NCBI GenBank assembly: GCA_964474375.1
Contig: CAYYSG010000001.1
Span: forward strand, 18,559-82,558
Reading direction: 5' to 3'
Origin: an uncultured Candidatus Saccharibacteria bacterium
Lineage (GTDB): Bacteria; Patescibacteriota; Minisyncoccia; Phycocordibacterales; UBA9973
DNA length: 64,000 nucleotides
The notes below the pieces were generated by a model that saw only the letters and a program-made list of their open reading frames with translations, was not told the origin of the DNA and did no database searches. Below, piece after piece: positions 1-64,000 of the stretch; positions within the stretch are counted from its first letter, which is position 1, and each line of letters opens with the position of its first letter. Made by a program: the position numbers and the translations under genes.

Positions 1-1340
1 TTACAGAATTCAATTCTAGCTGTACTCCTGATGGTAAAGGCAAGGAATGTTATTCACCAGATAACTTTGACGCCAAATTCAAAGGTCCAATGAAATTGCA
101 GAATGCTCTTGCTGAATCACGTAACATACCTGCAGTGAAACTTCTTTATTTAGCAGGTATTACTGATTCTATTTCTACTGCTCGTTCAATGGGGGTAACG
201 ACTCTGACTAACCCCAAAGATTATGGTTTATCTTTAGTTCTTGGAGCTGGAGAAGTTAAATTACTAGACATGGTCTCAGCTTATGGAGTATTTGCAACAA
301 ACGGTATTAAACACGACCCTACTGGAATATTGCGAGTAGAAGACAAATCTGGAAAGGTACTCGAGGAATTCAAAGATTCCGAGGGTGACCAGATTTTGCC
401 TGACTATGTAGCTAGCGCTATATCATCCATATTATCAAGCGAAGACCTAAGAGCTCCGACTTTTGGTCGTGGTTCATCACTAAATGTACCTGGTTACAGT
501 GTTGCAGTTAAAACTGGTACCACTAACTCTAACCGTGACGCCTGGATAGTCGGATATTCCCCAAAGCTTGCCGTTGGTGCCTGGGCTGGGAATAATGACA
601 ACACTCCTATGAAAAAAGGTGGGGCTCAACTAGCTGGTCCTTTGTTCAACAAAGTCATGGCTAAATATATGCAAAAAGTTGGCGACGAGTCATTTGCGAC
701 TATACCTTTCCCTGATTTCGGAGGTGCGCCTATACTGCGTGGACACTGGCAAGGTGGTGAGAGCTTTTTTGTAGACAGTATTTCTGGGGGCCTCGCAACA
801 GACTTTACCCCAAAAGAAGCTCTTGTGGAAAAAGTGTTAACAAATGTGCATAACATACTATATTGGGTAGACAAAAATAATCCTACTGGTAACCCACCGC
901 AAAACCCCGAAAACGATCCCCAATTCAAGAACTGGGAATACGGTATCAGAAACTGGCTATCTAGAAATGGAGCCCAAGTAGTAAATGAGTCCAACATCCC
1001 TACATATTATGACAATGTTCATACTTCTATAATAAAAATACCAGTCGTAATAGATGGTTTTATAGACGGAACCGAGATTAAAAATAATGATAAAATAAAA
1101 ATTACAGTCCTACCTGAATCAAGTACTCTAAAAAATATAGACATTTATGTTGATTCTCGAAAAGTTACAACTCTATATAATGCGCCTTATGAATACGAAA
1201 TAGACATAGAATCATTAAAATTGCGCTCTGGTGCTCATATAATACGAGCGGTGGCTTATGACACCCTGCTGTATTCAGGTGAAGACACTATATCGTTCAC
1301 CATTAAAAAAGAAGAAGTTGTTATTCCACTCGAAGAATAG
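1..1340 (+). CDS. Penicillin-binding protein (class A PBP) transpeptidase domain plus C-terminal extension; 5' end lies outside the window (reading frame open from position 3)
   Basis: No stop codon between window start and the ATG at 90. Motifs SPDNFDAKFKGPM, RNIPAVKLL and KTGTTN (KTG box) are typical of PBP transpeptidase domains. A ~190-aa C-terminal tail follows. Confidence 0.7.
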   Translation, partial: TEFNSSCTPDGKGKECYSPDNFDAKFKGPMKLQNALAESRNIPAVKLLYLAGITDSISTARSMGVTTLTNPKDYGLSLVLGAGEVKLLDMVSAYGVFATNGIKHDPTGILRVEDKSGKVLEEFKDSEGDQILPDYVASAISSILSSEDLRAPTFGRGSSLNVPGYSVAVKTGTTNSNRDAWIVGYSPKLAVGAWAGNNDNTPMKKGGAQLAGPLFNKVMAKYMQKVGDESFATIPFPDFGGAPILRGHWQGGESFFVDSISGGLATDFTPKEALVEKVLTNVHNILYWVDKNNPTGNPPQNPENDPQFKNWEYGIRNWLSRNGAQVVNESNIPTYYDNVHTSIIKIPVVIDGFIDGTEIKNNDKIKITVLPESSTLKNIDIYVDSRKVTTLYNAPYEYEIDIESLKLRSGAHIIRAVAYDTLLYSGEDTISFTIKKEEVVIPLEE

Positions 1341-1572
1341 TAATTCCTTGTTTAGATAAATCTTCAATTATTTGGTCTTGGAAAGATACAACTTTGTGTC
1401 TTTTGGGGCCAAATAATTTTAGTTTAACTAGATTGTTTTTAATAACAAAATCTTTGTCTAACAGATCTACAGAAGTTATTTTTTTAACAACATTAATAAT
1501 TACTTCTTTTTCTAATTTTTTCTCAATTAGTTTTTTGTTTACATTTAGAAAGTAACTGTTAACATGGTCCAT
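1321..1572 (-). CDS. Small conserved protein directly downstream of dnaN; possibly DUF721 (RemB/DciA-like) family
   Basis: 83-aa ORF in the position occupied by DUF721/S4-like genes in dnaA-dnaN-recF loci. Hydrophobic pattern NLVKLKLFG...QDQIIEDLSKQGITI weakly resembles the DUF721 core. The family call is tentative. Confidence 0.3.
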   Translation of the reverse strand: MDHVNSYFLNVNKKLIEKKLEKEVIINVVKKITSVDLLDKDFVIKNNLVKLKLFGPKRHKVVSFQDQIIEDLSKQGITILRVE

Positions 1573-1578
1573 AAGCTT

Positions 1579-2667
1579 CTATATTGAGATAGGCATCATC
1601 AAATACCTAAAACTGTCTCCTTGTGCGCTCTTTGCTATAAAAGGCTTGTTATCGCCAAAATATGAAATAGTTGCACTGTCTCCCGGCATAGAATTAACCA
1701 ACGTTTTCAAATGACTACCTAGTAGTATGCCTGAAAAATTATCCCCTTCTATTTTTGAGTTTATTATATATTCACTATCACCTCCAGTAGATGTTTTTAC
1801 AGAAAAAATAGTATTTTCTTTTTGGACACTGAAATTAATATGGTTATTATCACTACGAAGTTGCATTAGGAATTTAAGTGCAGCGTCTAGATCTGCTTTT
1901 AGGAAAAATATTTTACTTTTTTCTTCTTTAGGAATAATAGCGGTGTAGTCTGGAAATAGCCCCATTGTTAGTTTAGCTACTATGGTTGTTGTTTTTGTTT
2001 TTATTTCAAACAAAGTTTCACTATATGAGCCAATAAGAGCTCCGTCACTTTGTTCTATTATTTTTAGAATATCCGATGCTTCACGTGCTGGTAGTAGAAA
2101 AGATACTTCTTTTGTAGTTGTAACTTGTTCTTTATATTCGATTAGTTGAAATGCATCTGTTGAAACAGAAGTTAGGCTATTGTTTTTAAAAGTTATAAAA
2201 AGAGAAGCTAATTCTGGCTTGATATCAGTAGTACTAGCTCCTGGTATTGTAATTTGAAAAGCTCTTTTTAAATTACTTGCTGGCAATGTTATGTTTTCCC
2301 CTGCCACAGTTGGTATACTCGGCATGTCTTCACCATTCTGGTATGGTAATTTAGCTTTTGCTATTTTTGTTTTGATTTCTACAAAATTTTCTTTAAAAAT
2401 AAAGTTTACTTCATTTGCATTACTCACACCTGAGAGTATTCTCTCTAGTGTTTGAGTTTCTACAAAAAATTCACCTTGTTCTTTGTTTTGTATTGGAAAA
2501 TTAACAATTACAGCTAAAGATAAATTAGTTGTACTAATTGTAAAACTACCATCTTTGATAGTTATTCTTGATAACTTTAAAGCTGGATGAATTATTCCTT
2601 TTAGAGAAATTCTTCCTATTGCTCTTATGATGTCATCTATGTATTTTTTCTCTATGCACAGTTCCAT
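1579..2667 (-). CDS. dnaN: DNA polymerase III beta subunit (sliding clamp)
   Basis: 362 aa, immediately downstream of dnaA on the same strand. Three-domain beta-clamp-like layout with a typical N-terminus (MELCIEKK...LKLSRITIKDGSFTISTTNLSLAV). Confidence 0.8.
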   Translation of the reverse strand: MELCIEKKYIDDIIRAIGRISLKGIIHPALKLSRITIKDGSFTISTTNLSLAVIVNFPIQNKEQGEFFVETQTLERILSGVSNANEVNFIFKENFVEIKTKIAKAKLPYQNGEDMPSIPTVAGENITLPASNLKRAFQITIPGASTTDIKPELASLFITFKNNSLTSVSTDAFQLIEYKEQVTTTKEVSFLLPAREASDILKIIEQSDGALIGSYSETLFEIKTKTTTIVAKLTMGLFPDYTAIIPKEEKSKIFFLKADLDAALKFLMQLRSDNNHINFSVQKENTIFSVKTSTGGDSEYIINSKIEGDNFSGILLGSHLKTLVNSMPGDSATISYFGDNKPFIAKSAQGDSFRYLMMPISI

Positions 2668-2840
2668 ATATTATTTATGTTTAAAATCTTATTAGTTCTA
2701 TTAAGCCTGTGGATTATGGATAACTCTTTATTATTGATGTATATAAAGGTTTTAAAAATATTCTTTTACACAATCAATCTTGTTAGTAAGGGTATATTAA
2801 TTTTCATTTGTATTATTTATTGACTTATCCACATTTTTTC
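2668..2840. promoter_or_regulatory. Candidate oriC: AT-rich dnaA-dnaN spacer with DnaA boxes
   Basis: Perfect DnaA box TTATCCACA at 2825..2833. Near-consensus boxes tgtggatta (2708..2716) and tatggataa (2715..2723). AT-rich tracts at 2670..2700 and 2725..2820. Confidence 0.6.
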
Positions 2841-4196
2841 CTATTTGAATAACGACCTTATCCTCTCCATTTCAGACATTAATCCAGTGTTTGTTTCTAA
2901 TTCTTGTTTAATTTTTTCATAACTGTGTATAACTGTCGTATGATCTTTACCTCCCATTTTTTGACCAATCAAAGGAAAAGATAGATTAAAATCCTCACGC
3001 AAGACATACATTATGATTTGTCTTACATGCACTACTTCTTTACGACGAGTTTTTTCATAAATAGAAGCACTGTCTAAATGATAAAATGACGATATTACTT
3101 TAACAACTTCTTCAACAGATATTTGTTTTTGGGATTTAACACTGTTTTTAATGATATCTTTGATTTCTTGCAGGGTCAGGTTTCTCTTCTTTATATCGGC
3201 CTGCAACGCGATTGTTTTTACGTTGCCCTCTATCTCTCGGATATTACCTTCAACTGATGCTGCAATGTATTCTACACTCTCTGTAGGCAAACCTACTCCT
3301 AGCTTAGACAAATTAGACCGTATTATAGCTACACGTGACTCATAATCAGGTTCATGAACATCAACGATCATTCCTTGGGAAAATCGTGAGCGTAGTCTGT
3401 CTTCTAACCCTGGAATATAGTTCGGGTGCTTATCAGATGAAAATATTATTTGTTTATTAGCTTCGTATAGCATGTTAAAAAGATGAAAAAGCTCATCTTG
3501 AACCTTCTCCCCTTTTCCTATCATTTGGATATCATCCATAACAAGTACATCATAAACACGATATTTGTCTTTAAATGTACCCATAGCTTTATTTTGAATA
3601 GCACTGACGCATTCTATTACAAACTTCTCAGCGCTAGTGTAAAAAACCTTCTTTTCAGGAAAATGTTTTTTAATAGCATTACCTACTGCTTCGATCATAT
3701 GAGTTTTACCAAGACCCGTGTTCCCGTATATAAAATATGGGTTATATAGCATACCTGGGCTACGAACTACAGCTTGTGCTCCAGCGTTGGCTAGCTCGTT
3801 AAACGAACCGACTATCATATTGTCGAATGTATAACGAGGATTCAGTCCGTCCTCTTTGTTTACATACATGTCCTGTATAGGTAAAGAAGGATTAGTAACC
3901 TGTTTCGGGTTTATTATTCTAGGTAGCGCTTCTGCATCGTATTTTGCTACAGTAAATTCTACATTTTTAATAAATGAAGCTTGGTCAACTAATGACTTTA
4001 ATATAACTTTATGAAATTTATTATAAAGCCAATCCTTTGCGAATTCATTTGGTACCCCAATGAACACAACACCATCTTCAATTTTTACTATATGAGTTTG
4101 TTTGAACCAAGTTGTAAAATTAGGTCTTGATACTATCTTTTCAAGGTTACTTAGGCACTCTTCCCAGAGACTCTTTGGGTCAACATCAGTTTGCAT
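2841..4196 (-). CDS. dnaA: Chromosomal replication initiator DnaA
   Basis: Walker A GNTGLGKTHM, Walker B/sensor LVMDDIQMIGKGEKVQDELFHLFN, and a C-terminal DnaA-box binding helix-turn-helix (VVHVRQIIMYVLRE). 451 aa. Confidence 0.95.
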   Translation of the reverse strand: MQTDVDPKSLWEECLSNLEKIVSRPNFTTWFKQTHIVKIEDGVVFIGVPNEFAKDWLYNKFHKVILKSLVDQASFIKNVEFTVAKYDAEALPRIINPKQVTNPSLPIQDMYVNKEDGLNPRYTFDNMIVGSFNELANAGAQAVVRSPGMLYNPYFIYGNTGLGKTHMIEAVGNAIKKHFPEKKVFYTSAEKFVIECVSAIQNKAMGTFKDKYRVYDVLVMDDIQMIGKGEKVQDELFHLFNMLYEANKQIIFSSDKHPNYIPGLEDRLRSRFSQGMIVDVHEPDYESRVAIIRSNLSKLGVGLPTESVEYIAASVEGNIREIEGNVKTIALQADIKKRNLTLQEIKDIIKNSVKSQKQISVEEVVKVISSFYHLDSASIYEKTRRKEVVHVRQIIMYVLREDFNLSFPLIGQKMGGKDHTTVIHSYEKIKQELETNTGLMSEMERIRSLFK

Positions 4197-4249
4197 AGAA
4201 CCATTATACTTAATATAAGGAATACCAGTATATTGAAAAATCTTATTAT

Positions 4250-4271
4250 CTGTGGGTAAGTTGTGTATAAC
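4250..4271. promoter_or_regulatory. Two DnaA-box-like sites upstream of dnaA
   Basis: tgtgggtaa (4251..4259) and tgtgtataa (4262..4270), each one mismatch from TGTGGATAA, in the divergent dnaA/rpmH spacer. Confidence 0.45.
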
Positions 4272-4290
4272 TAGTTAAAACTGTGGAATG

Positions 4291-4319
4291 TTGCTATTTT
4301 ATAACTTTTCTGGTATTAT
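4291..4319 (+). promoter_or_regulatory. Sigma70-like promoter for rpmH operon (TTGCTA-17nt-TATTAT), with the -10 ending 8 nt before the ATG
   Basis: ttgcta at 4291..4296, a 17-nt spacer, tattat at 4314..4319, and the rpmH ATG at 4328. This implies a leaderless or near-leaderless transcript. Confidence 0.4.
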
Positions 4320-4327
4320 CACCCTGT

Positions 4328-4462
4328 ATGTCAGTCACTTATAACCCAAACAAGAGAAAGCGCGCAAAAACTCACGGTTTTTTGGTGCGTACTGCTTCCA
4401 AAAACGGACAGAAAATCATCCAAGCTCGTCGCCGAAAGGGTCGTGCTAAGCTTGCAGTATAA
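4328..4462 (+). CDS. rpmH: 50S ribosomal protein L34
   Basis: Not in the ORF track because it is under 60 aa. Translation MSVTYNPNKRKRAKTHGFLVRTASKNGQKIIQARRRKGRAKLAV matches the L34 consensus (..KRKR..THGF..R...G..VL..RR.KGR..L). Confidence 0.9.
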   Translation: MSVTYNPNKRKRAKTHGFLVRTASKNGQKIIQARRRKGRAKLAV

Positions 4463-4467
4463 TAATT

Positions 4468-4785
4468 ATGCTTAAAAAAGAGTCAAAGCTAAACGCCGAA
4501 GACCTTTTAAAGCTTAAAAAGCAAGGTAAAAGAGTGTTTTCCACTCTTTTTTCTGTTACATATTTACCCGAAAAAACTTCTAAATATGCAGTTACTTGCC
4601 CTAAAAAGGTCTATAAAAACGCTGTGGACAGAAACCGTGCAAAAAGACGGGTTTTTTCGGTTATTTCTAAAATAACCCCACAAAATAAAGGTTTTTATGA
4701 ATTTTTTGTTAAAAATGACATAAATTCTCTAAAAATTGACGAAATTAGGTCAGAAATAGTTAGAATCCTATGTCCAAAATCGTAA
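4468..4785 (+). CDS. rnpA: Ribonuclease P protein component
   Basis: RnpA signature AVDRNRAKRR, and its position between rpmH and yidD. Confidence 0.85.
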   Translation: MLKKESKLNAEDLLKLKKQGKRVFSTLFSVTYLPEKTSKYAVTCPKKVYKNAVDRNRAKRRVFSVISKITPQNKGFYEFFVKNDINSLKIDEIRSEIVRILCPKS

Positions 4786-4997
4786 TTTGGCTTATAAATC
4801 AATATCAAAAGTATCTTTCCAGGGATACTGGAGTTTTTCCGTCCAAAACCCCAGTTTGTGTCTTCTACCCTACTTGTTCAGAATATTCAAAACAGGCTTT
4901 TATGAAGTTTGGATTTTTCAAAGCACTCTTTCTTTCAGTAAAAAGAATCTCAAGATGTCACCCTTGGCAAAAGAATCACTTTGACCCTTTGCCTTAG
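4770..4997 (+). CDS. yidD: Membrane protein insertion efficiency factor YidD
   Basis: Motifs CVFYPTCSEY...RISRCHPW (the conserved Cys/His motif of YidD). Overlaps the rnpA 3' end as is typical. Confidence 0.85.
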   Translation: MSKIVIWLINQYQKYLSRDTGVFPSKTPVCVFYPTCSEYSKQAFMKFGFFKALFLSVKRISRCHPWQKNHFDPLP

Positions 4998-5016
4998 CTC
5001 TGGTAGAATGCAAGCT

Positions 5017-5763
5017 ATGTGGAATACATTTATATATACACCAATATTAAACATATTGGTATTGCTTCTCTCTTACGTAACATTCGGCGACTTAGGTTTT
5101 GCTATAGTTATAATAACTATTTTAATCAAAGCATTACTCTTCCCTCTTTCTAAAAAGGCTACAGTTTCTCAGATTGAATTATCTCGAATACAAAGCGATA
5201 TCAATGCAATCAAAGCTAAAAAGCTTTCCAAAGAAGAAGAAGCTCGCGAAACATTTGCTTTGTATAAAGAAAAGAAGGTTAATCCTTTTTCTGGATGTCT
5301 TATTATGATAGTGCAGTTGCCAATAATCTTTGGACTATATTATGTATTTGCTCGAGGTTTGGATTTTTCAGTTGCTCCACTTTATTCTTTTGTGGAAGCT
5401 CCCGCTTATATAAACTCAATGTTTTTAGGGTTTATTGATTTACTAGCTGTTAAGTCTTTACCAATAGCAATCTTTACTGGTTTGACTCAGCTCGTACAAG
5501 CACATCTTTCCCCTACTCAGAAAATCCAAGCCAAGTCTAATTCTGGACAAACAGGATTTTCTGCTGACTTACAAAAAAGCATGCAAACTCAAATGAAATA
5601 CGTATTTCCTGTAATTGTTGGGTTTATTTCATACAAAATTCAGGCGGCTGTGGGTTTGTACTGGATAGTAAACAACCTGATTACAATAGTACAAGAAAGA
5701 GCTATTGCTAGGTCTGTTCATAAAAAGGATAATCTTGTAATAAAGTCAGAAATAGTTAAATAA
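5017..5763 (+). CDS. yidC: Membrane protein insertase YidC (short Oxa1-like form)
   Basis: Multi-TM protein with an LLFPLSKK...KEKKVNPFSGCLIMIVQLPI region like the YidC C1 loop / TM2 region. The ORF is open from 4981, and the start may be 5008 or 5017. Confidence 0.8.
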   Translation: MWNTFIYTPILNILVLLLSYVTFGDLGFAIVIITILIKALLFPLSKKATVSQIELSRIQSDINAIKAKKLSKEEEARETFALYKEKKVNPFSGCLIMIVQLPIIFGLYYVFARGLDFSVAPLYSFVEAPAYINSMFLGFIDLLAVKSLPIAIFTGLTQLVQAHLSPTQKIQAKSNSGQTGFSADLQKSMQTQMKYVFPVIVGFISYKIQAAVGLYWIVNNLITIVQERAIARSVHKKDNLVIKSEIVK

Positions 5764-5831
5764 GCTTGATTTATAAGCCTTATAAAAGTTAAAAACTTGA
5801 ATAAGGCTTTTTCTTATGCTACAGTCTTAAT

Positions 5832-6317
5832 ATGGTCAAAACTAATGCTGAAGCACAAGAATTTGTTAAAAACCTGCTAAACACCATAGATGCTAGCTAC
5901 GATAGCATCGAAACAGTGTTTGATGAGGATAGCGGTCTTACTACTATTAGTGTTAAATCAAAAGATGGACGGCTGCTTATCGGTAAAGACGGAGAAACCC
6001 TAAATGCACTATCGACTTTACTCCATAGATATTTAGAATCTGGACTAAAGGAAAATGAATCCCCTATTTCTATATCACTCGACGTTAACGATTTTCAAAA
6101 AAAGCATATTGAAGATATAAAAACCAAAGCTCATATGATGGCTGAACGTGCTAAATTCTTCAAATCTAGTATCGAGCTTGATCCAATGAATGGGTACGAG
6201 CGCAGAATCATTCATACATTTCTTGAGAAAGATAAAAATATTTTAACTGACTCGACAGGAGAAGGTAAAAACAGAAGAATTGTTATAACTTACACAGAAG
6301 ACAAAACCGCTATATAA
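5832..6317 (+). CDS. khpB: KhpB/Jag RNA-binding protein (Jag_N, KH, R3H)
   Basis: C-terminal R3H motif GYERRIIHTFL, and its position after yidC. Confidence 0.8.
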   Translation: MVKTNAEAQEFVKNLLNTIDASYDSIETVFDEDSGLTTISVKSKDGRLLIGKDGETLNALSTLLHRYLESGLKENESPISISLDVNDFQKKHIEDIKTKAHMMAERAKFFKSSIELDPMNGYERRIIHTFLEKDKNILTDSTGEGKNRRIVITYTEDKTAI

Positions 6318-6325
6318 TAGCGGTT

Positions 6326-7414
6326 TTACTTTTTAGCGCACCCTGTCCATCCATATATGGAAAAATGTCTACCGGTAACCCAGCTGTATGTTCCGGCGCC
6401 TAGTCCTAGGTCTTTTGCTTTTTTGACCATTGCATCACCTGTTTGTCCTTCAAAGACAGTACACAGTTTAGATTTATTCGCTGATTGGTCTATATAAGTC
6501 AGGACATCGATATCGTTATACAAGTTACTATCAGTAAAAGCAAAGTCAACACATCTTCCAGTTTTGTGGCATGAGTTTTTGTGTTTTACGCTTTGAGGCA
6601 TTGCCTCGGTTATTCTATAGTTTCCTTTTATTTTAGAATTTTGGTCTAGTAGTTTTTTAAAAGCAGCCAGTCTTTCAGCTAGTTCTTTCGAAGCGTATTT
6701 GCCATTTTTTGTTTCCCATCCAGATATTGTTAAGTCGCTACAGTCCCCTGTAACTTTTTCATTAGGTTCTCCTTGGCAGGTATCCTTTACGCTTGTGGCT
6801 TTGTCGTAATTAAAGTCTTTTATGATATTTCCATCTTCACCATATGTAAAACTAACAACTGGCCAGGTTCTGGTATTTATTAAATTCCCCCCTATTCTTA
6901 TCTTCACTAAATCAGGATTAATAGTATAAAGTATCAAATAAGCACAAAACATGAGTATAAGTCCTGCTATTGCTGTAGTTATTTTACTTCTACTATCACT
7001 TTTCTTCCATACGGTATCTGACCCCATATACTGCACTCCATAAACCATGATCATGACTACAGTAATAGCACCTGCCATAGCTATAGCTAGCCTTATTATA
7101 AAGTTTACAAAGTCAGAGAAGCCGCCTGTCTCACCTTCTTCTTTTTCTTTGTCTGTTAGTTCTCTACAGCCACGGATACTACCATCAGCGTTGTATTCTG
7201 GTTTACCCGTATCACAAATCTTATCTATATTGCCTATTTTGTTTATTAGTTTGTATGAATCAGGTTTAAAATTTACATTATTTGTGTTTGTGGTGGCTTT
7301 GAGAGTTGTACTAGTATCAACATAGCTATTAGTTAGTACAGGAGTTTGAGCTACGGCTGCACTGCTTAGAATAAATCCCCAAAATAAAATAAAAATAAAT
7401 ACTTTATTCTTCAT
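6326..7414 (-). CDS. Fusion protein: signal peptide plus VirB2/TrbC-pilin-like two-helix membrane module, then a Cys-rich LAS/M15-type peptidase-like domain
   Basis: N-terminus carries a signal peptide and two hydrophobic helices (FVNFIIRLAIAMAGAITVVMIMVYGV; ITTAIAGLILMFCAYLILYTI). C-terminus has SCHKTGRCVDFA (SxHxxGxxxD, LAS metallopeptidase-like) and a later GRHFSIYGW His. Confidence 0.4.
   Translation of the reverse strand: MKNKVFIFILFWGFILSSAAVAQTPVLTNSYVDTSTTLKATTNTNNVNFKPDSYKLINKIGNIDKICDTGKPEYNADGSIRGCRELTDKEKEEGETGGFSDFVNFIIRLAIAMAGAITVVMIMVYGVQYMGSDTVWKKSDSRSKITTAIAGLILMFCAYLILYTINPDLVKIRIGGNLINTRTWPVVSFTYGEDGNIIKDFNYDKATSVKDTCQGEPNEKVTGDCSDLTISGWETKNGKYASKELAERLAAFKKLLDQNSKIKGNYRITEAMPQSVKHKNSCHKTGRCVDFAFTDSNLYNDIDVLTYIDQSANKSKLCTVFEGQTGDAMVKKAKDLGLGAGTYSWVTGRHFSIYGWTGCAKK
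6891..7123 (-). repeat. 233-bp direct repeat copy A (100 percent identical to 9403..9635)
   Basis: Read base by base: identical from cctattcttatcttcactaaatcagg to aagtcagagaagcc. Lies inside the pilin-like module coding region of 6326..7414. Confidence 0.85.
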
Positions 7415-8654
7415 AAGACCACAAGCTCATATTTTTTTTATTTATAAAGCTAATCAAATTACCGGAATTATTTATAGATGTTTTCCATACATCAATAGGA
7501 TTTTGGGCATCAGATGATATTTGGGACATTTCGCGAGCATTTAAATTCATAGTGGTATAACGAACGATTCCGTCATTTGTTTCTATTTCCCCGCTGTACC
7601 ATGCATCAGGATACAACACATTGTCGAAAGACTTTGGCACTGCACAAGTAAAAATAGTTTCATCAGAACTCCATGAACATTTTTCAACTAGACCCATTTT
7701 GCCTAACTGGCGCATTGTGCCATCTTTTAAATTATATGTAGACATAACCGGACCAGATTGCTCGGTCACTGCCCGCAGGATATAGTTTCCATCAGGTGAG
7801 ACTTTTGTGGTTAGGCCATTTAAATTCCCCCAGATTTTAGTTAGTTTTTTATTTTTTAGATCCAGGGTATAGGCAAACCCAGGTGCTAATTCTGTAGCTT
7901 TTGTTGTTAACAGTAGTTTTTCTTTGTTTATAAATTTAACGTGCCATTCACTAATAGGTGAAGAATAAACCAGCTCATCTTTAGCTGATTTTTCCATAAA
8001 TATACTAGAGCCATTTTGGTTTTTGCTAATGTATATAAATTCTCCGTCTTTAGCAAAGTCAAAAGAGATTATGTTGTCCGGCAATATTTTTACAGAATCC
8101 CTCCCTAGTGTTCCTAAGACTGATTTTTCTGTTATCATATCGGCATCTAAATATCTAAACAAAACCCTATTTCCATCTGGTGAAAAGTCAGCAAACAAAA
8201 CCCTAGGCAATGCCGTGTCGGATATTAAATAACTATTACTGTATTTAGGAATATAGTCATAAATATAACCATTTTCTCGGGATACATATCTAATAGCATC
8301 TATTTGGTCATATATTTTATTACCTTTTGCGTCGACGCCAGTTTCGCCGGCTATTTCGTCGTCTCTTCTTACTATAATAGAACCAGCTACGTTTTCAGCA
8401 ATGAGTTCTGGGTATCCAGTTGTATTTACTGCACTATCCCCCTCATCACCTCCACCAGGCAGTATGTCTCTTATAATGTCACCAATAGTACTGCCATCAT
8501 TATTACCAAAAGGTAAAAAATCTTTAGCTGTTATTTCAGTTATTTGGCCACTGTCTAGTTGTTTTTTTAGTGAGTTATTACGAATAACCATAAAACCAGC
8601 CATTCCTATTATTAGAATAACTAAAATTATTCGTATTAGTCTGCCTTTGTGCAT
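7404..8654 (-). CDS. Membrane-anchored beta-propeller protein (TolB/PD40-like repeats)
   Basis: N-terminal TM anchor (IRIILVILIIGMAGFMVI) and repeated SPDGNRVLF / SPDGNYIL PD40-like motifs. Confidence 0.5.
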   Translation of the reverse strand: MHKGRLIRIILVILIIGMAGFMVIRNNSLKKQLDSGQITEITAKDFLPFGNNDGSTIGDIIRDILPGGGDEGDSAVNTTGYPELIAENVAGSIIVRRDDEIAGETGVDAKGNKIYDQIDAIRYVSRENGYIYDYIPKYSNSYLISDTALPRVLFADFSPDGNRVLFRYLDADMITEKSVLGTLGRDSVKILPDNIISFDFAKDGEFIYISKNQNGSSIFMEKSAKDELVYSSPISEWHVKFINKEKLLLTTKATELAPGFAYTLDLKNKKLTKIWGNLNGLTTKVSPDGNYILRAVTEQSGPVMSTYNLKDGTMRQLGKMGLVEKCSWSSDETIFTCAVPKSFDNVLYPDAWYSGEIETNDGIVRYTTMNLNAREMSQISSDAQNPIDVWKTSINNSGNLISFINKKNMSLWSYEE

Positions 8655-8696
8655 AAAATTATTATAACATAGAGATGTCGTAATAATTAGTGTTAA

Positions 8697-9824
8697 TTAT
8701 TTGTCTTGCAAGACACAGGCATCGTATAGATTCTTACGGTTTCTTGATTCGGTTTTTGCAAAGTCACTAGCTGGTTTACAGCTACCTCCGCCATATGCTC
8801 GAAATGTATTTTCTATATCACCCTTACATTTTTCAAAATTATATTGCAGTAGCTCTGCTCCAGCTTTTATGGCTTTGGTTGCATCGTACATATCTTTTGG
8901 ACAGACCGTGGTTTTTGTTTTTGCTGTTAGTCTGCATCTAGGTTTGCCATCTTCTGGAAAAAATGTAAATTGCATAATCCCTACCCCATGAGAAAATCTC
9001 CAGTCTAGTCCTAAATCATCACGACTTGGATTACTGGCGGTGAATATACCGCCCGTTCCATGGTCATCATTTAAAAAACTAGAGTTAGTTCCTAATAGGT
9101 TATTGTTTGGGTTAAATGTAACGCCTTTGTATGTTTTACCTGATGCAATGAATTGCCTTCTGGCTGGTACGCTTTTAGGAATAGGTGCATTTTCATCGTG
9201 CCCTATTACGCTAGGGTTACCTCGGGATTCACGGAGAGCCACCACCTGCAACATGCAGTGATGTATACCATAAGATGGAGCAATGGATTTAATTTGGTTA
9301 TAATAAGCAGTCCTAGCGAATGTCGTTGTTACCTCTCTTTCTAGTCTGTATTGGCTGGCTGGGTTCCATTCGGACCATGTATTTTCTTCTATTTTGTTTC
9401 CTCCTATTCTTATCTTCACTAAATCAGGATTAATAGTATAAAGTATCAAATAAGCACAAAACATGAGTATAAGTCCTGCTATTGCTGTAGTTATTTTACT
9501 TCTACTATCACTTTTCTTCCATACGGTATCTGACCCCATATACTGCACTCCATAAACCATGATCATGACTACAGTAATAGCACCTGCCATAGCTATAGCT
9601 AGCCTTATTATAAAGTTTACAAAGTCAGAGAAGCCATTAGGGCTGACATCTTGCACTTCTTTTATATTACCTATTTCGTTTATTAGTTTGTATGACCCAG
9701 GCTTAAAATTTGCATTGTTTGTGTTTGTGGTGGCTTTGGGTAGGTTATCCGATTTTACTATTGTTGGGTAAACAAATCCTGTGGCAAAAATCAGAACCAG
9801 TATAAAAAGTGTTTTCTTTAACAT
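8697..9824 (-). CDS. Fusion protein: VirB2/TrbC-pilin-like two-helix module plus lytic-transglycosylase-like (VirB1-like) domain
   Basis: N-terminal ~130 aa are nearly identical to those of 6326..7414. C-terminal domain has LRESRGNP ... GVGIMQFT ... RAYGGG, resembling the SLT motifs ES / GLMQ / AYNxG but with a long insertion. Confidence 0.45.
   Translation of the reverse strand: MLKKTLFILVLIFATGFVYPTIVKSDNLPKATTNTNNANFKPGSYKLINEIGNIKEVQDVSPNGFSDFVNFIIRLAIAMAGAITVVMIMVYGVQYMGSDTVWKKSDSRSKITTAIAGLILMFCAYLILYTINPDLVKIRIGGNKIEENTWSEWNPASQYRLEREVTTTFARTAYYNQIKSIAPSYGIHHCMLQVVALRESRGNPSVIGHDENAPIPKSVPARRQFIASGKTYKGVTFNPNNNLLGTNSSFLNDDHGTGGIFTASNPSRDDLGLDWRFSHGVGIMQFTFFPEDGKPRCRLTAKTKTTVCPKDMYDATKAIKAGAELLQYNFEKCKGDIENTFRAYGGGSCKPASDFAKTESRNRKNLYDACVLQDK
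9403..9635 (-). repeat. 233-bp direct repeat copy B
   Basis: Identical to 6891..7123. Lies inside 8697..9824. The flanks are only ~85 percent similar. Confidence 0.85.
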
Positions 9825-9827
9825 AAG

Positions 9828-10775
9828 TTAAAAATTAAGCTCCAATGCAGATTTGAATTCTTGGTATAGTGATCGAGGATTATCGTAATTTAGATTCAGG
9901 CGAACAACTCCACTGTCATCGGGCCGAATAAACGAAATCAGTTCTGGAATTTTTTGGTTATTTACATCTTCCCCACTAAGGTTCCAGACAATATTTGGAT
10001 TCAGTGTTTTATTTATACCCAAAGGAACACCAAAAACTGAAATAGTATTGTCATACCCAGCAACTTCATTTTTTATAGTGGTCCCTAGATTAAGTCCAAC
10101 CAAAGGACTGTATTCGTAGAATAATATTTTGTTTCTAGTAAAAGGTATACTAATAGAAGAAGTTTTGGTTTCAGAATTGGGTTTTATTACAGATACTGTT
10201 ATGTTTTCGGATCTTTCTATTTCTGTGTTTTTAAAATCAACAAAATTATTAGCACTGCTAGATTTCGTTTGGAGTGATTTGCCATTTCTTGCCCAAGAAT
10301 ATGAAACTTGTCCCCCACTAGGGTTCAGGACAGCTACGCGCAAATCATTTTCTCTTATTGGTATACGCTTACCCATGTAAAAAGGAATACTTTTACTATT
10401 CATTGCTTCCCAGATTAAGTCATAAGACATAGATGAAAAAGTTATATTTTTAGTAACCTTAGACCCACCAACTAGTGTTATTTCAGCATCAATGTTATTT
10501 TGTGCTCCTGGAGTATTACTTGATTCTATTGTAAATTCTTTTTCACCATAGCCAGATTTAGTCACACTGCCGTATGACCATTTAATATAAGCTAAATCTA
10601 AGTTTGTTTCGTAGCTTGTTAGTGTTGCTGTTACCTCCTCGCCTTCTCTTGGATCTACTGGATTAATACTGATGGATATATTAGGTTCAGATTCAAAAGT
10701 ACCCTGCGCCAGAGCACTGCCAGTTATAATAAATATAAATAATGCTATACCTAACAGGTATTTTTTCATATACAT
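9828..10775 (-). CDS. Secreted hypothetical protein within the T4SS-like cluster
   Basis: Signal peptide MYMKKYLLGIALFIFIITGSALAQ. No recognisable motifs. Confidence 0.5.
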   Translation of the reverse strand: MYMKKYLLGIALFIFIITGSALAQGTFESEPNISISINPVDPREGEEVTATLTSYETNLDLAYIKWSYGSVTKSGYGEKEFTIESSNTPGAQNNIDAEITLVGGSKVTKNITFSSMSYDLIWEAMNSKSIPFYMGKRIPIRENDLRVAVLNPSGGQVSYSWARNGKSLQTKSSSANNFVDFKNTEIERSENITVSVIKPNSETKTSSISIPFTRNKILFYEYSPLVGLNLGTTIKNEVAGYDNTISVFGVPLGINKTLNPNIVWNLSGEDVNNQKIPELISFIRPDDSGVVRLNLNYDNPRSLYQEFKSALELNF

Positions 10776-10786
10776 ATTATAGCATA

Positions 10787-12649
10787 CTAGTTTTGCTGTG
10801 CTTTATTTTTTTCAGCTTGAATAGCCAGAACTTGAGCTGGGTCAGATGTGATTATTTGTTCCTCTGTATAAGACGAAACTATTTTGATGGCTACGTGTTT
10901 TAGTCCTGCGAAAAATATCCCTTCCCCTACGTTGGCTTCTAGTAGTGTGTATTTTTCCGCATCGGTTAGATTAAATGCATCTTTTAGGACATCAATAGTC
11001 GTTGGGGACTGTTTTAGAAGCAGTTGCATTGAAGAGTTAGTTAAAATAGGTCTACCATATGGTGATTTTAGGAAGTCCTCCACGTCTTGTGTAATTGTAG
11101 CTAATCCAAGGTAATATTTACGTCCACGTTTTGCAATACTGTATAGGAAACTAGCTGTGTCTTCGTTTTTCATCATCCACCAAGCTTCATCCACTACCAT
11201 TAGTCTCTTTTTTAGATTCTTACGGATTTCATTCCATATGAAATGAGTAATTATATACATTGCTACAGGTTTTAATTCATCTTCCATATCACGTATTGAA
11301 AACACAACGAACTTCCGGTTTATGTCGACGTTACTTGGTTTGTTTAAGAATCCTGACCATGAGCCGGTTGTGAACTTTTCTAGCTTTGTAAGTACTGAAG
11401 AAGTTCCGTCCATACCAGCTAACACAACTGCAAAGTCGGACAATAGTGGTGGTTCAATAGTACTAAAGTCTGAATCAACGGTAATGTCCTTTAGGGCATA
11501 AGTCTCGGTGATTGCACGGTCGATAATAGCGTCTTCTTCGGGAGTTAGCCCACCCAGCATTACGCGAAATAGCCCCACTAGATTGATTGTATTTTGGCGG
11601 AGTACGTCTGCATTTGTTTCGTCTTTACTTGGGATCGGTAAATCAAAAGGATTTATATGGTGGTCAGATGATAGTGATACATTAAAATATCGCCCCCCTA
11701 CTGCGTCGGACAGGTATTCGTATTCTTTTTCCGGGTCGATAACTATAACATCAGTATCGAACATGAGTGAACGCAGAATTTCTAGTTTGGTTGCGAAAGA
11801 TTTACCAGAACCTGATTTTGCAAATGTTACAGAGTTATAGTTTTCCAATGAAAATCGGTCAAAAATAATAAGTGAATTATTATGCTGATTGATTCCATAT
11901 AAAATTCCTTTGTTGCCTGTTAGGTCAAACGAAACAAAAGGAAAAGTACTGGACAATGGTTCTGTGTTCATTTTTTGCATTACACGCAAATTGTCTTTTG
12001 CCATCGGGATGCTGGACAGGAATGCCGTGTCTTGCTGAAAAGTCGCTGGTTTGATGAATATCATTTGTGAATCCAGCTGACCTTTTATTTCGTTCTCGGC
12101 CTTGAATAGATCGGATTCATTTTCGGCATATATGTTGATATATAGTCCTACTTCGAACATTTTTTCTTGTGCTTGCTGCAAAGAATCGCGCAGTTGCTCT
12201 AAATCTCTATATGCTGATTCTAACATTGGGTCACGAACCATACCCTTGCTCTCTCTTTCGGATATTTGACTTTGGACTTCAGCTACCTTTTTCTGGAATT
12301 GGGACATTATTTTACCAGTATCTACTGGGGTTATGTTTATGGAAATATCGAAAACCCTGTCCAAGTTTATTATAGGTGTTAGCCAGTTGTCAGTTAGTAT
12401 ACTAGGATATCCTACAATATAGAATGAACGTACTATCATGTCCCCTAGATTAAGAGCAGTAGGCATTATCTGCAGTGCTGATGGGGCTATAATGTCTTGT
12501 AGTTCGAGCTGAGCTGAACTAAAGATTTCTTCTGGTCTAACAGACAAAGAACCAAGAACACTAGATGATTCTTTTTTGTTTCCGCCACCAAATATTTTTG
12601 AAAATATAGACATATTATTGGTTACTTTGCTTAGGGATATGACCAGCAC
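10787..12649 (-). CDS. virB4: VirB4/TrbE/TraC-family conjugation-type ATPase, C-terminal ATPase portion
   Basis: Walker A FAKSGSGKSFATK. ..HHINPFDL, Walker B LMVVDEAWWMM, and RGRKYYLGLATITQ. Overlaps the upstream partner ORF by 35 nt. Confidence 0.7.
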   Translation of the reverse strand: MLVISLSKVTNNMSIFSKIFGGGNKKESSSVLGSLSVRPEEIFSSAQLELQDIIAPSALQIMPTALNLGDMIVRSFYIVGYPSILTDNWLTPIINLDRVFDISINITPVDTGKIMSQFQKKVAEVQSQISERESKGMVRDPMLESAYRDLEQLRDSLQQAQEKMFEVGLYINIYAENESDLFKAENEIKGQLDSQMIFIKPATFQQDTAFLSSIPMAKDNLRVMQKMNTEPLSSTFPFVSFDLTGNKGILYGINQHNNSLIIFDRFSLENYNSVTFAKSGSGKSFATKLEILRSLMFDTDVIVIDPEKEYEYLSDAVGGRYFNVSLSSDHHINPFDLPIPSKDETNADVLRQNTINLVGLFRVMLGGLTPEEDAIIDRAITETYALKDITVDSDFSTIEPPLLSDFAVVLAGMDGTSSVLTKLEKFTTGSWSGFLNKPSNVDINRKFVVFSIRDMEDELKPVAMYIITHFIWNEIRKNLKKRLMVVDEAWWMMKNEDTASFLYSIAKRGRKYYLGLATITQDVEDFLKSPYGRPILTNSSMQLLLKQSPTTIDVLKDAFNLTDAEKYTLLEANVGEGIFFAGLKHVAIKIVSSYTEEQIITSDPAQVLAIQAEKNKAQQN

Positions 12650-13262
12650 TGTCCCCTGGGTTAAATGTTTTGTAATAAAGCTCGATCAAGCCTTCGGTGT
12701 TTAAGGGTACTGACCGTACTCCACAGCGGCCCAGAGTTTGCATTACGATACCTAGTCTTTGTTCTAGCTGGTTTCTTTTTTCATTCCAGTCTACTTCTTC
12801 TTCGGATTCTATTTTTTTTAAGCCCCCAACAGACCCAAAAAATTTTGAGAAAAATCCCCCAGTACGTATTAATGACTGACTATATGGTACAACTATATAA
12901 AAATGTTTTGACATTATGTTTACCCTGCTAGTTAGTTCACGAATAAATTCGATATATTCTCTGGTTTGGAATTTGAGCAAAGGCTCGTCTATTTTGTCGA
13001 GTCTTTCTTCTAGTGTTAGTAGGTATGGTCTAATATCGAATTTTCTGGACTGGACGACTATTTGAGTATCAAAATCGAGCGAATTTAATAGTGATTGGAA
13101 TTGTAATATTATAGACTTTTGTTCGTCTTGTGAGCGCAAAGTAAAGTTAATAGCGGTACACAGTAGTACAGCTCTTAGTCCACCATCATTAAGTTCCACC
13201 ACCCCGTCACGGATGTGTTTTATCGGTACAAATGACTGACTGCTTGGTGCTTTGATTGACAT
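12615..13262 (-). CDS. VirB4-family N-terminal domain, encoded separately in a different frame
   Basis: PIKHIRDGVVELNDGGLRAVLLCTAINFTLRSQDEQKSII resembles the VirB4 N-terminal region. Together the two ORFs total 835 aa, close to a typical VirB4 (~800 aa). Confidence 0.5.
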   Translation of the reverse strand: MSIKAPSSQSFVPIKHIRDGVVELNDGGLRAVLLCTAINFTLRSQDEQKSIILQFQSLLNSLDFDTQIVVQSRKFDIRPYLLTLEERLDKIDEPLLKFQTREYIEFIRELTSRVNIMSKHFYIVVPYSQSLIRTGGFFSKFFGSVGGLKKIESEEEVDWNEKRNQLEQRLGIVMQTLGRCGVRSVPLNTEGLIELYYKTFNPGDSAGHIPKQSNQ

Positions 13263-13263
13263 A

Positions 13264-13692
13264 TTATTTTACTGATTGACCGCTAGATTGGTCTCGGTCC
13301 ATTACGTCTAGACTCCATGCCAATGCTTCTATCTTACCACGGTCTAGGTTTTTCGGTGTAGTTAGGACAGGCTTTTTTGTGGCTATTCCTTTGTTATCCA
13401 TGTCTTTTTTGTGTTCAGGTCTTTGCCAGACATACATACGGTTTTTTGTGTAGTGTGTTAAAAATGCTTGGAACATTAGAATAGCTGGACGAGAATTCGG
13501 CTTCCAGAATGAAAGACTAATAGCTAAGAATAAAAATAAAGCTATAAGTATAAAACCAAAAGTAAAACCCAGATATGTATATGTTACATAAGCCAGGCCA
13601 ACTCCCCCACCTAGATAAATAAATTGCTTAAAAGTCAAAGGCCCAATGACTTTGTCTTCTATGTCTAAAAATCTTGGCATTTGGAATTGCAT
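13264..13692 (-). CDS. VirB3/PrgI-like small membrane protein
   Basis: 142 aa. IEDKVIGPLTFKQFIYLGGGVGLAYVTY then a TM helix, matching the VirB3/PrgI-type pattern (..GLT.rQ...), and located immediately upstream of virB4. Confidence 0.45.
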   Translation of the reverse strand: MQFQMPRFLDIEDKVIGPLTFKQFIYLGGGVGLAYVTYTYLGFTFGFILIALFLFLAISLSFWKPNSRPAILMFQAFLTHYTKNRMYVWQRPEHKKDMDNKGIATKKPVLTTPKNLDRGKIEALAWSLDVMDRDQSSGQSVK

Positions 13693-13733
13693 ACTAATAT
13701 AAGTATATCATAAGAAAATCCCAGAATATATTA

Positions 13734-14405
13734 TTATTCTGGGATTTCGCGGTATAGATCATTTTTCCTGTCACCTGTGGTTACTTTGGGTAAACTAGTT
13801 TCTATTTTGGTGCGGTCTAGTACTTGGTTTTCGTTCTTACTTTTTAGTATATCTTCCCAGGAATCTGATTTTAGGGCAGGTATGGAATTGCTATTCATCT
13901 CTGCTACTTTTTCATGGCTTAACATGCCACTAGGTCTAATGTCGCTGGTTACTCTTGAAACTGGTGCTGGGGCTACCCCTTCAGGTCTTGGAACATCTTG
14001 CATTTCGATGTAGTCGGATAGCTCTTTCTCAATCATGTCGTCGTTTTTCCAGTTGTTCTCTAGTACTGCGACTCTTTCTTTGGTTAGAATATTGGCAAAG
14101 ATATAGTCATGTATACCACCACGGACAGAACTGTTTACATTTGGCAATGCCTGGGTTATTTCATCTTTAACTTCACTTGGTCTAATGAAACCCAGTAATG
14201 TCATTGTAGTTATGTATTCTATCTCACTAACATATTCAGGTGCTAAACTGTAATTTTTAACCATATTTAGAAAGTCATTTGCATAACTTTGACCTAGAAC
14301 ATAGTTCCGTAATTCCGGCTGAATATTTTTAAGCCTATCCATTATTTGAGAAACTTCTTCTTGGGATTCATTAGGTATTAAGTTGATTTTATTATTTTCA
14401 TCCAT
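13734..14405 (-). CDS. Hypothetical protein, T4SS-like cluster
   Basis: 223-aa ORF with no recognisable motifs, gene-dense context, same strand as the cluster. Confidence 0.4.
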   Translation of the reverse strand: MDENNKINLIPNESQEEVSQIMDRLKNIQPELRNYVLGQSYANDFLNMVKNYSLAPEYVSEIEYITTMTLLGFIRPSEVKDEITQALPNVNSSVRGGIHDYIFANILTKERVAVLENNWKNDDMIEKELSDYIEMQDVPRPEGVAPAPVSRVTSDIRPSGMLSHEKVAEMNSNSIPALKSDSWEDILKSKNENQVLDRTKIETSLPKVTTGDRKNDLYREIPE

Positions 14406-14408
14406 AAA

Positions 14409-17400
14409 TTATGCTTTAGGTGGTTGGTATTTGTCAGTTGTGTCGACCTTTGTGTCTTTGTCTTGCCAGCTTCTACCATAGTTTTCATAGAATTTTCTGT
14501 CATACTCTGCCATTCTTACTAGCCCTGTAGCTATTGCTGTTGGTGCTGCTACCCAGCCGAATGGAGCACCTAGTACTGATCCTTTTGCTACGTCGGTATG
14601 TAAGAATGAATCATTGAGTACTGCACCTAATTTGCTTCTTGTTCCTGACGGGCTACTTTTTAGTTGATATGTCATGTTTTCTATATCACGAGCTGCTTCG
14701 GCTACATCTTTCAGAGCCTTGTCTTTTGCTTCACCTTCCATGGAATCTATATCGATTGAATTATAGACTGCCTCGTAAATTCTATTTTTAGCATGTTTAT
14801 TGAGAATCTCGGTGTCTTTTTTATACTTTTTAATGATCTCTTTCTTTTTGTCTTCGTCGGCTCCTGCCCATTCTTTGTCAGTTTTTGCTTTGTTTTCAAC
14901 TTCATTCATTATTTCCATAATGTCAGACCTTTTTGCCATTTTCTCGTCGGTCTCTGCTTCTTCTAGGTCTTTTCCAATTTTTTCTTTATATACGTCAAGA
15001 CCAGTTTTACGTTGGAATATTTTACCAGATTTTTCTCTTTGGAATTGCTTATATCTATCTGCTCTGTCAGTTTTAACTTTTTCCATTGCTTCTTCTGCAC
15101 CTTTTATTCCGATTACATGCATAGCTTTACCTGTTTTTTCATCTACGTATGTATAGCCATCACCTTTTAAGGCATTTAGCTTGTCTTTCTCTATTTTAAT
15201 TTCTTTTCTAATTTCTTTTTCTGCGTTTCCTAGTTTTGTGGCTTCTTTGTTTGCGTCTGTTTGGCCGTCTTCGTGTTTCCTTATTTCTTCTTTTAAGGCG
15301 TTCTTATCTTCTTCCAGTTTAGCTTTTTGACCTTCAAGTAAGACTTTTTTAGCAGTATCTGTCTCAGCGTCTATTTCTTTTTGTTTTTCTTTAATAAGAT
15401 TTTCTTGTTCGTTGACTTTTCTTGTTTTTGTTGATATTTCAGCTGCGTGGTCTCTGGCTACTTGTTGGTAAGAACGCATTTCAGAGAATTTTTCATCAGC
15501 ACGTTCTTTTAGGTCATTAACTATGTCTTCTTGGTTATTTGCTGCACGTTCTGTTTTTTTCTTAACATCTTCCATTTTGTTGTACATTTCTTGGTCGAAC
15601 CCTAGAGAGTCTTCAAACTTTTTAATTCTCTCTGTTTTTCTTTGCATCTGTGCCATGTATCCCCCAGCAGTTGTAGCTGTTTGGAATTGTTTACCAAAGA
15701 AAGGTATATAGTTTGTACCAGCTTGCATATTAACCCCTGTGAATCCTGATACTGCGCTGGCAGCTTTGTTTTGACGTAAATCAAAGCTACCTTTACGTGT
15801 CATATCGAGTGCTCCTACTTTTAGTCTTGCCCATGTGTTGCCTTCGGCTGCTTTTGTCATTAGTTTTTCTCCTGCGGTACTTTGCATATAACGACTAGCT
15901 CTTTTACCTAGTGCATTTCTACCAGCCCAGGCTGCGCCACCTGTAGCTATTGCTGCACCAAATCCAGCTACGCCAGACGCTACTGCTACTAATTTATCCC
16001 CTGCTAGTTTAGCAATGCTCGAAGTCAGGCCTTCTGTCATAGATTTTATTAAATATAAGAATCCAATTATCAGCATAAAAGGTATGATCAAACTCATCCA
16101 CCATTCTATACCCACAACTCCGTCGCCAAATACCGCTTTAAAAGGATTGTTCTTTACAAATAGTACTAGTATCATCATTAAAACTAGGAATATTGGAGCC
16201 TTGAATGCATCTTTTAATAGTCCTTGCATCCATTCTTCAAAACCAACCATTTTTAGACCACTTCTTTGTCCTGATGATAACGACAATGAAAACACTGCTA
16301 AGGGTGAAAGTATAATTGCAAATATAAGCCCTATAATACGGTATATGAACTGCAAAGCTATTTTTAGGAATATCAGCATTGCTATGACGTTAAATATCAC
16401 ACCCATTAGGAGTATCATGAAGACCGTTCCTTTGTTTTCGTCTACTTTGAATGTAGCAGCGTTGTCATCAAGTCCATCTAAGATGATTTTTTGGGGGTCG
16501 TAACCTTCGGCGGCAGTAGATGAAAGACTAATAGCTTTACCATCTGCCCCGTCGGTACGACTAAACACGTTGTAGTATAGTTGGCGCGCAGTAATGTTCG
16601 ATATATCTATAACTATTGTTGTTAGCGGGAATGAAAAGTTAATAACCGTAGCCACTATCAGAGTGTTAACTATTAGTTGCTTAGTACCCTGCCCTATGTT
16701 TAAAACTAGTTTGAATGCTAAATATAGCAACATAAATATAAAGAACAAGTTACATACATCACGAATGAATCTCCAGCCGTCTTTTATATACTGTGCATTG
16801 TATGAATCTGGCTGGATACTATAAGCCAAAACAAAGTCCATGATGCTACCCGCTACACCCAGTAAGAATGCTGTTGGTACAAAAACCATATAGTAAAACC
16901 CAACAACAAGACATCCAGTAAACCAAGTGCCAATGTCTTTCGCATCACATTTAGGCATCCAAGCCGGACCACTACCAGCACTATTGCCTGAGCTTATAAG
17001 GACTGCCCCACCTCTGGATGTTTGTGTTATTTGATCTGGTATTGATACCGAAACAACAGGAGTATATCCATTGTCGTCAAACCAAGGGTCGTGTTCGTTA
17101 GCAAAAAGTCTAAAATAATAAGTTTTGTTTTTTTCAACTTGTAGTGGTTCTAGTCCAAAAACCATACCAGTTTTTGCATCGCTTATGATAGGTGAATCTA
17201 CTTTTTCACCGAATATATACGGGTTTAAGTTTATCTCTTTTACGTCATTACCTCCTACTTTTGGATCAGTGTTACTAGTTGAATATAAAAGATAAAATCC
17301 ATATCCACCCTCATTTGCTGTTCGGGTATCTATTTCTGGGTTATTAAAGCCTTTTGTAAAATTATCCCAGTCACCTCCTGGAATGTCTCCAGGAGATGCT

Positions 17401-18662
17401 TTGCGATTATTATCTACATCATTCCATGCAATAAAATCTGTACTATCTGGCTTGTCTATAAGCATAGCAATATCAATGTCTAAAACAGGCTGACTACCCG
17501 ACATTGCTGGTTCGAGTTTTTTAATTGAATAGTCTTCCATTACGTAATTTGCATTTGCAAATTTGTATTGAATATTTTGTTTAGTGCTTGTGTTTAACAA
17601 GGTCCATGTTACTTGAGTTCCAGAATTTGCATTTGGGTCAAAAGCCATTTGAGCTTTTGCGCTAGACCATTCTGTTGATAGCTGGTAGGATCCATCTGTT
17701 TTAGGTTCTGGGTCTGTTGTTTGTATCAATTCAGATCTAGACAATGTATACAGAGTTCGGTCGCTATTATCTTGAAAGTAATTTACTTTAAAACTCCCCT
17801 TTTTTTGTTTAGGTATGTCTGCACTCAAATGAAGGATGTTTTTATTTGTCTTACCTTCTACTTTTAATGTTCCAACCATATTCTGGGTTACATCAAAACT
17901 AGAATAGTCTTTTTCTCTAAATTGGCCCCATTCAACATCAAAACTATTACCAGTTCCTTTTTGTGCTTTTATAAAAACAACATGATCTTTTATGTTTTTA
18001 TAAATAGTTGTACCGATAACTGTATCAGCTAATTCTTCAACCGCATTTTTATCAGAAGTCTTTTCTGTCCGGATAGTCTTTACTCCTTGCCTGTCTTCTG
18101 TTGTATATGTAAATTTATAATGCCCCCACTCATCAAAACCACCATTATCCTCAATACATTTTTTAAAAAAAGTAGAAGGTATTGAAAATGTAAAATCTTG
18201 TTTTAAATACCCCCTTGCTTCGGTGTTCGCTAGATTTAGGCTGGCAATAGATGTTTTGTCGGGGCTTGTAAGACTAGGGTTAGATACGAGCGTTACATTA
18301 CTAGCAGAACAACCTGTTTCTATATCTCCTGGAACAAATCCATCTCTTATTTCGTATTCAATTTTATCAATAGAATTTATTCTATGGTTAGGGTCAGTAA
18401 AAGCTGAAACTTTTATATTAGTTCCATCAGTAATACCTGTGACAATAAGAAAAGCGTCTGCATTTTTAGCATCAACATATTCTCTTTTTTCTACTTTTGG
18501 TGTTTGTGCTGATACTGTATTAGCCCTGACACTGATTTTGTTGTCAGAAAAGTTTATTATGAAAGGTGAAAAAAGCTGGAAGATAACCAGAAAAATAGCT
18601 ATAAATCCAAAAGCTTTTTGCTTCATACTGTATGTATAAATTGTAACATATTTTTTAAACAT
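14409..18662 (-). CDS. Giant polytopic membrane protein, VirB6/TrbL-like core with ~560-aa N-terminal extracytoplasmic region and Gly-rich/coiled-coil Lys-Glu-rich C-terminal tail
   Basis: 1417 aa. N-terminal signal/TM, then a multi-TM block (~570-870, e.g. LFFIFMLLYLAFKLVLNIG, FMILLMGVIFNVIAMLIFL, WWMSLIIPFMLIIGFLYLI). Followed by a Gly-rich segment (GVAGFGAAIATGGAAWAG) and a long K/E-rich coiled-coil. Confidence 0.4.
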   Translation of the reverse strand: MFKKYVTIYTYSMKQKAFGFIAIFLVIFQLFSPFIINFSDNKISVRANTVSAQTPKVEKREYVDAKNADAFLIVTGITDGTNIKVSAFTDPNHRINSIDKIEYEIRDGFVPGDIETGCSASNVTLVSNPSLTSPDKTSIASLNLANTEARGYLKQDFTFSIPSTFFKKCIEDNGGFDEWGHYKFTYTTEDRQGVKTIRTEKTSDKNAVEELADTVIGTTIYKNIKDHVVFIKAQKGTGNSFDVEWGQFREKDYSSFDVTQNMVGTLKVEGKTNKNILHLSADIPKQKKGSFKVNYFQDNSDRTLYTLSRSELIQTTDPEPKTDGSYQLSTEWSSAKAQMAFDPNANSGTQVTWTLLNTSTKQNIQYKFANANYVMEDYSIKKLEPAMSGSQPVLDIDIAMLIDKPDSTDFIAWNDVDNNRKASPGDIPGGDWDNFTKGFNNPEIDTRTANEGGYGFYLLYSTSNTDPKVGGNDVKEINLNPYIFGEKVDSPIISDAKTGMVFGLEPLQVEKNKTYYFRLFANEHDPWFDDNGYTPVVSVSIPDQITQTSRGGAVLISSGNSAGSGPAWMPKCDAKDIGTWFTGCLVVGFYYMVFVPTAFLLGVAGSIMDFVLAYSIQPDSYNAQYIKDGWRFIRDVCNLFFIFMLLYLAFKLVLNIGQGTKQLIVNTLIVATVINFSFPLTTIVIDISNITARQLYYNVFSRTDGADGKAISLSSTAAEGYDPQKIILDGLDDNAATFKVDENKGTVFMILLMGVIFNVIAMLIFLKIALQFIYRIIGLIFAIILSPLAVFSLSLSSGQRSGLKMVGFEEWMQGLLKDAFKAPIFLVLMMILVLFVKNNPFKAVFGDGVVGIEWWMSLIIPFMLIIGFLYLIKSMTEGLTSSIAKLAGDKLVAVASGVAGFGAAIATGGAAWAGRNALGKRASRYMQSTAGEKLMTKAAEGNTWARLKVGALDMTRKGSFDLRQNKAASAVSGFTGVNMQAGTNYIPFFGKQFQTATTAGGYMAQMQRKTERIKKFEDSLGFDQEMYNKMEDVKKKTERAANNQEDIVNDLKERADEKFSEMRSYQQVARDHAAEISTKTRKVNEQENLIKEKQKEIDAETDTAKKVLLEGQKAKLEEDKNALKEEIRKHEDGQTDANKEATKLGNAEKEIRKEIKIEKDKLNALKGDGYTYVDEKTGKAMHVIGIKGAEEAMEKVKTDRADRYKQFQREKSGKIFQRKTGLDVYKEKIGKDLEEAETDEKMAKRSDIMEIMNEVENKAKTDKEWAGADEDKKKEIIKKYKKDTEILNKHAKNRIYEAVYNSIDIDSMEGEAKDKALKDVAEAARDIENMTYQLKSSPSGTRSKLGAVLNDSFLHTDVAKGSVLGAPFGWVAAPTAIATGLVRMAEYDRKFYENYGRSWQDKDTKVDTTDKYQPPKA

Positions 18663-18690
18663 ATGAGAAGCATTTTTTGTTTAAAAGTAT

Positions 18691-19545
18691 TTATTTACAA
18701 ATAGTTTCTTTGGCTTTGTGTATTATACATTCTATCGTGCCGTTTTGTATCGTGGTTATGGTTTTTATGTTGTACTTGTTTAGCACATTTAGTACTTCGA
18801 TGTGTGGGTGACCATAGCGGTTATTCTCCCCTGCGGAAATCAGTGCGTATTTGGGCGTGGTTAGCATGATTAGTCTTTCGCCGGTCGATGTGTTGGATCC
18901 ATGGTGTCCAACTTTTAATATGTCTATGTTGTTTAAGTATTTGCCATACTTTTTCAAGACCTCATCTTCTACTTCTTTTGGGGCGTCACCTGTTAGCAGT
19001 ATCTTTTTGCCTTCGTATTCTATCAGTCCTACCATTGAACCCGAATTCCTTTCCCAGTCAGCTACATTGCCTTCGGGCCAAAGAACTGTATAAGTCACGC
19101 CATGATTTTTGTCCAGAACCACTACATCCCCGCTTTTAGGCTTATAAATGTTGATTTTTTGCTCTTGGGCTAGTTTTTCTATTTCAGTATAGGCGCTGAT
19201 GGTGTGATTGGTGCCGGGGCTTAGTATTTGCCCTATTTTGTATTTTTCCATTACAAAAGGAAATCCTCCTATATGGTCCAAATCTGGGTTGGAAACCTCG
19301 ATGATGTCTATTGTCTCACCGGTATTTATATATTTGCCTAGCTCACTTAGCACGCTCCTGTCGCGGCCTGAATCTATCAGCATTTTCCTGCCGCCGGGGG
19401 TTTCTATTAGTGTTGCGTCGCCCTGGCCTATGTTTAGCATATATAGGCTCAAGCTATTTTCTTCAGGTTTTTGCCTAGTTAGTAGAAAAATAAGTATAAA
19501 AAAGACTAAAATTGTAATTATCCAGTAAATATTCCGTCTTTTCAT
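18691..19545 (-). CDS. ComEC C-terminal metallo-beta-lactamase-fold domain protein, encoded as a separate gene with its own TM anchor
   Basis: LNIGQGDATLIE, DHIGG, and KVGHHGSNTSTG are motifs of the ComEC/Rec2 MBL domain. The ORF is open to 19605, and the start is more likely Met at 19545 (MKRRNIYWIITILVFF). Confidence 0.7.
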   Translation of the reverse strand: MKRRNIYWIITILVFFILIFLLTRQKPEENSLSLYMLNIGQGDATLIETPGGRKMLIDSGRDRSVLSELGKYINTGETIDIIEVSNPDLDHIGGFPFVMEKYKIGQILSPGTNHTISAYTEIEKLAQEQKINIYKPKSGDVVVLDKNHGVTYTVLWPEGNVADWERNSGSMVGLIEYEGKKILLTGDAPKEVEDEVLKKYGKYLNNIDILKVGHHGSNTSTGERLIMLTTPKYALISAGENNRYGHPHIEVLNVLNKYNIKTITTIQNGTIECIIHKAKETICK

Positions 19546-19578
19546 GTATAAATTATAACATTTTGCTATAATACTCCT

Positions 19579-20184
19579 ATGATAGAAAAATACACTGCAA
19601 AACAATATGATTTGCCAGAACTAACTGGTATTTCCAAAAAAAGTATAGAAGAACATATGAAACTATACGAAGGCTATGTTAAACACGCCAACCTAATAAA
19701 AGAAAAGCTAGAATCAATCCCCGCGGACGATGCCTATACTCGCACCGAACTCATGCGACGGTTTTCTTTCGAGTTCTGTGGTATGCGTAATCACGAGCTT
19801 TATTTTTGGTCTCTTGTTGGTGGGGCTAGTACTATTCCAAATGGTTCAAAGTTAGAATCAGACATCATTCGTGATTTTGGTAGCATAGATGATTTTTTTA
19901 TAAAATTAAAAGAAATAGCTTTGACTCGGTCCGTTGGTTGGGCAATGTTGTCCTACGATGTAACATTCGACCACTTGACTTTGTCTTGGGTGGATGAACA
20001 GCATATAGGGCAACTCATGAACGTGTTCCCTGTTTATGCTATCGATATGTGGGAACATGCTTATGTTTACGACTATCAGCCTAGTGGTAAAAAGAATTAT
20101 CTTGAAGACTATATCAAAAATACAAATTTCGAATCTTTATCTAACCGCTACGAAGTTTTTTGCAGTAGCTTAAAACCTTTGTAA
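19579..20184 (+). CDS. sodA: Fe/Mn superoxide dismutase family protein
   Basis: NHELYFWS and AIDMWEHAYVYDY match the SOD metal-ligand motifs NHxxFW and DxWEHAYY. The N-terminal HH..HH motif is partly degenerate. Confidence 0.7.
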   Translation: MIEKYTAKQYDLPELTGISKKSIEEHMKLYEGYVKHANLIKEKLESIPADDAYTRTELMRRFSFEFCGMRNHELYFWSLVGGASTIPNGSKLESDIIRDFGSIDDFFIKLKEIALTRSVGWAMLSYDVTFDHLTLSWVDEQHIGQLMNVFPVYAIDMWEHAYVYDYQPSGKKNYLEDYIKNTNFESLSNRYEVFCSSLKPL

Positions 20185-21455
20185 AATAAAAATACATAAA
20201 TAGTCAGTACAATAACCAAAGGAAAATTTTCCACATAGTAGGCAGACCAAGTTGTCTCGCCTATTTTGTTTATTATATATATCATCAGGTTTGAAATATT
20301 TTCCGTAACAAAAGCCGGAATGAATCTGAGGAATTCAGGTGTGATACCTAGCACAAATCCAAACAGCATTAACACTGGTATCATTGGAACTATTATAATG
20401 TTAGCTATAATTCCAAGTGACGAAATTATGCCTATAGAATAAGCAATATATGGCAAAGTCATAATGCTAGCTGAAATAGTGCTACTCAATGTTTCGGACA
20501 AAAATTTGCCAAATCTTTTTTTAACAAAATATCCAGCGACTGTGCCCTGGTATGCTATTAGTCCAAAAGTTGCCAGTACTGAAAGATGAAAACCCACATC
20601 ATAGCGTAAAGACAAAGGTGAAATCAGTATCAGCAAGGAGGTTGCTAAAAATAAAGCATACAGGTTATTGTATTCTAGCCCTCTGGCTCGTGCATAAATC
20701 AAGACGAGCGACATTATGCTGGCTCTGACTGCGCTACTGGCTCCGCCAGCTAATACCAAAAAAGCCAATATACCAAGCGACCCAAACAAACTACGAACCA
20801 GTATACTAAACGAAGACAGTATCTTCATAATAGTTTCACTAACTATGGTCATGTTGTATCCAGAAAGCGCAATTATATGGCTAGTGCTCGATCGTGACAA
20901 ATTCAGCCTAAATTCATTTGTCATGTCAGACTTCTCCCCTAATAATATCCCGCGTGTTAACGAAGCGCTATTATAACTAAGTGACGCATTTATTTTATTT
21001 GCAAAACCAGTGCGTATTTTAAAAAGAAAACTTTTTATTTTGTTGGCTTGGTTTATACCCAGTACTTCTATTGTGGGTTCGCGGACTATGCCATATATTT
21101 TAGATAGTTTTAAATAATTATCATAATCAAATGTTTTACCTGAGTCGGTAATAAAGTCTTTTGGTTTTTCTATTGTGCTAGTTATTTTTAGCTCATCGCC
21201 ATAATGGTATTCAGTATAAGGTTCAGTTACTATTAGTAACCTGCTGTTATCATTCACATTTATTTCGTTTATGGATTTTATTTTTATTCTGTATCTATTT
21301 GAACTAATTCTTTTTTCTGGGTAATCATCCACTACTCCTATTATTGTAAATTCTTCGTCACCAAAATTAATTTCAATTTCTTCTTTTACAAAACAAAAAT
21401 ACATTCCGTATATTATAGGTATTATGACTATAATAATTCGGAATGTATTTTTCAT
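20148..21455 (-). CDS. comEC: ComEC/Rec2 competence channel (membrane domain only)
   Basis: Polytopic protein whose region LAFLVLAGGASSAVRASIMSLVLIYARARG is typical of the ComEC competence domain, with a DUF4131-like N-terminal part. Confidence 0.7.
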   Translation of the reverse strand: MKNTFRIIIVIIPIIYGMYFCFVKEEIEINFGDEEFTIIGVVDDYPEKRISSNRYRIKIKSINEINVNDNSRLLIVTEPYTEYHYGDELKITSTIEKPKDFITDSGKTFDYDNYLKLSKIYGIVREPTIEVLGINQANKIKSFLFKIRTGFANKINASLSYNSASLTRGILLGEKSDMTNEFRLNLSRSSTSHIIALSGYNMTIVSETIMKILSSFSILVRSLFGSLGILAFLVLAGGASSAVRASIMSLVLIYARARGLEYNNLYALFLATSLLILISPLSLRYDVGFHLSVLATFGLIAYQGTVAGYFVKKRFGKFLSETLSSTISASIMTLPYIAYSIGIISSLGIIANIIIVPMIPVLMLFGFVLGITPEFLRFIPAFVTENISNLMIYIINKIGETTWSAYYVENFPLVIVLTIYVFLFYKGFKLLQKTS

Positions 21456-21979
21456 TATGTAATTTTCAAACCTCGTAATTCTTCAAAACCAGCTCTGTCC
21501 CCAGAATACAAATTCATGGATTCTTCTTTAGCTAAGGTCCGGGCTATATAATCCACTGCTTCGTTACCACCTATACCCATATGGCCAGGTACGTATTTTA
21601 AATCTATTTCATGCTTTTTTAATACTTCTTCATAAAGAATATCTATTTCCTGCCAGATTTCCTTGTTCAGTACTGGTTTTTTGGCTGCGGTTTTCCAGCC
21701 ATTCTTTTTCCAGTTTTTAATCCAGCTGGTAATACCATTTTTTACATATTCGGAATCCAGGTGTATTACGACTGTTTCTTTTTCTCTATTTTTTATTAGC
21801 CAGTCTAGTGATTTCAGGAATGCCATTAATTCCATTTGGTTATTTGTAGCATGTTCTTTGTGCTCACCATGCTCTTCTATCCAGTCTTTCTTTTTGTCCC
21901 AAACTAGGAAACCATATCCGGCTTTGCCAGGGTTACCTAGTGCACTACCGTCAGTATATATAACTATATTGTGAGTCAT
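21455..21979 (-). CDS. rnhA: Ribonuclease HI
   Basis: VIYTDGSALGNPGKAGYGFLV is the RNase H catalytic N-terminal signature. Confidence 0.85.
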   Translation of the reverse strand: MTHNIVIYTDGSALGNPGKAGYGFLVWDKKKDWIEEHGEHKEHATNNQMELMAFLKSLDWLIKNREKETVVIHLDSEYVKNGITSWIKNWKKNGWKTAAKKPVLNKEIWQEIDILYEEVLKKHEIDLKYVPGHMGIGGNEAVDYIARTLAKEESMNLYSGDRAGFEELRGLKIT

Positions 21980-21980
21980 T

Positions 21981-23720
21981 TTATTTTAAAGTTATAACGT
22001 CTTTTAATCGTACTCGCACGGTGCCCTGCCATAGCTTTGAATCCAGTGTGCCGATGATATGCACTGTCTGCCCTATTTGGGGGCTACCTAGGTCATCGAT
22101 ACTTTTATAAAATGCATAAGTACTAGCCGAAGCCCCCGCTGTGTCACGAAATGTTATTTCTATATGGGCTCCACCTGTTCCGAAATTTCGAATGTCCAGA
22201 ATGGTTGCATTCTTAAAAGCAAAAATGGGCTCTTCAAAGCCTTGTCCAAAAGGCGCTAGTTTGGTCAGTGCTCGATGTAAATTCACATGTAGTAGTGATA
22301 TCGGTAGGACGGCATCTATGTTTTTTTCTATTACAAAATTAGTATCAGTGTTTTCATCCTTTTGTTTTTGGCTGGCTTTTACCAGAGCATCTTCTATGTC
22401 GTAAATCCTGTCCGGGTTTACGGAAAATCCACCAGCTTCGAAATGTCCACCGAATTCTAATAGTACATCATTCTCAACATTACTCATTAGTTCATGCATG
22501 TTGGTTTTACCGTTACCGCGGCATGATCCTTTGTAGCAAATACTGTCTTCTTTTTCGCTACGTCCCCAAACAAATGCTGGTTTGTCGTAGAATTCTACAA
22601 TCTTAGAAGCAACTAGTCCCAACAGCCCTACTTTCCATGATGGGTCGCCTACTATGATGATGTCTTTTTCATCTTTGTTCCATTTGGCAATATCGCGACG
22701 CGCTTCTTTAACCATAGCGGCTACTAATTTCCTTCTTTCGTTTGACAGGCTTACTAGTTTGTCTGATGCAATTTTGGCAACATCAGGATCAGTTTCTATT
22801 AGTAGTTTGTATGCATCATAAGGACTACCCATGCGTGATGCTACATTTAGTTTCGGTGCCAACATAAAAGTTATGTCGTCTTGGGTTAGGTCTCGCATGT
22901 ATACGCGGGACGCTTTGGCTAGTGCCATTAGTCCAGGGCGGGTTCTGTTCCGCATTTCATTCATACCTTCTTTTACCAAAGCTTTGTTTTCCGGAGTTAG
23001 TTCGACCATGTCAGAGAGTGTTGCAAATGCTGCCATGTCGACAACGCTTCTTATAAAATTATTATTTAAATCATATTCATTTCCGTATTTTGTAACAAAT
23101 GCTCTAGCTAGTGTATACACTACACCTGCGCCACATAGTTCTTTGTTCGGGTATAGCCCTGCGCCTATTTTAGGGTGAACAATAGCCAACGCATCTGGCG
23201 TATTTTCCCCTATTGTGTGGTGGTCGGTTATTATTACATCCATTCCATAACTGTTAGCTAGCTGGGTTGACGCAATAGCTGTAATTCCCATATCAATAGT
23301 TATTACCAAAGAAGTATTTTGTTTTTTAAAATTTTCTATATGGTTTTCGGCTAGTCCGTAGCCTTCTACATTTCTGTCGGGTATGGATACAATATAGTTT
23401 TTGAATCCAATTTTGTTAAATAATGATGACAGTATCACTGCCCCAGGAATGCCGTCACAGTCGTAGTCGGCATGAACTGCTATTTTTTCATCTTTGTCTA
23501 TGGATTCTTTGATACGAGTAATGGCTTTGTCCATGTCATTTATTAAAAATGGGTCACCATGTTCTTCGTCTAGTGTGCCGGACAGGTGCCGACGAGCTGT
23601 TTCTATGTCTTTAATACCTCGATATCCTAGAATATCGGCTATCAAAGTACCGTATTTAAGGTCTAGTTCTTGGATTCTTTCACCATCTCTCTTTCTTAGT
23701 GTGTACTTCCCGTTTGGCAT
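21981..23720 (-). CDS. recJ: Single-stranded-DNA-specific exonuclease RecJ
   Basis: DHH family motifs HADYDCDG and VIITDHH, plus a DHHA1 region. 579 aa. Confidence 0.85.
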   Translation of the reverse strand: MPNGKYTLRKRDGERIQELDLKYGTLIADILGYRGIKDIETARRHLSGTLDEEHGDPFLINDMDKAITRIKESIDKDEKIAVHADYDCDGIPGAVILSSLFNKIGFKNYIVSIPDRNVEGYGLAENHIENFKKQNTSLVITIDMGITAIASTQLANSYGMDVIITDHHTIGENTPDALAIVHPKIGAGLYPNKELCGAGVVYTLARAFVTKYGNEYDLNNNFIRSVVDMAAFATLSDMVELTPENKALVKEGMNEMRNRTRPGLMALAKASRVYMRDLTQDDITFMLAPKLNVASRMGSPYDAYKLLIETDPDVAKIASDKLVSLSNERRKLVAAMVKEARRDIAKWNKDEKDIIIVGDPSWKVGLLGLVASKIVEFYDKPAFVWGRSEKEDSICYKGSCRGNGKTNMHELMSNVENDVLLEFGGHFEAGGFSVNPDRIYDIEDALVKASQKQKDENTDTNFVIEKNIDAVLPISLLHVNLHRALTKLAPFGQGFEEPIFAFKNATILDIRNFGTGGAHIEITFRDTAGASASTYAFYKSIDDLGSPQIGQTVHIIGTLDSKLWQGTVRVRLKDVITLK

Positions 23721-23868
23721 ATTTATGGATTATATCATATGCTTCGCTAAACTAATCTTTTTAGAAAGTCCTCGGGTCTCCTCGCCAGCAAAAAAGAAGG
23801 CTCGGCCAGACATTTATAAAAAGATTGTTTAGCTACGCTAGTCTTTCATATTTTGTTATAATGTATAT

Positions 23869-24252
23869 ATGAACTGTATTTTTTGCAAAATCATAGACGG
23901 CCAGATTCCGGCTTATAAAACATACGAGGACGACAAATGTATTGCTTTTTTAGATATAAAACCAGTAGCATTGGGTCACATGTTGTTAATTCCAAAAGAC
24001 CATTATGAATGGGTCCAGGATACTCCGGATGAGCTAGTCTCGCATTGTTTCCTGTCAGCTAAAAAGTTAGTATCAAAAATCAAGGAAAAACTTGGTGCGG
24101 ACTATGTTCAGCTGTCAGTTGTAGGTAAAGACGTTCCTCATTTTCATATTCATTTAATTCCCCGCCAATTATCCGACGGTCTCGAAGGCTGGGCTGGCAA
24201 AGATGTCGACAAAAAAGACTTTGAAGAAATAATCCAAAAACTAAATAATTAA
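23869..24252 (+). CDS. HIT family hydrolase
   Basis: CIFCKI...HFHIHLIP histidine triad. Confidence 0.9.
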   Translation: MNCIFCKIIDGQIPAYKTYEDDKCIAFLDIKPVALGHMLLIPKDHYEWVQDTPDELVSHCFLSAKKLVSKIKEKLGADYVQLSVVGKDVPHFHIHLIPRQLSDGLEGWAGKDVDKKDFEEIIQKLNN

Positions 24253-24256
24253 AAAA

Positions 24257-24287
24257 AGCGGATGATTTTATATCATCCGCTTTTTTA
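24257..24287. terminator. Bidirectional rho-independent terminator
   Basis: agcggatgat-tttat-atcatccgct hairpin with flanking A and T runs, between convergent genes. Confidence 0.7.
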
Positions 24288-24297
24288 TAAAGTTGTC

Positions 24298-25161
24298 TTA
24301 CTGAGCATCTTGCTCGGTTTTTTTCTTGAAATATTTTTTGAATTCATCAAAAGGTATTTCATAGTTTTCACCGGGAGCAAAAAGTTTTTGAGTTGGTCCC
24401 CATGTTTCTTTGTCATAAGTAACCGGACTTTTAAGATAGTCATTAAATAAAACCAAGGACACTCTACCATTTTCAATTATTTCGGGTGTTGAAACAACTC
24501 TGTGGTTAACAGCTGGGATATGTTTTGTGCTCTGGCCATTATTATAGCTAAAATATTGAGCAAGTAATCCAAGAAAGAAAACCATTTCGTCATGATTAAA
24601 TCTCAGTGGCCTCCATTTCCCTTCCCAGAAATATTCAAATCCTGGAGTAGAATCATAAAGATGCTGAGTATTACCACCTTTGTCACAATGTTCATGTGCT
24701 GGAATGGAATCCATGTTGCCCGGGTGGTAATGAAGTAGTCTTAATACCCAAGAGTCACTATGCTTGGTTGCTAAGGTTACAAAATCAACTCCTGTTTCTT
24801 CGGATATGATTGATGTAATCTCAGTCAAACAACCACGCATCATTTTAAGTAATTTCTTGCCGGTAGATATCAAATCCAGATCTTCTTTTGTTGGTTTAAA
24901 ACCATCTGGGAATTCATAAATTAAGGTGATATGAAAATCCTCTTTATGGTCACGATTGCTCGGGTCTATTCGACGGTCTTTGTTTTCGTAACCTCCAGTT
25001 TTACCAAAATTAATAAGTTCTTTGTGTTCTCTTGGTTGTTTACAAAAATCTTCCCAAGCTTTCACCATTTTTTCTACCTGGAGTCTCACCGGTTCAGGGT
25101 ATTGCACCTTGGCATAACCCAATGTTCTTAGCATTACTGCTTGTTGTTCACTTTTGCTCAT
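24298..25161 (-). CDS. 2-oxoglutarate/Fe(II)-dependent oxygenase superfamily protein
   Basis: AHEHCD (HxD), distal HRVVS and GRVSLVLF (RxS) motifs. Confidence 0.5.
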   Translation of the reverse strand: MSKSEQQAVMLRTLGYAKVQYPEPVRLQVEKMVKAWEDFCKQPREHKELINFGKTGGYENKDRRIDPSNRDHKEDFHITLIYEFPDGFKPTKEDLDLISTGKKLLKMMRGCLTEITSIISEETGVDFVTLATKHSDSWVLRLLHYHPGNMDSIPAHEHCDKGGNTQHLYDSTPGFEYFWEGKWRPLRFNHDEMVFFLGLLAQYFSYNNGQSTKHIPAVNHRVVSTPEIIENGRVSLVLFNDYLKSPVTYDKETWGPTQKLFAPGENYEIPFDEFKKYFKKKTEQDAQ

Positions 25162-25217
25162 AATATTTTGATTATTTATTTTGACCTTATTTAACCTTTA
25201 TTGGACACAAAAGTCAA

Positions 25218-25243
25218 CACCCGAGTTTTTGGCTCGGGTGTGC
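25218..25243 (-). terminator. Terminator downstream of pgk
   Basis: cacccgag-tttttgg-ctcgggtg hairpin followed by a T-rich tract on the minus strand. Confidence 0.55.
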
Positions 25244-25246
25244 TAT

Positions 25247-26362
25247 TTATTTCAAAGCTTTTATTCCGGGTAGTGTTCCTGTGGCTAGGAATTCCAGTGT
25301 AGCTCCCCCGCCGGTCGATACAAAAGTAAAATCTTTTTCCATTTTACTCCTGTGAATTATTTCCGCAGTGTCACCTCCGCCTATTATTGTTTCAGCTTTG
25401 GACTTTGCTAATAGTTTTAATAATTCTTTTGTTCCAGCATCATCATTTAGTCCTGATTTTGACAACGGTCCATTCCATACAACTAGCTTGGCTTTGTCGA
25501 TCAGTGGTTTTATTCTGGTTAGTGTTTCGGTACCAGTGTCTACTATATTGTCGCCTTCTTCTACTTCTTCAATAGCAACTTCGACTAGTTTGTTTTTACG
25601 CAGCACTGTTACGTCCATTGGTAATAACATCTTTGAATTTTTTAATACAGCACTTGGTATTTTTGTTTCGTCATGTAGTGATACTCCAATTTCGAAACCT
25701 TTATTTTTTAGTAGTGTATTAGCTAATGCTCCTCCTACAAATACTGCATCCGCTGATGTTAGGTATTTTTTTAACAATGGTAGCTTGGTGTCGAATTTAG
25801 CACCACCCAGAATGAACAAAAATGGATGTTTGGGTTTCATTGCTTTGCTTAGCATTTTTATTTCTTCTTCCATTTGTATTCCGGCAAAGCTTGGTAATAA
25901 TTTTGGTACACCTACGATAGAAGCATGTTTTCTATGTGACACAGAAAACGCATCATTTACATACACGTCCGCCAGTCCAGCTAGGAATTTGGTGAATTTT
26001 AATTCATTCTTTTTTTCACCTGGCCATCTGCGCAAATTCTCTATCAGGAGTACTTCCCCCATGGATAAATCCATCACACTGTCTTTTACGCATTCAAAGT
26101 CTTCCCCGTTTTCAAAATAACCTTTGTATTTTTTCTTTGCCAAGTATTTTGCCACAGGTAGTAGCGACTCGTCTCCTGATTCGCCTATGTGTGCAACTAC
26201 AACTATTTTGGCATTTTTACTGACAAGGTAATCTATAGTTTTCAAAGTCTTGTCTATTCGAAAAGTATCAGTAACTATTCCTTTTTCTATCGGGACATTA
26301 AAATCAGCTCTTAGTAGTACTGTTTTGTTTTTTATATTTCCAATTTTTTTTATATTTAACAT
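25247..26362 (-). CDS. pgk: Phosphoglycerate kinase
   Basis: VLLRADFNVP N-terminal signature and GGGDT nucleotide-binding motif. Confidence 0.9.
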   Translation of the reverse strand: MLNIKKIGNIKNKTVLLRADFNVPIEKGIVTDTFRIDKTLKTIDYLVSKNAKIVVVAHIGESGDESLLPVAKYLAKKKYKGYFENGEDFECVKDSVMDLSMGEVLLIENLRRWPGEKKNELKFTKFLAGLADVYVNDAFSVSHRKHASIVGVPKLLPSFAGIQMEEEIKMLSKAMKPKHPFLFILGGAKFDTKLPLLKKYLTSADAVFVGGALANTLLKNKGFEIGVSLHDETKIPSAVLKNSKMLLPMDVTVLRKNKLVEVAIEEVEEGDNIVDTGTETLTRIKPLIDKAKLVVWNGPLSKSGLNDDAGTKELLKLLAKSKAETIIGGGDTAEIIHRSKMEKDFTFVSTGGGATLEFLATGTLPGIKALK

Positions 26363-26367
26363 ATGAT

Positions 26368-27144
26368 TTATTTGTTTATTATTTCAATAATTTTTTTTAT
26401 TTCTTTCGGGTCTAAACTAGCGCGTCCTAGCAGGAATCCGTTTATATTATGAACCGCCATTATTTCTTCGCAGTTTTTTGAATTTACCGATCCCCCGTAT
26501 AGTATAGGTATGCTCATTCCATTATTTTTACCGAACAACTCAACTAACTTTTTACGAATCGCAATACTCATTTCATAAATTTCATTTTCGTTAGCGCTGC
26601 GTGTTGCATTTTTGCCAATAGCCCATACTGGTTCATAAGCTATAGTTATATTTTTTAAATCCTGTCTCTTTGCATACAGCAGTGCTGTTTCTATTTGTTC
26701 ATCTACTATTCGTAAATGCCCCATGTCTTCGTGCCGTTCTCTTTCGCCAACGCATAAAACTACATTCATTTTTTTTGTTAGTGCATTTGCGACTTGTTTC
26801 TGGATGTCAGTATTGTTTTCACCACCTCCGTTTGCTGGATACCTTCTTTCGCTATGGCCAATTATTACATTTTTTATACCGATGGAATTTACTTGCTCGG
26901 CACCGTATCCCCCAGTATAGGCACCGGTGTTTTCGCTACTTATGTTTTGTGCATAAACATTAATACTTTTTCCATACTTTTTATTTACTTCAGATAGAAA
27001 AACCGCTGGTAGCGCAATACCAAAAACCACATCTTTGTAGGATTTTTTAAGATTCACATATTCTTTTGTTAGATTAAGCGCCACAGTTAGAGTGTTCGGG
27101 TTCTGTTTTAGATTGCCAATGATTATTTTGTTGCCTTCTTTCAT
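26368..27144 (-). CDS. tpiA: Triosephosphate isomerase
   Basis: IIGNLKQN, VIIGHSERR, AYEPVWAIG and YGGSV motifs. Confidence 0.9.
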   Translation of the reverse strand: MKEGNKIIIGNLKQNPNTLTVALNLTKEYVNLKKSYKDVVFGIALPAVFLSEVNKKYGKSINVYAQNISSENTGAYTGGYGAEQVNSIGIKNVIIGHSERRYPANGGGENNTDIQKQVANALTKKMNVVLCVGERERHEDMGHLRIVDEQIETALLYAKRQDLKNITIAYEPVWAIGKNATRSANENEIYEMSIAIRKKLVELFGKNNGMSIPILYGGSVNSKNCEEIMAVHNINGFLLGRASLDPKEIKKIIEIINK

Positions 27145-27195
27145 AACACTATTCTACCACAAAGTATTTTTCTTTAGAAAATAAATGCTCTTTAA

Positions 27196-27219
27196 AACAC
27201 AAAACCCCGCAAAGCGGGG
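27196..27219 (-). terminator. Rho-independent terminator ending the type IV pilus operon
   Basis: ccccgc-aaa-gcgggg hairpin. On the minus strand it is followed by ttttgtgtttt. Confidence 0.65.
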
Positions 27220-27311
27220 CATGTGTTAGGCATTTGTTTGTATTAATAACACCGTTAGGTATCTATACTCACAAAGCTAGTATAGCAAATTTGATATCAT
27301 TTGTCAAGCTT

Positions 27312-27872
27312 TTAGTATAGAAATACCGGATTTTCCCTATTTGAGCCATTATCGGGACCTTCTGTGTCCCTTTCTGGGTTATCAACTGTGACTGTTATCG
27401 GGCTTAAATCTATGGATTTTCCGTCTTGTTTTGTAACTTTTATATATAGGACATTTACTCCATCTTTGGTCTTACTGCTATCCCAGATGCTGTTATAAGG
27501 AGCATTACTGTCGGATTCTATCAGTGTTTTACCGACATAAAAGTCTATTTTTTTAACAAGCATTCCGTCTTCGGGGATTATGAATACCGGGACTATCCCT
27601 GTTACTGTTTGACCATCTTTTACTCCATCGACGGTAAAACTCTCCCCTGTTTCGGTCTTTACTTGGTTTACGAGGTCAAATATATTTTCCTCGGGGACGG
27701 GTGTAGCATCTTGGATGGATGTGATGTTTTGGTTTAAGTAGTTTACATTACGATTCACAAACAAATATATAGATATTGTTGTTAGTAATCCTACTAAGAA
27801 TACGAATGTAATTAATTTATTTATTTTGTGTGGTTTGTTTTCTATCATATTTTTTCTTAAAGTTCGTCCCAA
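27312..27872 (-). CDS. Membrane-anchored hypothetical protein, last gene of pilus operon
   Basis: N-terminal TM (LITFVFLVGLLTTISIYLFV). Overlaps the upstream gene by 16 nt. Confidence 0.5.
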   Translation of the reverse strand: MGRTLRKNMIENKPHKINKLITFVFLVGLLTTISIYLFVNRNVNYLNQNITSIQDATPVPEENIFDLVNQVKTETGESFTVDGVKDGQTVTGIVPVFIIPEDGMLVKKIDFYVGKTLIESDSNAPYNSIWDSSKTKDGVNVLYIKVTKQDGKSIDLSPITVTVDNPERDTEGPDNGSNRENPVFLY

Positions 27873-29323
27873 GATATTACGGAATATTTATCTGATGTTA
27901 GTGGAAATGATGGTGGTGGTCCATATAGCAAGTTAGCGTCATAGGTAATGGTTCTGTCTTCATATCCAGTTCCGTTTGTATAAGCAAAACCATAACGCTG
28001 GTTAGTACCTATCATACCGTACAGTGTTATGGAATCTCTTTCGTGGTATGGGGAACAACTTGAACTATAGTAATGTCTACCTACTCGCCCATTGATTGCC
28101 ATTAGTGCTGCATCTATTCTTAAATCTGTATCACTCACCATGCCTATGTTTATGTCGTCTTGTGCAATTAGAGCTAGGACATCTTGTCCGTCATAGTTTG
28201 TATAGCTGATGTCGTTATTTATTGTTATGTTTTTTCTTTGGCTGGCATTGTCCGGGAATCTACCCGCGGCGATTGTTATCCTTGCTGTGTTTATTGTTCC
28301 TTCTACCCAAACATTGTCTTCTACGAATATTAATCCATTAGCTGGGTTTGCATAGTTTGCAATAAAAGTTTGGCCATTGTTTGACCGGATGCTCCATGTC
28401 CCCCAAGAAGAATCATATCCACTAGAATTACTAGAACAAGAGTTAGATGCTGATGTTAGGTTAGTTACACGATATAGGTCAAAAGTATCATTGGTTCGCA
28501 AGACTATTCTGTAGCCAAGTTGTCCAGATGCTGCAAAATATCTACCATTAGATTGTGCGTCAGCTTTTATATTGGAAAGATCACTGGTAATACCTGTAAA
28601 GTCAGCTTGAGGTACTGGGAATTGCCTACCGGCCATAAATACATCTGTTCGGTTAGGTACCGGACTTGTCGGTGGTGCTTCACTCGAGCGGAAAGAACTG
28701 TTTACTCCAGACGAAGGCGGTGCATTTACATGAGTATGAACCCCAAATTCACTATTACCTGTATGGTCAGGGTCGTTATATGATGATACTGCACTGGTTA
28801 CTAGATTATGAGCGATACCATCGAACCGAATACCACCATTGGAATGTAGTGGTCCAAATACTTCGGTACCTTCACCAAAACGCATCTCATCGTTTGCTAC
28901 TACTGAATAACGCGCAAAAGAAGGAATAGCTAATCTTACTTGAACAGTTCTTCTTATTGTTGGTGAAGCGGTAATTCGTCCTTCGGAAGTTACTGTTACA
29001 ATTGTCGATCCAGTAATCGGTGGTGTAATCGTTAGGCTGAATGTACCTACTTGGTTTCCATCTTTGTCGTAAAAATTATGAATATATGGACCCGATTGCC
29101 CTGTACCATCTTGAAAATCACTTGGTGCATGAGCCAGGTGCCATCTGTAGTATTCGACGCCGGCTTCAGCTATCTGCAATGCCTGTTCCTTGTAAAGAGA
29201 TCTTCTGGCTAATTTGATACTTGACCCAGACCAAGCCACAAAGAAACTTAAGAAAGCCAAAGCCACACTTAGGAAGACAAGTGTATTTATTAGAATTATT
29301 CCAGTGTGTTTTGTTTTTGGCAT
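27857..29323 (-). CDS. PilX-like type IV pilus minor component
   Basis: Hydrophobic N-terminus followed by QALQIAEAGVEYYRWHL, resembling the PilX_N pattern. 488 aa. Confidence 0.45.
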   Translation of the reverse strand: MPKTKHTGIILINTLVFLSVALAFLSFFVAWSGSSIKLARRSLYKEQALQIAEAGVEYYRWHLAHAPSDFQDGTGQSGPYIHNFYDKDGNQVGTFSLTITPPITGSTIVTVTSEGRITASPTIRRTVQVRLAIPSFARYSVVANDEMRFGEGTEVFGPLHSNGGIRFDGIAHNLVTSAVSSYNDPDHTGNSEFGVHTHVNAPPSSGVNSSFRSSEAPPTSPVPNRTDVFMAGRQFPVPQADFTGITSDLSNIKADAQSNGRYFAASGQLGYRIVLRTNDTFDLYRVTNLTSASNSCSSNSSGYDSSWGTWSIRSNNGQTFIANYANPANGLIFVEDNVWVEGTINTARITIAAGRFPDNASQRKNITINNDISYTNYDGQDVLALIAQDDINIGMVSDTDLRIDAALMAINGRVGRHYYSSSCSPYHERDSITLYGMIGTNQRYGFAYTNGTGYEDRTITYDANLLYGPPPSFPLTSDKYSVISWDEL

Positions 29324-29324
29324 T

Positions 29325-29930
29325 TTAATAATTATCTTTTAGGTTCCGTAGGCTAATCTGGGTCGTTATGACTGTTGCATCTGGCGCTACTTCTGTATTC
29401 GCATCTAATAATAGTTCTATTTTAATTAAACGAATGGTGGATATGTCTACAGGTTGCGACAATGCAGCGGATGATCCCGTGTAATTAGTATCGTAGTATG
29501 TAAAAATTGGGTTAGCAGCGGTGTTTCTTACATTATAAACTACATCAGTCAAAGTCTCCGTAGTATTATAACTTAGTGGGTTGCCTATCGGTGTGATAGT
29601 GCCTCTTCTTAGAGTTGTACCAGACAGGAAGTATCTTATGCGTTCCCGAATGCCATCACTATTTGTATCAGCGTAAAATATAAAGCTAGTCGTCCCTGCT
29701 GATTCTATTGGATAAGTACCTGTACTAGACGTTGTGGCTGATCTTATTTCGGATGAAATAGGATTTAGAATTGTTCTGGAGTTATCAGAAATACTGAGTG
29801 AATTTGAAAACCCTTTGTTGTAAGAAAAAATATTACTCGCAAAAGAACTAATAATAACGATCATTGTACCTAGTACAAAAAGACTTATTAGTAATTCTAT
29901 TACAGTGAAACCCTGGGATTTTTTTTTCAT
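29325..29930 (-). CDS. Type IV (pseudo)pilin with class III signal peptide
   Basis: KSQGFTVIELLISLFVLGTMIVI places a prepilin peptidase site G/F with Glu at +5. Confidence 0.75.
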   Translation of the reverse strand: MKKKSQGFTVIELLISLFVLGTMIVIISSFASNIFSYNKGFSNSLSISDNSRTILNPISSEIRSATTSSTGTYPIESAGTTSFIFYADTNSDGIRERIRYFLSGTTLRRGTITPIGNPLSYNTTETLTDVVYNVRNTAANPIFTYYDTNYTGSSAALSQPVDISTIRLIKIELLLDANTEVAPDATVITTQISLRNLKDNY

Positions 29931-29937
29931 CTAGTAT

Positions 29938-31740
29938 TTATTGTGCGATTGTAACTTCTTCGCTTTGCCAATTACTACTAATGTTTATGATTCGACTCAT
30001 ATCTTGATAACCGCTCTTTGTTACAGTTAAAGTATAATCCCCTGTGCTAAGTCCCGCAAATGAAATTTGACCTGGTGGTATACATGATGATGTATAAGTA
30101 ACTGATATGTCTGATACTGATGGCGTATAGTCAGTATCATCAGTCTCTAGAAATATTCTATATCTTAAATATTGGTTACCGTTATGAGATGCACCTATGT
30201 TTTGGTCGGCTGTTGTAAAATAAGTCGAAGACGTATCATCTGGTCCAACAAAATCCCAAGTTAAATTATCATTATTTGTAGCTATTTGGAATTTCACAGA
30301 ATCTGCTCCTGTTTGTACTGGCTGAACACTGGATTCCCATAATATTTGTTTAAAATTTCCTGGTGCTCCTATGTCAAAAGTTGATGATGTTAAATAACCA
30401 TTTTGGATATAACTACTACCACTACTACTTAGTTCAAGCAACCCAGGGTTACTGCCCGTGTCTACGTTTCCGTCAGAATCAAAATACATAGCGCTATCCC
30501 CTATATCTGTTTGACCGGAACCACCTGACCAGTCGGTTTGTGTTATGAACCCTTCGTCTGTTATTTTTGTTGAGTTGTATCCGCCAGATGAATCAAGAGT
30601 TACGCTAGCATCTGTTACAGGTAATCCTGTTGATTGGTCTCGAACTATTACCACTAACCTGCGACCATTTTTAGCAGCTAATGTTAGTTGCATGTTTTGA
30701 GTTGTATCTGGCGGTACTCCTAGTGATAGTAGTGGGTTTGTACCTATTATGTCGTACGTCCCGTCGGTACCCAGTATGTTATAAGTGTCCCATTCAAGGT
30801 TACTAAGTAGTGCCTGCCCTGACCCATCAGTAATGAACGACTGCGAATATTTTATTGTATCAGGATCTGTGCCTATTAATTTAAGACCTACCGCATCAAA
30901 ATCGAATCCAGAAATTGGGCTACACTGTGAATTAACCGCGGTTACCGGCACAGTACTGACTTTATCGATAGCGAAAGATACTTGTGTGATTTGTTGAATA
31001 ACCACAGTTAGGTCTGGTTTCAAAGGATTAGGGTTAGCTTGTTCGCCTGGTAGGTATGTTCTTTCTGTAGAATAGCCATTTTTACTAACGGTTATTCTGT
31101 ACCCATTAACTGATGGGGGTGCGTCGACTATAGTCAGTGTGCCATCGACTCCTGTTACATCAGTTATATTAATTGCAGGGCTTAGACTAGAGTTTGCAAT
31201 GTTTACAGTAGCTCCTGATACAGCAACTCCTGACCCATCGAATACTCTTACTACTAATGCTCCATTAGTAGAAGCTGTTTCAAGATTTTTAGGGGCTATA
31301 GTACTGGTTAGTGTCACTGGTGCAAAATTAGTACAAGCATTACATGAAACGATTATTTCCATTAATTTCATGTCTGCTGGAGACAAGTCGTTAGGAGACC
31401 CACCTAGAGTTCCATCAAAAGGATCATCGATATTACGTATTGTTATGCTTACATCAAATGTCCTAGTATCACGTGTTATAGTTTGGCTTTGAGGAAAAAC
31501 CCCAGCCGGAATACCATTTATGGTTCCAACGCTAGCATAAGGTAGATTCCGAGCTATTTCGAATTGTTCGTTAGCTAAGTTTGTTGCTATTTCTTTTAGC
31601 TTAATTAAATTCATTAGTCTTAGTGTATTTCCGAAACCTTGATATAGCGCTACAGATACACCTAAGAATATCGCCATTGCTACTAGCGTTTCCATTAGAG
31701 TAAACCCACCTTTTTTAATTATTTTTTTTATTTTAAACAT
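29938..31740 (-). CDS. Large type IV pilin-like protein (600 aa), possible tip/adhesin pilin
   Basis: KKGGFTLMETLVAMAIFLGV prepilin N-terminus, then a large Thr/Ser/Gly-rich domain. Confidence 0.6.
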   Translation of the reverse strand: MFKIKKIIKKGGFTLMETLVAMAIFLGVSVALYQGFGNTLRLMNLIKLKEIATNLANEQFEIARNLPYASVGTINGIPAGVFPQSQTITRDTRTFDVSITIRNIDDPFDGTLGGSPNDLSPADMKLMEIIVSCNACTNFAPVTLTSTIAPKNLETASTNGALVVRVFDGSGVAVSGATVNIANSSLSPAINITDVTGVDGTLTIVDAPPSVNGYRITVSKNGYSTERTYLPGEQANPNPLKPDLTVVIQQITQVSFAIDKVSTVPVTAVNSQCSPISGFDFDAVGLKLIGTDPDTIKYSQSFITDGSGQALLSNLEWDTYNILGTDGTYDIIGTNPLLSLGVPPDTTQNMQLTLAAKNGRRLVVIVRDQSTGLPVTDASVTLDSSGGYNSTKITDEGFITQTDWSGGSGQTDIGDSAMYFDSDGNVDTGSNPGLLELSSSGSSYIQNGYLTSSTFDIGAPGNFKQILWESSVQPVQTGADSVKFQIATNNDNLTWDFVGPDDTSSTYFTTADQNIGASHNGNQYLRYRIFLETDDTDYTPSVSDISVTYTSSCIPPGQISFAGLSTGDYTLTVTKSGYQDMSRIINISSNWQSEEVTIAQ

Positions 31741-31743
31741 GGT

Positions 31744-32964
31744 TTAACTTACGTTTTCCATCATTTTGTACATCGGTGTCATCATAGCAACAGCAAAGAA
31801 TCCCACAGCTCCCCCGATTAGCAGCATCAGCATTGGTTCAACTATTGTGGACAAGTTCTTTGTTTTTTGGTCAACTTCGTCTTCATAAAAATTTGCTACA
31901 TCTATTAGCATATCGCCGACTTTTCCGGATTCTTCACCTACTTCTATCATGTCCCCCATCATAATTGGGTATAAATTAGAATGGTTTTGAAATGCACTAG
32001 ACAGAGGACTACCTTTTTGAATATCACGCAGAGCTTCTTCCATTACAGCTTTGTATTGCAAATTCCCAATAACGTCACGTGTAATTTCTAGACTCCTTGT
32101 TACACTAACCCCTGATTTTAGTAGTGACGCCAGGGTACGCGCCGTTCTAGCTGTTAGAGTTTGTTTGGCTATAGTGCCAATGGCTGGCAGTTTTACTATA
32201 GCAATACTAAGAAATTGTTTAACTTTAGGAAGTTTTGTTACTTTGTATATTGTAAAAACTATAACAACAATCCCTACAACAAGAGCAATGAAATTATCAT
32301 TGATAGTATTAGCTAGCCAAAGAACTATTTTAGTTGGTAGTGGCATATCTACATCAAATTCCACGAATACTTTTAAAAGGTTCGGTACGACGAACTTCAT
32401 CATTAGTATCCCAATGATACCCATAGCACCAATAATAACCATTGGGTAGGTCATAGCACCTTTTATTTTTCTTTTTAGATTGTAAGATCTTTCGAGATGT
32501 GTCTCGACTTCGCGCAATGTTCCTACCAGGTTTCCGGATTCTTCACCTGCGCGCATCATTGAAATAAATAAATTATCAAAAACTTTTGGGTGTTTAGCTA
32601 ATGCATCAGATAAATTGCCTCCAGCCTTTATGTTTTCAAATATACTATGAAAAATAGCTTTCATTTTTACGTTGGTACTTTGTTTTTCTAGTATTTCTAT
32701 ACTACGAGCCAGTGCCACACCAGCTTGCATAAGACCCGCCATGTTTCGGCACATATTAATAAGGTCTGTTGTTTTGATACGTGTTAGGAATGAAAAACTC
32801 ATACCATCTTTTTTCTTTTCTTTGACGGATATCAAAATATCACCTTGTGTTCTAAGACTTCTAGCCAGAGTAAGTTTATCCGGCGCTTCCATTTGTCCGT
32901 CGTACTTTTCACCATTTTTGCGAGCTGCTTTGAATTTGTATAACATATTATTCGTTAATAACAC
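31744..32964 (-). CDS. pilC: Type IV pilus assembly platform protein PilC (GspF family)
   Basis: Duplicated GspF domain architecture with three TM segments. 406 aa. Confidence 0.8.
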   Translation of the reverse strand: MLLTNNMLYKFKAARKNGEKYDGQMEAPDKLTLARSLRTQGDILISVKEKKKDGMSFSFLTRIKTTDLINMCRNMAGLMQAGVALARSIEILEKQSTNVKMKAIFHSIFENIKAGGNLSDALAKHPKVFDNLFISMMRAGEESGNLVGTLREVETHLERSYNLKRKIKGAMTYPMVIIGAMGIIGILMMKFVVPNLLKVFVEFDVDMPLPTKIVLWLANTINDNFIALVVGIVVIVFTIYKVTKLPKVKQFLSIAIVKLPAIGTIAKQTLTARTARTLASLLKSGVSVTRSLEITRDVIGNLQYKAVMEEALRDIQKGSPLSSAFQNHSNLYPIMMGDMIEVGEESGKVGDMLIDVANFYEDEVDQKTKNLSTIVEPMLMLLIGGAVGFFAVAMMTPMYKMMENVS

Positions 32965-34705
32965 GCAAGACTTCGTCTATTGTTGTTTCACCTTTTGCGG
33001 CTAAGAATATTCCGTCTTCAAGCATAGTCATCATACCTTCAACCTTAGCTTGCTTCTCTATTTCATCGTCTGTTGCTCCTTTTAGAATGAGCTCTTTTAT
33101 TGTCGGTGACATTACCAGAGCTTCATGTAGTCCAACACGTCCTTTGTATCCAGTGTCGGATTCTGTTGGGTTTAGTGGCCTATAAAAAGGTATTTCTCTC
33201 CATGTATCATTTGGGCCTATTATGTTTTCTGCTTTTAGGAAGCCGAGCATTCTGTCGAGGTCTACGAATTTAGAAAGTTCCATTAGTTCCGCATCATTCA
33301 TGATGTACTTTTCTTTTTCTCCACCAAGTCTTCGTACTAGTCTTTGAGCAATGATGATTTTTAAAGTTGAAACTAATAGAAATGCTGGTATTCCCATATC
33401 TAAGAATCTCGGAATAGCCCCAGCTGCACTATTGGTGTGGATAGTTGATAGTACAAGGTGTCCAGTCAATGCAGCATTCACGGCGATACCGGCTGTTTCT
33501 CCATCACGAATTTCCCCTACCATAACAATGTCCGGGTCTTGACGAAGAAGAGTTCTTAGTCCGTTAGCAAAAGTCAGCCCAATTTCTGATCTTACTTGAG
33601 TTTGGTTTATGCGAGGCATTTGGTATTCTACCGGGTCTTCAACTGTCGAAATATTTACTTCCGGAGTATTTACCATGTCGAGCATTGTATATAGTGTGGT
33701 TGATTTACCGGATCCTGTTGGTCCGGCTGCTATGATCATTCCGATGTGTTGCTTTAGAGCATTGTGAGCTCTTTCCAGTGAATTTCCATGGAAACCAAGC
33801 CCTTCGAGAGTAAATCCTTTGGAATTTTCTTTCAGAATACGAATAACGACTTTTTCTCCATAGTACACAGGCAAGGTTGATACACGAAATGATACTTTCA
33901 TTCCGTCTTGTTCTATTTTGAACCGCCCGTCTTGTGGCAGTCTTTTTTCATCAAGTTTAAGGTTAGACAAGACTTTGATACGAGCAACTATACCATTGGC
34001 GGTTTTCTTCGGAAGAACCATGGCATCACGCAAGAGTCCATCGATACGGTACCGTACGTAGAATGCATCCTCGTGGGGTTCCATATGGATATCACTGGAT
34101 CCTTGGAGTATAGCGTGGGATACTAGCGAATCCACGATTTTTACTATTGGTAGGTCCTCGGCTAATTCCTTTAAATCCTTTTCGTTTTCAACAATTTCAC
34201 CATCTTTGGAGACTTTTAAAGATTTTACATTGCCGGATTCTTTGTCGATTATGTCTTGGAATTCATCATGTAGTGTTTTTTTATATAAAGTCAGTGCGTG
34301 TGTGATAGAAGCACTGTCGGTTAGTCTTGGCAATAGTTTGACACCTAGTTTTTTCTTTATAGAGTCCAGCACCACTAGGTCGTCCACATCAAGCATCGCG
34401 ACTTCTAGTCCTTTGTCTTGCTTTTTATAAGCCACAATGTTGTGTGTTCGGACGATTGGCTCTGGAATAAGAGACAAGACTTCGATGTCGATATCGACAT
34501 TTTCAAGTGAAAGAAAAGGTATACCCAGTACGTAACCAACTGATTTTTGGAGTTCATCTTCTTTTATTTTACCTTGCGAAACTAGAACTTTTCCCAGAGT
34601 ATCCCCTGTTTTTTCAGATTGTTTCTCGGCTTTTTCTATATCGCCGGGTGTAACAAGATTTGATTCAAGTAGAAATTTTTTTAAAGCTTCTGGTGATACG
34701 TACAT
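32948..34705 (-). CDS. pilB: Type IV pilus assembly ATPase PilB (GspE family)
   Basis: Walker A GPTGSGKSTTLY and RQDPDIVMVGEIRD, plus an N-terminal GspII_E-like domain. Confidence 0.9.
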   Translation of the reverse strand: MYVSPEALKKFLLESNLVTPGDIEKAEKQSEKTGDTLGKVLVSQGKIKEDELQKSVGYVLGIPFLSLENVDIDIEVLSLIPEPIVRTHNIVAYKKQDKGLEVAMLDVDDLVVLDSIKKKLGVKLLPRLTDSASITHALTLYKKTLHDEFQDIIDKESGNVKSLKVSKDGEIVENEKDLKELAEDLPIVKIVDSLVSHAILQGSSDIHMEPHEDAFYVRYRIDGLLRDAMVLPKKTANGIVARIKVLSNLKLDEKRLPQDGRFKIEQDGMKVSFRVSTLPVYYGEKVVIRILKENSKGFTLEGLGFHGNSLERAHNALKQHIGMIIAAGPTGSGKSTTLYTMLDMVNTPEVNISTVEDPVEYQMPRINQTQVRSEIGLTFANGLRTLLRQDPDIVMVGEIRDGETAGIAVNAALTGHLVLSTIHTNSAAGAIPRFLDMGIPAFLLVSTLKIIIAQRLVRRLGGEKEKYIMNDAELMELSKFVDLDRMLGFLKAENIIGPNDTWREIPFYRPLNPTESDTGYKGRVGLHEALVMSPTIKELILKGATDDEIEKQAKVEGMMTMLEDGIFLAAKGETTIDEVLRVINE

Positions 34706-34763
34706 ATGTGTAAATTATAACATAACAAATGTAACCTATCACCTAATGTGATATAATATTTGT

Positions 34764-35675
34764 ATGAAAGTCTCAAAGAAAAATTTTTGGTTTGCTTTGT
34801 TTTTTGGTTTGATATTAGGTACTACATTTATTACTTCAGCATTTAGTGAACCAACGAGTCTGCCATCTAGCACTACGTCATATCCTCCGGTTAACTTAGG
34901 TAGTGAAACACAAATAAAAGAAGGGTCACTCGGTCTTGGTGATGGTACTGCAGTAGCTAGTTCTACACTAACAGGTGCTAATAGTCTTTATGTGACGGGT
35001 AACTTGGCTGCAGATGCAGTAAACGTTCGCAAAAACGCAACACTTGTTGGTAATGTAAATGTAGGCGGTCGTTCTATCATCGCCGGAGCCCTTCGCGCAG
35101 GTCAGGTTATCGTAAGTAACAGTACTAATTCTGTTCCAGCATATAACAACACTGGCGAAAAACTTTTTTTCCCCAACGGTACAACTACTAATTTGATTCG
35201 AGGTAACCATTGTACTTTTTCTAACAATACTGCTTGTCCACCAGGAACAGTCTTAGCTACTTATAACACTAACGGCACTGGAACTTGTAGACTAATCAAC
35301 CCTGTATCAGGAACACCTTCGTCTATTGGGGCTTGTTCTACATCAGGATATCCAAGTATTTCTTTAGGTTTAACTAATACTATTAATAATCAGGGTGCAT
35401 GTAAGGCTACACGGTACTACGCTGCTACTGGCACTGGTACAGTGTATTGGCAACTAAAAGGAGTCTCTGATACAGAATGGACTAGCTTTGGATCCGGCAC
35501 TACATCTCAAGTTGTTGTGGGTATGAACGGAACCAGTGCCAAACTGTATGATTTACGAGCTACTATAGTTAATAATGGATTGTCTAAGAGTCAAACAATT
35601 GAAGTTTATAATGTTGTAGATACTACTTGTGCATCACAATCTGGTGGAACAGGAGCTGGAGCTACAGGTCAATAA
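34764..35675 (+). CDS. Secreted protein, member of local paralog family (EPxGxxPxSNT N-terminal motif)
   Basis: Signal peptide then SAFSEPTSLPSSTTSYPPVNLGS...LGLGDG. Paralogous N-terminus to 35999..36718 and 38349..39437. Confidence 0.55.
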   Translation: MKVSKKNFWFALFFGLILGTTFITSAFSEPTSLPSSTTSYPPVNLGSETQIKEGSLGLGDGTAVASSTLTGANSLYVTGNLAADAVNVRKNATLVGNVNVGGRSIIAGALRAGQVIVSNSTNSVPAYNNTGEKLFFPNGTTTNLIRGNHCTFSNNTACPPGTVLATYNTNGTGTCRLINPVSGTPSSIGACSTSGYPSISLGLTNTINNQGACKATRYYAATGTGTVYWQLKGVSDTEWTSFGSGTTSQVVVGMNGTSAKLYDLRATIVNNGLSKSQTIEVYNVVDTTCASQSGGTGAGATGQ

Positions 35676-35688
35676 TAATAAATAATTT

Positions 35689-35997
35689 ATGGAAAACACA
35701 GAAAACAATACACCTATAGTAAACAAAATGCCGGAATTTAATAACGATACTATTTTAGTTAGTGGTTCCAAAAAACTAACAAAGAAAAAAAGAATCATTA
35801 TAATAATTGCTATTTTTGTACTTATTTCATTACTTGTAACTTATTTATTTTTGGACAATATTAAGCCAGCTGAAAGAATTCCAACTCTTGAAGAAAAAAT
35901 CCAAAACATTGAAAATGTTGTAAATGAAACAGCTCAAATAGGTTTGCCTCCTGAAAATACACAATTAGACATTATGAATTATAACCAAGCTGAATAA
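35689..35997 (+). CDS. Small membrane-anchored protein
   Basis: One TM helix (IIIIAIFVLISLLVTYLFL). Confidence 0.4.
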   Translation: MENTENNTPIVNKMPEFNNDTILVSGSKKLTKKKRIIIIIAIFVLISLLVTYLFLDNIKPAERIPTLEEKIQNIENVVNETAQIGLPPENTQLDIMNYNQAE

Positions 35998-35998
35998 T

Positions 35999-36718
35999 AT
36001 GAAAAAAATTCTCTCTATTTCATTTATAATAGTTTTAACTATTTTTATATCCGGAACCCTTTCTTATATAAAAGCCGCTTTCGTCGAGCCAGCTGGTAGT
36101 CCCCCGAATTCTAATACACCAGCCCCTGTTTTGCTTGGTGATAGTAATCTTTTTGCTTTTGTAAAACTTGGTAAATTAGGTATAACACGTGATGCATCTA
36201 CTGCCCCAGTTGAAAATGCAGCATTTGATAAAAACGTACTAGTTGTTGGCGGTCAATTAGCAACGGATTCATTAGCATCAAATGGTAATCTGACTATAAA
36301 TGCCGAACTTGAAACCAGCTCATCTTTAAAGGCATTGTTTGTGGGTGACCCTACACAGAATTCATTTATGCAAGTGAACCCTGATTCTAGTCCTAGAACA
36401 TTCTTAGTATCTTCACATACTCGTGCCCCAAGACTGGTCGCAGGCTCCAAAGGTGCTCCAGCTGGAGCGTATAACTTGTATTTAGCCGAAGGCAGTAATG
36501 CAACGAACCTTGGTAAAAATAATGACTACTGTGTTTTAACCAAAGATGAGCTTCAGAACAAAGGTTGTCCACATAATTATTCATATCGTAATGTGAATGT
36601 GGGTACATATTTAGGGCAAGTTATAGTTACCAGTAGTAGTGCTTCAACTGACGAGGTTGCATCTTGTTATATGGTTACACCATCAGCTACCCCTCGTAAC
36701 CTTAACCGATGTTATTAA
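35999..36718 (+). CDS. Secreted protein, paralog family member
   Basis: AAFVEPAGSPPNSNTPAPVLLGD...KLGKLG after the signal peptide. Confidence 0.55.
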   Translation: MKKILSISFIIVLTIFISGTLSYIKAAFVEPAGSPPNSNTPAPVLLGDSNLFAFVKLGKLGITRDASTAPVENAAFDKNVLVVGGQLATDSLASNGNLTINAELETSSSLKALFVGDPTQNSFMQVNPDSSPRTFLVSSHTRAPRLVAGSKGAPAGAYNLYLAEGSNATNLGKNNDYCVLTKDELQNKGCPHNYSYRNVNVGTYLGQVIVTSSSASTDEVASCYMVTPSATPRNLNRCY

Positions 36719-36732
36719 AATAAAAATACAAA

Positions 36733-36765
36733 ATCCCCTGACTTCATTGGTCAGGGGATTTTTAT
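36733..36765 (+). terminator. Rho-independent terminator (plus strand)
   Basis: atcccctga-cttcattgg-tcaggggat hairpin plus ttttt. Confidence 0.7.
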
Positions 36766-36795
36766 AAATAAAAAGTCCGGACATTTGTCCGGACT
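36766..36795 (-). terminator. Rho-independent terminator (minus strand)
   Basis: agtccggac-attt-gtccggact hairpin. The minus strand is followed by tttttattt. Confidence 0.7.
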
Positions 36796-36815
36796 AGTCT
36801 ATAAGTTTAGGAATT

Positions 36816-38240
36816 TTATTCTACAACTAGTTTTGTTGGCGTGTAGCCAGCTAGCTGTATAAAATAAATCCCTTTGTTTAAGAACGATACATCTACGATT
36901 TGGTTTGTAATACCAGTCAGTACTATTTTACCGGTGATGTCTATTACTGTAAAAGTAAAGTCTTCCGGAGTACTAACGGTTACAAAACCAGTCGCAGGAT
37001 TTGGGTAAACAAGCAGTTTTGCTAATGACACATCATTAATACCAACATTTCTATCAGCAATTTTGCATATCATGTTGTCACCGAATGCAAATGTGTCAGT
37101 ACCAATACCGACGATCCTTTTAGGTGACCATGTGTAACCAAACTTTTGATAGTATTGGATACTATGCTCATCTTTTAATGGGGGCCATCCGTCTTCTGTT
37201 AAACGATAAACGGTAAAGAATTCATTTAACATTTCTCCTTTTACTGCGTCAAAGTATTGACCTTTCTGGTTTTTCCAATCAACCCAATAATAATGTCTGC
37301 CATGTTGATCAGTGGTGGGAAATCCGTATCCAATAATAGGTAAACTATCTATACTTTCCCATGTTGTGCCAGAAACCCATTTTTTGAGTTTGTTGGCTGA
37401 GCTTGTTGCATAGATTTCCCCATCAATATTCCGAACATAGATTCTATTAAATCCATCTTCTACTCCAGATAAATAAGACGTGTCATTATCGACATCAAAT
37501 ATAAATGAAGCTCCAGACATAGATGGTGAATGTCGCCCACCAAGGAAGAATTTACCATCTTTGTAAGCAATAGTCCCCATGGACATATGCCTATAGCCAG
37601 CAAAAGGTGTCATCGTCTTAATGTGCTGATACGTTTTGGCATCGTACACATAAGCTGAATCAAAGTAGTACCAATCATCTACTCCCACAGTTTTAATGAA
37701 TTTAGATGTAATAGTGATTATGTATTTGTCACTTTCACAAACTAACCTCATCATATCTTTGGGATTTTTGTAAAAATTAAGTTTTGTGTAGTTTATGTTG
37801 TCGTCAACAATAACTGCTTTGTAAATTACATTACTGTAACTTTCAACCACAAAAAATGTATTTCTATCATAACCTTTGTAGAATATTGGAGATAACAATG
37901 GTCCTTGGTTCCAGTTAGATTTCAATATGAAATCCTTGGTTTTTTTAGACCAGAGTACAATTGGGTCCCCTTTTTCTTTGTTGGAAAATACGAGTTCATT
38001 ATACACAGGGTTTGGTTCAGAAAATAAATTAGACTGAGCCCCTATAATAATAAAATCATTTCTCTCTTCGAATAAAGTTGTACCCCAGTTTTGGTCATCA
38101 CATGACAAGATGTACTCACCCATAGAATAGCTCTGCCATTCTTTGGTGTAGTCTTGTGCTGTTGCTTGTTTACTTGTTAAAGTGCTCAGGATGAACAGTA
38201 TTAATACTGCTACAAACCTGAATTTGTATAAGTTTTTCAT
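36816..38240 (-). CDS. Secreted protein with C-terminal T9SS-type (Por_Secre_tail-like) sorting domain
   Basis: Signal peptide. C-terminus LLVYPNPATGFVTVSTPEDFTFTVIDITGKIVLTGITNQIVDVSFLNKGIYFIQLAGYTPTKLVVE matches the TIGR04183-type pattern (VYPNPA...V.D..GK.V......VDVS.L..GIYF..L...TKLV). Confidence 0.6.
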   Translation of the reverse strand: MKNLYKFRFVAVLILFILSTLTSKQATAQDYTKEWQSYSMGEYILSCDDQNWGTTLFEERNDFIIIGAQSNLFSEPNPVYNELVFSNKEKGDPIVLWSKKTKDFILKSNWNQGPLLSPIFYKGYDRNTFFVVESYSNVIYKAVIVDDNINYTKLNFYKNPKDMMRLVCESDKYIITITSKFIKTVGVDDWYYFDSAYVYDAKTYQHIKTMTPFAGYRHMSMGTIAYKDGKFFLGGRHSPSMSGASFIFDVDNDTSYLSGVEDGFNRIYVRNIDGEIYATSSANKLKKWVSGTTWESIDSLPIIGYGFPTTDQHGRHYYWVDWKNQKGQYFDAVKGEMLNEFFTVYRLTEDGWPPLKDEHSIQYYQKFGYTWSPKRIVGIGTDTFAFGDNMICKIADRNVGINDVSLAKLLVYPNPATGFVTVSTPEDFTFTVIDITGKIVLTGITNQIVDVSFLNKGIYFIQLAGYTPTKLVVE

Positions 38241-38348
38241 GATTCTGTATATTTTAAATTTATTAATTACATTATACCATTTGACAGGCTGTCAAACCAG
38301 TCCTATACACACTATGTGGATATCCTATATACGTGATATAATATAGGT

Positions 38349-39437
38349 ATGAAACATAAAGCTTTTCTTATAGTGTTACTACTTTTGGTTACTTTTGGTA
38401 CAGCTGTATTGGCTGACTATGTCGAGCCTACTGGTACCGCTCCGGCATCGAATACCGGTGAAGTTTTAAAAACAGGCCCGAAGAATACTAATTCCATGAC
38501 CTATGAAAAAATAGGTATTGGTGATGGAACCAGTGCTACCATTTCTAACATTGCGTCTCAGGGCTGGCTTTATCTTACTGCTGGTTCGTATGCTGGGTCT
38601 GGTGTTGGAGATAAAGGTGTAAAGCCTGATAGACTAGTAGTAACAGGTGCCACAGGTGTTGTTTCTGGTAAAGACTTTATTGTACGAGTTGACCCTATTA
38701 CCGGTAATGAGTTTGATCAATTCAAAAATAATAGCTCTTTTAAGTATGATAAGTTTATAAATAATAATGTTAACCCTGCTCCTACTACCCCAAAACCATT
38801 AGAAGCTTTTGTTGCAGGGCGTTATATTTCAAATTTTGCTATAACTAATTCTTCAGATATTACTACAAATTCTAGCCCAAACACTTATTCTTTAGAGCTT
38901 CGTGAAGCTGGTTCTTTTGACCCTACTACTAACATTGGCCTAGGTAACAGTTGTAACTTGTACCCTGCTGATTTAGGTAACACTATTGGTGATGGCGGCG
39001 GATGTCCTGCTGGTACATATATGACGCGTTATATTGGTCCAAGTTATTCCGGAACATTAAGTTCTACTAATAACACAAACACTCAAGTCGTTGCTACCTG
39101 TACAGAATTTAATCCATCTATTAATCCTACAAGTGGTCCACATTGTAGCACCGGTCGCACTTTTAGTAATGCTATTCGTATTGGTAAAGATATTTCTTCC
39201 GGTAGTGTGTGTCTATTTACTATTTCATCTGGAACAAGCTTTACGAATTCTAATGTTCCTGCAAATTTCAATGGTAAAAATGTAAAAATACGCTGGTATG
39301 CATTAGGAGGTAATCCAGCAAGGGCTTATATTAATACGTTAGACAATCAAAAAACTTTTACTTATGGCTGTGCTCAGGATTCATGGGAAGCAGAAGTATA
39401 TGATGACTATGGTCAGTATTTCAATATAACAAGATAA
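38349..39437 (+). CDS. Secreted protein, paralog family member
   Basis: LADYVEPTGTAPASNTGEVLKTG...IGIGDG after the signal peptide. Confidence 0.55.
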   Translation: MKHKAFLIVLLLLVTFGTAVLADYVEPTGTAPASNTGEVLKTGPKNTNSMTYEKIGIGDGTSATISNIASQGWLYLTAGSYAGSGVGDKGVKPDRLVVTGATGVVSGKDFIVRVDPITGNEFDQFKNNSSFKYDKFINNNVNPAPTTPKPLEAFVAGRYISNFAITNSSDITTNSSPNTYSLELREAGSFDPTTNIGLGNSCNLYPADLGNTIGDGGGCPAGTYMTRYIGPSYSGTLSSTNNTNTQVVATCTEFNPSINPTSGPHCSTGRTFSNAIRIGKDISSGSVCLFTISSGTSFTNSNVPANFNGKNVKIRWYALGGNPARAYINTLDNQKTFTYGCAQDSWEAEVYDDYGQYFNITR

Positions 39438-39451
39438 TAAATATTTAAAAT

Positions 39452-39483
39452 ATAAAAACCTCGGGAATATCCGAGGTTTTTAT
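39452..39483. terminator. Bidirectional terminator
   Basis: aacctcgg-gaatat-ccgaggtt hairpin with a flanking A run and T run. Confidence 0.7.
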
Positions 39484-39484
39484 A

Positions 39485-41272
39485 TTACATTTTTTCTACC
39501 GGTTCTATGCCTAGAATATTTAGTCCGTGTTTGATAGTTTTAGCTGTTGCTTCTAGTACTGCTAATTTCTCACTTACATTCGGGCTGTCGTCCAGAATTT
39601 TTTCATCGTTATAGAATTTGTTAAATGCTGATGCTAACCCCAGTAAATAATGTGCTATTCCGTGTACGGAAAGATGTTCTCTTGCTGAACCCAGTGTTAT
39701 TGGGTAAGCATTAATAGTTCGCAGTACATCGTGTGCAGTATTACCCGCTTGGGCTACTACTTCTATTCCTCGGTTTTTTGCTTCGCGGAGTATCGACTGA
39801 ATACGTGCATAAGTATACATTACATATACACCACTATCCCCTGATATGCTAATGGATTCATTTATATCGAATGCCATGTTCATATTCTTTTCGCATTTTA
39901 GGATACTGAATTTTGTTGCACCTAACGCTATTTTTTCAGCTAAATCAGGTTCATCTGTCGCCTGTAACCTATTCCCTGTAACTTCTAAAACTTTTTCTTT
40001 TACTATATCAAGCAAATCGTCTATTAGTAGTACAGTCCCTGCGCGTGATGACATTTTTTTAAAGTTGCCGTCAATGTCTTTTAGTCCCATGTATCCATAT
40101 GGAATATGAATAAAGTCATCGTATTTGCCTATGCCTAGCTGTTCACAAACTGCAAAAAGTTGCTTCATTGCTAGACTTTGTTCGGGTCCTATAACCCAAA
40201 TCAATTTGTCAGCATTGTAGGTTTTCTTTTTTAAATCTGTTAATGCTATGTCTTGGGTTATATATAGTGCAGTTCCATCGTTCTTTAACAGTATTGTTTC
40301 TGGAATGTTGTAGTTCTCTTCTATCTGAGTCAGGATTGCTCCATCTTCTAATTTTTTAAAAATACCTTTTTCTAAACCTTGCTCTACATAGTCTTTGCCT
40401 TTTTGGTAATGTTCATGTTCATGCCAGACCTTGTCCCATTTGTTACCTAATCTACTCAGGGTCATTTCCATACCAGCGTATGAATAGTCCAAGATGTGTT
40501 GCCATAATTTCCATGTATCTTCATCTTTGTTTTCCCAGTCTAGTACCATTTGGCGAATTATCTTATCGATTTTCTCGTCATTTTTTCTTAACTCTTCCCC
40601 GCCAGTGTAGCAAGCGGTTACGAATACATCTGGCCTTAAATTTTTATCTTCGGGGGTGTGCCAAGCATCTTTATTTTTAACCCAGTATTTTGTATCAATA
40701 GGTGTTTCATTATTTTTTCGCTCTAGTGCTAGGAAGCCATACATTGCTTTGGCTATAGCTATTCCCCTGTTGTTGTCCACCGCATCGCGTGTCACCCGAG
40801 CGCCAAAATTTTCCATCAAGTTCGCCAGACTCATTCCAACCAAGTTGTTACGCAAATGCCCTAAATGCATAGCTTTGTTTGGGTTCGGACTGGTGTGTTC
40901 GATTACCCAATGAGTGTCAGTGTCTTTATTTGATTTAAAAATCTCCTTATTATTTAAAATACTATTTAATACATTTATTCTAGCGTTATCGTTAATAAAT
41001 ATATTAATTAGCCCTGGACCAGCTACTTCTATTTTTTCTACTAGGTCTCCTATTTTTTCATCTAGAAATGTTTTAATTTCTTTAGCTAATTCTGTTGGGT
41101 TTTGTTTTGCTATTTTTGCTACACGCAAGGCTATATTTGTAGTTAGGTCACCGTGCTGAGTATAAGCCGGTATAGACAAAGAGCTTGGTTCGTTATAACC
41201 AAGTTCTTTTATGTGTGCATCTAGAACCTCTTCTATTTTAAAAAGAGGAAAATTATCAGGACTATTTTTCAT
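39485..41272 (-). CDS. argS: Arginine--tRNA ligase
   Basis: HIGH-like MHLGHLRNN and a C-terminal DALK-type anticodon-binding domain. 595 aa. Confidence 0.85.
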   Translation of the reverse strand: MKNSPDNFPLFKIEEVLDAHIKELGYNEPSSLSIPAYTQHGDLTTNIALRVAKIAKQNPTELAKEIKTFLDEKIGDLVEKIEVAGPGLINIFINDNARINVLNSILNNKEIFKSNKDTDTHWVIEHTSPNPNKAMHLGHLRNNLVGMSLANLMENFGARVTRDAVDNNRGIAIAKAMYGFLALERKNNETPIDTKYWVKNKDAWHTPEDKNLRPDVFVTACYTGGEELRKNDEKIDKIIRQMVLDWENKDEDTWKLWQHILDYSYAGMEMTLSRLGNKWDKVWHEHEHYQKGKDYVEQGLEKGIFKKLEDGAILTQIEENYNIPETILLKNDGTALYITQDIALTDLKKKTYNADKLIWVIGPEQSLAMKQLFAVCEQLGIGKYDDFIHIPYGYMGLKDIDGNFKKMSSRAGTVLLIDDLLDIVKEKVLEVTGNRLQATDEPDLAEKIALGATKFSILKCEKNMNMAFDINESISISGDSGVYVMYTYARIQSILREAKNRGIEVVAQAGNTAHDVLRTINAYPITLGSAREHLSVHGIAHYLLGLASAFNKFYNDEKILDDSPNVSEKLAVLEATAKTIKHGLNILGIEPVEKM

Positions 41273-41281
41273 TGATTTGTC

Positions 41282-43219
41282 TTAGAACTCTTTAAATACA
41301 GGGCCTTTACCTGGACATCTTGTTCCGACACATGTGGTGTTTGTGCTACATGTGTTTTGTACTTCCACGTCTACTGATTGAGTCAACGGTGTACCACTAG
41401 GGTTTGATGATTCCTGACATCCAGAAACAGTATATGTGTATGTTTGCCCTACTGTTAGATTACTTGCTGAACGAATATAATGCAAGTTAAAGTTATTTTG
41501 GTTTATTTTTGCACTATTACCACTTAGCCAGCTACGTTCACATGATCCTGATACTAAATTGGACCCAATATAATGTATGTCTATATTATCCGCTGGTGTT
41601 ACACAAGCATTAGCCGCTGTTACAGACAATGCTCCTGATGCACATGATCTACTCATTGCTTTACCAGCAGTCCATAGGCTACCATCAAGCTTTTGGCATT
41701 GCAGTTGGTATATAATACTACCTGTTTGAGTTACTGCACCTGTAGTTTCGTCGTGTGTTGTTGGTCCATCATTTTCAGTTATGGTTGTACTACTACCCCA
41801 GTCTGGGTTATTAGTATTACCATCTATCATAGCCCGGCAAGTTCCGGATTTAACATTTTTTGTACTATAAGTAATAGTTACACCTGTATTACTACAAGGA
41901 ATTATACTTGTGCTGTTTGTACTGTTGTCTTTTACACTAAATGTAACTGTTGGTGTTGGTACTGTAACTGTAGTTTTAGCTGTAGCACTACCAGTTCGTA
42001 CTGGGGTTGGTGGAGTACTGTCAGTACATCGCAATTCCCAGTTAGCTGTAGCGGTCAGGTTGTTTACTGTAATAGTATCTTCGAATATATCTTCTTTTGT
42101 ACCATCGCTAGTTACACTAATGCCGCTTTGTACCACGTTGCCGTTGTTTAGCAGTGTTGCGCTACATCCATAAGGTATGTTTGTTACGGTGTAGTCTAGC
42201 GCAGCGCTTTCACCGTATATTTTATTTGCTGGTGCACTAAGAGTAACTTGTGGAGTAAAGTTTGATAGATTTACCAATACATCCCCTGTACCTTTTTTGC
42301 CACTGTATTCACATGTCAGAGTAAATGTCGTTGGGCTACTAATGACGCCTACATTCAAAGTACCGCTGTCTATGTCAGTTCCTGTTGGTGTATAAGCATC
42401 CCATGTAGAATTAGCTGGACTTGATGATGTTGTTGCTGTACAGCCATTTGGTTTATTGGTTACTGTCCAAGACAATGTAACGTCCCCTGTATGTGAAACT
42501 GGGTTTGGGCTAGCAGTTATAGTAACTTTTGGCTTGTCGTTGTCATCTATACAGTCAGCTCCTTGTGCTACTGCACACGATACTCCTCCACCTGTCGGGT
42601 TCATTTTTATCCAGCCGGCACCTTCAGCATAATTACTGTCACCTGGCGCCCTGTTTCCTCCACCCCAAGCAAATCCTGTAAAAGCGTTAGAAGTACTGTA
42701 TGCTACGCCGAAATTACTACCCTTAAACCCTATCCAGCCATCGTATCCGCCCAGTTCAGATGCTGGTCTTAAATTTCCAGAACAGCCTGATTGGTATACA
42801 AAACAAAACCTTGCATAGCCGACTAGTTTATAGCCACCATCGTCAACTAAATGCACATTACAAGGTCCATCTTGGCTTTGGTTGTTAGGATTTGTTTGAC
42901 AAGCGGTCTTAGCACTTGGAAATTCACTATCGTCGAATCCTCCGAATTTTATATAGCCATATCTTTCGCTCCAAGCATATCCATTTAATTCCCAGCTGGT
43001 GCGGTCAAAAGTAACTTTGTATTCAGTATTACTAACAGCAGTATTTGACCCGGTTGAAGTATTGTTAAAGTTAATCCAGCCAACTCCCCCGAATGGGGTA
43101 TTGTCTGCTCCCCATGCGTAACCCTTGAGGTCAACAGTTGCCGCGGACATTATGTTGGTTATTCCGAAGAATAAAAATATAGCAAAACTAAAGATCTTGA
43201 AAAAAGATTTCATATACAA
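41282..43219 (-). CDS. Large secreted Cys/Thr/Gly-rich surface protein
   Basis: Signal peptide MYMKSFFKIFSFAIFLFFGITNIMSA. Repeated Cys pairs and Thr/Ser-rich segments. Confidence 0.5.
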   Translation of the reverse strand: MYMKSFFKIFSFAIFLFFGITNIMSAATVDLKGYAWGADNTPFGGVGWINFNNTSTGSNTAVSNTEYKVTFDRTSWELNGYAWSERYGYIKFGGFDDSEFPSAKTACQTNPNNQSQDGPCNVHLVDDGGYKLVGYARFCFVYQSGCSGNLRPASELGGYDGWIGFKGSNFGVAYSTSNAFTGFAWGGGNRAPGDSNYAEGAGWIKMNPTGGGVSCAVAQGADCIDDNDKPKVTITASPNPVSHTGDVTLSWTVTNKPNGCTATTSSSPANSTWDAYTPTGTDIDSGTLNVGVISSPTTFTLTCEYSGKKGTGDVLVNLSNFTPQVTLSAPANKIYGESAALDYTVTNIPYGCSATLLNNGNVVQSGISVTSDGTKEDIFEDTITVNNLTATANWELRCTDSTPPTPVRTGSATAKTTVTVPTPTVTFSVKDNSTNSTSIIPCSNTGVTITYSTKNVKSGTCRAMIDGNTNNPDWGSSTTITENDGPTTHDETTGAVTQTGSIIYQLQCQKLDGSLWTAGKAMSRSCASGALSVTAANACVTPADNIDIHYIGSNLVSGSCERSWLSGNSAKINQNNFNLHYIRSASNLTVGQTYTYTVSGCQESSNPSGTPLTQSVDVEVQNTCSTNTTCVGTRCPGKGPVFKEF

Positions 43220-43315
43220 TTATTATACCAATTTGCAGTATTATTTTGCAATAAAATAATGTTTGTGGTAAAGTCATTACATTATTACAAGATAATATTT
43301 GAAGTACAAATTAAT

Positions 43316-44623
43316 ATGTTAGACCTCAAAACCATGAAAACGGCTCTTGAAGCCCTGGGTGAAGAGCGCAAAATCCCAAGAGATAAGATTATTGACGCCA
43401 TTGAGCAAGCTTTTGCTGCCGCTTATAAGAAAGATTACGGTAAAAAAGGCCAAATTGTTCGCGCCCATATGGACGTGGACACTGGAAAACTCGATTTTTA
43501 CCAAGTAAAAATCGTAGTTGACGATACATTGGTTCGTATAGTTAACCAAGAAACAGAACACGAAGACTATGATGAGTCAGATACTCGCGTGCGTTACAAC
43601 GAAGAACACCATATCTTTATTCAAGATGCGGAAATGATCAAATCTGGTGTAAAACTAGAAGATGAAATCGTTTTTGCTCTTGAACCACAGGATGATTTTA
43701 GTCGTATTGCTGCCCAAACCGCAAAACAAGTCATAATGCAAAAAATCCGCGAAGCGGAACAAGCTGTTATTTTAGAAGAATTCGGAGCTAAAGAAGGTGA
43801 CATTATAACAGGTACAGTAGACAAGATAGAACGCGGAATGGTTTCTATTTCTATTGGTAGAGCTTTTGCTATCCTAAGTCCAGAAGAACAAATCCCAGGC
43901 GAATTCTATCGTCGTGGTGAAAGAATCCGTGCTTATTTATACAAGGTAGAACAAGGCCCAAGAGGTATTTCTATTCGAGTATCGCGTACTCACCCAAAGC
44001 TAATTGAAGCTTTGTTTGTAATGGAATCCCCTGAAATCGCTAGCGGTACAGTGGAAATTCGTGCTATTGCTCGCGAAGCCGGTGCTCGTACAAAAATTGC
44101 TGTAGTCTCACATGACCCAAGTATTGATCCGGTTGGATCATGTGTAGGACAAAAAGGTGTCCGTGTTACTGCTGTTATGAGTGAAATTCATGGCGAAAAA
44201 ATAGACATTATTCCATGGGATGAAGACCCTGCAGTATTTGTAGCAAATGCTCTAGCCCCAGCACGCGTCTTTGATATTTTGATTGATGAAAACGAACATA
44301 CTGCCGAAGTAGATGTTCCTGAAGATCAATTGTCATTAGCTATTGGGCGTGGCGGACAAAATGTACGTCTTGCTGCAAAGCTAACTGGCTGGAAAATCGA
44401 CATAAAAGGAAGTGAAGCTCAATACACATCCCCAGAAGAAATCCTAGAAGAAACATTTGAAGAATTTTCAGAAGAAGCTCAAGAAATTGCGAATGTTAGT
44501 ACAGAAGAACTAAATTCTCTTGAAGAAGTTAGTGATGCAGTAGAAGCATATGAAACACAAGAATTACCTGCCGACAAAGAGGTTACCGAAAACAATTTGG
44601 AAGACAGTGAATTAAAAGATTAA
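43316..44623 (+). CDS. nusA: Transcription termination/antitermination factor NusA
   Basis: N-terminal MLDLKTMKTALEALGEERKIPRDKIIDAIEQAF, S1 and KH domains (GRGGQNVRLAAKLTGWKIDI), and an acidic C-terminus. The ORF is open from 43259. Confidence 0.85.
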   Translation: MLDLKTMKTALEALGEERKIPRDKIIDAIEQAFAAAYKKDYGKKGQIVRAHMDVDTGKLDFYQVKIVVDDTLVRIVNQETEHEDYDESDTRVRYNEEHHIFIQDAEMIKSGVKLEDEIVFALEPQDDFSRIAAQTAKQVIMQKIREAEQAVILEEFGAKEGDIITGTVDKIERGMVSISIGRAFAILSPEEQIPGEFYRRGERIRAYLYKVEQGPRGISIRVSRTHPKLIEALFVMESPEIASGTVEIRAIAREAGARTKIAVVSHDPSIDPVGSCVGQKGVRVTAVMSEIHGEKIDIIPWDEDPAVFVANALAPARVFDILIDENEHTAEVDVPEDQLSLAIGRGGQNVRLAAKLTGWKIDIKGSEAQYTSPEEILEETFEEFSEEAQEIANVSTEELNSLEEVSDAVEAYETQELPADKEVTENNLEDSELKD

Positions 44624-44646
44624 TTAATGGATATTATCGTTATATA

Positions 44647-44674
44647 ACCTATAACCTAATACCTATAACCTAAT
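44647..44674 (+). repeat. Perfect tandem duplication of 14-bp unit acctataacctaat immediately upstream of ppa start codon
   Basis: 44647..44660 equals 44661..44674. Contains four TAACCT-like heptamers, and related TAACCT repeats sit upstream of tig (45353..45378). Confidence 0.8.
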
Positions 44675-44675
44675 A

Positions 44676-45266
44676 ATGGCTAATATAAACATAAAACCAA
44701 GTAAATACATGTACAATTTACAACATGTATTACCTGCTTTTGCTGATGAGGACAAAAAAATAGTAAATGGACTTATTGAAATTACTCCAAATACTATTAA
44801 TAAATACGAATATATTACCGAAGCCGGTATTTTAAAACTCGACCGCGTAGGATATTCATCATTGGCTTACCCTATAACGTATGGACTTATTCCAAGAACT
44901 TGGGACGAAGACAGTGATTTGCTAGATGTAGTAGTGGCAAATGTTACAGAAGAATTAATACCAGGATCTTTAGCAGAACTGCGTGTTATCGGTATTATGA
45001 AGTTCGAAGATGGTGGCGAAAGAGATGACAAAGTCATAACAGTGTTAAATGATGACAAAAGAGTTGAACACATCACCAAAGTCGAAGACCTGGGTGAACA
45101 CTGGAAAAAAGAAATAGAACACTATTTCGAATACTACAAACATCTTAAAAAGCCTGGTACTTGTAAGCCCCTTGGTTTCTTTGATGCGGACGAAGCCGTA
45201 AAGATTATAAAAGAGTGCGAAGAAAGATACGAAAAAGATTACGCACCGAAATTAGAAGCAAATTAA
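44676..45266 (+). CDS. ppa: Inorganic pyrophosphatase (family I)
   Basis: EIPKGS-like core with DEDSDLLDVVV and YGLIPRTW-type motifs. 196 aa. Confidence 0.75.
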   Translation: MANINIKPSKYMYNLQHVLPAFADEDKKIVNGLIEITPNTINKYEYITEAGILKLDRVGYSSLAYPITYGLIPRTWDEDSDLLDVVVANVTEELIPGSLAELRVIGIMKFEDGGERDDKVITVLNDDKRVEHITKVEDLGEHWKKEIEHYFEYYKHLKKPGTCKPLGFFDADEAVKIIKECEERYEKDYAPKLEAN

Positions 45267-45383
45267 TATTGTTTTTAATACATATCAATACTCCGCTCGC
45301 CAGTCCTCGCTATGCTGCGGAACCTCGCTTTGTATTATATGTATTTTAAAACTATAACCTGTAACCTTTAACCTAATAAATAT

Positions 45384-46466
45384 ATGTCAGCACAATATAC
45401 AAAAAAAGATTTAGAAAATTCCCAAATTGAAATCACTGGAGTTCTTCCTTATGAAGATTTTATAACTCATGAAATAGCTGCTTTGGAAAGAATCGCAAAA
45501 ACTTTGAAAATAGACGGTTTCCGCGAAGGCTCTGTGCCTCCTCATATTGCGAAACAACACATTCAAGATTTAGCATTACTTGAAGCTATGGCTGAAGAAG
45601 CAATGATGAAAGCCTATGGTGACATTCTTACTACTTATGCTCCGGACGCAATTGGTCGCCCAGACATACGTATTACTAAAATAGCTCGGGACAATCCTTT
45701 GGAATTCAAAGTCACTGTTACTGTAATGCCTGAAGTCAAACTACCAGACTATAAAAAAATAGCTAAAGAAGAATGCAAAGATAAAAAAGAAGTTTCTCTT
45801 ACGGAAGAAGAAGTAGACAAATCAGTAGAAGAGCTTCGCAAATTACGTGCTCGAAGTTCTATGAGTCACACACATGACGATGGTACAGTCCACGAAGGTC
45901 CGGACCACGATGCCGAAGGGAAAGAAAAAGAACACGAGTTACCAGAATTACCTGAACTAAACGACGAATTTGCGCAAAGTTTTGGTGACCAGTTCAAAAC
46001 CATGGATGATTTGCGCAGTAAAGTTCGCGAAAACATGCTCATGGAAAAGAAAATCATTGAAGAGGATAAAATCCGTGTAAAAATAGCTGAAAGAATAACT
46101 GACGATACCAAAGTCAAACTACCGGACATGCTGATCGATGGTGAAGTTGAAAGAATGGCTTACCAAATGGAGTCAGACTTAGCTAACAGCGGACTAACTT
46201 TGGAAGACTATGCAAAGAACATCGGCAAAACTCTGGAAGATTTGAAAAAAGACTGGCGCCCAAATGCTGAAAAAAGAGTAATCATGCAGTTGGTTCTAGA
46301 CGAAATAGCTAAAAAGGAAGACCTAAAGCCTGAAAAGGAAAAAGTTGACCTAGAAGTTGCCCAGCTAAAAGCCCACTATAAAGATATTGACGAAAATCGC
46401 GCTCGTATATATGTAGAATCCCAGCTCAAGAACGAACAAGTCTTTAAATGGCTAATAGAGCAATAA
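45384..46466 (+). CDS. tig: Trigger factor lacking the PPIase domain
   Basis: N-terminal ribosome-binding signature DGFREGSVPPHI (GFRxGxxP) and C-domain start ELPELNDEFAQSFG, separated by only a ~60-aa acidic/His-rich linker. Followed by clpP. Confidence 0.7.
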   Translation: MSAQYTKKDLENSQIEITGVLPYEDFITHEIAALERIAKTLKIDGFREGSVPPHIAKQHIQDLALLEAMAEEAMMKAYGDILTTYAPDAIGRPDIRITKIARDNPLEFKVTVTVMPEVKLPDYKKIAKEECKDKKEVSLTEEEVDKSVEELRKLRARSSMSHTHDDGTVHEGPDHDAEGKEKEHELPELPELNDEFAQSFGDQFKTMDDLRSKVRENMLMEKKIIEEDKIRVKIAERITDDTKVKLPDMLIDGEVERMAYQMESDLANSGLTLEDYAKNIGKTLEDLKKDWRPNAEKRVIMQLVLDEIAKKEDLKPEKEKVDLEVAQLKAHYKDIDENRARIYVESQLKNEQVFKWLIEQ

Positions 46467-46485
46467 AACTAAAATGACAAAACAA

Positions 46486-46520
46486 AATTCCCCAGTGTAT
46501 AGCTGGGGAATTTTGTTTTG
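46486..46520 (+). terminator. Rho-independent terminator after tig
   Basis: aattccccag-tgtatag-ctggggaatt hairpin plus ttttgtttt. Confidence 0.7.
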
Positions 46521-46560
46521 TGCTATACTAGTTTAGTTAACCAATAAAATATACATATAT

Positions 46561-47148
46561 ATGAGTTATTTAATCCCAACAGTTATAGAAAAGTCCCCTC
46601 AGGGCGAAAGAGCCTACGACATATATTCACGTCTTTTGAACGACAGAATCGTGTTTCTAGGGGGTGCTATTAATGACGAAGTAGCCAATGTGGTCATTGC
46701 TCAGCTACTGCACTTGGCACACCAAGACCCAAAAAAAGACATTTCTCTATATATTAACTCCCCTGGTGGCCACGTTTCAGCGGGGCTAGCTATTATGGAC
46801 ACTATGAACTTTATCAAGCCAGATGTGTCTACTATTTGTGTAGGCATGGCGGCATCTATGGGGGCAATGCTACTGTCAGCGGGAGCAAAAGGTAAAAGAT
46901 ACGCCCTGCCGAATAGTGAAGTTATGATACACCAAGTTCTGGGCGGCACCGAAGGTCAAGCTAGTGATATTGAAATAGCAGCCAAGCATATCATAGCTAC
47001 CAAGCACAATTTGATTAAAATACTCTCTAAAAATACCGGAAAATCAGCCTCTCAGGTGGAAAAAGACATGGACAGAGACAACTGGATGGGGTCCGATGAA
47101 GCCAAAAAATACGGTATCATCGACGAAGTCATAACTAAAAGTAAATAA
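46561..47148 (+). CDS. clpP: ATP-dependent Clp protease proteolytic subunit
   Basis: Catalytic Ser (GMAASMGA) and His (MIHQ) motifs. 195 aa. Confidence 0.95.
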
Positions 47149-47168
47149 TATTCCTGTTTTTTGACAAA

Positions 47169-47194
47169 AAGCTCGCAAAATTGCGGGCTTTTTG
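47169..47194 (+). terminator. Terminator after clpP
   Basis: agctcgcaa..ttgcgggct imperfect hairpin plus ttttt. Confidence 0.5.
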
Positions 47195-47254
47195 TTACTA
47201 TGCGTATAGACAGTTTCGACAGATACATTATTTATTTAATTAAAAGAGTACAGT

Positions 47255-48784
47255 ATGGGAGTAATTACAGTCATCATACTTGTGTTTCTTGGTGTGGCTA
47301 TAGGCTTTGGTTTCGGGTATTTTATCCGCAGAGCCGTGTCATTAGGCAAAAAAGGATCAATCGAGCTTGAAATCAAGCAAATGATGATCGCCGCTAAAGA
47401 AGAAGCACAAAAGCTCATTGATGCCGGTAAGCGCGATGCTGAAAAGATTCGCGACGAAATCAAAAATGAGGATCGCAAAATGCGAGAAGGTTTAAAAGAA
47501 GAAGTGGACCGTTTGCACAAAAAAGAATCACTTCTAGACGAAAGAGCTCGTGATATGGATAACCAAACCATCGAGCTAACAAACAAAAGTGAAGAGATTC
47601 ACAAAATCAAAATGTCGCTCGAGGCACTAAAAGTAGAGCAAGATAAAAAAATAGAAGAAATTGCAAAACTAACAATAGACGAAGCTCGCGGGGAAATAAT
47701 AAAACGCGCCGAACTAACTAGTGAAGAAGATTTGATGGTTCGCCTACAAAAGCTTGATAAAGAAAATCAAGAAAAGCTAGCGACTCGTGCAAAAGAAATT
47801 CTGGCTACATCTATTCAAAGACTGGCATCTTCTACAGCTAGTGAAATGATGACAACTAACGTTGCAATACCGAATGATGATATCAAAGGTAAAGTTATCG
47901 GTAAAGAAGGTCGCAACATTCGTGCATTCGAACAAGCTGCCGGTGTTGAACTAATAGTAGACGATGCACCAGGCGTAATAGTTGTTTCATCGTTTGATCC
48001 AGTTCGTCGTCAAATCGCACGCATTGCACTTGAAAACCTTATTCTAGATGGGCGCATTCAGCCAGCTAAAATAGAAGAAGAAATAGAAAAAGCTAAAAAG
48101 GACATTAACAATATAATAAAACAAAAAGGTGAACAAGCTGTAATGGAACTAGGTATCCATAATCTTGATCCACGTATTATAGCTATAGTAGGTAGGCTTT
48201 ATTTCCGAACTAGTTATGGTCAAAATGTTTTGCAACACAGTATTGAAATGGGTCACGTTGCTGCAATGATAGCTAGTGAAATCGGCGCCGATGTGCAAAT
48301 AGCCAAAGCCGGTGCACTAGTGCACGATATCGGTAAAGCGCTCGACCACGAAGTCGAAGGTACACATATACAAATAGGTATGCGTATACTGGAAAAATTC
48401 GGCGCTGACAAACGTATCATTACTGCTATGAAGTCACACCATGATGACTGGCCTCATGAAACAGTAGAAGCAGTGATAGTTCAAACAGCTGATATTATTT
48501 CTGGGTCTCGCCCTGGTGCACGTCGCGACACAGCAGAAAATTATTTGAAACGTTTGCAAGATTTAGAAGCTACTGCAATGTCATTCGATGGTGTAGAAAA
48601 AGTTTGGGCATTGTCCGCTGGACGTGAAGTACGAGTATTCGTTTCACCTGCTAACGTTACTGATGTTGCAGCCCGCAGTATGGCACGCGACATAGCAAAA
48701 AAGATCGAAGCTGACCTAACCTACCCTGGTGAAATTCGCGTAGTCTTGATTCGAGAAAATAGAATAGTAGAATTTGCTCGGTAA
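47255..48784 (+). CDS. rny: Ribonuclease Y
   Basis: N-terminal TM, coiled-coil, KH motif GKVIGKEGRNIR, and HD domain (HSIEMGHVAAMIA...VHDIGK). Confidence 0.9.
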   Translation: MGVITVIILVFLGVAIGFGFGYFIRRAVSLGKKGSIELEIKQMMIAAKEEAQKLIDAGKRDAEKIRDEIKNEDRKMREGLKEEVDRLHKKESLLDERARDMDNQTIELTNKSEEIHKIKMSLEALKVEQDKKIEEIAKLTIDEARGEIIKRAELTSEEDLMVRLQKLDKENQEKLATRAKEILATSIQRLASSTASEMMTTNVAIPNDDIKGKVIGKEGRNIRAFEQAAGVELIVDDAPGVIVVSSFDPVRRQIARIALENLILDGRIQPAKIEEEIEKAKKDINNIIKQKGEQAVMELGIHNLDPRIIAIVGRLYFRTSYGQNVLQHSIEMGHVAAMIASEIGADVQIAKAGALVHDIGKALDHEVEGTHIQIGMRILEKFGADKRIITAMKSHHDDWPHETVEAVIVQTADIISGSRPGARRDTAENYLKRLQDLEATAMSFDGVEKVWALSAGREVRVFVSPANVTDVAARSMARDIAKKIEADLTYPGEIRVVLIRENRIVEFAR

Positions 48785-48824
48785 TAGAACTCAAAATACA
48801 ATTTTTACTGGTTACAAATCAAAA

Positions 48825-48860
48825 CACCCGCAAAGTTTACAAAACTTTGCGGGTGTTTTG
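48825..48860 (+). terminator. Rho-independent terminator after rny
   Basis: cacccgcaaagttt-aca-aaactttgcgggtg hairpin plus tttt. Confidence 0.7.
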
Positions 48861-48876
48861 TCAATACATAAATTCC

Positions 48877-48906
48877 TTGCATCCAGAAAAAGCCTTGCGG
48901 TATAAT
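48877..48906 (+). promoter_or_regulatory. Candidate sigma70-like promoter for hup (TTGCAT-18nt-TATAAT)
   Basis: ttgcat at 48877..48882 and tataat at 48901..48906. The 18-nt spacer is slightly long. Confidence 0.35.
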
Positions 48907-48975
48907 GGTACTTAAGAAGATCTTTCATCTTGTCGCACAGGGTCGTATTTTTAATAGTCAATTATATACATACAC

Positions 48976-49251
48976 ATGAACAAGCAAGCACTTGCTGATT
49001 ATGTGCATTCTAAAATTGGTGGTACCAAAGTTGCAGCTGAAGAGCTAGTCAACGGTATCATTGACGAGATTGTAGGCACTTTGAGAAAAGGTGACGAAGT
49101 CTCAATAGCTGGACTCGGTATTTTTTCAGTAAAAGACCGCCCAGCTCGTAATGCACGTAACCCAAAGACTGGGGAAACTGTAAAGGTTCCTAAGACTCGC
49201 GTTCCAAAGTTCCGAGCTGCAAAAGCTCTAAAAGACGCAGTCGCTAAATAG
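48976..49251 (+). CDS. hup: Nucleoid-associated protein HU
   Basis: 91 aa. GLGIFSVKDRPARNARNPKTGETVKV is the HU/IHF beta-arm signature. Confidence 0.9.
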   Translation: MNKQALADYVHSKIGGTKVAAEELVNGIIDEIVGTLRKGDEVSIAGLGIFSVKDRPARNARNPKTGETVKVPKTRVPKFRAAKALKDAVAK

Positions 49252-49376
49252 TCTTGTGTTTAATAAAGAAATTGGAACCTCTATCACCAATTTCTTCCTC
49301 AAAACCCCCTTTCTCTGCCCACCTGGCAGATAAAGGGGGTTTTGTTATATAATAAATTAAACACATCATTATTTTT

Positions 49377-49799
49377 ATGAAAAAACATCCAACGCTTGGT
49401 AGAAAAACCATACATCATTTGGTCCCCCAGGCACGAATAAGCGATTTTTATGAAACAAGGTTTCATTTACCTAAAAATAAGTTAAAACTATGGGAACTAA
49501 AGCACGCAGCATGGCACGTACTTTTTAAACTCAAGACTATTAGTGAGATAATTAATTACCTCGACAAGAATAAAAACCCTTATGGTTTCGGAGGTGAAGC
49601 CTGGAACCTGCTTTTTAAGTCTAAAACCGCCAAACAAGCTAAAAATTTACTGATTCGTGTTAGACGGGCAGTTCGCAAACATTATCTAGGTCTTGAGTTT
49701 GACTTACTTTTAAAGGAGAAAGTTAAAAGGTATCACAAAAAGTCTGGCAAGAAAAGAATTGATCTTTATTTGAACTATAAATTCAAAAAAACAGCTTAA
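49377..49799 (+). CDS. Hypothetical basic protein
   Basis: 140-aa ORF, Lys/Arg-rich, no recognisable motif, followed by a strong terminator. Confidence 0.4.
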   Translation: MKKHPTLGRKTIHHLVPQARISDFYETRFHLPKNKLKLWELKHAAWHVLFKLKTISEIINYLDKNKNPYGFGGEAWNLLFKSKTAKQAKNLLIRVRRAVRKHYLGLEFDLLLKEKVKRYHKKSGKKRIDLYLNYKFKKTA

Positions 49800-49802
49800 A
49801 TC

Positions 49803-49834
49803 TAAAAAAAGACCCTGCATTGCAGGGTCTTTGT
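49803..49834. terminator. Bidirectional terminator
   Basis: agaccctgca-t-tgcagggtct hairpin. An A run upstream gives a T run on the minus strand. Confidence 0.6.
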
Positions 49835-49854
49835 CGGTATAAATCTTTATTAGA

Positions 49855-50040
49855 CTATTCATCTAGCTCGTATTTGTCCTTGTTTCTGTCATAAATAGTT
49901 TTGGGTTTGTGGATTAACCTCCTTCTTCTGTCGCTGGTAAAATGTTTTCTGGAGGATGATTTTATTCCTTTGGCTTTGAGTTTGTTTCTTTTTCTTTCCA
50001 TTTTGTAGATTATTTTGATTCTAGAATAGCATAAATACAT
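49855..50040 (-). CDS. Small highly basic protein, ribosomal-protein-like composition but family unrecognised
   Basis: ...MERKRNKLKAKGIKSSSRKHFTSDRRRRLIHKPK; the likely start is an internal Met. Confidence 0.25.
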   Translation of the reverse strand: MYLCYSRIKIIYKMERKRNKLKAKGIKSSSRKHFTSDRRRRLIHKPKTIYDRNKDKYELDE

Positions 50041-50072
50041 AAAAAAATAACCCTCTCGGGCTATTTTTTATG

Positions 50073-50143
50073 TGCAGGATAGGAGAATCGAACTCCTGTG
50101 TACTGCTTGGAAGGCAGTCATTCTACCACTAAATTAATCCTGC
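50073..50143 (-). tRNA. tRNA-Gly (anticodon TCC)
   Basis: Reverse complement GCAGGATTAATTTAGTGGTAGAATGACTGCCTTCCAAGCAGTACACAGGAGTTCGATTCTCCTATCCTGCA. 7-bp acceptor stem. Anticodon loop CTTCCAA. T-loop GGAGTTCGATTCTCC. Confidence 0.85.
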
Positions 50144-50198
50144 ATTGTTGCCAGTCTAATTTATATAGCTTATTGCTGCTTTTGCGGCGAGACAATAA

Positions 50199-50217
50199 AC
50201 CACTAAATTAATCCTGC
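50199..50217 (-). repeat. 19-bp exact duplicate of the 5' end of tRNA-Gly(TCC) (acceptor stem plus D-arm), 55 bp beyond the intact gene
   Basis: accactaaattaatcctgc at 50125..50143 (within the tRNA) and again at 50199..50217. Flanking bases differ. Confidence 0.8.
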
Positions 50218-50283
50218 GTGATTGGAACGTATTCGTATATTACCCTAAATAAACAAAAAAATAAAGCCCCCTAACCTATTTAA

Positions 50284-50309
50284 ATAAAAAAGCCCCATTT
50301 CTAGGGCTT
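50284..50309 (-). terminator. Terminator downstream of 50328..50780
   Basis: agccc-catttcta-gggct hairpin. The minus strand is followed by a T-run. Confidence 0.5.
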
Positions 50310-50327
50310 TAGTAAAAAATATTGTAC

Positions 50328-50780
50328 TTATTGAGTTTTTTCCCTGGAACGAAGGATTCTTAAGAATTCTTCGTATCTACCATCCTGTTTACCAGGACGG
50401 TCGATTGCCCGACCTTCTGATTTAAAATATGGGTCAAGCAGGTACTCATGTTTTTGATTTAAAATACCAAATAATTTCCCTACCCATGTTCGACTTTGCC
50501 TGACACGGATCAAATAAAGACTTTTCATGGTTTCTTTATCCAAAGGCCTATTTACAGTTTTTATTAGGATATTTACTCCCTCACTGTGCCTGTGGCAGTC
50601 TATTATTTCTGCAAAATACTCCTTTTGGGTAGTCTTCGTGTCATATTCGCAAGAGGTTTCTTCTATTACAATGTTGTAAAAAAAATCCTCTTCTTGGTAG
50701 CTTCGTATCGTTAAGGAATCTTTTCTTAGGTCGTGCCTAATTAGTTCTTTTGCTTCTTTGATTTCTTGTTGTGTACTCAT
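50328..50780 (-). CDS. Hypothetical protein in tRNA island
   Basis: 150-aa ORF, no recognisable motifs. Confidence 0.4.
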   Translation of the reverse strand: MSTQQEIKEAKELIRHDLRKDSLTIRSYQEEDFFYNIVIEETSCEYDTKTTQKEYFAEIIDCHRHSEGVNILIKTVNRPLDKETMKSLYLIRVRQSRTWVGKLFGILNQKHEYLLDPYFKSEGRAIDRPGKQDGRYEEFLRILRSREKTQ

Positions 50781-50847
50781 GTTGATAATTTTTTAAAGGT
50801 TAAACCCAGGTTTCCCTGGGTTTTGAAAATGTTTAGTGGTTGTTGAT

Positions 50848-51408
50848 TTAGCTACTCGCCATCTCGCGAGGATCGTTTTTAGGGTTTAATGCCCCAGTTT
50901 CGTTTTCATGTGCGGGTAGTCCAAGGATTTCTACGATTTCATCTTTTGTAGCATAGAGCTTTAGCTTTTCTGCGATTTCGTCGTTAGAAAGATTTACTTC
51001 TTGTCCAGTCACTTTTCGCCATAGCTTTATTCGGAAGTCTGGGTCACCATTCTTTCGGCTTGTTGCTTTGGCTAAGAAATTTGGGTCTACTACGTAGTCG
51101 CCTTTTTTCCTTTTGTTTTTTGCATTAAATCCATCTGTGCCCCAAAAGGGTATCAGTTTGAATTTTTCTGTAATTTCTGTCGACAAATCATTTTTTGCTT
51201 TCACAAAAATGTTTCTTTCTACTCCATTACTTTTACCGATTTGCATAATTATCGGTACTTCTTCGGGTATGGTACCCATGTTTACCTTTGTTTTGCCTGG
51301 TCCGATGACTTTATAGCTCTCGCTAACAAGCATTTCCTCGGCTTTGTTTGTTGTTGGATTTGGGAACATTATCCCCAATTCTGCTGATTTTTTTTGACTT
51401 TTTCTCAT
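50848..51408 (-). CDS. Hypothetical protein in tRNA island
   Basis: 186-aa ORF, no recognisable motifs. Confidence 0.4.
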   Translation of the reverse strand: MRKSQKKSAELGIMFPNPTTNKAEEMLVSESYKVIGPGKTKVNMGTIPEEVPIIMQIGKSNGVERNIFVKAKNDLSTEITEKFKLIPFWGTDGFNAKNKRKKGDYVVDPNFLAKATSRKNGDPDFRIKLWRKVTGQEVNLSNDEIAEKLKLYATKDEIVEILGLPAHENETGALNPKNDPREMASS

Positions 51409-51502
51409 ATATGTTTAAAACTTGTTTGTATATTAACCTATTTTTAGAATTTTGTCAAAAATGCAAAAAGTCACATAAAATGTGACTTTTTGCATAATAT
51501 TG

Positions 51503-51573
51503 TCGGGGTGCAGGGAATCGAACCCTGATCTCACGGTCCCAAACCGCGTATACTACCACTGTACTACACCCCG
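51503..51573 (-). tRNA. tRNA-Pro (anticodon TGG)
   Basis: Reverse complement CGGGGTGTAGTACAGTGGTAGTATACGCGGTTTGGGACCGTGAGATCAGGGTTCGATTCCCTGCACCCCGA. C1-G72 pair typical of tRNA-Pro. Anticodon loop TTTGGGA. Confidence 0.85.
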
Positions 51574-51688
51574 ATAGTTATAGCAGTTTAGCATACTTTC
51601 CTATTTTTTCAATGCCTATTTGTTTTTGGATTTATTTATGGTATAAATAAGATTAATTTCAACACAATTTCAATATAATATTCAGCTT

Positions 51689-52138
51689 ATGGTAAACAAT
51701 TTCAACTATCAGACCAATGTTTCCTTTATTCTTTTAGAGGACAAAAAACCAAAAAACAAAGAGCTATTTGCTATTTGTGAAGTCAAAGACATTGCTAATT
51801 ATGGCAATTCTTTCAATTATGCACCGGTATTCTGGTTCCCTAATTGCAAGATTACTGAAAAAGAAGCTAAAATCTTGAGACTAGAGAAGTACGTCAATGA
51901 GTCCAGAAAACATCCCGACGGTTATATAATTTCGGGATCTAAGTCAACTCGTCAGAGTTTTGCAAGAGCGGTAGTTTTTGCGATTAGATGGTTTGAAAAA
52001 ATTCATCGAGAAAAAAAACCGGTAATTGCTAGTCAGCCTAAACAAAACCAACGTTTCCCTGGCCCAGCGTCTCAGGCTTTTGTTTCAGGAAAAGCCCAGT
52101 TTTCAAGAAAAAGAACTTCTTCGTCTAAAAAGAAGTAA
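51689..52138 (+). CDS. Hypothetical protein
   Basis: 149-aa ORF with a basic Ser/Lys-rich C-terminus, followed by a terminator. Confidence 0.4.
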   Translation: MVNNFNYQTNVSFILLEDKKPKNKELFAICEVKDIANYGNSFNYAPVFWFPNCKITEKEAKILRLEKYVNESRKHPDGYIISGSKSTRQSFARAVVFAIRWFEKIHREKKPVIASQPKQNQRFPGPASQAFVSGKAQFSRKRTSSSKKK

Positions 52139-52155
52139 ACTTTAAATCATTTTTA

Positions 52156-52183
52156 AAAACGCCATGTTTGTGGCGTTTTTTTA
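52156..52183 (+). terminator. Rho-independent terminator
   Basis: acgcca-tgtttg-tggcgt hairpin plus ttttttt. Confidence 0.65.
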
Positions 52184-52714
52184 TTAGACACATCTTTTCT
52201 GCTCTAACAGACATATTTTCTATTAGACATTTATAAAAGACATTAGTAAATGTCTGATATAAGCTATTGCGTCTTTTATTAAATTAATGTCCTATATACC
52301 CTAAAAATACCCTTATTTTTTAACAAAACTGTGCATAAAGTTGGGGATTAAGGGTATAACTGCCCTATTTTAATGTCTTTTATAATGGACAAAGTATGTT
52401 TTTTATGTCTTTTATAACGGACATTGATGTCTATTAGTTCTATAAAAAGCTTATAAAATAAGGCTTTTATAACGGACATTATCTTTTTGTATAACAAAAC
52501 AATATTTTAATAATGGAAATGGGTCTTTTTTTGTGTCAAATGTGTTTCACGTGAAACATATTTATCTGTTACACACCTGCCTTGCCGGTAGGCAGGTGAA
52601 ACTTTAGCTAAAATGGCATAAAACCAGTTATTTGTTTCATGTGGAACATTGATATACGGCAAGTATGGTCTATTTATAAGCTGTGTATTGTGCCACGTGT
52701 AACACCAGTATATA

Positions 52715-53125
52715 ATGGTTTGGATGCCAAAGGTATTTACTTCAAATACTCAAAAAATAGGTAAACTAGGTGAAGAATTAGCCAAAAGGTTTCTCATGAA
52801 ACACGGTTATTCTGTCTTAGAGGAAAATTATACTAAAAAGTATGGTGAAATAGACCTAATAGCTAAAAAGGATGGAATAACACATTTCATAGAGGTTAAA
52901 AGCATCGTTTCACATGAAACTAGTAATGCTGTGCCACGTGAAACATCTAACTATGATCCTTTGTCGAATGTGCACCCAGGTAAATTACGAAGATTATCCA
53001 GGGTTATACAGGTGTATCTAGTTACACATGAAACACTCAATTGGCAATTTGATGTAATTACTGTAAAAATTGATGAAAAGAATAGGGTAGGTCGAGTTAC
53101 TCATATAAAAGATATTGTTATATAG
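52715..53125 (+). CDS. yraN: YraN/UPF0102 family endonuclease-like protein
   Basis: GEELAKRFLMKHGYSVLEENY..GEIDLIAKKDGITHFIEVK...QFDVITV, the conserved UPF0102 core. Contains peptide repeats HETSN/RETSN/HETLN encoded by a repeated DNA motif. Confidence 0.7.
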   Translation: MVWMPKVFTSNTQKIGKLGEELAKRFLMKHGYSVLEENYTKKYGEIDLIAKKDGITHFIEVKSIVSHETSNAVPRETSNYDPLSNVHPGKLRRLSRVIQVYLVTHETLNWQFDVITVKIDEKNRVGRVTHIKDIVI

Positions 53126-53181
53126 TTGTTACGCATGAAACAGAAAATCCCCGTAATAGGGGATTTTCTTAATGGTTTTTG

Positions 53182-53252
53182 TGCGGGTAAGGAGAATCGA
53201 ACTCCTGTCTCATCCTTGGCAAGGACGTGTCCTACCACTAAACGATACCCGC
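53182..53252 (-). tRNA. tRNA-Gly (anticodon GCC)
   Basis: Reverse complement GCGGGTATCGTTTAGTGGTAGGACACGTCCTTGCCAAGGATGAGACAGGAGTTCGATTCTCCTTACCCGCA. Anticodon loop TTGCCAA. Confidence 0.85.
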
Positions 53253-53341
53253 ATGGTTACACAAGAAAATAATAGCATAAATATTTAAAAAAACAAATAT
53301 AACTGTATTTTTTAACTATTATTTGCTATAGTCTAGTCTGA

Positions 53342-53413
53342 GCATCCGTCGTTCAACGGATAGGACATCGGTCTTCGGAACCGAGAATGTGGGTTCGATT
53401 CCTGCCGGATGCA
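53342..53413 (+). tRNA. tRNA-Arg (anticodon TCG)
   Basis: GCATCCGTCGTTCAACGGATAGGACATCGGTCTTCGGAACCGAGAATGTGGGTTCGATTCCTGCCGGATGCA. GCATCCG acceptor as in bacterial tRNA-Arg. Anticodon loop CTTCGGA. Confidence 0.8.
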
Positions 53414-53437
53414 CAATTATAAATTCATTATACAAAT

Positions 53438-53671
53438 ATGAAAAGACTATATAGAAGCGATAAAAATAAAGTAATTGCTGGAGTAATGGGTGGAATAGGT
53501 GAATATGCAAATGTTGACCCTGTAGTTATTCGTGCATTTTATTTGGCTATTACTATCTTTAGTGCAGTTTTCCCTGGGATAATTGTTTATTTATTGCTTA
53601 TACTAGTAATACCTAAACATCCTAATTTCAAGGAAGCTCATGCTGAAGAAGTAAATAATGCAAATCAATAA
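53438..53671 (+). CDS. PspC-domain membrane protein
   Basis: KRLYRSDKNKVIAGVMGGIGEYANVDPVVIRAFY is the PspC family signature, followed by a TM helix. Confidence 0.8.
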   Translation: MKRLYRSDKNKVIAGVMGGIGEYANVDPVVIRAFYLAITIFSAVFPGIIVYLLLILVIPKHPNFKEAHAEEVNNANQ

Positions 53672-55229
53672 TTCTCAAATCCCAGAATTTGTGCGATATG
53701 TTTCCGAGACTTTAGAGTCTGCGGGTTTTTCGGCATATTTAGTGGGCGGGTGTGTTAGGGATTTGTTAATAGGCCGAATTCCTAAAGACTTTGATATTAC
53801 GACAAGTGCCACGCCGGAAGACATTATAAAAATATTCCCAAAGACTGTATATGAAAATGTTTTTGGGACTGTTCTCGTGGTGGATGAAGATTTGAAAGAC
53901 TACGCAGATTCTAAAAAAACAGAAGGTCCTCGGGTCAGTTCACCAGACCATTCTGTTGTTTTTAAACCTGCTTCGTCTGATTTTGGTAATAATGATAGTG
54001 TTTTTAGTGTTGAAGTTACTCCTTTTCGCAAAGAAGGCAAGTATACTGACAGGCGTCATCCTGACAATGTAGTTTTTAGTAAAGATATAAACGATGATTT
54101 GTCTCGTCGCGATTTTACTATTAACGCCATGGCCTATAGGTTAGCTACTAATGAGTTAATTGATTTGTTTAATGGTCAGCCTGACCTAGATTCAAAGACC
54201 GTGCGTACTGTGGGTGACGCCGATGAAAGATTCAATGAAGACCCACTGCGTCTAATGCGAGCGGTTAGGTTTGCTACCGAGCTTGGTTTCAGTATAGAAG
54301 CAAATTCTATGATGGCTATTGCTGAAAATTCAGAATTACTCAAACATATTTCTATCGAAAGAATACGTGACGAGTTTATAAAAATAATAAATTCAGATTC
54401 TCCAGCCAGCGGCATTGAAATGCTTCGCAGGTTTAGTCTTTTGCCTTATATAATACCTGAATTACTAGACGGTGTAGGTTGTGTTCAGGGCGGGGCACAC
54501 AAATATGATGTTTACGAGCATTTGTTACATGCACTCCAGCATGCATCTGACAAAAAGTTTAGTTTTCATATTAGACTCTCCGCACTATTTCATGACATAG
54601 GTAAGCCTAAGAGTCGTAGAGAATCTAATGATAAGAATAAAAAACAATATACTTTCTATGGTCACGAAGTCATCGGTGCCAAAATGGCCAAGAAGATAAT
54701 GGAAAGAATGAAATTCCCTAAGAACGATGTGGATTTAGTTTATAAATTTGTACGTTATCATATGTTTTTCTCTGATACCGAAGTCATAACTCTTTCACCA
54801 GTTCGTCGTATGATAGCTAACGTTGGTGTGGATCATATTTGGGAACTCATGCAAATTAGGGAATGCGACCGTGTTGGTATGGCTAAAAATGAAGCCCCGT
54901 ATCGTCTGCGTAAATACCACGCCATGATTGAACAGGCTCTGCGTGACCCAATATCCGTAAAACAACTAAAAATCAATGGTGATAGTTTAAAAGACGCTGG
55001 TATTAACCCTGGTCCCAGAATGGGCTGGATACTATTGGCACTGCTAGAAGAAGTAATCGAAGACCCATCATTAAACACCGAAGAATATTTGCTAGGCAGG
55101 GTAGCAGTGTTAAACAAACTAACCGACATAGAGTTACGCAAATTAGGTGACGAAGCCCGCAGTAAAAAAGACGAACTAGAAGAAGAAGAAGTTTCCAGAC
55201 TACATGCGAAACATAATGTAAAAAAATAA
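53658..55229 (+). CDS. cca: CCA-adding tRNA nucleotidyltransferase with HD domain
   Basis: GGCVRDLLIGRIPKDFDITTSATPE (class II nucleotidyltransferase head) and HD motif LFHDIGKP. Confidence 0.85.
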   Translation: MQINNSQIPEFVRYVSETLESAGFSAYLVGGCVRDLLIGRIPKDFDITTSATPEDIIKIFPKTVYENVFGTVLVVDEDLKDYADSKKTEGPRVSSPDHSVVFKPASSDFGNNDSVFSVEVTPFRKEGKYTDRRHPDNVVFSKDINDDLSRRDFTINAMAYRLATNELIDLFNGQPDLDSKTVRTVGDADERFNEDPLRLMRAVRFATELGFSIEANSMMAIAENSELLKHISIERIRDEFIKIINSDSPASGIEMLRRFSLLPYIIPELLDGVGCVQGGAHKYDVYEHLLHALQHASDKKFSFHIRLSALFHDIGKPKSRRESNDKNKKQYTFYGHEVIGAKMAKKIMERMKFPKNDVDLVYKFVRYHMFFSDTEVITLSPVRRMIANVGVDHIWELMQIRECDRVGMAKNEAPYRLRKYHAMIEQALRDPISVKQLKINGDSLKDAGINPGPRMGWILLALLEEVIEDPSLNTEEYLLGRVAVLNKLTDIELRKLGDEARSKKDELEEEEVSRLHAKHNVKK

Positions 55230-55273
55230 CCGGACACATTAACTGTGTCCGGTTTGTTTACATAGTAATTTTT

Positions 55274-55792
55274 TTAATAGGCGTATCCTTTCCTGTTTAG
55301 ATAGATTTCTCTCCGCATTATAGAAAGTAAATTTTCTCTTTCTTTGGATTTAATCTTAGATGTTACCCATTCTTGAATAATACTTTTGTATGGTGAAATT
55401 CGGAACACCATACAGCTTGGATTTGTGGAATCTTCGTAGTAGTAAAATCTTCCAATTTTGAAGACATCAATGTCATGAGCTTTTCTCATTTCAGACATTT
55501 TTCTCATTTCTTTAACATCACTGTCTACTACGGTTTGTAATCGTAGTTCATTAAATAATGAGTCAATGAGCTGAACATCTTCTTCAAGGTAGATTTTTTT
55601 ACGAAAGTTCTTGTTCTTTTGCAGGTTTTCGATTCCTGCGACCAGAACCCATTCATTTTTGTTGCCATTACAGGCTGGTTGGTACGTTATTTCTCGAGTG
55701 TTAGACAACTCTTCTTCTGTTAGGTGATCCTTGCTTCTTTTAAGGAATATTTCCCAAATAACGTTAATAATGATTAGTTCATTTTTTTTCAT
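55274..55792 (-). CDS. Hypothetical protein (tandem paralog A)
   Basis: 172 aa. N-terminus NVIWEIFLKRSKDHLTEEEL resembles the neighbouring ORF. Confidence 0.4.
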   Translation of the reverse strand: MKKNELIIINVIWEIFLKRSKDHLTEEELSNTREITYQPACNGNKNEWVLVAGIENLQKNKNFRKKIYLEEDVQLIDSLFNELRLQTVVDSDVKEMRKMSEMRKAHDIDVFKIGRFYYYEDSTNPSCMVFRISPYKSIIQEWVTSKIKSKERENLLSIMRREIYLNRKGYAY

Positions 55793-55885
55793 ATTTTTAT
55801 CAATTTATTTTAAATAGTACATTTTATATGGAACTTTGTCAAATCAAAAGGCTCTTCGTTTATGAAGAGCCCTTAGTATCATTGT

Positions 55886-56431
55886 TTAATTTGAAACAGC
55901 CCCGGGCTCTTCAACTAATTTTTCATTTTGTTTTATTAGATGGTGAACATTATCCACCTCGAACCCGATCAAGGGAACTTCTGGTAAATACTTTTTCCCA
56001 TCATTTTCTTTCAATCCCAAATAATGAGACTGGATTTTTTCATGGTATATTCTCAGCCACTCTAACATTACGGCAGTGCTTTGGGTAACCCGGATTTCTT
56101 CTTCTTTGTTTGTTTTTGACAGGTTTATATAAAAGCCTTCTCTGTTTTTGTAAACCCATACATACACAGGCAGTGTCTCGAATCCTTTTAGGGTGTAGAT
56201 GTTTTCGGTTCCTGATTTTTCAGGATTCTCAATGGCTTTACTAAGAATACTTCTTAGTGCTTGAGACGATTTTACCGGTTCTATTTTGTCGAACTTTTCA
56301 CTGCTTTTTGTTCTGTAGTAGACAGCATCCTTTTTGCTGTTAAACACTGCTTCTACAAGATTTTCGGTACTTGATTGTGTTAGGGCTAGTTCCCAAACAT
56401 TTTTTTCGATTGTGAGATTTTGATTTTCCAT
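55886..56431 (-). CDS. Hypothetical protein (tandem paralog B)
   Basis: 181 aa. N-terminus NVWELALTQSSTENLVEAV. Confidence 0.4.
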   Translation of the reverse strand: MENQNLTIEKNVWELALTQSSTENLVEAVFNSKKDAVYYRTKSSEKFDKIEPVKSSQALRSILSKAIENPEKSGTENIYTLKGFETLPVYVWVYKNREGFYINLSKTNKEEEIRVTQSTAVMLEWLRIYHEKIQSHYLGLKENDGKKYLPEVPLIGFEVDNVHHLIKQNEKLVEEPGAVSN

Positions 56432-56491
56432 GATATATTTTCATTTGATATTAATAATATAATACACTTTATATTCAGTTTTGTCAAATAA

Positions 56492-57262
56492 CTATTTATT
56501 CTTCATCTTGATTTCAATAGGGCAGTGGTCGGACCCTACTACATCGGTATGGGTGGTAAACCCAGTTATTAGCTTCATTGCTTTGTCGTTAGCAAAGAAA
56601 TAGTCTATTCTCCATCCGACGTTGCGAGTTCGGGATGCTGTTTTTTGGTCCCAGTAAGTATAAACATCTTTTTGATTCGGATGAAAATGACGAAACACAT
56701 CAGTAAACCCAGATTTTATGACTTTATCAATCCAAGCTCGCTCTATTGGTAGGAATCCAGTATTCGTTTCGTTTGCTTTGGGGCGAGCCAGGTCTATCTC
56801 TGTATGGGCTGTGTTTACATCGCCGCAAAATATCACCGCATAGCCGGCTTTGTTTAGCTTTTTTATCTTTTTTAAGAAGGCGTCATAAAACTTTAGTTTG
56901 TACTCCAGTCTGTGAGGACCTTGGCCACCATTTGGGAAATAACCTGTAATTAATACAGTTTTACCAAAATAAGCAAAAATAGTCCGGCCTTCGGTATTGA
57001 ACTCAGCTTCATCCATTTCGGTTACTTTGTCCGGCAGGGTTTTGGAATACATGGCTACTCCGCTATAGCCTTTTCTGGCACGGGACGACACAAAATGACA
57101 GTAATATTCACCCAATTCCCTTAAATTTTGAGGTAATTGTTCGATTTCAGCTTTTGTTTCTTGTAAAAATATAATATCCGGGGATTCATCTAGTACCCAG
57201 TCAAAATCACCTCTTTTGTGAATAGCCCTAATTCCGTTGATGTTCCACGATATAATTCGCAT
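56492..57262 (-). CDS. xth: Exodeoxyribonuclease III (AP endonuclease, EEP family)
   Basis: MRIISWNINGIRA and LQETK motifs, plus a C-terminal SDHCPI. The ORF is open to 57319; the start was chosen at MRIISWN. Confidence 0.85.
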   Translation of the reverse strand: MRIISWNINGIRAIHKRGDFDWVLDESPDIIFLQETKAEIEQLPQNLRELGEYYCHFVSSRARKGYSGVAMYSKTLPDKVTEMDEAEFNTEGRTIFAYFGKTVLITGYFPNGGQGPHRLEYKLKFYDAFLKKIKKLNKAGYAVIFCGDVNTAHTEIDLARPKANETNTGFLPIERAWIDKVIKSGFTDVFRHFHPNQKDVYTYWDQKTASRTRNVGWRIDYFFANDKAMKLITGFTTHTDVVGSDHCPIEIKMKNK

Positions 57263-57302
57263 ATATTTGTATAGTTTAACATACATAATGTATACTATAT
57301 AT

Positions 57303-58259
57303 ATGGAAACAACTAACAATCATCATCATCGTTACGCATTTCACTTGAATGCCATTGTTACTATTCTAGCTCTTGCTTTGATAGTGTTTGGGCTTTATGT
57401 GTCTGTATCTAGTCAAACAGGTGGCGACCCGTATGGATCGTATGATCCTGGTGTTGTAAATTCATCTCAATATGGTGTTCCGAATACTGGTGTCATTCCA
57501 GCTAATTATTCAGGTTATGGTTATAATACTTATAACAATACTCAAAACTTTGGTCAGCCTGTTTCTAATGCTACTGGGTCTGGGGCTTGGTGGGGTACTG
57601 GTAATGCTGACAGGACTGGTACTGGTACAAATACCGGTGGCTACGGTAATTCTGGAACTACTACCGCAGGTACTGCTACTGGTGGTAATTATTATTACAA
57701 TACAACCGGTGGTTATTATCCAGGTAGTGGGCTTATAGAATCAGGACCTAATGCTACCCAAGGTGGCTATATTAATTCGTCCGGTCAAGCTGTGTATAAT
57801 AACAATGGCTTGGTGGAAGCTGGTGCTACTCTTAATCAAGGCGGTTATGTAACTTCTTCTGGTTCTGCTACTTTTGAAAATAGATATATTAATGAATCTA
57901 TGGCAGCACCTACTCAGCAAAATACTCTTAGCTACAAACACTGTGAATTTATAACCAAATATCACAAATTCGGTGACCGTGGTGGTGATGTTCCGAAAAT
58001 CCAACAATTCTTAAAAGATCGTGGCTACTATAGTGGTCGAATTGACGGAGTATACGGCATATCTACATTCCGTGCTGTGCGATCATTCCAGCAAGACTAT
58101 AAGAAGGAAATCCTAGACCCTTGGGAATTCGATAACAAGTCAGCTACAGAAGGTACAGGTATTACTAATGTATCTACTAGGTACGCTATCAACAAACTAG
58201 TCGGTTGTCCTGACCCAGCCACAATAGTTCCTAAAACCGGCCGAGTACTAAACTACTAA
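57303..58259 (+). CDS. Membrane-anchored protein with Gly/Tyr/Asn/Thr-rich low-complexity region and C-terminal peptidoglycan-binding domain (PG_binding_1-like)
   Basis: TM helix IVTILALALIVFGLYV, low-complexity 60..215, then KIQQFLKDRGYYSGRIDGVYGISTFRAVRSFQQDY. Confidence 0.55.
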   Translation: METTNNHHHRYAFHLNAIVTILALALIVFGLYVSVSSQTGGDPYGSYDPGVVNSSQYGVPNTGVIPANYSGYGYNTYNNTQNFGQPVSNATGSGAWWGTGNADRTGTGTNTGGYGNSGTTTAGTATGGNYYYNTTGGYYPGSGLIESGPNATQGGYINSSGQAVYNNNGLVEAGATLNQGGYVTSSGSATFENRYINESMAAPTQQNTLSYKHCEFITKYHKFGDRGGDVPKIQQFLKDRGYYSGRIDGVYGISTFRAVRSFQQDYKKEILDPWEFDNKSATEGTGITNVSTRYAINKLVGCPDPATIVPKTGRVLNY

Positions 58260-58265
58260 ATTCCA

Positions 58266-58306
58266 AAATAAAAAATCCCCCTACGACATAGGGGGATTTT
58301 TTTTTA
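58266..58306. terminator. Bidirectional terminator
   Basis: aatccccct-acgacat-agggggatt hairpin flanked by an A run and T run. Confidence 0.7.
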
Positions 58307-59257
58307 TTTGCTACCTTTTGAATGGAATTTCTTATGGACGTCACGCAAATGAGCATCAGTCACATGGGTATATATTTGGGTTGTAGCAATATTCGCATGA
58401 CCGAGCATGGTTTGTACGGAACGAATGTCCGCACCGTTGGATAGTAAGTCAGTTGCAAATGAGTGACGCAGTACGTGCGGAGTAACGTGTTTCATTATTC
58501 CGGCTTTGGTAGCATAGTGTTTGATCATCCTTTGAATACTGCGCGGAGTTAAATCTTCTGCACCATTTTTACCAATAGGTTTTTTGTTCTTTGTTCCGTT
58601 TGACCTAACAGCAGTAAAAAGTCCACCACCTAAATCTTTTCTTTTTGCCAAGTATTCTTTTATGGCACTTCGGGCGTCAGGGGATATGAATACCACACGA
58701 ACTTTTTCACCTTTACCACGGATGGATATTTCATCTTTATCCAAATTAATATCTCTCGGCAAGGAACATAGTTCGGATACACGTAGCCCAGTTGAAAATA
58801 GCATTTCTAGTATGGCTTTATCGCGCAGGGATTTTTCATCTTTTTCATTTGGGGCTTCGAGGATTCTTTTTAGTTCGTCACCACTCAGGAAATCTATTTG
58901 TCTATCGCGCATTTTAGCTAAATCTATTTTGTCGCCAGCCATTGCACTAATTCCGCGCTTTCCCAAATATTTTAAAAACTGCCGAATAGCTATCAGGTAG
59001 TAATTCTGCGTGCTTTTTTTCATAGTATTACCGGCACTGCTACGTGGACCCATGCCTTTGGTTGACCCAGGTAGTCTATTTAAATATAAGCGAAATTCAC
59101 GAATCTTGTCTTCGGTAATGTCTGAAACATTTTTTAATTTACCCCAAGCTATGAATTTACCAATGTATCTATTATAGTTGTCGACTGTTTTTAGGCTGGA
59201 ACCACGTTCAATTTCCATGTGTTCCAAGAATTGTCTTAAAGCCGAATTTATTTCCAT
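58304..59257 (-). CDS. xerC: Tyrosine recombinase XerC/XerD family
   Basis: C-terminal catalytic region HVLRHSFATDLLSNGADIRSVQTMLGHANIATTQIYTHV (R..H..RH..Y). Confidence 0.85.
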   Translation of the reverse strand: MEINSALRQFLEHMEIERGSSLKTVDNYNRYIGKFIAWGKLKNVSDITEDKIREFRLYLNRLPGSTKGMGPRSSAGNTMKKSTQNYYLIAIRQFLKYLGKRGISAMAGDKIDLAKMRDRQIDFLSGDELKRILEAPNEKDEKSLRDKAILEMLFSTGLRVSELCSLPRDINLDKDEISIRGKGEKVRVVFISPDARSAIKEYLAKRKDLGGGLFTAVRSNGTKNKKPIGKNGAEDLTPRSIQRMIKHYATKAGIMKHVTPHVLRHSFATDLLSNGADIRSVQTMLGHANIATTQIYTHVTDAHLRDVHKKFHSKGSK

Positions 59258-59415
59258 CTTTCAATTATACTTTTATTCAATGCGTCGCACAATATCCTAC
59301 TAATTGCTATACTTCTTGGTGTTAGGTAAGATCCTAATTTAGGGATAAATACAACTTTAATCAAAGGTGGTCTTATACTTGCATAAAATGAATTTATGAT
59401 GTATATTATGCCAGT

Positions 59416-59781
59416 ATGTTAACACCAAAGAAAAAGCAAACTATTATCAAAAAGGCGCAAATGCATGATGGCGACACTGGTTCATCACATGTACAAGCTG
59501 CTGTTTTAGCTGAGCGCATTGAAATGCTTTCAGGTCATTTGAAAAAGCATCCAAAAGACAACCATTCACGTCGTGGTTTGATCAAGCTAGTATCAGAACG
59601 TCGCAAGCATGAAAAATATGCTGTTACGCAAAAGCCTGGTACAGGTGCTGGCACTAAGAAGCCTACTAAAAAAGCTAGTTCAAAACCAGCTCCTAAAAAG
59701 TCTGGTGCGAAAAAAGCTTCTACTAAAAAAGCTGCAGCTAAGAAATCAGCTGCTAAAAAAGCAGTTACTAAAAAGAAATAA
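59416..59781 (+). CDS. rpsO: 30S ribosomal protein S15 with Lys/Ala-rich C-terminal extension
   Basis: DTGSSHVQAAVLAERIEMLSGHLKKHPKDNHSRRGLIKLVSERRK is the S15 core, followed by a ~45-aa KKxxAKK-rich tail. Confidence 0.85.
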   Translation: MLTPKKKQTIIKKAQMHDGDTGSSHVQAAVLAERIEMLSGHLKKHPKDNHSRRGLIKLVSERRKHEKYAVTQKPGTGAGTKKPTKKASSKPAPKKSGAKKASTKKAAAKKSAAKKAVTKKK

Positions 59782-59789
59782 TTTCTAAA

Positions 59790-59827
59790 CAAAAAATCCC
59801 CTCTGATATATAAGAGGGGATTTTTTG
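59790..59827. terminator. Bidirectional terminator
   Basis: atcccctct-gatatata-agaggggat hairpin with an A run and T run. Confidence 0.7.
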
Positions 59828-60379
59828 TTATTGCTTTTTCTTCGCAACTTTTCTTTTGGATGCGCCATATGGGCCGCGCATCAAGTACTTGTTTGGGTTT
59901 TTACCTAGGTCTATGAATTTGTCGAGTCTTTCGATTAGCTTGGACGATGTAGACCGTGCAAAACATATTCCTTCGGTTGTTACGCCGTAGCGACTTTTCA
60001 GGTATTCGATTAGTGGTATAAAATCACCATCGCCTGATACTATAACCACAGCATCTACTTTTTCAGCTAGTTTGACTGCATCTATTGCTAGTCCTACATC
60101 CCAGTCGGCTTTTTTGGAGCCATCGACGAATATTTGTAAATCCTTGGTTTTGGTTTCTATGCCTACACGGGTTAGGGCTTCGAAGAATTGCTTCTCATCG
60201 CCAGCTTCGGTGGATATAACATAAGCCACAGCTTTGACTAATTGTCTTTCGCCGACGGCTTCTTTTAGTATTTCGCCAAAGTTTACTTTTCTTTTATATA
60301 AATGGCGTGCGCTATGGTATAGATTCTGCGCATCTATGAGTACGGCAACTCTTTGGTTTTTAGTTTGGATATTTATCAT
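59828..60379 (-). CDS. NYN/LabA-like (DUF88) domain protein
   Basis: VAVLIDAQNLYHSA...VIVSGDGDFIPLIEYL are the NYN motifs. Confidence 0.75.
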   Translation of the reverse strand: MINIQTKNQRVAVLIDAQNLYHSARHLYKRKVNFGEILKEAVGERQLVKAVAYVISTEAGDEKQFFEALTRVGIETKTKDLQIFVDGSKKADWDVGLAIDAVKLAEKVDAVVIVSGDGDFIPLIEYLKSRYGVTTEGICFARSTSSKLIERLDKFIDLGKNPNKYLMRGPYGASKRKVAKKKQ

Positions 60380-60512
60380 AATATGAACACATTATAGCAT
60401 TTTTGGGAATTCAGTGTTAGTTCAAATATTTTGACCATCAGGGTAATAACGGGTAATCTTTTTGTTGGTTTATAAAATATATTTGTGTATACTAAAATAA
60501 ATTTGCAGCATT

Positions 60513-60695
60513 ATGAATACAGGTAATACACAATCAAAAAGAGGTGAAGAAATAGAATCAAAAGAAAGCCTAAAACAAACCTACCCCAACGGTGACAAGG
60601 CAGAGTATAAAAAAAGTCTCAAATATGGAGTTATATCTTTTTTGTTGACTTTAGTTTTTTGGGGTTCTGTTATCTATCTAATTAGTTTAATTTAA
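60513..60695 (+). CDS. Small hydrophobic protein
   Basis: 60 aa, one C-terminal TM helix. Confidence 0.3.
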   Translation: MNTGNTQSKRGEEIESKESLKQTYPNGDKAEYKKSLKYGVISFLLTLVFWGSVIYLISLI

Positions 60696-60708
60696 ATATC
60701 TATACAAA

Positions 60709-60822
60709 ATGAATAATAAAAAAGAATTTATCTTGAGTAAAATGGGACTCCTTTTGTTGGGCTTTACTGTAATAGGTTTGTCTATTTTACTGCTTTGTAA
60801 GATTTTTGAAAATATCAAATAA
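60709..60822 (+). CDS. Candidate 37-aa hydrophobic peptide (below ORF-track cutoff)
   Basis: MNNKKEFILSKMGLLLLGFTVIGLSILLLCKIFENIK, followed by a terminator. Confidence 0.2.
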   Translation: MNNKKEFILSKMGLLLLGFTVIGLSILLLCKIFENIK

Positions 60823-60842
60823 TTTTATACTTTATTTATAAA

Positions 60843-60874
60843 GCACCGCGCAGAATTGCGCGGCTTTATTTTTG
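60843..60874 (+). terminator. Rho-independent terminator
   Basis: ccgcgca-gaat-tgcgcgg hairpin plus ctttatttttg. Confidence 0.65.
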
Positions 60875-60993
60875 TGTCCAGTGTGGTATAGTGCACATAT
60901 ACAAGTAGCGCAGTTATTTTCATAGGTAGTACTGAAAGCCAATTAGGTGTTTCAATACTAAAATGAGAATAACTGCAAAAATAAATAATAAGT

Positions 60994-63132
60994 ATGCAAG
61001 AAAGAAAATACACACTAAACATTGCTGGGCGTGAATTCGTAGCAAGTTTTAGTGATTTAGCTATGCAGGCCGGCGGGTCAGTTATGTTATCGTGCGATGA
61101 TACAGTAGTCTTAGCTACAGCGTGTATCAGTAGTAGCGACAGAAATAATCCAGGATTTTTTAACTTAACAGTTGAATACGTGGAACGTCATTATGCCGCT
61201 GGAAAAATCCTGGGTGGCCAATGGAACAAACGCGAAGGCCGTCCTAGTGACCAGTCAGTACTAGCATCTCGCGTTATTGACCGAACTATTCGTCCGCTTT
61301 TTCAGCATCATATTAAAAATGCAGTACAAGTGATTGTTACGGTTTTGGCTGTTGGTAAAATGGATCCAAAAATTCTTGCGGTTAATGCAGCATCTTTGGC
61401 TATCGCTACATCGAACATTCCTTGGAACGGGCCAGTAGGTGCAGTGTCTATTACAATACCCAAAGGTCAAAATGATTTACTTGTAAATAATTATTTGCCG
61501 ACTGTTACCGAAGCAACAAACAATCTTGATTTAGTTGTATGTGGTATGAAAAACAAAGTTTGCATGATTGAAGCTTTGTCTTTTGAACATTCAAATGATG
61601 TCATTGGTTCAGCGCTTGATTTAGCAATGGACAACATCAATAAAATCGAAAAATGGCAAAATGAAATAATCGCAAAAGAAGGCAAGGAAAAATTAGTTTT
61701 CGAAAAACCAGTTTGTCCACCCGAACTTCTGCAAATGTTCGACGAAAAAGTTTTACCTATTTTGAAGAATGATTTGTTCGGCGCAAACAGCAAAAAAACA
61801 ATAGCTGAAGCTGAAAAAGTTTTGGAAAATATAGTTTCCGAAAATTATGAGGGTGATGACAATGCTCGTAACTCAGTATGGGATCATATGCACCATACAC
61901 TTGATGCTTTGTTTCATGATGGCGCTATAGTGGAAAACCGCCGTGCAGATTTAAGAAATTTTGACGAAGTTCGCTCTCTCTTTGCTCGTGCCGGAGGTGT
62001 ATCACCAGTGTTACACGGCACAGGAATATTCTATCGTGGCGAAACACATGTGCTGTCAGTCTTAACTCTCGACGGCCCAGATGCAAGACAAGTCGTCGAC
62101 GGTATTGAAGCCAACGGTAAAAAAAGATTCATCCATCACTATAATTTTCCGCCATATTCAACTGGTGAAACAGGCCGAATGGGTGGTATGAATCGGCGTG
62201 AAATGGGTCACGGATTCTTAGCTGAAAAAGCATTAGTTCCTGTTATTCCAAGCTATGAAACATTTCCTTATACTATTCGTCTTGTTTCTGAATCAACTAG
62301 TAGTAATGGTTCCACATCCCAAGCCAGTATTTGTGCAGCAAGTATTGCAATGATGGACGGTGGTGTTCCTATATCAGCACCCGTGGCTGGTCTTGCTATG
62401 GGTCTAATGGAAGACGTAAATGACGAAAAAAATTACAAAATACTAACCGACATTCAAGGCCCCGAAGACCACTATGGTGACATGGACTTCAAAGTTGCCG
62501 GAACAAGAAAAGGTGTAACTGCAATTCAGCTGGACATCAAACTAACCGGAGTCGCGGTCAATGTATTGAAAGAAGCTTTGGTTGATGCCGAAAAAGCTCG
62601 TATAAAAATTCTGGACACAATTGAAAATGAAATCAAAGAACCAAGAAAATATTTAGCACCTAGCGCTCCACGAATTGAAATAACAAAAATTGCACCTGAA
62701 CAAATTGGTATGGTTATTGGACCGGGTGGTAAATCCATCAATGCTATGCGTGACGCAACTGGCGCTGAAATAACAATTGAAGATGATGGAACTGTTTTGA
62801 TAACTGGTCATGGTGATGGCCCTGAGCGTGCTAAAAAAATTATCGAAGACATGACTCATGTTTATAAAGTTGGAGACATAATACAGGATGCCGAAGTTAT
62901 GCGTGTCGCAGACTTTGGAGCTTTTGTAAAAATTTCTAGTTCAATGGAAGCCTTGATTCATATTTCTGAAATCGCACCGTTCCGTGTAGAAAAAGTTGAT
63001 GACTATTTAAAAGTCGGAATGAAATTCCCGGTACAAGTTATCAAAGTTGATGAAGGTAAAGTTGGGGTGTCTCTCAAAGCTTTGAATCCTGAACTTTTTC
63101 CAAAGCCTGAAATCAAGACAGATAAAAAATAA
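60994..63132 (+). CDS. pnp: Polyribonucleotide nucleotidyltransferase
   Basis: Two RNase PH domains, a KH (IGMVIGPGGKSINAM) and a C-terminal S1. 712 aa. rpsO lies upstream. Confidence 0.95.
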   Translation: MQERKYTLNIAGREFVASFSDLAMQAGGSVMLSCDDTVVLATACISSSDRNNPGFFNLTVEYVERHYAAGKILGGQWNKREGRPSDQSVLASRVIDRTIRPLFQHHIKNAVQVIVTVLAVGKMDPKILAVNAASLAIATSNIPWNGPVGAVSITIPKGQNDLLVNNYLPTVTEATNNLDLVVCGMKNKVCMIEALSFEHSNDVIGSALDLAMDNINKIEKWQNEIIAKEGKEKLVFEKPVCPPELLQMFDEKVLPILKNDLFGANSKKTIAEAEKVLENIVSENYEGDDNARNSVWDHMHHTLDALFHDGAIVENRRADLRNFDEVRSLFARAGGVSPVLHGTGIFYRGETHVLSVLTLDGPDARQVVDGIEANGKKRFIHHYNFPPYSTGETGRMGGMNRREMGHGFLAEKALVPVIPSYETFPYTIRLVSESTSSNGSTSQASICAASIAMMDGGVPISAPVAGLAMGLMEDVNDEKNYKILTDIQGPEDHYGDMDFKVAGTRKGVTAIQLDIKLTGVAVNVLKEALVDAEKARIKILDTIENEIKEPRKYLAPSAPRIEITKIAPEQIGMVIGPGGKSINAMRDATGAEITIEDDGTVLITGHGDGPERAKKIIEDMTHVYKVGDIIQDAEVMRVADFGAFVKISSSMEALIHISEIAPFRVEKVDDYLKVGMKFPVQVIKVDEGKVGVSLKALNPELFPKPEIKTDKK

Positions 63133-63146
63133 AATTAAATAAATTA

Positions 63147-63968
63147 TTGTATAATGGGTGTATGGAAAATCAGGATACACCCATTTTGCATTCTATGAAT
63201 CGTGACACTGTAACTGGCGCAAAGAAGTCAGTTGGTTCTTCGAACCTGCCGGAAGAAGAAGCCCTATTGCTAGCTAAAATGCAATCCGAAAATTCTAAAA
63301 AAAGAAAATTTAATTTCATTACCATGCTGTCACTAGCTGTGCTTGCTGTTTCTGTTAGTATGATTTTGATACCTGATAAATATTTTATTAAAAAAGACAC
63401 CGGTGTAAACGTAGCACAAACAAGTAAGAATTTTTTAAATACAAATTATTCTTATCAAATAAATAAACCAACTAGTTCTGAGCTGGAAGATTTCCGTAAT
63501 AAAAATTTTGCACAAATTACTGGTATAGCTGATATTGAAATTATCGACCAAAACAAAAAAGTATTTTTTGCCGAGCTTGCACCTTTTGTTGCCGATCGGT
63601 TCATCAGTTCAATTATTCCAGCAGTGGTTACGAATTATATTTATGGTTTTGTTGGTGTGGGTGACAGTAGTTTACCTTATTTGGTGCTAGTTACAGAAAA
63701 CCAAAATCTAGCATCTACGATCATGTCCGAATCTGAACGTACTTTGTACACTGATTTTTTGACTATAATGAAATTGCCAAATAGTACACAAAACGAATTA
63801 CTTGGTTTTGAAAATTACGACAGTGTTCGAACCCCGGTTCGATACCTGCGGGCGTTAAATGGTGACACATTGCTAGTATATGGTTTCCCTATGGACAATG
63901 TACTGCTTGTTACAAATAGTATTCCAGCTTATGAAACCATAAGGGACAGAATGCTACTAGGGTACTAG
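63147..63968 (+). CDS. Hypothetical membrane-anchored protein
   Basis: One TM helix (ITMLSLAVLAVSVSMILI), no motifs. Start codon uncertain. Confidence 0.4.
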   Translation: MYNGCMENQDTPILHSMNRDTVTGAKKSVGSSNLPEEEALLLAKMQSENSKKRKFNFITMLSLAVLAVSVSMILIPDKYFIKKDTGVNVAQTSKNFLNTNYSYQINKPTSSELEDFRNKNFAQITGIADIEIIDQNKKVFFAELAPFVADRFISSIIPAVVTNYIYGFVGVGDSSLPYLVLVTENQNLASTIMSESERTLYTDFLTIMKLPNSTQNELLGFENYDSVRTPVRYLRALNGDTLLVYGFPMDNVLLVTNSIPAYETIRDRMLLGY

Positions 63969-64000
63969 AAGCCATATTTAGGTATGCTATAATATATCCA

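Follow-up and report, generated by a model that had tools for sequence, protein, structure and literature searches.

A probable extended VirB6-type subunit with a modelled triple beta-sandwich N-terminal domain in an uncultured Candidatus Saccharibacteria bacterium

Here, we report a 1417-aa protein gene (14409..18662, minus strand, stop codon included) that probably encodes an extended VirB6-type subunit of the chromosomal, origin-proximal, monoderm-type (MPF_FATA-related) T4SS on which the ultra-small Patescibacteria/CPR depend for life on host cells. The gene lies in a 64,000-nucleotide stretch of DNA from an uncultured Candidatus Saccharibacteria bacterium (GCA_964474375.1; CAYYSG010000001.1:18559-82558), referred to as the window. 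Extended VirB6 proteins combine a VirB6-like hydrophobic core with one or more large hydrophilic domains (PMC12857230); the protein described here has such a core, an N-terminal domain of ~500 aa, and a hydrophilic C-region of ~490 aa, with an atypical, N-terminal placement of its largest domain. With its predicted extra surface domain and long charged tail, the protein would be an elaborated form of a component already known, not a new kind of system. The T4SS of Patescibacteria has already been described, and what is new is most likely the extended VirB6 with a triple-sandwich N-terminal domain.

The 1417-codon frame is uninterrupted and is the largest in the window (next ORFs, 712, 645, 620, and 600 aa), as a preceding sequence-only reading had stated. 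At 37% GC, stop codons make up ~6.8% of random codons, so that the calculated probability of an open frame of this length arising by chance is ~1e-43. Five homologues match over the full length (1302 to 1359 aa, 37 to 49% identity). All of them start at the position corresponding to Met13 (MK[RQ]KAFG), and the true start is therefore probably at 18626, giving a protein of 1405 aa. This start is followed by a predicted Sec-type signal peptide (residues 13 to 52; 18507..18626, minus strand), recognized from homologue alignment and hydropathy, with a K-rich n-region, a hydrophobic segment (residues 18 to 36), and an N-x-A-x-A motif of cleavage-site type whose last residue is A52. Among the homologues, N48 and A52 do not vary, and in homologue P0006 the AxA site comes immediately after the hydrophobic segment; the predicted signal peptide would be cleaved at this site. 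The three-part layout proposed previously, namely, N-region, hydrophobic multi-helix core, and charged tail, holds.

The predicted extracytoplasmic N-domain (residues 53 to 560; 16983..18506, minus strand) comprises ~500 mostly polar residues past the signal peptide. Structure prediction, one of the checks suggested for the region, yielded a model of three FN3/Ig-like beta-sandwich modules (residues ~66 to 201, 226 to 356, and 374 to 560). Such an ectodomain would be compatible with the hinge and with the surface-exposed conduit or adhesin that the sequence-only reading proposed. That reading also noted paired Cys residues; two pairs are invariant in the homologue alignment, C118/C169 in the N-domain and C572/C584 in the core.

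The hydrophobic core (residues 561 to 930; 15873..16982, minus strand) was modelled with AF2 (pLDDT 77, pTM 0.66) as helices at residues 577 to 616, 624 to 653, 660 to 699, 744 to 795, 821 to 838, 852 to 878, and 882 to 927. Hydropathy placed hydrophobic helices over residues 577 to 878, approximately, and the two approaches together gave a predicted polytopic protein with seven hydrophobic helices and one borderline Gly-rich segment. In the model, the core forms a bundle of long hydrophobic helices like that of TrwI in the R388 stalk; TrwI/VirB6 was the best natural structural match by two independent structure-comparison methods, with DotA also among the matches.

Profile searches for VirB6 gave a different result. 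The proposed HMM search against TrbL/VirB6 was negative for this protein: Pfam hmmscan returned no TrbL match to the full protein or to residues 560 to 1012 at E values up to 10, whereas PrgH, used as a positive control, matched Pfam TrbL at 1e-6. NCBIfam likewise gave no match to the 1417-aa protein, and a PDB sequence-profile search found nothing. Alignment of the core family with the PrgH family profile (hhalign) was insignificant (E 0.056 over 104 columns; E 0.04 over 211 collinear columns; probability, ~1%), yet the local alignment was collinear over almost all of PrgH. Because the direct HMM search was negative and the PrgH alignment insignificant, the link to VirB6 is made through fold, synteny, and a transitive match. 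The last is provided by family member P0156, whose match to the core profile has an E value of 1.5e-48 and which carries an unmarked precomputed Pfam TrbL_3 match that the present copy of Pfam did not reproduce. The core family is extensive: at least 9001 representative protein clusters match its profile (1461 of them below 1e-30), all of them large proteins that have an N-region of their own (median, 217 aa) besides a charged tail.

Synteny places the gene at the VirB6 position of a T4SS cluster, where it precedes, on the same strand, genes for a PrgI/VirB3-like protein, a TrsD-like protein, and VirB4 (PrgI and VirB4 lie 0.7 to 2 kb downstream). Directly downstream is a gene for a soluble 223-aa protein (13734..14405, minus strand), which had no family match in Pfam or NCBIfam and whose position is conserved, a gene of 216 to 318 aa occupying it in four related loci (L001, L002, L013, and L014). 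It is followed by the PrgI/VirB3-like small membrane protein (13264..13692, minus strand; Pfam PrgI E=1e-7; one strong hydrophobic segment) and by a TrsD/TraC-like protein (12615..13262, minus strand) that corresponds to the VirB4 N-terminal domain as a separate ORF (NCBIfam VirB4 N-terminal, 2.6e-10; TrsD, 0.052). A separate "TraC-like" gene of 212 to 217 aa is present in all four related loci, and TrsD has been associated with VirB4 before (PMC12102498). The VirB4 ATPase itself (10787..12649, minus strand; probable real start, ATG at 12613) is of the CD1110/MPF_FATA type (NCBIfam conju_CD1110, E=1.2e-113; NF045971, 381 bits against a cutoff of 325 bits; Pfam P-loop_TraG, 1e-27). It is also weakly similar to CedB, an archaeal DNA-import ATPase.

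The remainder of the cluster (6326..10775, minus strand; assigned by Pfam and paralogy) encodes a 315-aa secreted protein, a pilin-like module that includes an SLT transglycosylase domain (8697-9824, minus strand; SLT E=7e-8), a protein of 416 aa, and another pilin-like protein (6326-7414, minus strand), the pilin modules being paralogous; in L001 and L013, T4SS_pilin genes occupy the corresponding position. With dnaA at 2841-4196 and dnaA and dnaN 2 to 14 kb from the cluster, the window contains the features by which the MPF_FATA-like chromosomal T4SS of Patescibacteria is recognized: a CD1110/FATA VirB4, a separate TrsD-like ORF, PrgI/VirB3, VirB2-like pilins, and a nearby dnaA. A Pfam scan of the ~40 larger ORFs of the window, several of which had no matches, found no relaxase or coupling protein among them. 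Gene order is kept in the four related loci, including around members that are only 27 to 31% identical in the core.

Fold, a VirB6 gene position kept in related loci, and the TrbL_3 match of a family member together favor the VirB6-like identity suggested previously. The protein could instead be an unrelated polytopic protein without VirB6 homology (a lineage-specific channel, permease, or anchor) that was recruited to a T4SS locus as an analogue at the VirB6 position or as an accessory factor. We consider this improbable, given that TrwI was the top natural match by two methods, with DotA also recovered, that P0156 has its TrbL_3 match, and that the PrgH alignment, insignificant as it is, runs collinearly over nearly the whole of PrgH. 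Furthermore, no other multi-helix protein of the cluster could be VirB6, the remaining membrane proteins having at most one to four hydrophobic segments and being PrgI-like or pilin-like.

The modelled N-domain modules resemble adhesin and receptor domains in structure comparison (Lap, invasin, and cytokine receptors), as would be expected if the protein were mainly a surface adhesin or envelope scaffold, an anchored ectodomain for host attachment that acts independently of secretion and is linked to the T4SS by co-regulation only. The variable middle module (34% identity) and a survey that detected no PrgB-type adhesins in its Patescibacteria dataset (PMC12102498) are in keeping with such a role, which we nevertheless judge highly improbable. 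Within the subfamily, the core is the most conserved part of the protein (63% identity, against 34 to 52% for the ectodomain), and it recurs in the thousands of clusters given above, while the triple-sandwich N-domain is confined to about 12. For anchoring alone, ~370 conserved hydrophobic residues folded like VirB6 would not be needed, and the synteny with VirB3/VirB4 is tight even in distant members.

Upstream of the VirB6-like gene are an MBL ORF (18691-19605), an ORF with a ComEC Competence domain (20148-21455), and RecJ. This neighborhood is kept in L001 and L002 and, with the CedB resemblance of VirB4, would suit an apparatus for uptake of DNA or other nucleic acid that works with the adjacent ComEC genes in place of an export T4SS. 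Two lines of evidence lead us to give that possibility very little weight. The family members in L013 and L014 are linked to VirB4 and have no ComEC nearby. In Southlakia, according to Wang et al. (2023) as cited in PMC12857230, deletion of comEC abolished competence and left the cells viable, while the T4SS was essential, so that ComEC-dependent uptake and T4SS functions are separable. Uptake or export is a question of which way the machine works and on what substrate, not of the identity of the subunit.

Near the end of the core, a Gly-rich segment (residues 886 to 915; 15918..16007, minus strand) contains the string quoted by the sequence-only reading, GVAGFGAAIATGGAAWAG, exactly as given (residues 897 to 914). 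G900, G908, and G919 are almost invariant among 34 diverse family cores; the segment has a mean hydropathy of 1.25 across the family and was modelled at low confidence (pLDDT 38 to 46). It may act as a hinge, as the sequence-only reading suggested, or else as a membrane helix or a re-entrant segment. A basic juxtamembrane module, likewise conserved (residues 931 to 1012; 15627..15872, minus strand), comes next; it is defined by invariant columns and charge counts and has the family-wide motifs SFDxRQ (959 to 964) and AGGY (999 to 1002). Residues 914 to 960 contain on average 9.2 K+R and 3.4 D+E in 34 family members (net, +5.8), and under the positive-inside rule this excess suggests a cytoplasmic location for the module. 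The charge past the Gly-rich segment is a clue to topology, as are the signal peptide with its AxA site, the Cys pairs, and the beta-sandwich N-domain.

The C-terminal tail (residues 1013 to 1417; 14412..15626, minus strand), delimited by composition and periodicity, is ~405 aa long, or ~490 aa if counted from where the hydrophobic core ends. It had been described as a strongly charged coiled coil. The first half of that description was confirmed, with 42% charged residues (K/R, 72/328, and D/E, 77/328, in residues 1013 to 1340; K, 17%, and E, 14%, in residues 1040 to 1340), and the family as a whole has charged tails (median, 33% KRED). The coiled coil was borne out only in part, because a 3.5-residue hydrophobic periodicity exceeded that of shuffled sequences only in residues 1013 to 1096 (z 5.2 and 3.8) and 1118 to 1180 (z 3.2), and the complete tail showed none (z about 0 against shuffles). 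E-to-K pairs at i+4 were enriched in the tail (25, against 16.9 +/- 3.1). The tail evolves fast, with a pairwise identity of only 25%. An optional hydrophobic Gly/Ala-rich segment near its end (residues 1363 to 1386; 14505..14576, minus strand) aligned in P0001, P0003, P0004, P0008, P0009, and P0010 and was missing from P0002, P0005, and P0006; the conserved terminal motif DKYQPP follows, with Y1412 invariant in the subfamily.

TrwI of R388, VirB6 of Agrobacterium, and TrbL (PF04610) are likewise encoded beside virB3/virB4 and have five or more long hydrophobic helices. They are about 300 to 340 aa long, so that the present protein, which has no detectable sequence-profile similarity to them, is four to five times longer, with the beta-sandwich ectodomain and the hydrophilic C-region as additions and with a monoderm system lacking VirB5/7/9/10 as its setting. 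The gene order is shared with pCF10 (prgH-prgI-prgJ), whose MPF_FATA VirB6, PrgH, is also encoded ahead of PrgI/VirB3 and a CD1110-type VirB4; PrgJ and the VirB4 reported here belong to one NCBIfam equivalog family. PrgH, however, is a 266-aa protein recognized by Pfam TrbL, without ectodomain or tail, and pCF10 differs further in that the window has the 223-aa gene between the VirB6-like gene and prgI and encodes the VirB4 N-domain as a separate ORF. In extended VirB6 proteins as described in PMC12857230 (Tn916 Orf15, other MPF_FA VirB6 homologues of 700 to 900 aa, and Legionella DotA), hydrophilic domains are central or C-proximal, whereas the largest folded addition of the 1417-aa protein is N-terminal, predicted to be extracytoplasmic, and modelled as three beta-sandwiches; the protein also exceeds the length given for MPF_FA. 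The chromosomal T4SS of Patescibacteria (Saccharibacteria TM7x and Southlakia ML1; Quinonero-Coronel et al. 2025, PMC12102498) is described as MPF_FATA-like, near dnaA, and without a relaxase; it shares with the window the location by dnaA, VirB4, TrsD, PrgI, and VirB2-like pilins, and no relaxase was found among the ~40 larger ORFs scanned here. A cluster of this type also holds P0156. The protein reported here differs from the VirB6 proteins surveyed there in escaping Pfam TrbL and in its rare triple-sandwich domain.

Sequence anatomy, fold resemblance, and synteny are the basis of the following working model, in which localization, assembly, and function are proposed. After signal peptide-directed export, the triple beta-sandwich domain would lie outside the membrane, tethered to a core (residues about 575 to 930) predicted to take the VirB6/TrwI fold. 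By analogy with the pentameric VirB6 stalks of R388 and Dot/Icm (PMC12857230), the core may form an oligomer, probably a pentamer, at the center of the membrane complex of VirB3 and VirB4 encoded downstream, where it would form the membrane-proximal part of the translocation path and also support the cluster's VirB2-like pilins as a platform. In a monoderm without VirB5/7/9/10, a ring of ectodomains could span the thin wall to the surface and might touch a host cell. The Gly-rich segment would lead into the putative cytoplasmic basic module and then into a long charged helical tail, plausibly acting as a spacer or as an arm on which VirB4 or substrates dock.

A bolder, joint form of this model is conceivable, although we think it rather unlikely as a whole: in these epibiotic monoderms, which are poor in wall, the ectodomain ring would be the surface tip of the secretion machine, contacting the host and replacing the VirB5 tip, adhesins, and outer-membrane core of other T4SSs; the middle module, which evolves fast, would decide the host range; the long charged cytoplasmic tail would serve as a ruler or as a dock for VirB4 or substrates; and the core family would be the "missing" VirB6 of most Patescibacteria, with its own ectodomain in each lineage.

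For the gene itself, these results amount mainly to a well-supported annotation and bring little surprise. Their wider bearing is on the T4SS of Patescibacteria, which belongs to the small number of machines that a cultivated species has been shown to require for its host-dependent life (PMC12857230); virB6 is an essential gene in Southlakia (PMC12102498). The survey recovered only 480 VirB6 homologues by HMM, in a minority of genomes; some classes yielded few or none, and in several VirB6 is hard to detect (PMC12102498). Much of that gap would be closed by a family as large and as easily recognized as this one, with its VirB6 position and VirB6-like fold. Lineage-specific beta-sandwich ectodomains, predicted to be surface exposed on the central channel subunit, are candidate determinants of host contact.

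At 14409-18662 (-) lies an intact ORF for a protein of 1417 aa, the largest ORF of the window, as the sequence-only reading had noted (runners-up, 712, 645, 620, and 600 aa). By our arithmetic, a chance open frame of 1417 codons has a probability of ~1e-43 at 37% GC and is excluded. Five full-length relatives were found in public assemblies (1302-1359 aa; 37-49% identity). All five begin at the equivalent of Met13, and the 36-nt stretch from Met1 to Met13 is AT rich and promoter-like, so the true start is probably 18626 (Met13). The anatomy outlined in the sequence-only reading was recovered as an N-terminal hydrophobic segment (residues 18-36), a long polar N-region with cysteines (Cys at 118, 169, 572, and 584), a run of hydrophobic helices (~577-878), the Gly-rich string as quoted there (897-914), and a highly charged C-terminal region (72 K/R and 77 D/E in 328 residues).

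Relatives come from MAGs that carry the labels Candidatus Saccharibacteria and Candidatus Nomurabacteria, and the source organism is therefore a member of the Patescibacteria/CPR. Downstream of the giant gene, on the same strand, are genes for an uncharacterised 223-aa soluble protein (13734-14405 [-], between the VirB6-like gene and prgI), a PrgI/VirB3-like protein (Pfam, 1e-7), a 215-aa TrsD/TraC-like ORF matching the VirB4 N-terminal domain (12615-13262 [-]), a ~608-aa VirB4 ATPase of the CD1110 family (10787-12649 [-]; 381 bits, above the curated cutoff), a secreted 315-aa protein, an SLT transglycosylase protein, and two more membrane or secreted proteins. dnaA and dnaN lie 2-14 kb beyond, with rnpA and yidC. 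The genes surrounding the giant protein keep their order in the loci of its homologues P0003 and P0006 and near the distant family members P0156 and P0071. Pfam, NCBIfam, and PHROGs gave no match for the 223-aa protein; its position is taken in four of four related loci by a gene of 216-318 aa, and the protein is an uncharacterised conserved T4SS component. The TrsD/TraC-like and VirB4 ATPase ORFs overlap by a few bases. A frameshift was rejected as the cause of the two ORFs, because the VirB4 N-domain gene is separate in all four related loci, which makes the split a genuine feature. The layout agrees with the published Patescibacteria T4SS, which is MPF_FATA-related, encoded near dnaA, and composed of VirB4, TrsD, PrgI, and VirB2-like pilins, usually without a relaxase (PMC12102498). 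VirB6 was detected there in 480 proteins only and was termed "scarce or absent" in some classes (PMC12102498).

Upstream of the giant gene lie ComEC, a separate metallo-beta-lactamase ORF, SOD, and RecJ. ComEC is apparently split into a Competence-domain ORF (20148-21455 [-]) and the metallo-beta-lactamase ORF (18691-19605 [-]), with the Fe/Mn superoxide dismutase gene (19579-20184 [+]) between them on the opposite strand; this arrangement is kept directly upstream of the giant gene in two of the related loci (L001 and L002). Such proximity would suit a ComEC-linked uptake component, a reading that is not favoured. In L002, the P0006 locus, DUF2207, AAA_14/DUF4143 ATPase, and Bro-N genes (14622-18449) are extra genes that separate the giant gene's downstream partner from prgI, and AbiEii lies upstream; the cluster can thus accommodate inserted genes of a mobile or defence-like type.

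Word-indexed homologue searches yielded only five relatives with the protein as query and eight with a core profile, and an exhaustive HMMER search was needed to reveal the family. A profile of residues 1-1012 (six sequences), run against 1.84 billion representatives, matched 9001 proteins at E values up to 1e-3 (1461 below 1e-30). Only about a dozen representatives matched the N-terminal 500 profile positions; all others matched over the core and post-core region only. The other members among the best 150 matches are 650-1200 aa long, each with its own N-region (median, 217 aa, in most cases preceded by a hydrophobic N-terminal segment) and with charged tails (median, 266 aa; 33% KRED). The whole family thus shares the three-part plan; the giant protein stands out by the size of its N-domain. 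Mean pairwise identity among the six members of the subfamily was 63% for the core, 46%, 34%, and 52% for N-domain modules 1, 2, and 3, respectively, and 25% for the tail.

The expected TrbL/VirB6 similarity did not emerge from direct HMM searches. Scans of the full protein and core against Pfam, NCBIfam, and PHROGs returned nothing relevant, and no TrbL/VirB6 match was found in Pfam or NCBIfam for the giant protein, its core, or ten representatives; the positive control, PrgH of pCF10, matched Pfam TrbL at 1e-6. The only Pfam line, rotavirus VP4_helical (E value, 0.24), was noise from the charged tail, and a single-protein search of PDB sequences retrieved only lysozyme fragments (E values of at least 0.037; residues 527-585), which were rejected as chance because the model has no lysozyme fold. 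The core profile matched no PDB sequence. Comparisons with hhalign were not significant against PrgH alone (probability, 0.6%), against a 21-sequence PrgH family (E value, 0.056), or against that family with a 114-sequence core alignment (E value, 0.04), with a probability of ~1% in both family comparisons; the best local alignment, likewise nonsignificant, was collinear over nearly all of PrgH.

The similarity did appear in fold, in synteny, and through an intermediate. An AF2 model of residues 556-1012 (34 diverse sequences) consists of long helices (pLDDT, 77; pTM, 0.66), and Foldseek against PDB ranked R388 stalk TrwI/VirB6 chains 1, 2, 3, and 5 (probability, 0.94-1.00; best E value, 7.8e-3), the next, unrelated matches reaching a probability of at most 0.33. 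P0156, a match to the core profile at 1.5e-48, lies in a cluster with PrgI, TraC-like, VirB4, and T4SS_pilin genes and is on record with an unmarked Pfam TrbL_3 match; the current Pfam copy shows no TrbL in P0156, in P0157, or in ten representatives. Fold, transitive match, and synteny, taken together, led us to accept the core as VirB6, an assignment that we regard as likely on those grounds and not on direct sequence similarity. A nonhomologous analogue in place of VirB6 sits poorly with the TrwI chains heading the Foldseek ranking and is not favoured.

The N-domain was modelled with AF2 over residues 37-560 (14 sequences) as nearly all beta (pLDDT, 81), in three compact modules (~66-201, 226-356, and 374-560). 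Two other members have faint FN3-type Pfam matches in their N-regions, which suggests that ectodomains of the beta-sandwich type are widespread across the family. A conserved N-x-A-x-A site, placed in P0006 directly after the hydrophobic segment, indicates a cleavable Sec signal at the N terminus, with cleavage predicted from that site. An extracytoplasmic location would agree with two cysteine pairs: C118/C169 does not vary within the subfamily, and C572/C584 is invariant across 34 diverse cores. The ectodomain might also be read as the mark of a pure adhesin; with a VirB6-like core behind it, that reading is not favoured.

The glycines of segment 886-915 are conserved family-wide; the AF2 model is unconfident there, and the segment may be a hinge, a membrane helix, or a re-entrant element. 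Directly after this segment, residues 914-960 carry a mean of 9.2 K+R versus 3.4 D+E across the family, an excess from which, by the positive-inside rule, the C-terminal region is predicted to be cytoplasmic; the motifs SFDxRQ and AGGY, after the basic stretch, are family-wide. The tail is 42% charged. It had been read as a coiled coil; 3.5-residue periodicity is significant in two stretches only (1013-1096 and 1118-1180), and one continuous coiled coil was rejected. It is best described as charged, largely helical, and rapidly evolving, the two periodic stretches being probable coiled coils. In some relatives there is an additional C-terminal hydrophobic segment and, after a conserved [DN]xYKPP motif, a His/Gly-rich end. 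A His/Gly-rich tract (e.g., GGGHDDHGHGGGHDDHGGGHH) behind this motif closes many members of the family (P0002, P0004, P0007, P0012, P0022, P0025, P0044, P0045, and others), which suggests a putative metal-binding terminus. The giant protein has the segment and the motif, as DKYQPP (window 14412-14440), without the His-rich end, and stops 2 residues later.

Two genes of the T4SS cluster (6326-7414 [-] and 8697-9824 [-]) share an N-terminal module made of a signal peptide, a KATTNTNNxNFKPxSYKLIN stretch, and a ~79-aa two-helix hydrophobic hairpin. The hairpins are identical in protein and 98% identical in DNA over 246 nt, and the C-terminal domains differ, one including an SLT transglycosylase. 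At DNA level the two genes share the repeats 6878-7123/9390-9635 and 7226-7301/9663-9738. Both genes occupy the position of T4SS_pilin genes in related loci. The shared part looks to be a VirB2-like pilin module that is fused to different domains and that has undergone a recent duplication or homogenisation through gene conversion. Genes for a type IV pilus (29938-34705 [-]) form a cluster ~11 kb from the T4SS cluster and encode a PilB ATPase (32948-34705 [-]), PilC (31744-32964 [-]), and a 600-aa pseudopilin-like protein that has CarboxypepD_reg domains and an N-methylation motif (29938-31740 [-]); both systems were reported as essential in Southlakia (PMC12857230). A 474-aa protein (36816-38240 [-]) carries a Por_Secre_tail domain (type IX secretion C-terminal sorting; E value, 2.9e-10), unexpected in a monoderm CPR genome.

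From sequence anatomy, fold resemblance, synteny, and family distribution, a working model can be proposed. The core would oligomerise as a pentamer, like TrwI or DotA, above the VirB3/VirB4 complex and would form the membrane-proximal translocation path and pilin platform, following the model in PMC12857230. The ectodomains would build an external crown across the wall, possibly in touch with the host, and the tail may serve in the cytoplasm for docking or as a spacer. Reports of VirB6 homologues in Saccharibacteria go back to 2020 (PMC7427843), a survey of the Patescibacteria T4SS has been published (PMC12102498), and the extended VirB6 proteins already form an accepted class (PMC12857230). 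New here are the architecture (triple beta-sandwich N-ectodomain, VirB6-like core, and long charged tail in 1417 aa), the fact that the standard TrbL model misses the protein, and how large the family at the VirB6 position is. The result would be no great surprise to a specialist; its use lies in annotation and in the design of host-contact experiments.

Follow-up and report, generated by a model that had tools for sequence, protein, structure and literature searches.

In natural transformation, DNA is universally imported across the inner membrane by ComEC. CPR bacteria (Patescibacteria) are considered dependent on DNA import, and a member of the group is genetically tractable via comEC-dependent natural transformation. 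In a stretch of 64,000 nucleotides from an uncultured Candidatus Saccharibacteria bacterium, referred to as the window in the following, a preliminary description had noticed a channel-domain gene and a metallo-beta-lactamase (MBL) domain gene and interpreted them as the two parts of a normally single ComEC, with a superoxide dismutase gene (sod) between them. This raises the question whether the two genes encode the subunits of one DNA importer. Absence of the ComEC-MBL fusion in CPR bacteria has already been published (Meheust et al. 2019, PMC6744442). Our literature search yielded no description of a separately encoded MBL partner or of a conserved sod insertion, and nothing was found in it on an explicit split ComEC or on leaderless mRNAs of Patescibacteria. 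The separately encoded partner in combination with the conserved sod insertion appears to be new.

The positions of the channel, MBL and sod reading frames agreed with those in the preliminary description (Table 1). The two ComEC-like frames, said to lie about 600 bp apart, are separated by 602 bp. As had been proposed, this gap is filled by a sodA-like gene on the opposite strand, and its 3'-end overlaps the channel gene over exactly the length claimed. By domain scores, the alignment to 1coj and conserved ligands this gene encodes a genuine Fe/Mn superoxide dismutase (SOD). The genes recJ and rnhA were correctly placed immediately upstream on the same strand. rnhA begins 1 nt past the recJ stop codon, and the channel gene start overlaps the rnhA stop, forming a tightly packed and conserved recJ-rnhA-channel unit. 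RecJ scored 455.3 bits with TIGR00644 (curated cut-off 396.9) and contains the DHH, DHHA1 and RecJ_OB domains. A longer MBL reading frame starting with TTG at 19605 was discarded, as neither the alignment of homologues nor the gene calls of other assemblies support it.

Table 1. Features of the putative split comEC locus (positions refer to the window).
Feature	Position	Strand	Remarks
Putative ComEC channel subunit ORF	20148..21455	-	435 aa
Putative ComEC nuclease subunit ORF (TM anchor + MBL domain)	18691..19545	-	284 aa; ATG at 19545
N-terminal membrane helix of MBL subunit, residues 3-23	19477..19539	-	AF2; hydropathy peak 5-23
Fe/Mn superoxide dismutase gene (sod)	19579..20184	+	201 aa
recJ (ssDNA-specific 5'-3' exonuclease)	21981..23720	-	first gene of recJ-rnhA-channel unit
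rnhA (RNase HI)	21455..21979	-	PF00075 131.1 bits
Convergent channel/sod coding 3'-ends	20148..20184	both	overlap 37 nt
Divergent sod/MBL spacer	19546..19578		33 bp
Extended -10 motif TGcTATAAT	hexamer 19567..19572	+	6 nt before sod ATG
Extended -10 motif TGtTATAAT	hexamer 19552..19557	-	6 nt before MBL ATG

The channel protein matched the Competence domain PF03772 with 128.6 bits (cut-off 23) over residues 170-429, and DUF4131 with 27.5 bits, which is under its cut-off of 31.6. An OB fold is present as a beta-barrel in the AF2 model (pLDDT 85.7) at about residues 35-133, and matches the ComEC OB domain 9iew (fold search probability 1.00, target TM-score 0.53). A single N-terminal TM helix is followed by the OB fold and then by the Competence domain. 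When the PDB was searched for folds similar to the channel model, only OB-fold matches were returned, and the full-length ComEC entries remained unmatched. Hydropathy analysis gave 5 peaks in the channel protein, a measure too crude for the number of TM helices.

The MBL protein scored 61.3 bits with PF00753. Its AF2 model (pLDDT 90.1) had the ComEC beta-lactamase-like domain 9ic4 as best fold match (TM-score 0.80/0.85, E 7e-22), followed by Pce/CbpE as the second-closest structure. The six best PDB sequence matches were all ComEC, which speaks against an assignment to another MBL family, named in the preliminary description as a finding that would overturn it. The metal-site residues D43, D88, D90, H91, N167, D187, H214/H215 and H246 are invariant in 20 homologues, and the protein retains the ligands typical of ComEC, with H-x-D-x-D-H as motif II, Asn in motif III, Asp in motif IV and His in motif V, apart from the first residue of motif II. 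Both motif II aspartates, which are essential for nuclease activity and transformation (PMC8579336), belong to the residues invariant in the MBL homologues. The first residue of motif II is Asn86 in the clade of the window (NPDLDH) and His in others. Asn86 counts against the predicted activity of the nuclease subunit, since Asn at this position is also known from the possibly inactive ComEC domain of S. pneumoniae, although the latter has two further substitutions (PMC8579336). MBL proteins of this kind are labelled only 'MBL fold metallo-hydrolase'.

Alignment of both proteins to full-length ComEC, a check suggested at the outset, gave matches which are complementary and do not overlap, as expected for the parts of a normally single ComEC. 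On the ComEC_Rec2 model TIGR00361 the channel covers positions 83-380 (43.1 bits) and the MBL protein positions 413-663 (151.7 bits, E 2e-44), each below the curated cut-off of 190.05 bits for a single polypeptide. Likewise, channel residues 82-370 align to residues 142-429 and MBL residues 8-271 to residues 513-782 of ComEC 30bt. In fused ComECs of other phyla the profile of the Patescibacteria channels ends about 12 residues before that of the MBL proteins (497 and 509 in L051). The N-terminal TM segment ascribed to the MBL protein was found both in the AF2 model and as a hydropathy peak (Table 1). It is preceded by the basic N-terminus MKRRN and aligns to residues 513-531 of 30bt, whose soluble domain starts at residue 532. 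Judged from this alignment, the helix is the equivalent of ComEC TM11. The break would then fall into the cytoplasmic loop of the predicted topology, between TM10 and the peripheral last helix TM11. In the ComEC cryo-EM structure, TM4-9 line the channel, and TM10 and TM11 are peripheral with a cytoplasmic segment between them; in one protomer TM11 cannot be seen. A flexible linker attaches the MBL domain, which touches the OB fold at a small, conserved contact that sets its position (PMC13539106). Since TM11 is peripheral and the MBL linker flexible, the split point is probably structurally benign.

From these data we consider it likely that the locus encodes a naturally split, two-subunit ComEC. 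The channel subunit would end in the cytoplasm. The second gene would provide the TM11 equivalent as an N-in/C-out signal anchor, followed by an extracytoplasmic Mn-type MBL nuclease. Held in the membrane by its helix, the nuclease subunit may dock on the OB fold at the channel mouth, as in fused ComEC, and degrade the non-translocated strand as its partner strand passes through. RecJ and RNase HI, presumably co-transcribed with the channel, could act on the imported strand in the cytoplasm, serving either recombination or nucleotide salvage. Two published observations count against a two-subunit importer. In one metatranscriptome (supplement of PMC10936435) the channel gene was expressed on day 14 and the value for the MBL gene was 0, and comEC was dispensable for growth in the single genetically tested Patescibacterium, a Saccharibacterium (PMC10633639).

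The preliminary description had proposed to look for the same split in related genomes. It recurs in independent assemblies, other samples and other species, and is therefore not due to chance. Enough upstream DNA was available at 25 species loci of Patescibacteria. Of these, 15 showed the order channel-sod-MBL and 7 channel followed by MBL without sod, so that in 22 the channel gene precedes the MBL gene on the same strand. A fused ComEC was found at none of these 25 loci. All 17 fused ComECs came from other phyla or an unnamed bacterium, and in other phyla the same domains reside on one protein of 700-1000 aa. The best 120 homologues of each half were single-part proteins. Long Patescibacteria channel homologues (706-707 aa) were rejected as candidate fusions, their C-terminal extensions being without MBL signal. 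Where the split genes are adjacent, stop and start overlap by 4-31 nt, and every MBL gene has its own start with Met, basic residues and TM segment. The MBL gene was unlinked from the channel in three loci (L017, L030 and L033), in L017 with the sod-MBL pair still together. Three Paceibacterales genomes (PMX_810_sub, PMX.50 and PMX.108) also contain both halves unlinked, and KEGG labels both as K02238 (supplement of PMC10936435). Going by these sequences, the window and many relatives have not lost the nuclease domain reported missing from CPR ComEC but encode it in a separate gene.

A different, in our view unlikely, explanation is that the MBL protein is of ComEC descent but now solitary, namely a membrane-anchored surface nuclease or phosphodiesterase, leaving a channel without dedicated nuclease. 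Such a protein may obtain nucleotides from DNA outside the cell or, like Pce, its next-best structural match, attack wall polymers. The unlinked genes in the three loci and the three Paceibacterales genomes are consistent with a solitary role, as are the conserved promoter-like signal of the MBL gene (see below) and the peripheral, weakly attached TM11 even within fused ComEC. ComEC-like MBLs that stand alone, without a nearby channel, occur commonly in Clostridia, other Firmicutes and some archaea. Moreover, in the genus of the window the MBL gene is located 28 nt upstream of a type IV secretion cluster. We rejected a functional tie to this cluster, the adjacency being confined to the closest relatives (L003, L005/L006 and L007/L008). 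In contrast, the position just downstream of the channel and in domain order in 22 of the 25 informative loci argues for a partnership, and the overlaps in the sod-less lineages are typical of co-translated partners. ComEC-specific ligands, i.e. the motif II Asp and the motif III Asn, have been kept. Furthermore, DNA binding by the ComEC nuclease domain is poor when the OB fold is missing (PMC12455585).

The gene was probably split in an ancestor shared by much of the Patescibacteria, and there are still lineages in which the channel and MBL genes adjoin or overlap. The Fe/Mn sod gene would later have lodged between the halves in Paceibacteria-type lineages and then stayed there. We favour fission over the acquisition of a stand-alone MBL because of the co-linearity and the TM11 homology, and not because of phylogeny. 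In a neighbour-joining tree of MBL domains the bootstrap value was 5/100 for the largest Patescibacteria clade, and the location of the Patescibacteria sequences outside the cluster of stand-alone proteins from Clostridia and other Firmicutes is suggestive only.

The interposed SOD scored 64.8 bits with Sod_Fe_C (cut-off 20.9) and 21.1 bits with Sod_Fe_N, which is under its cut-off of 27. Its best PDB match was 1coj (E 4e-22), aligned end to end over residues 12-194, and the protein comprises the alpha-hairpin N-domain and the alpha/beta C-domain. In E. coli MnSOD numbering, the ligands of Fe/Mn SODs are His26, His81, Asp167 and His171, with Tyr34 as gateway residue. The metal ligands His26, His72, Asp156 and His160 and the gateway Tyr33 of the SOD from the window are invariant in 25 out of 25 syntenic homologues, and the position of the second-sphere His30 is deleted. 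A degenerate N-domain or the loss of the His26 ligand, as the weak Sod_Fe_N score might suggest, was ruled out by the 1coj alignment and by these homologues, all of which keep the four ligands. The 37-nt overlap with the channel gene recurs in L003 and L005/L006, and overlaps of 9-73 nt were found in L014, L020, L025, L026 and L027. In total, the coding 3'-ends overlap in 8 species-level loci including the window (L001) and exactly abut in 2 more. Gaps of 45-553 bp separate channel and sod in nine other loci, and a gap of 1839 bp in one. The sod-MBL spacer measures 16-91 bp in most loci and 159-1696 bp in five.

The spacer in the window contains two extended -10 motifs arranged back to back, with 9 bp between the hexamers. 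Among 26 loci, 10 have a -10-like hexamer at a distance of exactly 6 nt from the MBL ATG on its upstream side (binomial P ~2e-10), and 15 have one at 6-9 nt. The same -10-to-ATG signature occurs across the window, and TGaTATAAT precedes the recJ ATG by 8 nt. Because the -10 boxes are only 6 nt away from each ATG, the sod and MBL mRNAs are probably leaderless. The conserved promoter-like signal also implies that the MBL gene is probably not merely the last gene of a recJ-rnhA-channel operon. The DNA-uptake/processing operon suggested earlier is supported for the compact recJ-rnhA-channel unit but probably does not simply extend to the MBL gene. We infer expression of the latter from its own promoter, possibly supplemented by read-through from the recJ-rnhA-channel unit. 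Transcription of MBL as last operon gene by reading through sod in antisense is no longer needed as an explanation, given the conserved -10 box before its ATG. Terminator-like hairpins were absent from the channel/sod overlap (fold z-scores 0.09 and 0.02), and neither terminators nor stable hairpins were found in the sod-MBL spacer and after the MBL gene (z-scores -1.07 and -0.64).

In the non-contiguous operons or excludons of Staphylococcus and Listeria, operon genes are split by an oppositely transcribed gene with overlapping mRNA. In its DNA layout, the locus shares with them the interruption of related same-strand genes, the overlap of coding ends and the lack of visible terminators, but its downstream gene has its own promoter-like signal, so that read-through is not required. 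It is rather doubtful that the position of sod reflects a regulatory unit of this kind, in which SOD and ComEC/nuclease would be antagonistic or under joint Mn/Fe- or oxidant-sensing control. Antagonism might result from the convergent overlap with the channel transcript and from competition of RNA polymerases at the 33-bp spacer. Consistent with regulation, 15 of the 22 linked loci have kept sod between the halves although their MBL identity to the window is only 30-41%, and the sod-MBL pair was kept in L017 with the channel not nearby. The short spacer of most loci with the closely spaced -10 hexamers of the window, the overlapping or abutting 3'-ends and the hairpin-free overlap point in the same direction. 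The Fe/Mn SOD class uses Mn or Fe, as does the ComEC nuclease domain. However, overlap and tight spacer are not obligatory, since many loci have wider gaps, and seven lineages have no sod at this position. In small, gene-dense genomes gene order can also persist without function. A shared operator-like motif was not identified at the sod-MBL/channel loci.

That the split is an artefact of misassembly, of a frameshift error or of a decaying pseudogene has almost no probability, although the window is a single metagenome-derived sequence and two Gemmatimonadales loci (L046 and L074) show a probably frameshifted fused gene. Over 20 independent assemblies, which cover different samples and species, have the arrangement, contradicting the assembly error considered in the preliminary description. 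In addition, the gap holds a complete, conserved 201-aa gene, the reading frames of both halves are intact with invariant functional residues, and the MBL genes all start with a codon of their own and encode their own membrane anchor.

The putative two-subunit ComEC resembles several known systems. Full-length ComEC/Rec2 (B. subtilis; Neomoorella carbonis 30bt; TIGR00361) has the same order of modules, i.e. OB fold, Competence channel, and TM11 with Mn-type MBL, and shares the ComEC-specific metal ligands and the predicted topology. In contrast, the putative ComEC of the window consists of two polypeptides broken in the TM10-TM11 cytoplasmic loop, has one TM before the OB fold and Asn for His in motif II, and its nuclease gene has its own promoter-like signal and is separated from the channel half by sod. 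The MBL-less ComECs of Helicobacter pylori, for which a single N-terminal TM is also predicted, and of the CPR family fam000603 (Meheust et al. 2019) match the channel of the window alone. Here, however, a gene about 600 bp downstream encodes the missing domain in membrane-anchored form, and in many relatives this gene is directly adjacent to the channel gene. In S. pneumoniae the strand-degrading nuclease EndA is likewise separate from ComEC and membrane-bound, and the Asn-for-His exchange in motif II is common to both systems. Unlike the putative nuclease of the window, which would be the ComEC domain itself acting in trans, EndA is unrelated to MBL enzymes, and pneumococcal ComEC keeps a fused, possibly inactive MBL.

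About half of all ComECs are described as lacking the nuclease domain (PMC8579336). As a highly tentative generalization, many of these 'nuclease-less' ComECs may have a nuclease subunit in trans, and in Paceibacteria-type lineages sod may additionally form an antisense/divergent-promoter switch tying the nuclease to oxidative or metal status. If true, this would give a partial answer to the question how the non-transforming strand is degraded in organisms with a domain-less ComEC. The cut is located where cryo-EM shows the weakest covalent dependence, at the peripheral TM11 and the flexible linker. The locus thus represents a natural experiment, indicating that the nuclease may work in trans, and could guide the construction of split ComECs in model organisms. 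Annotation is affected as well, as the label 'MBL fold metallo-hydrolase' would hide a ComEC subunit. Finally, the conserved sod insertion together with the probably leaderless divergent promoters offers a small and testable example of how gene order is conserved when genomes are reduced.

Five closely packed minus-strand genes in the window encode RecJ, RNase HI, a 435-aa ComEC channel protein, a 284-aa ComEC-type metallo-beta-lactamase (MBL) protein and a 1417-aa membrane protein. The coordinates of the preliminary description, which had proposed a ComEC split into a channel gene and an anchored MBL gene with a superoxide dismutase (sod)-like gene of the opposite strand in between, all proved correct on re-checking. 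The final 37 nt of sod overlap the final 37 nt of the channel gene. Homologue alignment and the gene calls of other assemblies place the MBL start at the ATG at 19545 and not at the TTG further upstream at 19605.

Features of the ComEC locus and the adjoining type IV secretion (T4SS) cluster, window positions
Feature	Position	Strand	Remark
HIT-family hydrolase gene	23869..24252	+	divergent from recJ
-10 hexamer of HIT gene	23857..23862	+	
-10 hexamer of recJ	23729..23734	-	
recJ	23720..21981	-	
rnhA	21979..21455	-	
Channel gene (435 aa)	21455..20148	-	membrane protein
sod (201-aa ORF)	19579..20184	+	occupies 602-bp interval
Extended -10 box TGcTATAAT	19567..19572 (hexamer)	+	6 nt before sod start
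Extended -10 box TGtTATAAT	19552..19557 (hexamer)	-	6 nt before MBL start
MBL gene (284 aa)	19545..18691	-	602 bp past channel gene
T4SS cluster	6326..18662	-	Patescibacteria-type
1417-aa polytopic protein	18662..14409	-	28-nt gap after MBL gene; no Pfam match
223-aa protein		-	in T4SS cluster
PrgI/VirB3	13264..13692	-	
TraC-like protein	12615..13262	-	
VirB4 ATPase	10787..12649	-	
SLT transglycosylase	8697..9824	-	

In the channel protein the Competence domain PF03772 scores 128.6 bits, and DUF4131/OB gives a weak signal. Its AlphaFold model (pLDDT 85.7) comprises one N-terminal helix, a beta-barrel of residues 35-133 matching the solved ComEC OB domain 9iew, and a helical membrane domain. 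None of its best 120 homologues contains an MBL domain. Two of these (P0161 and P0164, 706-707 aa) were rejected as channel-MBL fusions; their C-terminal extension of about 220 aa past the Competence domain is something else, with neither a Pfam match nor MBL-profile similarity. In the model of the 284-aa protein (pLDDT 90.1), residues 3-23 form an N-terminal helix ahead of an MBL fold, and the top structural match is the ComEC beta-lactamase-like domain 9ic4 (E 7e-22, TM-score 0.80/0.85, rmsd 2.7 A). Its six best PDB-chain sequence matches are ComEC proteins, followed by pneumococcal phosphorylcholine esterase; a check for grouping with other MBL families, which would have spoken against the proposed assignment to ComEC, came out negative.

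Judged from alignments, the two proteins tile ComEC without overlap, since the channel protein covers positions 83-380 of the curated full-length ComEC model TIGR00361 and residues 142-429 of the 801-aa Neomoorella carbonis ComEC (30bt), and the MBL protein covers 413-663 and 513-782, respectively. The cryo-EM structure of 30bt has 11 TM helices, of which TM4-9 line the channel; TM10 and TM11 are peripheral, with a short cytoplasmic helix between them, and TM11 is not visible in one protomer (PMC13539106). The soluble nuclease domain begins at residue 532, is connected by a flexible linker and is positioned by a small conserved OB-fold contact (PMC13539106). Residues 513-531, directly before this domain, align with the N-terminal helix of the 284-aa protein, from which we infer that this helix corresponds to TM11 and that ComEC is cut in the cytoplasmic TM10-TM11 loop. 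The basic N-terminus MKRRN is consistent with an N-in/C-out anchor, which would put the nuclease on the outer side as fused ComEC does.

By sequence, the MBL protein keeps an essentially intact metal site. Residues D43, D88, D90, H91, N167, D187, H214/H215 and H246 do not vary across 20 MBL homologues; among them are both aspartates of the metal-binding motif II, and mutating these is known to eliminate nuclease activity and to impair transformation (PMC8579336). In the clade of the window motif II reads N-P-D-L-D-H, Asn86 (codon 19288..19290) replacing the first metal-binding His; H-P-D-A-D-H is kept in other Paceibacteria-type homologues. ComEC of S. pneumoniae shares this Asn but has two further changes, and its domain is possibly inactive.

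The ComEC split is old and fixed. The best 120 MBL homologues are all stand-alone proteins of 232-313 aa, the named ones from Nomurabacteria, Pacebacteria and Vogelbacteria. Contigs of other samples and species carry the same split, a point raised by the preliminary description, in the order HIT (opposite strand), recJ, rnhA, channel, sod (opposite strand), MBL, with MBL identities from 69% down to 39%. An MBL-profile scan of GTDB representatives, one genome per species, returned 80 loci, which were annotated with our own profiles. Among the 32 Patescibacteria-titled loci, 15 have channel-sod-MBL and 7, including Kerfeldbacteria and Magasanikbacteria, have the channel gene followed by the MBL gene within 1 kb, without sod. 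One has sod-MBL and no channel within 6 kb, two have MBL alone with at least 6.9 kb of upstream DNA present, and in 7 the upstream DNA is too short to judge; none of the 32 has a fused ComEC. An artefactual split is rejected by the same arrangement in contigs of other samples and by 22 linked, and no fused, Patescibacteria loci. Adjacent halves overlap stop to start by 4-31 nt in four loci; the MBL proteins of adjacent halves each have their own initial Met, followed by basic residues and a TM helix. Both halves are present, unlinked and both labelled K02238 in the published annotation tables of three Paceibacterales genomes. Fused ORFs of 589-1017 aa, the shortest cut by contig ends, were found in 17 loci of other phyla or unnamed bacteria, and probably frameshifted fused genes in 2 loci of Gemmatimonadales. 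Fission first and sod insertion later would be the simplest order of events, which the MBL-domain tree is too poorly supported to test.

The HIT gene holds the same position in 15 other loci and across distant Patescibacteria; the conserved block thus comprises HIT, recJ-rnhA-channel, sod and MBL. In one Patescibacteria locus (L047) an ORF with the RNase III-like signature ERLEFFGD (6132..6860, +) lies between channel and MBL, the place of sod elsewhere.

By its sequence the intervening gene encodes a normal Fe/Mn superoxide dismutase, in line with its earlier description as sodA-like. Among solved structures the best match is Aquifex Fe-SOD 1coj (E 4e-22), and the window protein shares His26, His72, Asp156, His160 and the gateway tyrosine with 25/25 syntenic homologues. 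Direct reading of the translation revealed no signal-peptide-like hydrophobic segment at the N-terminus. SOD genes are common in Patescibacteria of oxic groundwater (PMC8672522).

The start codons of sod and MBL are 33 bp apart, and no in-register Shine-Dalgarno sequence was found before either. With start codons picked by profile position, independent of the motif, a -10-like hexamer lies exactly 6 nt 5' of the MBL ATG in 10/26 non-identical loci (background 0.024 per position; P about 2e-10, approximate for phylogenetically related loci) and 6-9 nt 5' in 15/26. Across loci the sod hexamer is found 6-8 nt or 26-33 nt upstream, frequently with the TG extension. The same signature precedes recJ and HIT and is absent before rnhA, the channel gene and the 1417-aa gene. 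It occurs in 21 of the 61 window ORFs of at least 100 codons (hexamer 5-9 nt 5' of the first ATG, often TGnTATAAT), with a sharp peak at 6 nt. These signals suggest widespread leaderless transcription, with most transcription units of this organism starting on a leaderless gene, a feature that we did not find described for Patescibacteria in the literature searched. Likely units are recJ-rnhA-channel, sod alone and MBL, the last probably joined here by downstream genes. Neither the channel/sod overlap nor the stretch past the MBL gene yielded a terminator-like hairpin, so convergent transcripts may overlap and transcription may run on into the MBL gene. Adjacency of MBL and the T4SS cluster is confined to the closest relatives (L003, L005/L006, L007/L008). 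In a Nomurabacteria relative the MBL gene is separated from the large T4SS-associated protein by two inserted genes, one encoding 196 aa and the other AbiEii toxin-like (L007 6937..8233, L008 1725..3021).

Homology, conservation of residues and of gene order, and the published structure lead us to infer a two-subunit mechanism. Channel and anchored nuclease would assemble in the membrane, where the nuclease would dock on the OB fold at the mouth of the channel and break down one DNA strand as the other passes into the cell; RecJ and RNase HI, of the same unit as the channel, would act on the imported strand. As the main alternative, the nuclease may now work alone at the cell surface, in keeping with the predicted promoter of the MBL gene and with genomes in which channel and MBL genes are unlinked. 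Possibly, the position of sod serves regulation, with polymerases competing at the 33-bp spacer and the 3'-ends overlapping in antisense. Deep conservation of the arrangement speaks for this; against an essential role of this kind stand the many loci that have gaps in place of overlaps and the seven lineages that lack sod.

Absence of the ComEC-MBL fusion from CPR bacteria has been reported (Meheust et al. 2019, PMC6744442), and about half of all ComECs lack the nuclease domain, the fate of the second strand in these being an open question (Silale et al. 2021, PMC8579336). Later structural and biochemical papers restate the existence of such variants. Neither a separately encoded membrane-anchored ComEC nuclease beside the channel gene nor a sod between ComEC halves is described in the literature searched, coverage of which was incomplete. 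Taken singly, the gene products are ordinary members of their families; what is new is the organisation as two subunits, the place where the split falls and the conserved sod between the halves. Stand-alone ComEC-like MBLs without a same-strand channel occur in many loci of Clostridia, other Firmicutes and some archaea, and Tepidibacter sp. Z1-5 (L048) has, 3.3 kb apart, a channel-only ComEC ORF (2412..3686, -; 425 aa) and a stand-alone ComEC-type MBL gene (6998..7873, +). Thus, split or trans-acting ComEC nucleases may also exist outside the CPR.

Follow-up and report, generated by a model that had tools for sequence, protein, structure and literature searches.

Genes at the locus

The window, the whole 64-kb stretch of DNA analyzed here, carries three genes encoding secreted proteins (P1, P2, and P3) and a gene encoding a small bitopic membrane protein (c1) next to a type IV pilus operon (Table 1). 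All three secreted-protein ORFs proposed in the initial annotation are present, each on the + strand. They had been described as flanking the pilus operon; instead, they occupy a single side of it and are divergent from pilB, with an opposite-strand gene between P2 and P3. The cassette in the window is P1-c1-P2, and P3 is a nearby monocistronic copy. Two terminator-like hairpins, located between P2 and the convergent opposite-strand gene, are probably where the P1-c1-P2 transcription unit ends.

Table 1. Features of the window at and beside the type IV pilus operon.
Feature	Coordinates	Strand	Basis
Type IV pilus operon next to P1	27857..34705	-	Pfam, NCBIfam, Pfam on orthologous genes
PilX-like protein, 488 aa	27857-29323	-	Pfam/NCBIfam, translation
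Minor pilin, 201 aa	29325-29930	-	Pfam/NCBIfam, translation
Modular pilin, 600 aa	29938-31740	-	Pfam/NCBIfam, translation
pilC	31744-32964	-	Pfam/NCBIfam
pilB	32948-34705	-	Pfam/NCBIfam
P1, module-bearing secreted protein, 303 aa	34764..35675	+	ORF; family P0023-31
P1 Sec-type signal peptide, residues 1-26; predicted SPase I cut TSA↓F	34764..34841	+	Sequence reading
P1 N-terminal arm, residues 27-63: FSEPTSLPSSTTSYPPVNLGSETQIKEGSLGLGDGTA	34842..34952	+	Alignments, independent module HMM
P1 shared four-Cys module, residues 142-191 (C150, C158, C175, C191)	35187..35336	+	Invariant columns, hhalign
P1 FN3/Ig-like beta-sandwich extension, C-terminal	35349..35621	+	
c1, small bitopic membrane protein, 102 aa	35689..35997	+	ORF; conserved in all relatives
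P2, module-bearing secreted protein, 239 aa	35999..36718	+	ORF; family P0032-39
P2 N-terminal arm, residues 27-67: AFVEPAGSPPNSNTPAPVLLGDSNLFAFVKLGKLGITRDAS	36077..36199	+	Alignments, independent module HMM
P2 four-Cys beta domain, residues 170-239	36506..36715	+	AF2 pLDDT 83-96
Two terminator-like hairpins	36730..36795	.	Consensus scan only
P3, most diverged module-bearing paralog, 362 aa	38349..39437	+	ORF; family P0001-22
P3 N-terminal arm, residues 23-62: DYVEPTGTAPASNTGEVLKTGPKNTNSMTYEKIGIGDGTS	38415..38534	+	Alignments
P3 shared four-Cys module (C202, C219, C251, C266)	38922..39146	+	Invariant columns, hhalign
c2, secreted GYAWS/GWI(S/N)F-repeat protein	41282..43219	-	blastp: 14 matches to cluster 2, best 1.5e-20

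Paralogy of P1, P2, and P3

The N-termini of P1, P2, and P3 comprise a basic n-region followed by a hydrophobic h-region and Ala at -1, and the predicted cut sites are TSA↓FSEP, IKA↓AFVEP, and VLA↓DYVEP, respectively. As had been recognized initially, all three proteins share an N-terminal module right after this site; it is 35-40 residues long, begins at +1 of a standard signal peptidase I (SPase I) site, and reads [FY]xEP[TA][GS]..P..(S)NT ... G[LI]G. The pattern first written for it does not fit the three sequences: in P1, A and F are adjacent and T replaces N, P3 has one additional residue ahead of the P after [GS], and P2 has LGITRD where GxGDG was expected.

BLASTP connected the N-termini of P1 and P2 (3e-05) and of P1 and P3 (1e-03) and aligned P2 with P3 across almost the whole length (1e-07). 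Comparison of the P1, P2, and P3 family profiles by using hhalign yielded probabilities of 98.8-98.9% and E values of 1.6e-17 to 7.6e-17 over ~200 columns. The Cys patterns, previously considered unrelated, contain four invariant cysteines (TNLGxGNxC...CPxG...C..NP......C), and the homology extends across the entire ~200-aa core. P1, P2, and P3 are diverged full-length paralogs of one secreted surface protein, and the reasoning that unrelated proteins shared only a tag does not apply to them. P2 represents the minimal core, the fourth Cys marking its end; a fold comparison of its four-Cys beta domain with the PDB revealed no significant match.

Two other classes of exported protein were rejected for P1-P3. 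A lipoprotein (SPase II substrate) does not agree with the residue at +1, which is F/Y/W, or A/D followed by F/Y, and no Cys lies near the cleavage site. The hallmark of a prepilin is a short basic leader, Gly at -1, Phe/Met at +1, Glu at +5, and a hydrophobic helix after the cleavage site; in P1-P3, the hydrophobic run precedes the motif, and they match neither N_methyl nor IV_pilin_GFxxxE, whereas the neighboring pilins do match. The C-termini, listed in the order P1, P2, and P3, are ...GAGATGQ, ...NLNRCY, and ...YFNITR, and no C-terminal sorting signal (LPXTG sortase, T9SS CTD, PEP-CTERM, and similar) was found in P1-P3 by C-terminal sequence, Pfam, or NCBIfam. A T9SS CTD belongs to the neighbor gene at 36816-38240.

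A proline-rich arm at the predicted mature N-terminus

The general consensus of the arm is A↓WTEPTxxPPxxNxPAPINVGxxxQxKxGxLG, to which P1 is the nearest among the three paralogs. We defined a 'WTEPT-arm' superfamily as proteins with a Sec signal peptide and, from +1, an arm of the form [WFY]-x-[EGD]-P-x3-4-P-x2-4-[NTS]-x2-4-P-x-N-x-G...Q-x-K-x-G-x-L-G. An HMM constructed only from 120 independent metagenomic 'WTEPT' modules recognized the arm in P1 (E 5.7e-06) and P2 (E 1.3e-05) at residues 26-64, but did not recognize P3 directly (E 0.75). Because this HMM fails on P3, its membership was assigned through its paralogs, by hhalign to P1 and P2; the 66 bits that P3 attains with the A2 profile come from a profile that P3 helped build.

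A search for further proteins with the motif, suggested in the initial annotation, returned only P1-P3 in the 64-kb window but many more in metagenomes and protein clusters. Searching 1.84 billion proteins with the arm profile yielded 333 cluster representatives, and the arm was located at residues 1-57 in 150/150 of the best of these 333, in proteins of 78-947 aa. A position-blind DNA pattern identified at least 120 loci in metagenomes, with the arm N-terminal in 123/123 module ORFs (residues 9-43), compared with one chance match in the 2.9 million viral contigs of IMG/VR. Among 262 family members, the SPase I site has Ala at -1 in 77% and V/A/L/I at -3 in 72%; the median h-run is 18, and the aromatic residue lies at median position 30. 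The arm is present in single copy, is rich in Pro, Ser, and Thr, and has six near-invariant positions spread across 35 residues.

The tails that follow the arm fall into at least 26 unrelated similarity groups, including tail-fibre repeats, Collagen (GXY), the Peptidase_S74 chaperone, Collar, Gp53-like_C, H_lectin, Dockerin, fn3, and small Cys-rich globular domains. Shufflon_N (PF04917) tails were detected in 3/131 module proteins (in P0056 at residues 170-251, E 3.9e-22). In many genomes, module genes occur in tandem arrays. No Pfam or NCBIfam family covers the arm in the 131 relatives or in P1-P3 (Pfam to E<=1), and comparison of the motif with Pfam, NCBIfam, PHROG, PDB, and the literature produced no match covering it. 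As judged from these profiles, P1-P3 are a clade-specific branch of a large unannotated CPR/Patescibacteria family of predicted Sec-exported surface proteins, and the only part common to the whole superfamily is the short proline-rich arm at the putative mature N-terminus.

In AlphaFold models, the domains flanking the arm were predicted confidently, and the arm itself appeared as an extended coil at low to moderate confidence. The pLDDT of the P1 arm, modeled as coil, was 60-63 over the first ~20 residues and 71-76 by residue 40; that of the P2 arm was 41-56, with no regular structure. The proposal that the motif serves as an N-terminal tag and is neither catalytic nor a globular domain therefore holds for the superfamily, in which the arm is strictly N-terminal, precedes varied tails, is modeled as coil, and is absent from phage fibres; it is not a common globular domain without positional bias. 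It is very improbable that P1-P3 are ordinary lineage-specific paralogs in which the motif is part of a globular fold and the pilus-operon neighborhood is accidental. Whole-core paralogy and the synteny of the surrounding region as a block agree with such a reading, but the module heads hundreds of otherwise unrelated proteins, and its linkages to c1 and pilin genes recur in unrelated loci. This reading is largely refuted.

The arm might instead be purely structural, with no targeting role, capping fibrous (often trimeric) proteins at the N-terminus or nucleating their trimerisation. Many tails are fibre-like (collagen GXY, the S74 intramolecular chaperone, and GNVGIGT repeats), and a low-confidence monomer AF2 model would be expected for an oligomer-dependent fold. 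However, the arm is missing from tail fibres, of phages and others, that have the same repeats downstream; the arm also heads non-fibrous tails (small Cys-rich globular domains, FN3, and the four-Cys core of the window proteins), and it keeps a fixed register with the signal peptidase site. We consider a structural role of this kind improbable.

Little probability also attaches to a role in export or processing, in which the arm would be a propeptide, or a site for a second protease or a modifying enzyme such as a glycosyltransferase, and would be removed or modified after Sec export. Its fixed start at +1, its composition, and its unstructured models are consistent with such a role. Conversely, the number of near-invariant positions exceeds that of typical pro-regions, and the neighbors of module genes include no recurrent protease or modifying enzyme, their top clusters being c1, c2, minor pilins, and housekeeping genes.

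Small membrane protein and type IV pilus genes near module genes

The window c1 protein has a K/R-rich N-terminus, a single TM helix, and a charged tail. An HMM of this protein and four orthologs matched 16 c1 members beside module genes in metagenome loci. A ~100-aa small-TM gene lies directly upstream on the same strand in 42/110-112 module genes (38%), compared with 7/61 downstream (Fisher P 2e-4), and the median gap between the c1-like gene and the module gene is ~37 nt. In the window, P2 has such a gene directly upstream, P1 lies upstream of c1 in the same operon, and P3 has none. The c2 family also recurs next to module genes elsewhere (cluster 2 in 25/120 loci).

Gene context lends partial support to the suggestion that the module proteins are pilus-associated. 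In nine loci (L093, L095, L097, L123, L141, L147, L157, L181, and L204), the order on one strand is minor pilins c10-c5-c4 (sometimes with c12, PilX-like), then in some cases c1, and then the module gene; in L137 and L209, a module gene immediately precedes pilB, and the order c2-c1-module array-pilB occurs in L016 and L018. A type IV pilus marker was found within 6 genes in 13/62 loci with at least 5 genes (binomial P 0.008) and in 10/35 loci with at least 8 genes (binomial P 0.002), both relative to an assumed 10% background, the background of 5-10% being an estimate and not a measured control. This recurrent same-strand placement after minor pilins or beside pilB speaks for the suggestion, but among module genes with adequate context it concerns only about one in four; approximately three quarters have no pilus gene within 6 genes. 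Of the Paceibacteria pilB loci, ~4/45 have a module gene within 10 kb. Type IV pili are nearly universal in the phylum (PMC12206443).

The arrangement of pilB, P1-c1-P2, and, farther along, P3 is maintained in five relatives, with P3 identity as low as ~40%. Because the whole region is syntenic in the window clade (pilB to argS to nusA, tig, and clpP), the adjacency to pilB may reflect general synteny there.

A pilus-independent envelope anchor would account for part of this context. The arm would bind c1, the cell wall, or the S-layer, the tails would form fibres on the cell body, and proximity to pilus genes would be secondary clustering of surface-structure genes. Consistent with this, c1 is the strongest and most specific neighbor, its window gene stops 1 nt ahead of the P2 start codon, its predicted topology (K/R ahead of the TM helix) would place the tail outside the cell, and the majority of module genes are away from pilus genes. 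Nevertheless, the c1 tails are low-complexity and highly variable, which is unexpected for a specific interaction with an arm that is far more conserved; more than half of module genes lack a c1-like gene directly upstream, and the repeated placement after minor pilins on the same strand is left unexplained. An anchor of this type is possible, although we regard it as rather unlikely.

Comparison with known systems

Several known systems resemble the module proteins in part. PilY1 of the type IVa pilus tip/priming complex (Pseudomonas, Myxococcus) also has a Sec-type signal peptide, is a non-pilin, and has an adhesin role with variable regions. Its gene follows the minor pilins directly (fimU-pilVWX-pilY1), and non-pilin Sec genes of the module family occupy the same slot in at least nine unrelated loci; the window genes are instead divergent from pilB. 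In contrast to PilY1, to which they have no sequence or Pfam relationship, the module proteins have a short N-terminal arm as their conserved element, and their genes are often multi-copy and often away from pilus loci. The C-terminal beta-propeller of PilY1/PilC (Neisseria PilC) was found neither in P1-P3 (Pfam E<=1) nor among the families listed for the 131 relatives. Because PilY1 docks through this C-terminal domain, the analogy is one of role only.

The R64-type PilV shufflon adhesin, of which Shufflon_N is the constant region, is likewise an adhesin of the pilus tip in which a constant N-terminal part is joined to exchangeable C-terminal specificity segments, but it is a true type IV prepilin with a hydrophobic helix after the cleavage site, and P1-P3 do not match Shufflon_N. 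The class III signal of type IV prepilins (N_methyl PF07963, TIGR02532) is also a conserved N-terminal processing and assembly signal genomically tied to pil genes, with an aromatic residue at +1 and an acidic residue shortly after (F-T-L-I-E compared with W/F-T-E-P). Arm proteins differ in that the hydrophobic stretch precedes the cut, Ala rather than Gly is at -1, and no helix follows, as at an SPase I rather than a prepilin peptidase site.

In phage tail fibres and tailspikes that end in an S74 chaperone, a conserved N-terminal virion-attachment part is combined with a repetitive shaft and a variable distal part, and some module proteins end in Peptidase_S74 or Gp53-like_C. The phage proteins have neither signal peptide nor arm, and the downstream GNVGIGT repeat is their only common ground with module proteins. 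P1-P3 exhibited no Pfam or PHROG match to Peptidase_S74, Collar, or tail-fibre families, whereas some distant superfamily members have such tails. SLH and other N-terminal envelope anchors of monoderm surface proteins also directly follow a cleaved signal peptide, and the passenger domains that they tether are diverse. SLH domains are folded units of ~55 aa, usually in three copies, whereas the arm is single-copy, Pro-rich, and unstructured, and no Pfam or NCBIfam match to SLH or another envelope-binding domain covers the arm in P1-P3 or the 131 relatives.

A proposed docking arm for variable adhesins

On the basis of gene context, we tentatively favor, at somewhat under an even chance, an arm by which variable adhesins would be docked and tethered, probably on the minor-pilin complex of the type IV pilus. 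Sec would export the precursor, and SPase I would expose the conserved aromatic N-terminus, as the cleavage-site statistics suggest. The arm, which is predicted not to fold alone, would then dock on a conserved cell-surface acceptor and tether the variable adhesin or fibre tail. The strong conservation of the arm relative to the variable, low-complexity c1 tails points to a conserved acceptor and not to c1 alone. Gene order suggests the minor-pilin priming/tip complex as the likeliest acceptor and the co-transcribed ~100-aa bitopic membrane protein as a possible holder or helper at the membrane; the module proteins would thus take the role of PilY1, a non-pilin adhesin on the pilus, while being attached by the N-terminal arm. 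Against docking on the pilus, the strongest gene linkage is to the small membrane protein and not to pilins, and tandem module arrays exceed the obvious needs of a single pilus tip.

A broader proposal, which we consider unlikely in its entirety, is an unrecognised surface-display system of Patescibacteria. The SPase I-exposed 'WTEPT' arm and a cognate small bitopic membrane protein would together mount exchangeable and rapidly evolving adhesin or fibre modules on the type IV pilus minor-pilin tip complex, and P1-c1-P2 and P3 in the window would be a diverged, lineage-specific version. Such a system would provide episymbionts with a modular, PilY1-like, N-terminally docked host-recognition toolkit.

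To our knowledge, every cultivated member of the Patescibacteria is an obligate epibiont, and the means by which these bacteria recognize and hold their hosts are an open question. Saccharibacteria require type IV pili, the adhesive components of which are poorly defined (PMC12206443). A phylum-wide arm on dozens of unrelated adhesin-like tails offers a simple sequence marker by which candidate host-binding proteins could be catalogued across thousands of MAGs, and its coupling to the small membrane protein and minor-pilin operons provides a testable hypothesis for the tethering of non-pilin adhesins. A tether to the surface or the pilus would bear on how ultra-small epibionts grip their hosts; an arm that is only a structural cap or propeptide would be of modest biological interest, and the family definition would still be useful. 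Because its proteins are currently unnamed or 'hypothetical', the new family should enter Pfam or NCBIfam.

Relationship of P1, P2, and P3

The initial annotation flagged three genes for secreted proteins, P1, P2, and P3, in an interval that contains five genes; the other two encode a single-pass membrane protein and a protein with a T9SS-type C-terminal domain (CTD) (see the table). As that annotation had proposed, P1, P2, and P3 share an N-terminal motif: each begins with a typical Sec signal peptide whose last residue, Ala, is directly followed by [FY]xEP[TA][GS]..P..(S)NT...G[LI]G, and the similarity was significant both pairwise and between family profiles. The comparison of the family profiles by hhalign (probability 98.8-98.9%, E 1.6e-17 to 7.6e-17, 186-215 aligned columns) spanned the entire core of approximately 200 residues, including four invariant Cys. 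The Cys patterns, earlier described as unrelated, are therefore shared, and the alignments through the whole core show that the three proteins are full-length paralogs. No match to any of them was found in Pfam, NCBIfam, or PHROG. Close homologs (22 for P3, 9 for P1, and 8 for P2) co-occurred on the same contigs.

Features of the window at the pilus locus and in its surroundings
Feature	Coordinates	Strand	Length (aa)	Remarks
ORF	14409-18662	-	1417	no Pfam match at E<=1e-3
ComEC-part ORF	18691-19605	-
ORF	19579-20184	+	201	overlaps the gap between the two ComEC-part ORFs
ComEC-part ORF	20148-21455	-
Membrane protein	27312-27872	-	186	Big_7 Ig domain; after the PilX-like gene
PilX-like protein	27857-29323	-	488	PilX-like N-terminus; no Pfam match
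Minor pilin	29325-29930	-	201
Modular type IV pilin	29938-31740	-	600	prepilin N-terminus (N_methyl, GspI-like), then CarboxypepD_reg-like beta-sandwich domains
P1	34764-35675	+	303
Single-pass membrane protein	35689-35997	+	102	c1 member
P2	35999-36718	+	239
Terminator-like hairpins	36730-36795			strong palindromes between convergent P2 and CTD gene
CTD protein	36816-38240	-	474	opposite strand to P1-P3
P3	38349-39437	+	362
Terminator-like hairpin	39449-39486			strong palindrome between convergent P3 and argS
c2 member	41282-43219	-	645	secreted; GYAWS...GWI(S/N)F repeats; no Pfam match

Gene organization at the locus

A divergent type IV pilus operon (pilB, pilC, the modular pilin, the minor pilin, and the PilX-like protein) lies to the left of P1. 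P1, P2, and P3 were said to flank this operon; all three are located on one side of it. The PilX-like and Big_7 genes close the operon ahead of the TIM and PGK genes. The GC content of the window is approximately 37%. Its PilB shares 54-66% identity with homologs in MAGs of Taylor-, Lloyd-, Nomura-, Zambryski-, and Kaiserbacteria, which places the window in a CPR bacterium of the Parcubacteria/Paceibacteria type.

Because terminator-like hairpins follow both P2 and P3, P1, the membrane protein gene, and P2 look like a single transcription unit, and P3 looks monocistronic. The hairpins probably act as bidirectional terminators. The order pilB, P1-membrane protein-P2, CTD protein, P3, and argS is retained in five relatives, and these genes, next to the pilus operon, lie in a region that keeps its synteny throughout the clade.

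In each of the five relatives, the CTD gene has stayed between P2 and P3 but evolves rapidly (27% identity where P3 has 57%). Its product is secreted and matched Por_Secre_tail (Pfam, 2.9e-10; TIGR04183, 8.8e-09); the genome is of the CPR type, and such bacteria are generally regarded as monoderms without a T9SS.

A family defined by the N-terminal arm

The A2 profile, which comprises 40 positions of the N-terminal stretch alone, was searched against 1.84 billion cluster representatives and identified 333 proteins at E<=1e-3. Among the best 150 of these 333 proteins, which are 78-947 aa long, each match started at residues 1-57. A degenerate DNA pattern for WTEPTxxPPxxN, which is blind to ORF position, matched at least 120 metagenome loci, and in 123 of the 123 ORFs concerned the segment occupied residues 9-43 of the longest ORF. 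In both searches, the motif was biased to the N-terminus. The consensus of this arm is A|WTEPTxxPPxxNxPAPINVGxxxQxKxGxLG(I/V), with at least 90% conservation at six positions (P, N, P, N, Q, G).

The cleavage site was placed by -3/-1 statistics. Among 262 members, position -1 was Ala in 77% and position -3 was V, A, L, or I in 72%; the uncharged run upstream had a median length of 18 residues, and an aromatic residue stood at median position 30. Together, these values suggest that the arm starts directly after a canonical signal peptidase I site, at +1. This position would suit a propeptide, which the initial annotation had considered, or a modification site; such a reading is less consistent with the data, and we regard it as improbable.

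Beyond the arm, the proteins fall into at least 26 groups of tails unrelated by BLAST. The tails include tail-fiber-like repeats, collagen GXY runs, the Peptidase_S74 intramolecular chaperone, phage tail collar, Gp53-like_C, H-type lectin, dockerin, and fn3 domains, and small Cys-rich heads. Three members contain Shufflon_N, the constant part of PilV, which is the pilus-tip adhesin of R64 (P0056 residues 170-251, E 3.9e-22). These tails look like adhesins or fibers. The results revealed a large CPR family that is defined by a conserved arm beside the signal peptidase site, ahead of variable adhesin-like tails. An ordinary paralog family, which the core alignments of P1-P3 would fit, is less consistent with this diversity and very improbable. 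A purely structural fiber cap would suit the fiber-like tails; it is less consistent with the data and about as doubtful as the propeptide.

An HMM built from independent metagenomic members only recognized P1 (E 5.7e-06) and P2 (E 1.3e-05) at the right place and did not directly recognize P3 (E 0.75). P1 is the least diverged of the three and P3 the most diverged. P1-c1-P2 and P3 constitute a diverged, lineage-specific branch of the family, in which Y or F replaces W, a four-Cys knob is shared, and P1 has gained an FN3-like domain.

The source names of family members were absent or "hypothetical protein". No model of the arm was found, and no paper describing it turned up in the searchable literature library, which is incomplete, so an earlier description is possible.

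Structure models of the arm

The AlphaFold2 model of P2 was confident only in the signal helix and the four-Cys beta domain, with a pLDDT of 41-56 in the arm. The model of mature P1 (129-sequence alignment) was coil over the first 29 residues or so, with a pLDDT of 60-63 in the first 20 or so residues and approximately 71 by residue 30; its C-terminal extension was modeled as a confident FN3/Ig-like sandwich. The arm profile matched no PDB sequence, and no solved structure matching the arm was found. On this evidence, the arm is a proline-rich N-terminal stretch in extended form, not a domain.

Viral sequences

A tblastn search of 50,697 phage genomes matched the GNVGIGT repeat only, and not the arm. 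In phage genomes and PHROGs, matches were limited to the repeat GNVGIGTTxPxxKLDV, which follows the arm in many members; a search of IMG/VR with a typical member likewise matched only the region after the arm. The WTEPTxxPPxxN pattern occurred once in 2.9 million IMG/VR contigs, at a GC-rich, out-of-context site that represents a chance match. A viral origin of the arm was rejected on the basis of these results.

Linkage to c1 and to minor-pilin operons

The neighbors of 123 metagenomic genes for arm-bearing proteins (module genes) were clustered. The dominant neighbor was c1, a bitopic protein of approximately 100 aa that has a K/R-rich N-terminus, a single TM helix, and a tail that is charged and of low complexity. 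It was immediately upstream on the same strand in 42 of 110 module genes (median gap, approximately 37 nt), and a homology-free definition of small TM proteins gave 42/112 upstream versus 7/61 downstream (Fisher P 2e-4). The 102-aa ORF of the window, which ends 1 nt before P2, belongs to c1, since its HMM matched 16 c1 members. The second neighbor was c2, a secreted GYAWS/GWISF-repeat protein present in 25 of the at least 120 metagenome loci and adjoining pilB in L137 and L018; this protein may serve the system as a beta-propeller-like partner. Pfam gave no informative match for the partner families c1, c2, c3, c7, and c12.

After c1 and c2 came clusters of minor pilins resembling GspH, GspI, GspJ, and PilX. 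At least nine loci (L093, L095, L097, L123, L141, L147, L157, L181, and L204) had the genes in the order minor pilins-(c1)-module, all on one strand; in L137 and L209 pilB directly followed a module gene, and a c2-c1-module array preceded pilB in the MAG loci L016 and L018. Of the 62 loci with five or more genes, 13 had a pilus marker no more than six genes away from the module gene, as did 10 of the 35 loci with eight or more (binomial P of 0.008 and 0.002, respectively, at an assumed background of 10%, and approximately 1e-5 at an assumed 5%, the background being an estimate from the TM7x pil-gene count and not a measured control). TM7x has 24 pil genes in four loci (PMC12206443). Module genes were rejected as general pilB neighbors; approximately 4 of 45 Paceibacteria pilB loci carried one within 10 kb. 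The association with pilus genes is real but partial: module genes are recurrently coupled to the gene for the small membrane protein and to the ends of minor-pilin operons, not to pilB in general.

Three to four module genes stood in tandem in L018 (5799-8640, MAG contig CAYHIR010000010.1; c2-c1-MOD-MOD-MOD-like-MOD-359 aa-pilB) and in L189. Such arrays suggest duplication and diversification of adhesin tails.

Proposed role of the arm

We infer that the arm serves in docking or tethering. Its conservation greatly exceeds that of the c1 tails, which speaks for an acceptor that is itself conserved. Since module genes occupy the pilY1 slot, we tentatively favor, at somewhat less than even probability, the minor-pilin priming/tip complex of the type IV pilus as that acceptor; the arm would dock there, with c1 helping at the membrane side. 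The module proteins would then be functional analogues of PilY1, whose role and gene position theirs resemble; with phage tail fibers they share the general design of a constant end for attachment and a distal end that varies. The main rival, a pilus-independent envelope anchor working through c1, would suit the frequency of c1 and the partial nature of the pilus association; the recurrent minor-pilin order speaks for the pilus, and we consider this rival rather unlikely.

P1-P3 tested negative for membership in type IV prepilins, PilY1 (by its C-terminal beta-propeller domain), PilV/Shufflon_N, tail-fiber families, lipoproteins, C-terminal sorting signals, and SLH-type anchors; the prepilin reading was ruled out by topology. 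As regards gene position, the pilY1 slot is occupied in at least nine loci elsewhere, and in the window the genes are divergent from pilB. We rate the arm as a putative N-terminal tethering module for surface adhesins. It offers a tangible starting point for the study of how Patescibacteria attach to their hosts.

Additional observations

The extracellular tails of c1 (window and L092-L208) often contain short repeats, such as ..(I/L)xx(L/S)TAP.. or ..EEIQKQLEEL.., and longer c1 variants (165-198 aa) carry an extra conserved C-terminal domain of approximately 70 aa that ends in ..NIRGKTEF.A.YINKI. Elsewhere in the window, ComEC is seemingly split between two ORFs, one with the Competence/DUF4131 channel part and the other with the metallo-beta-lactamase part.
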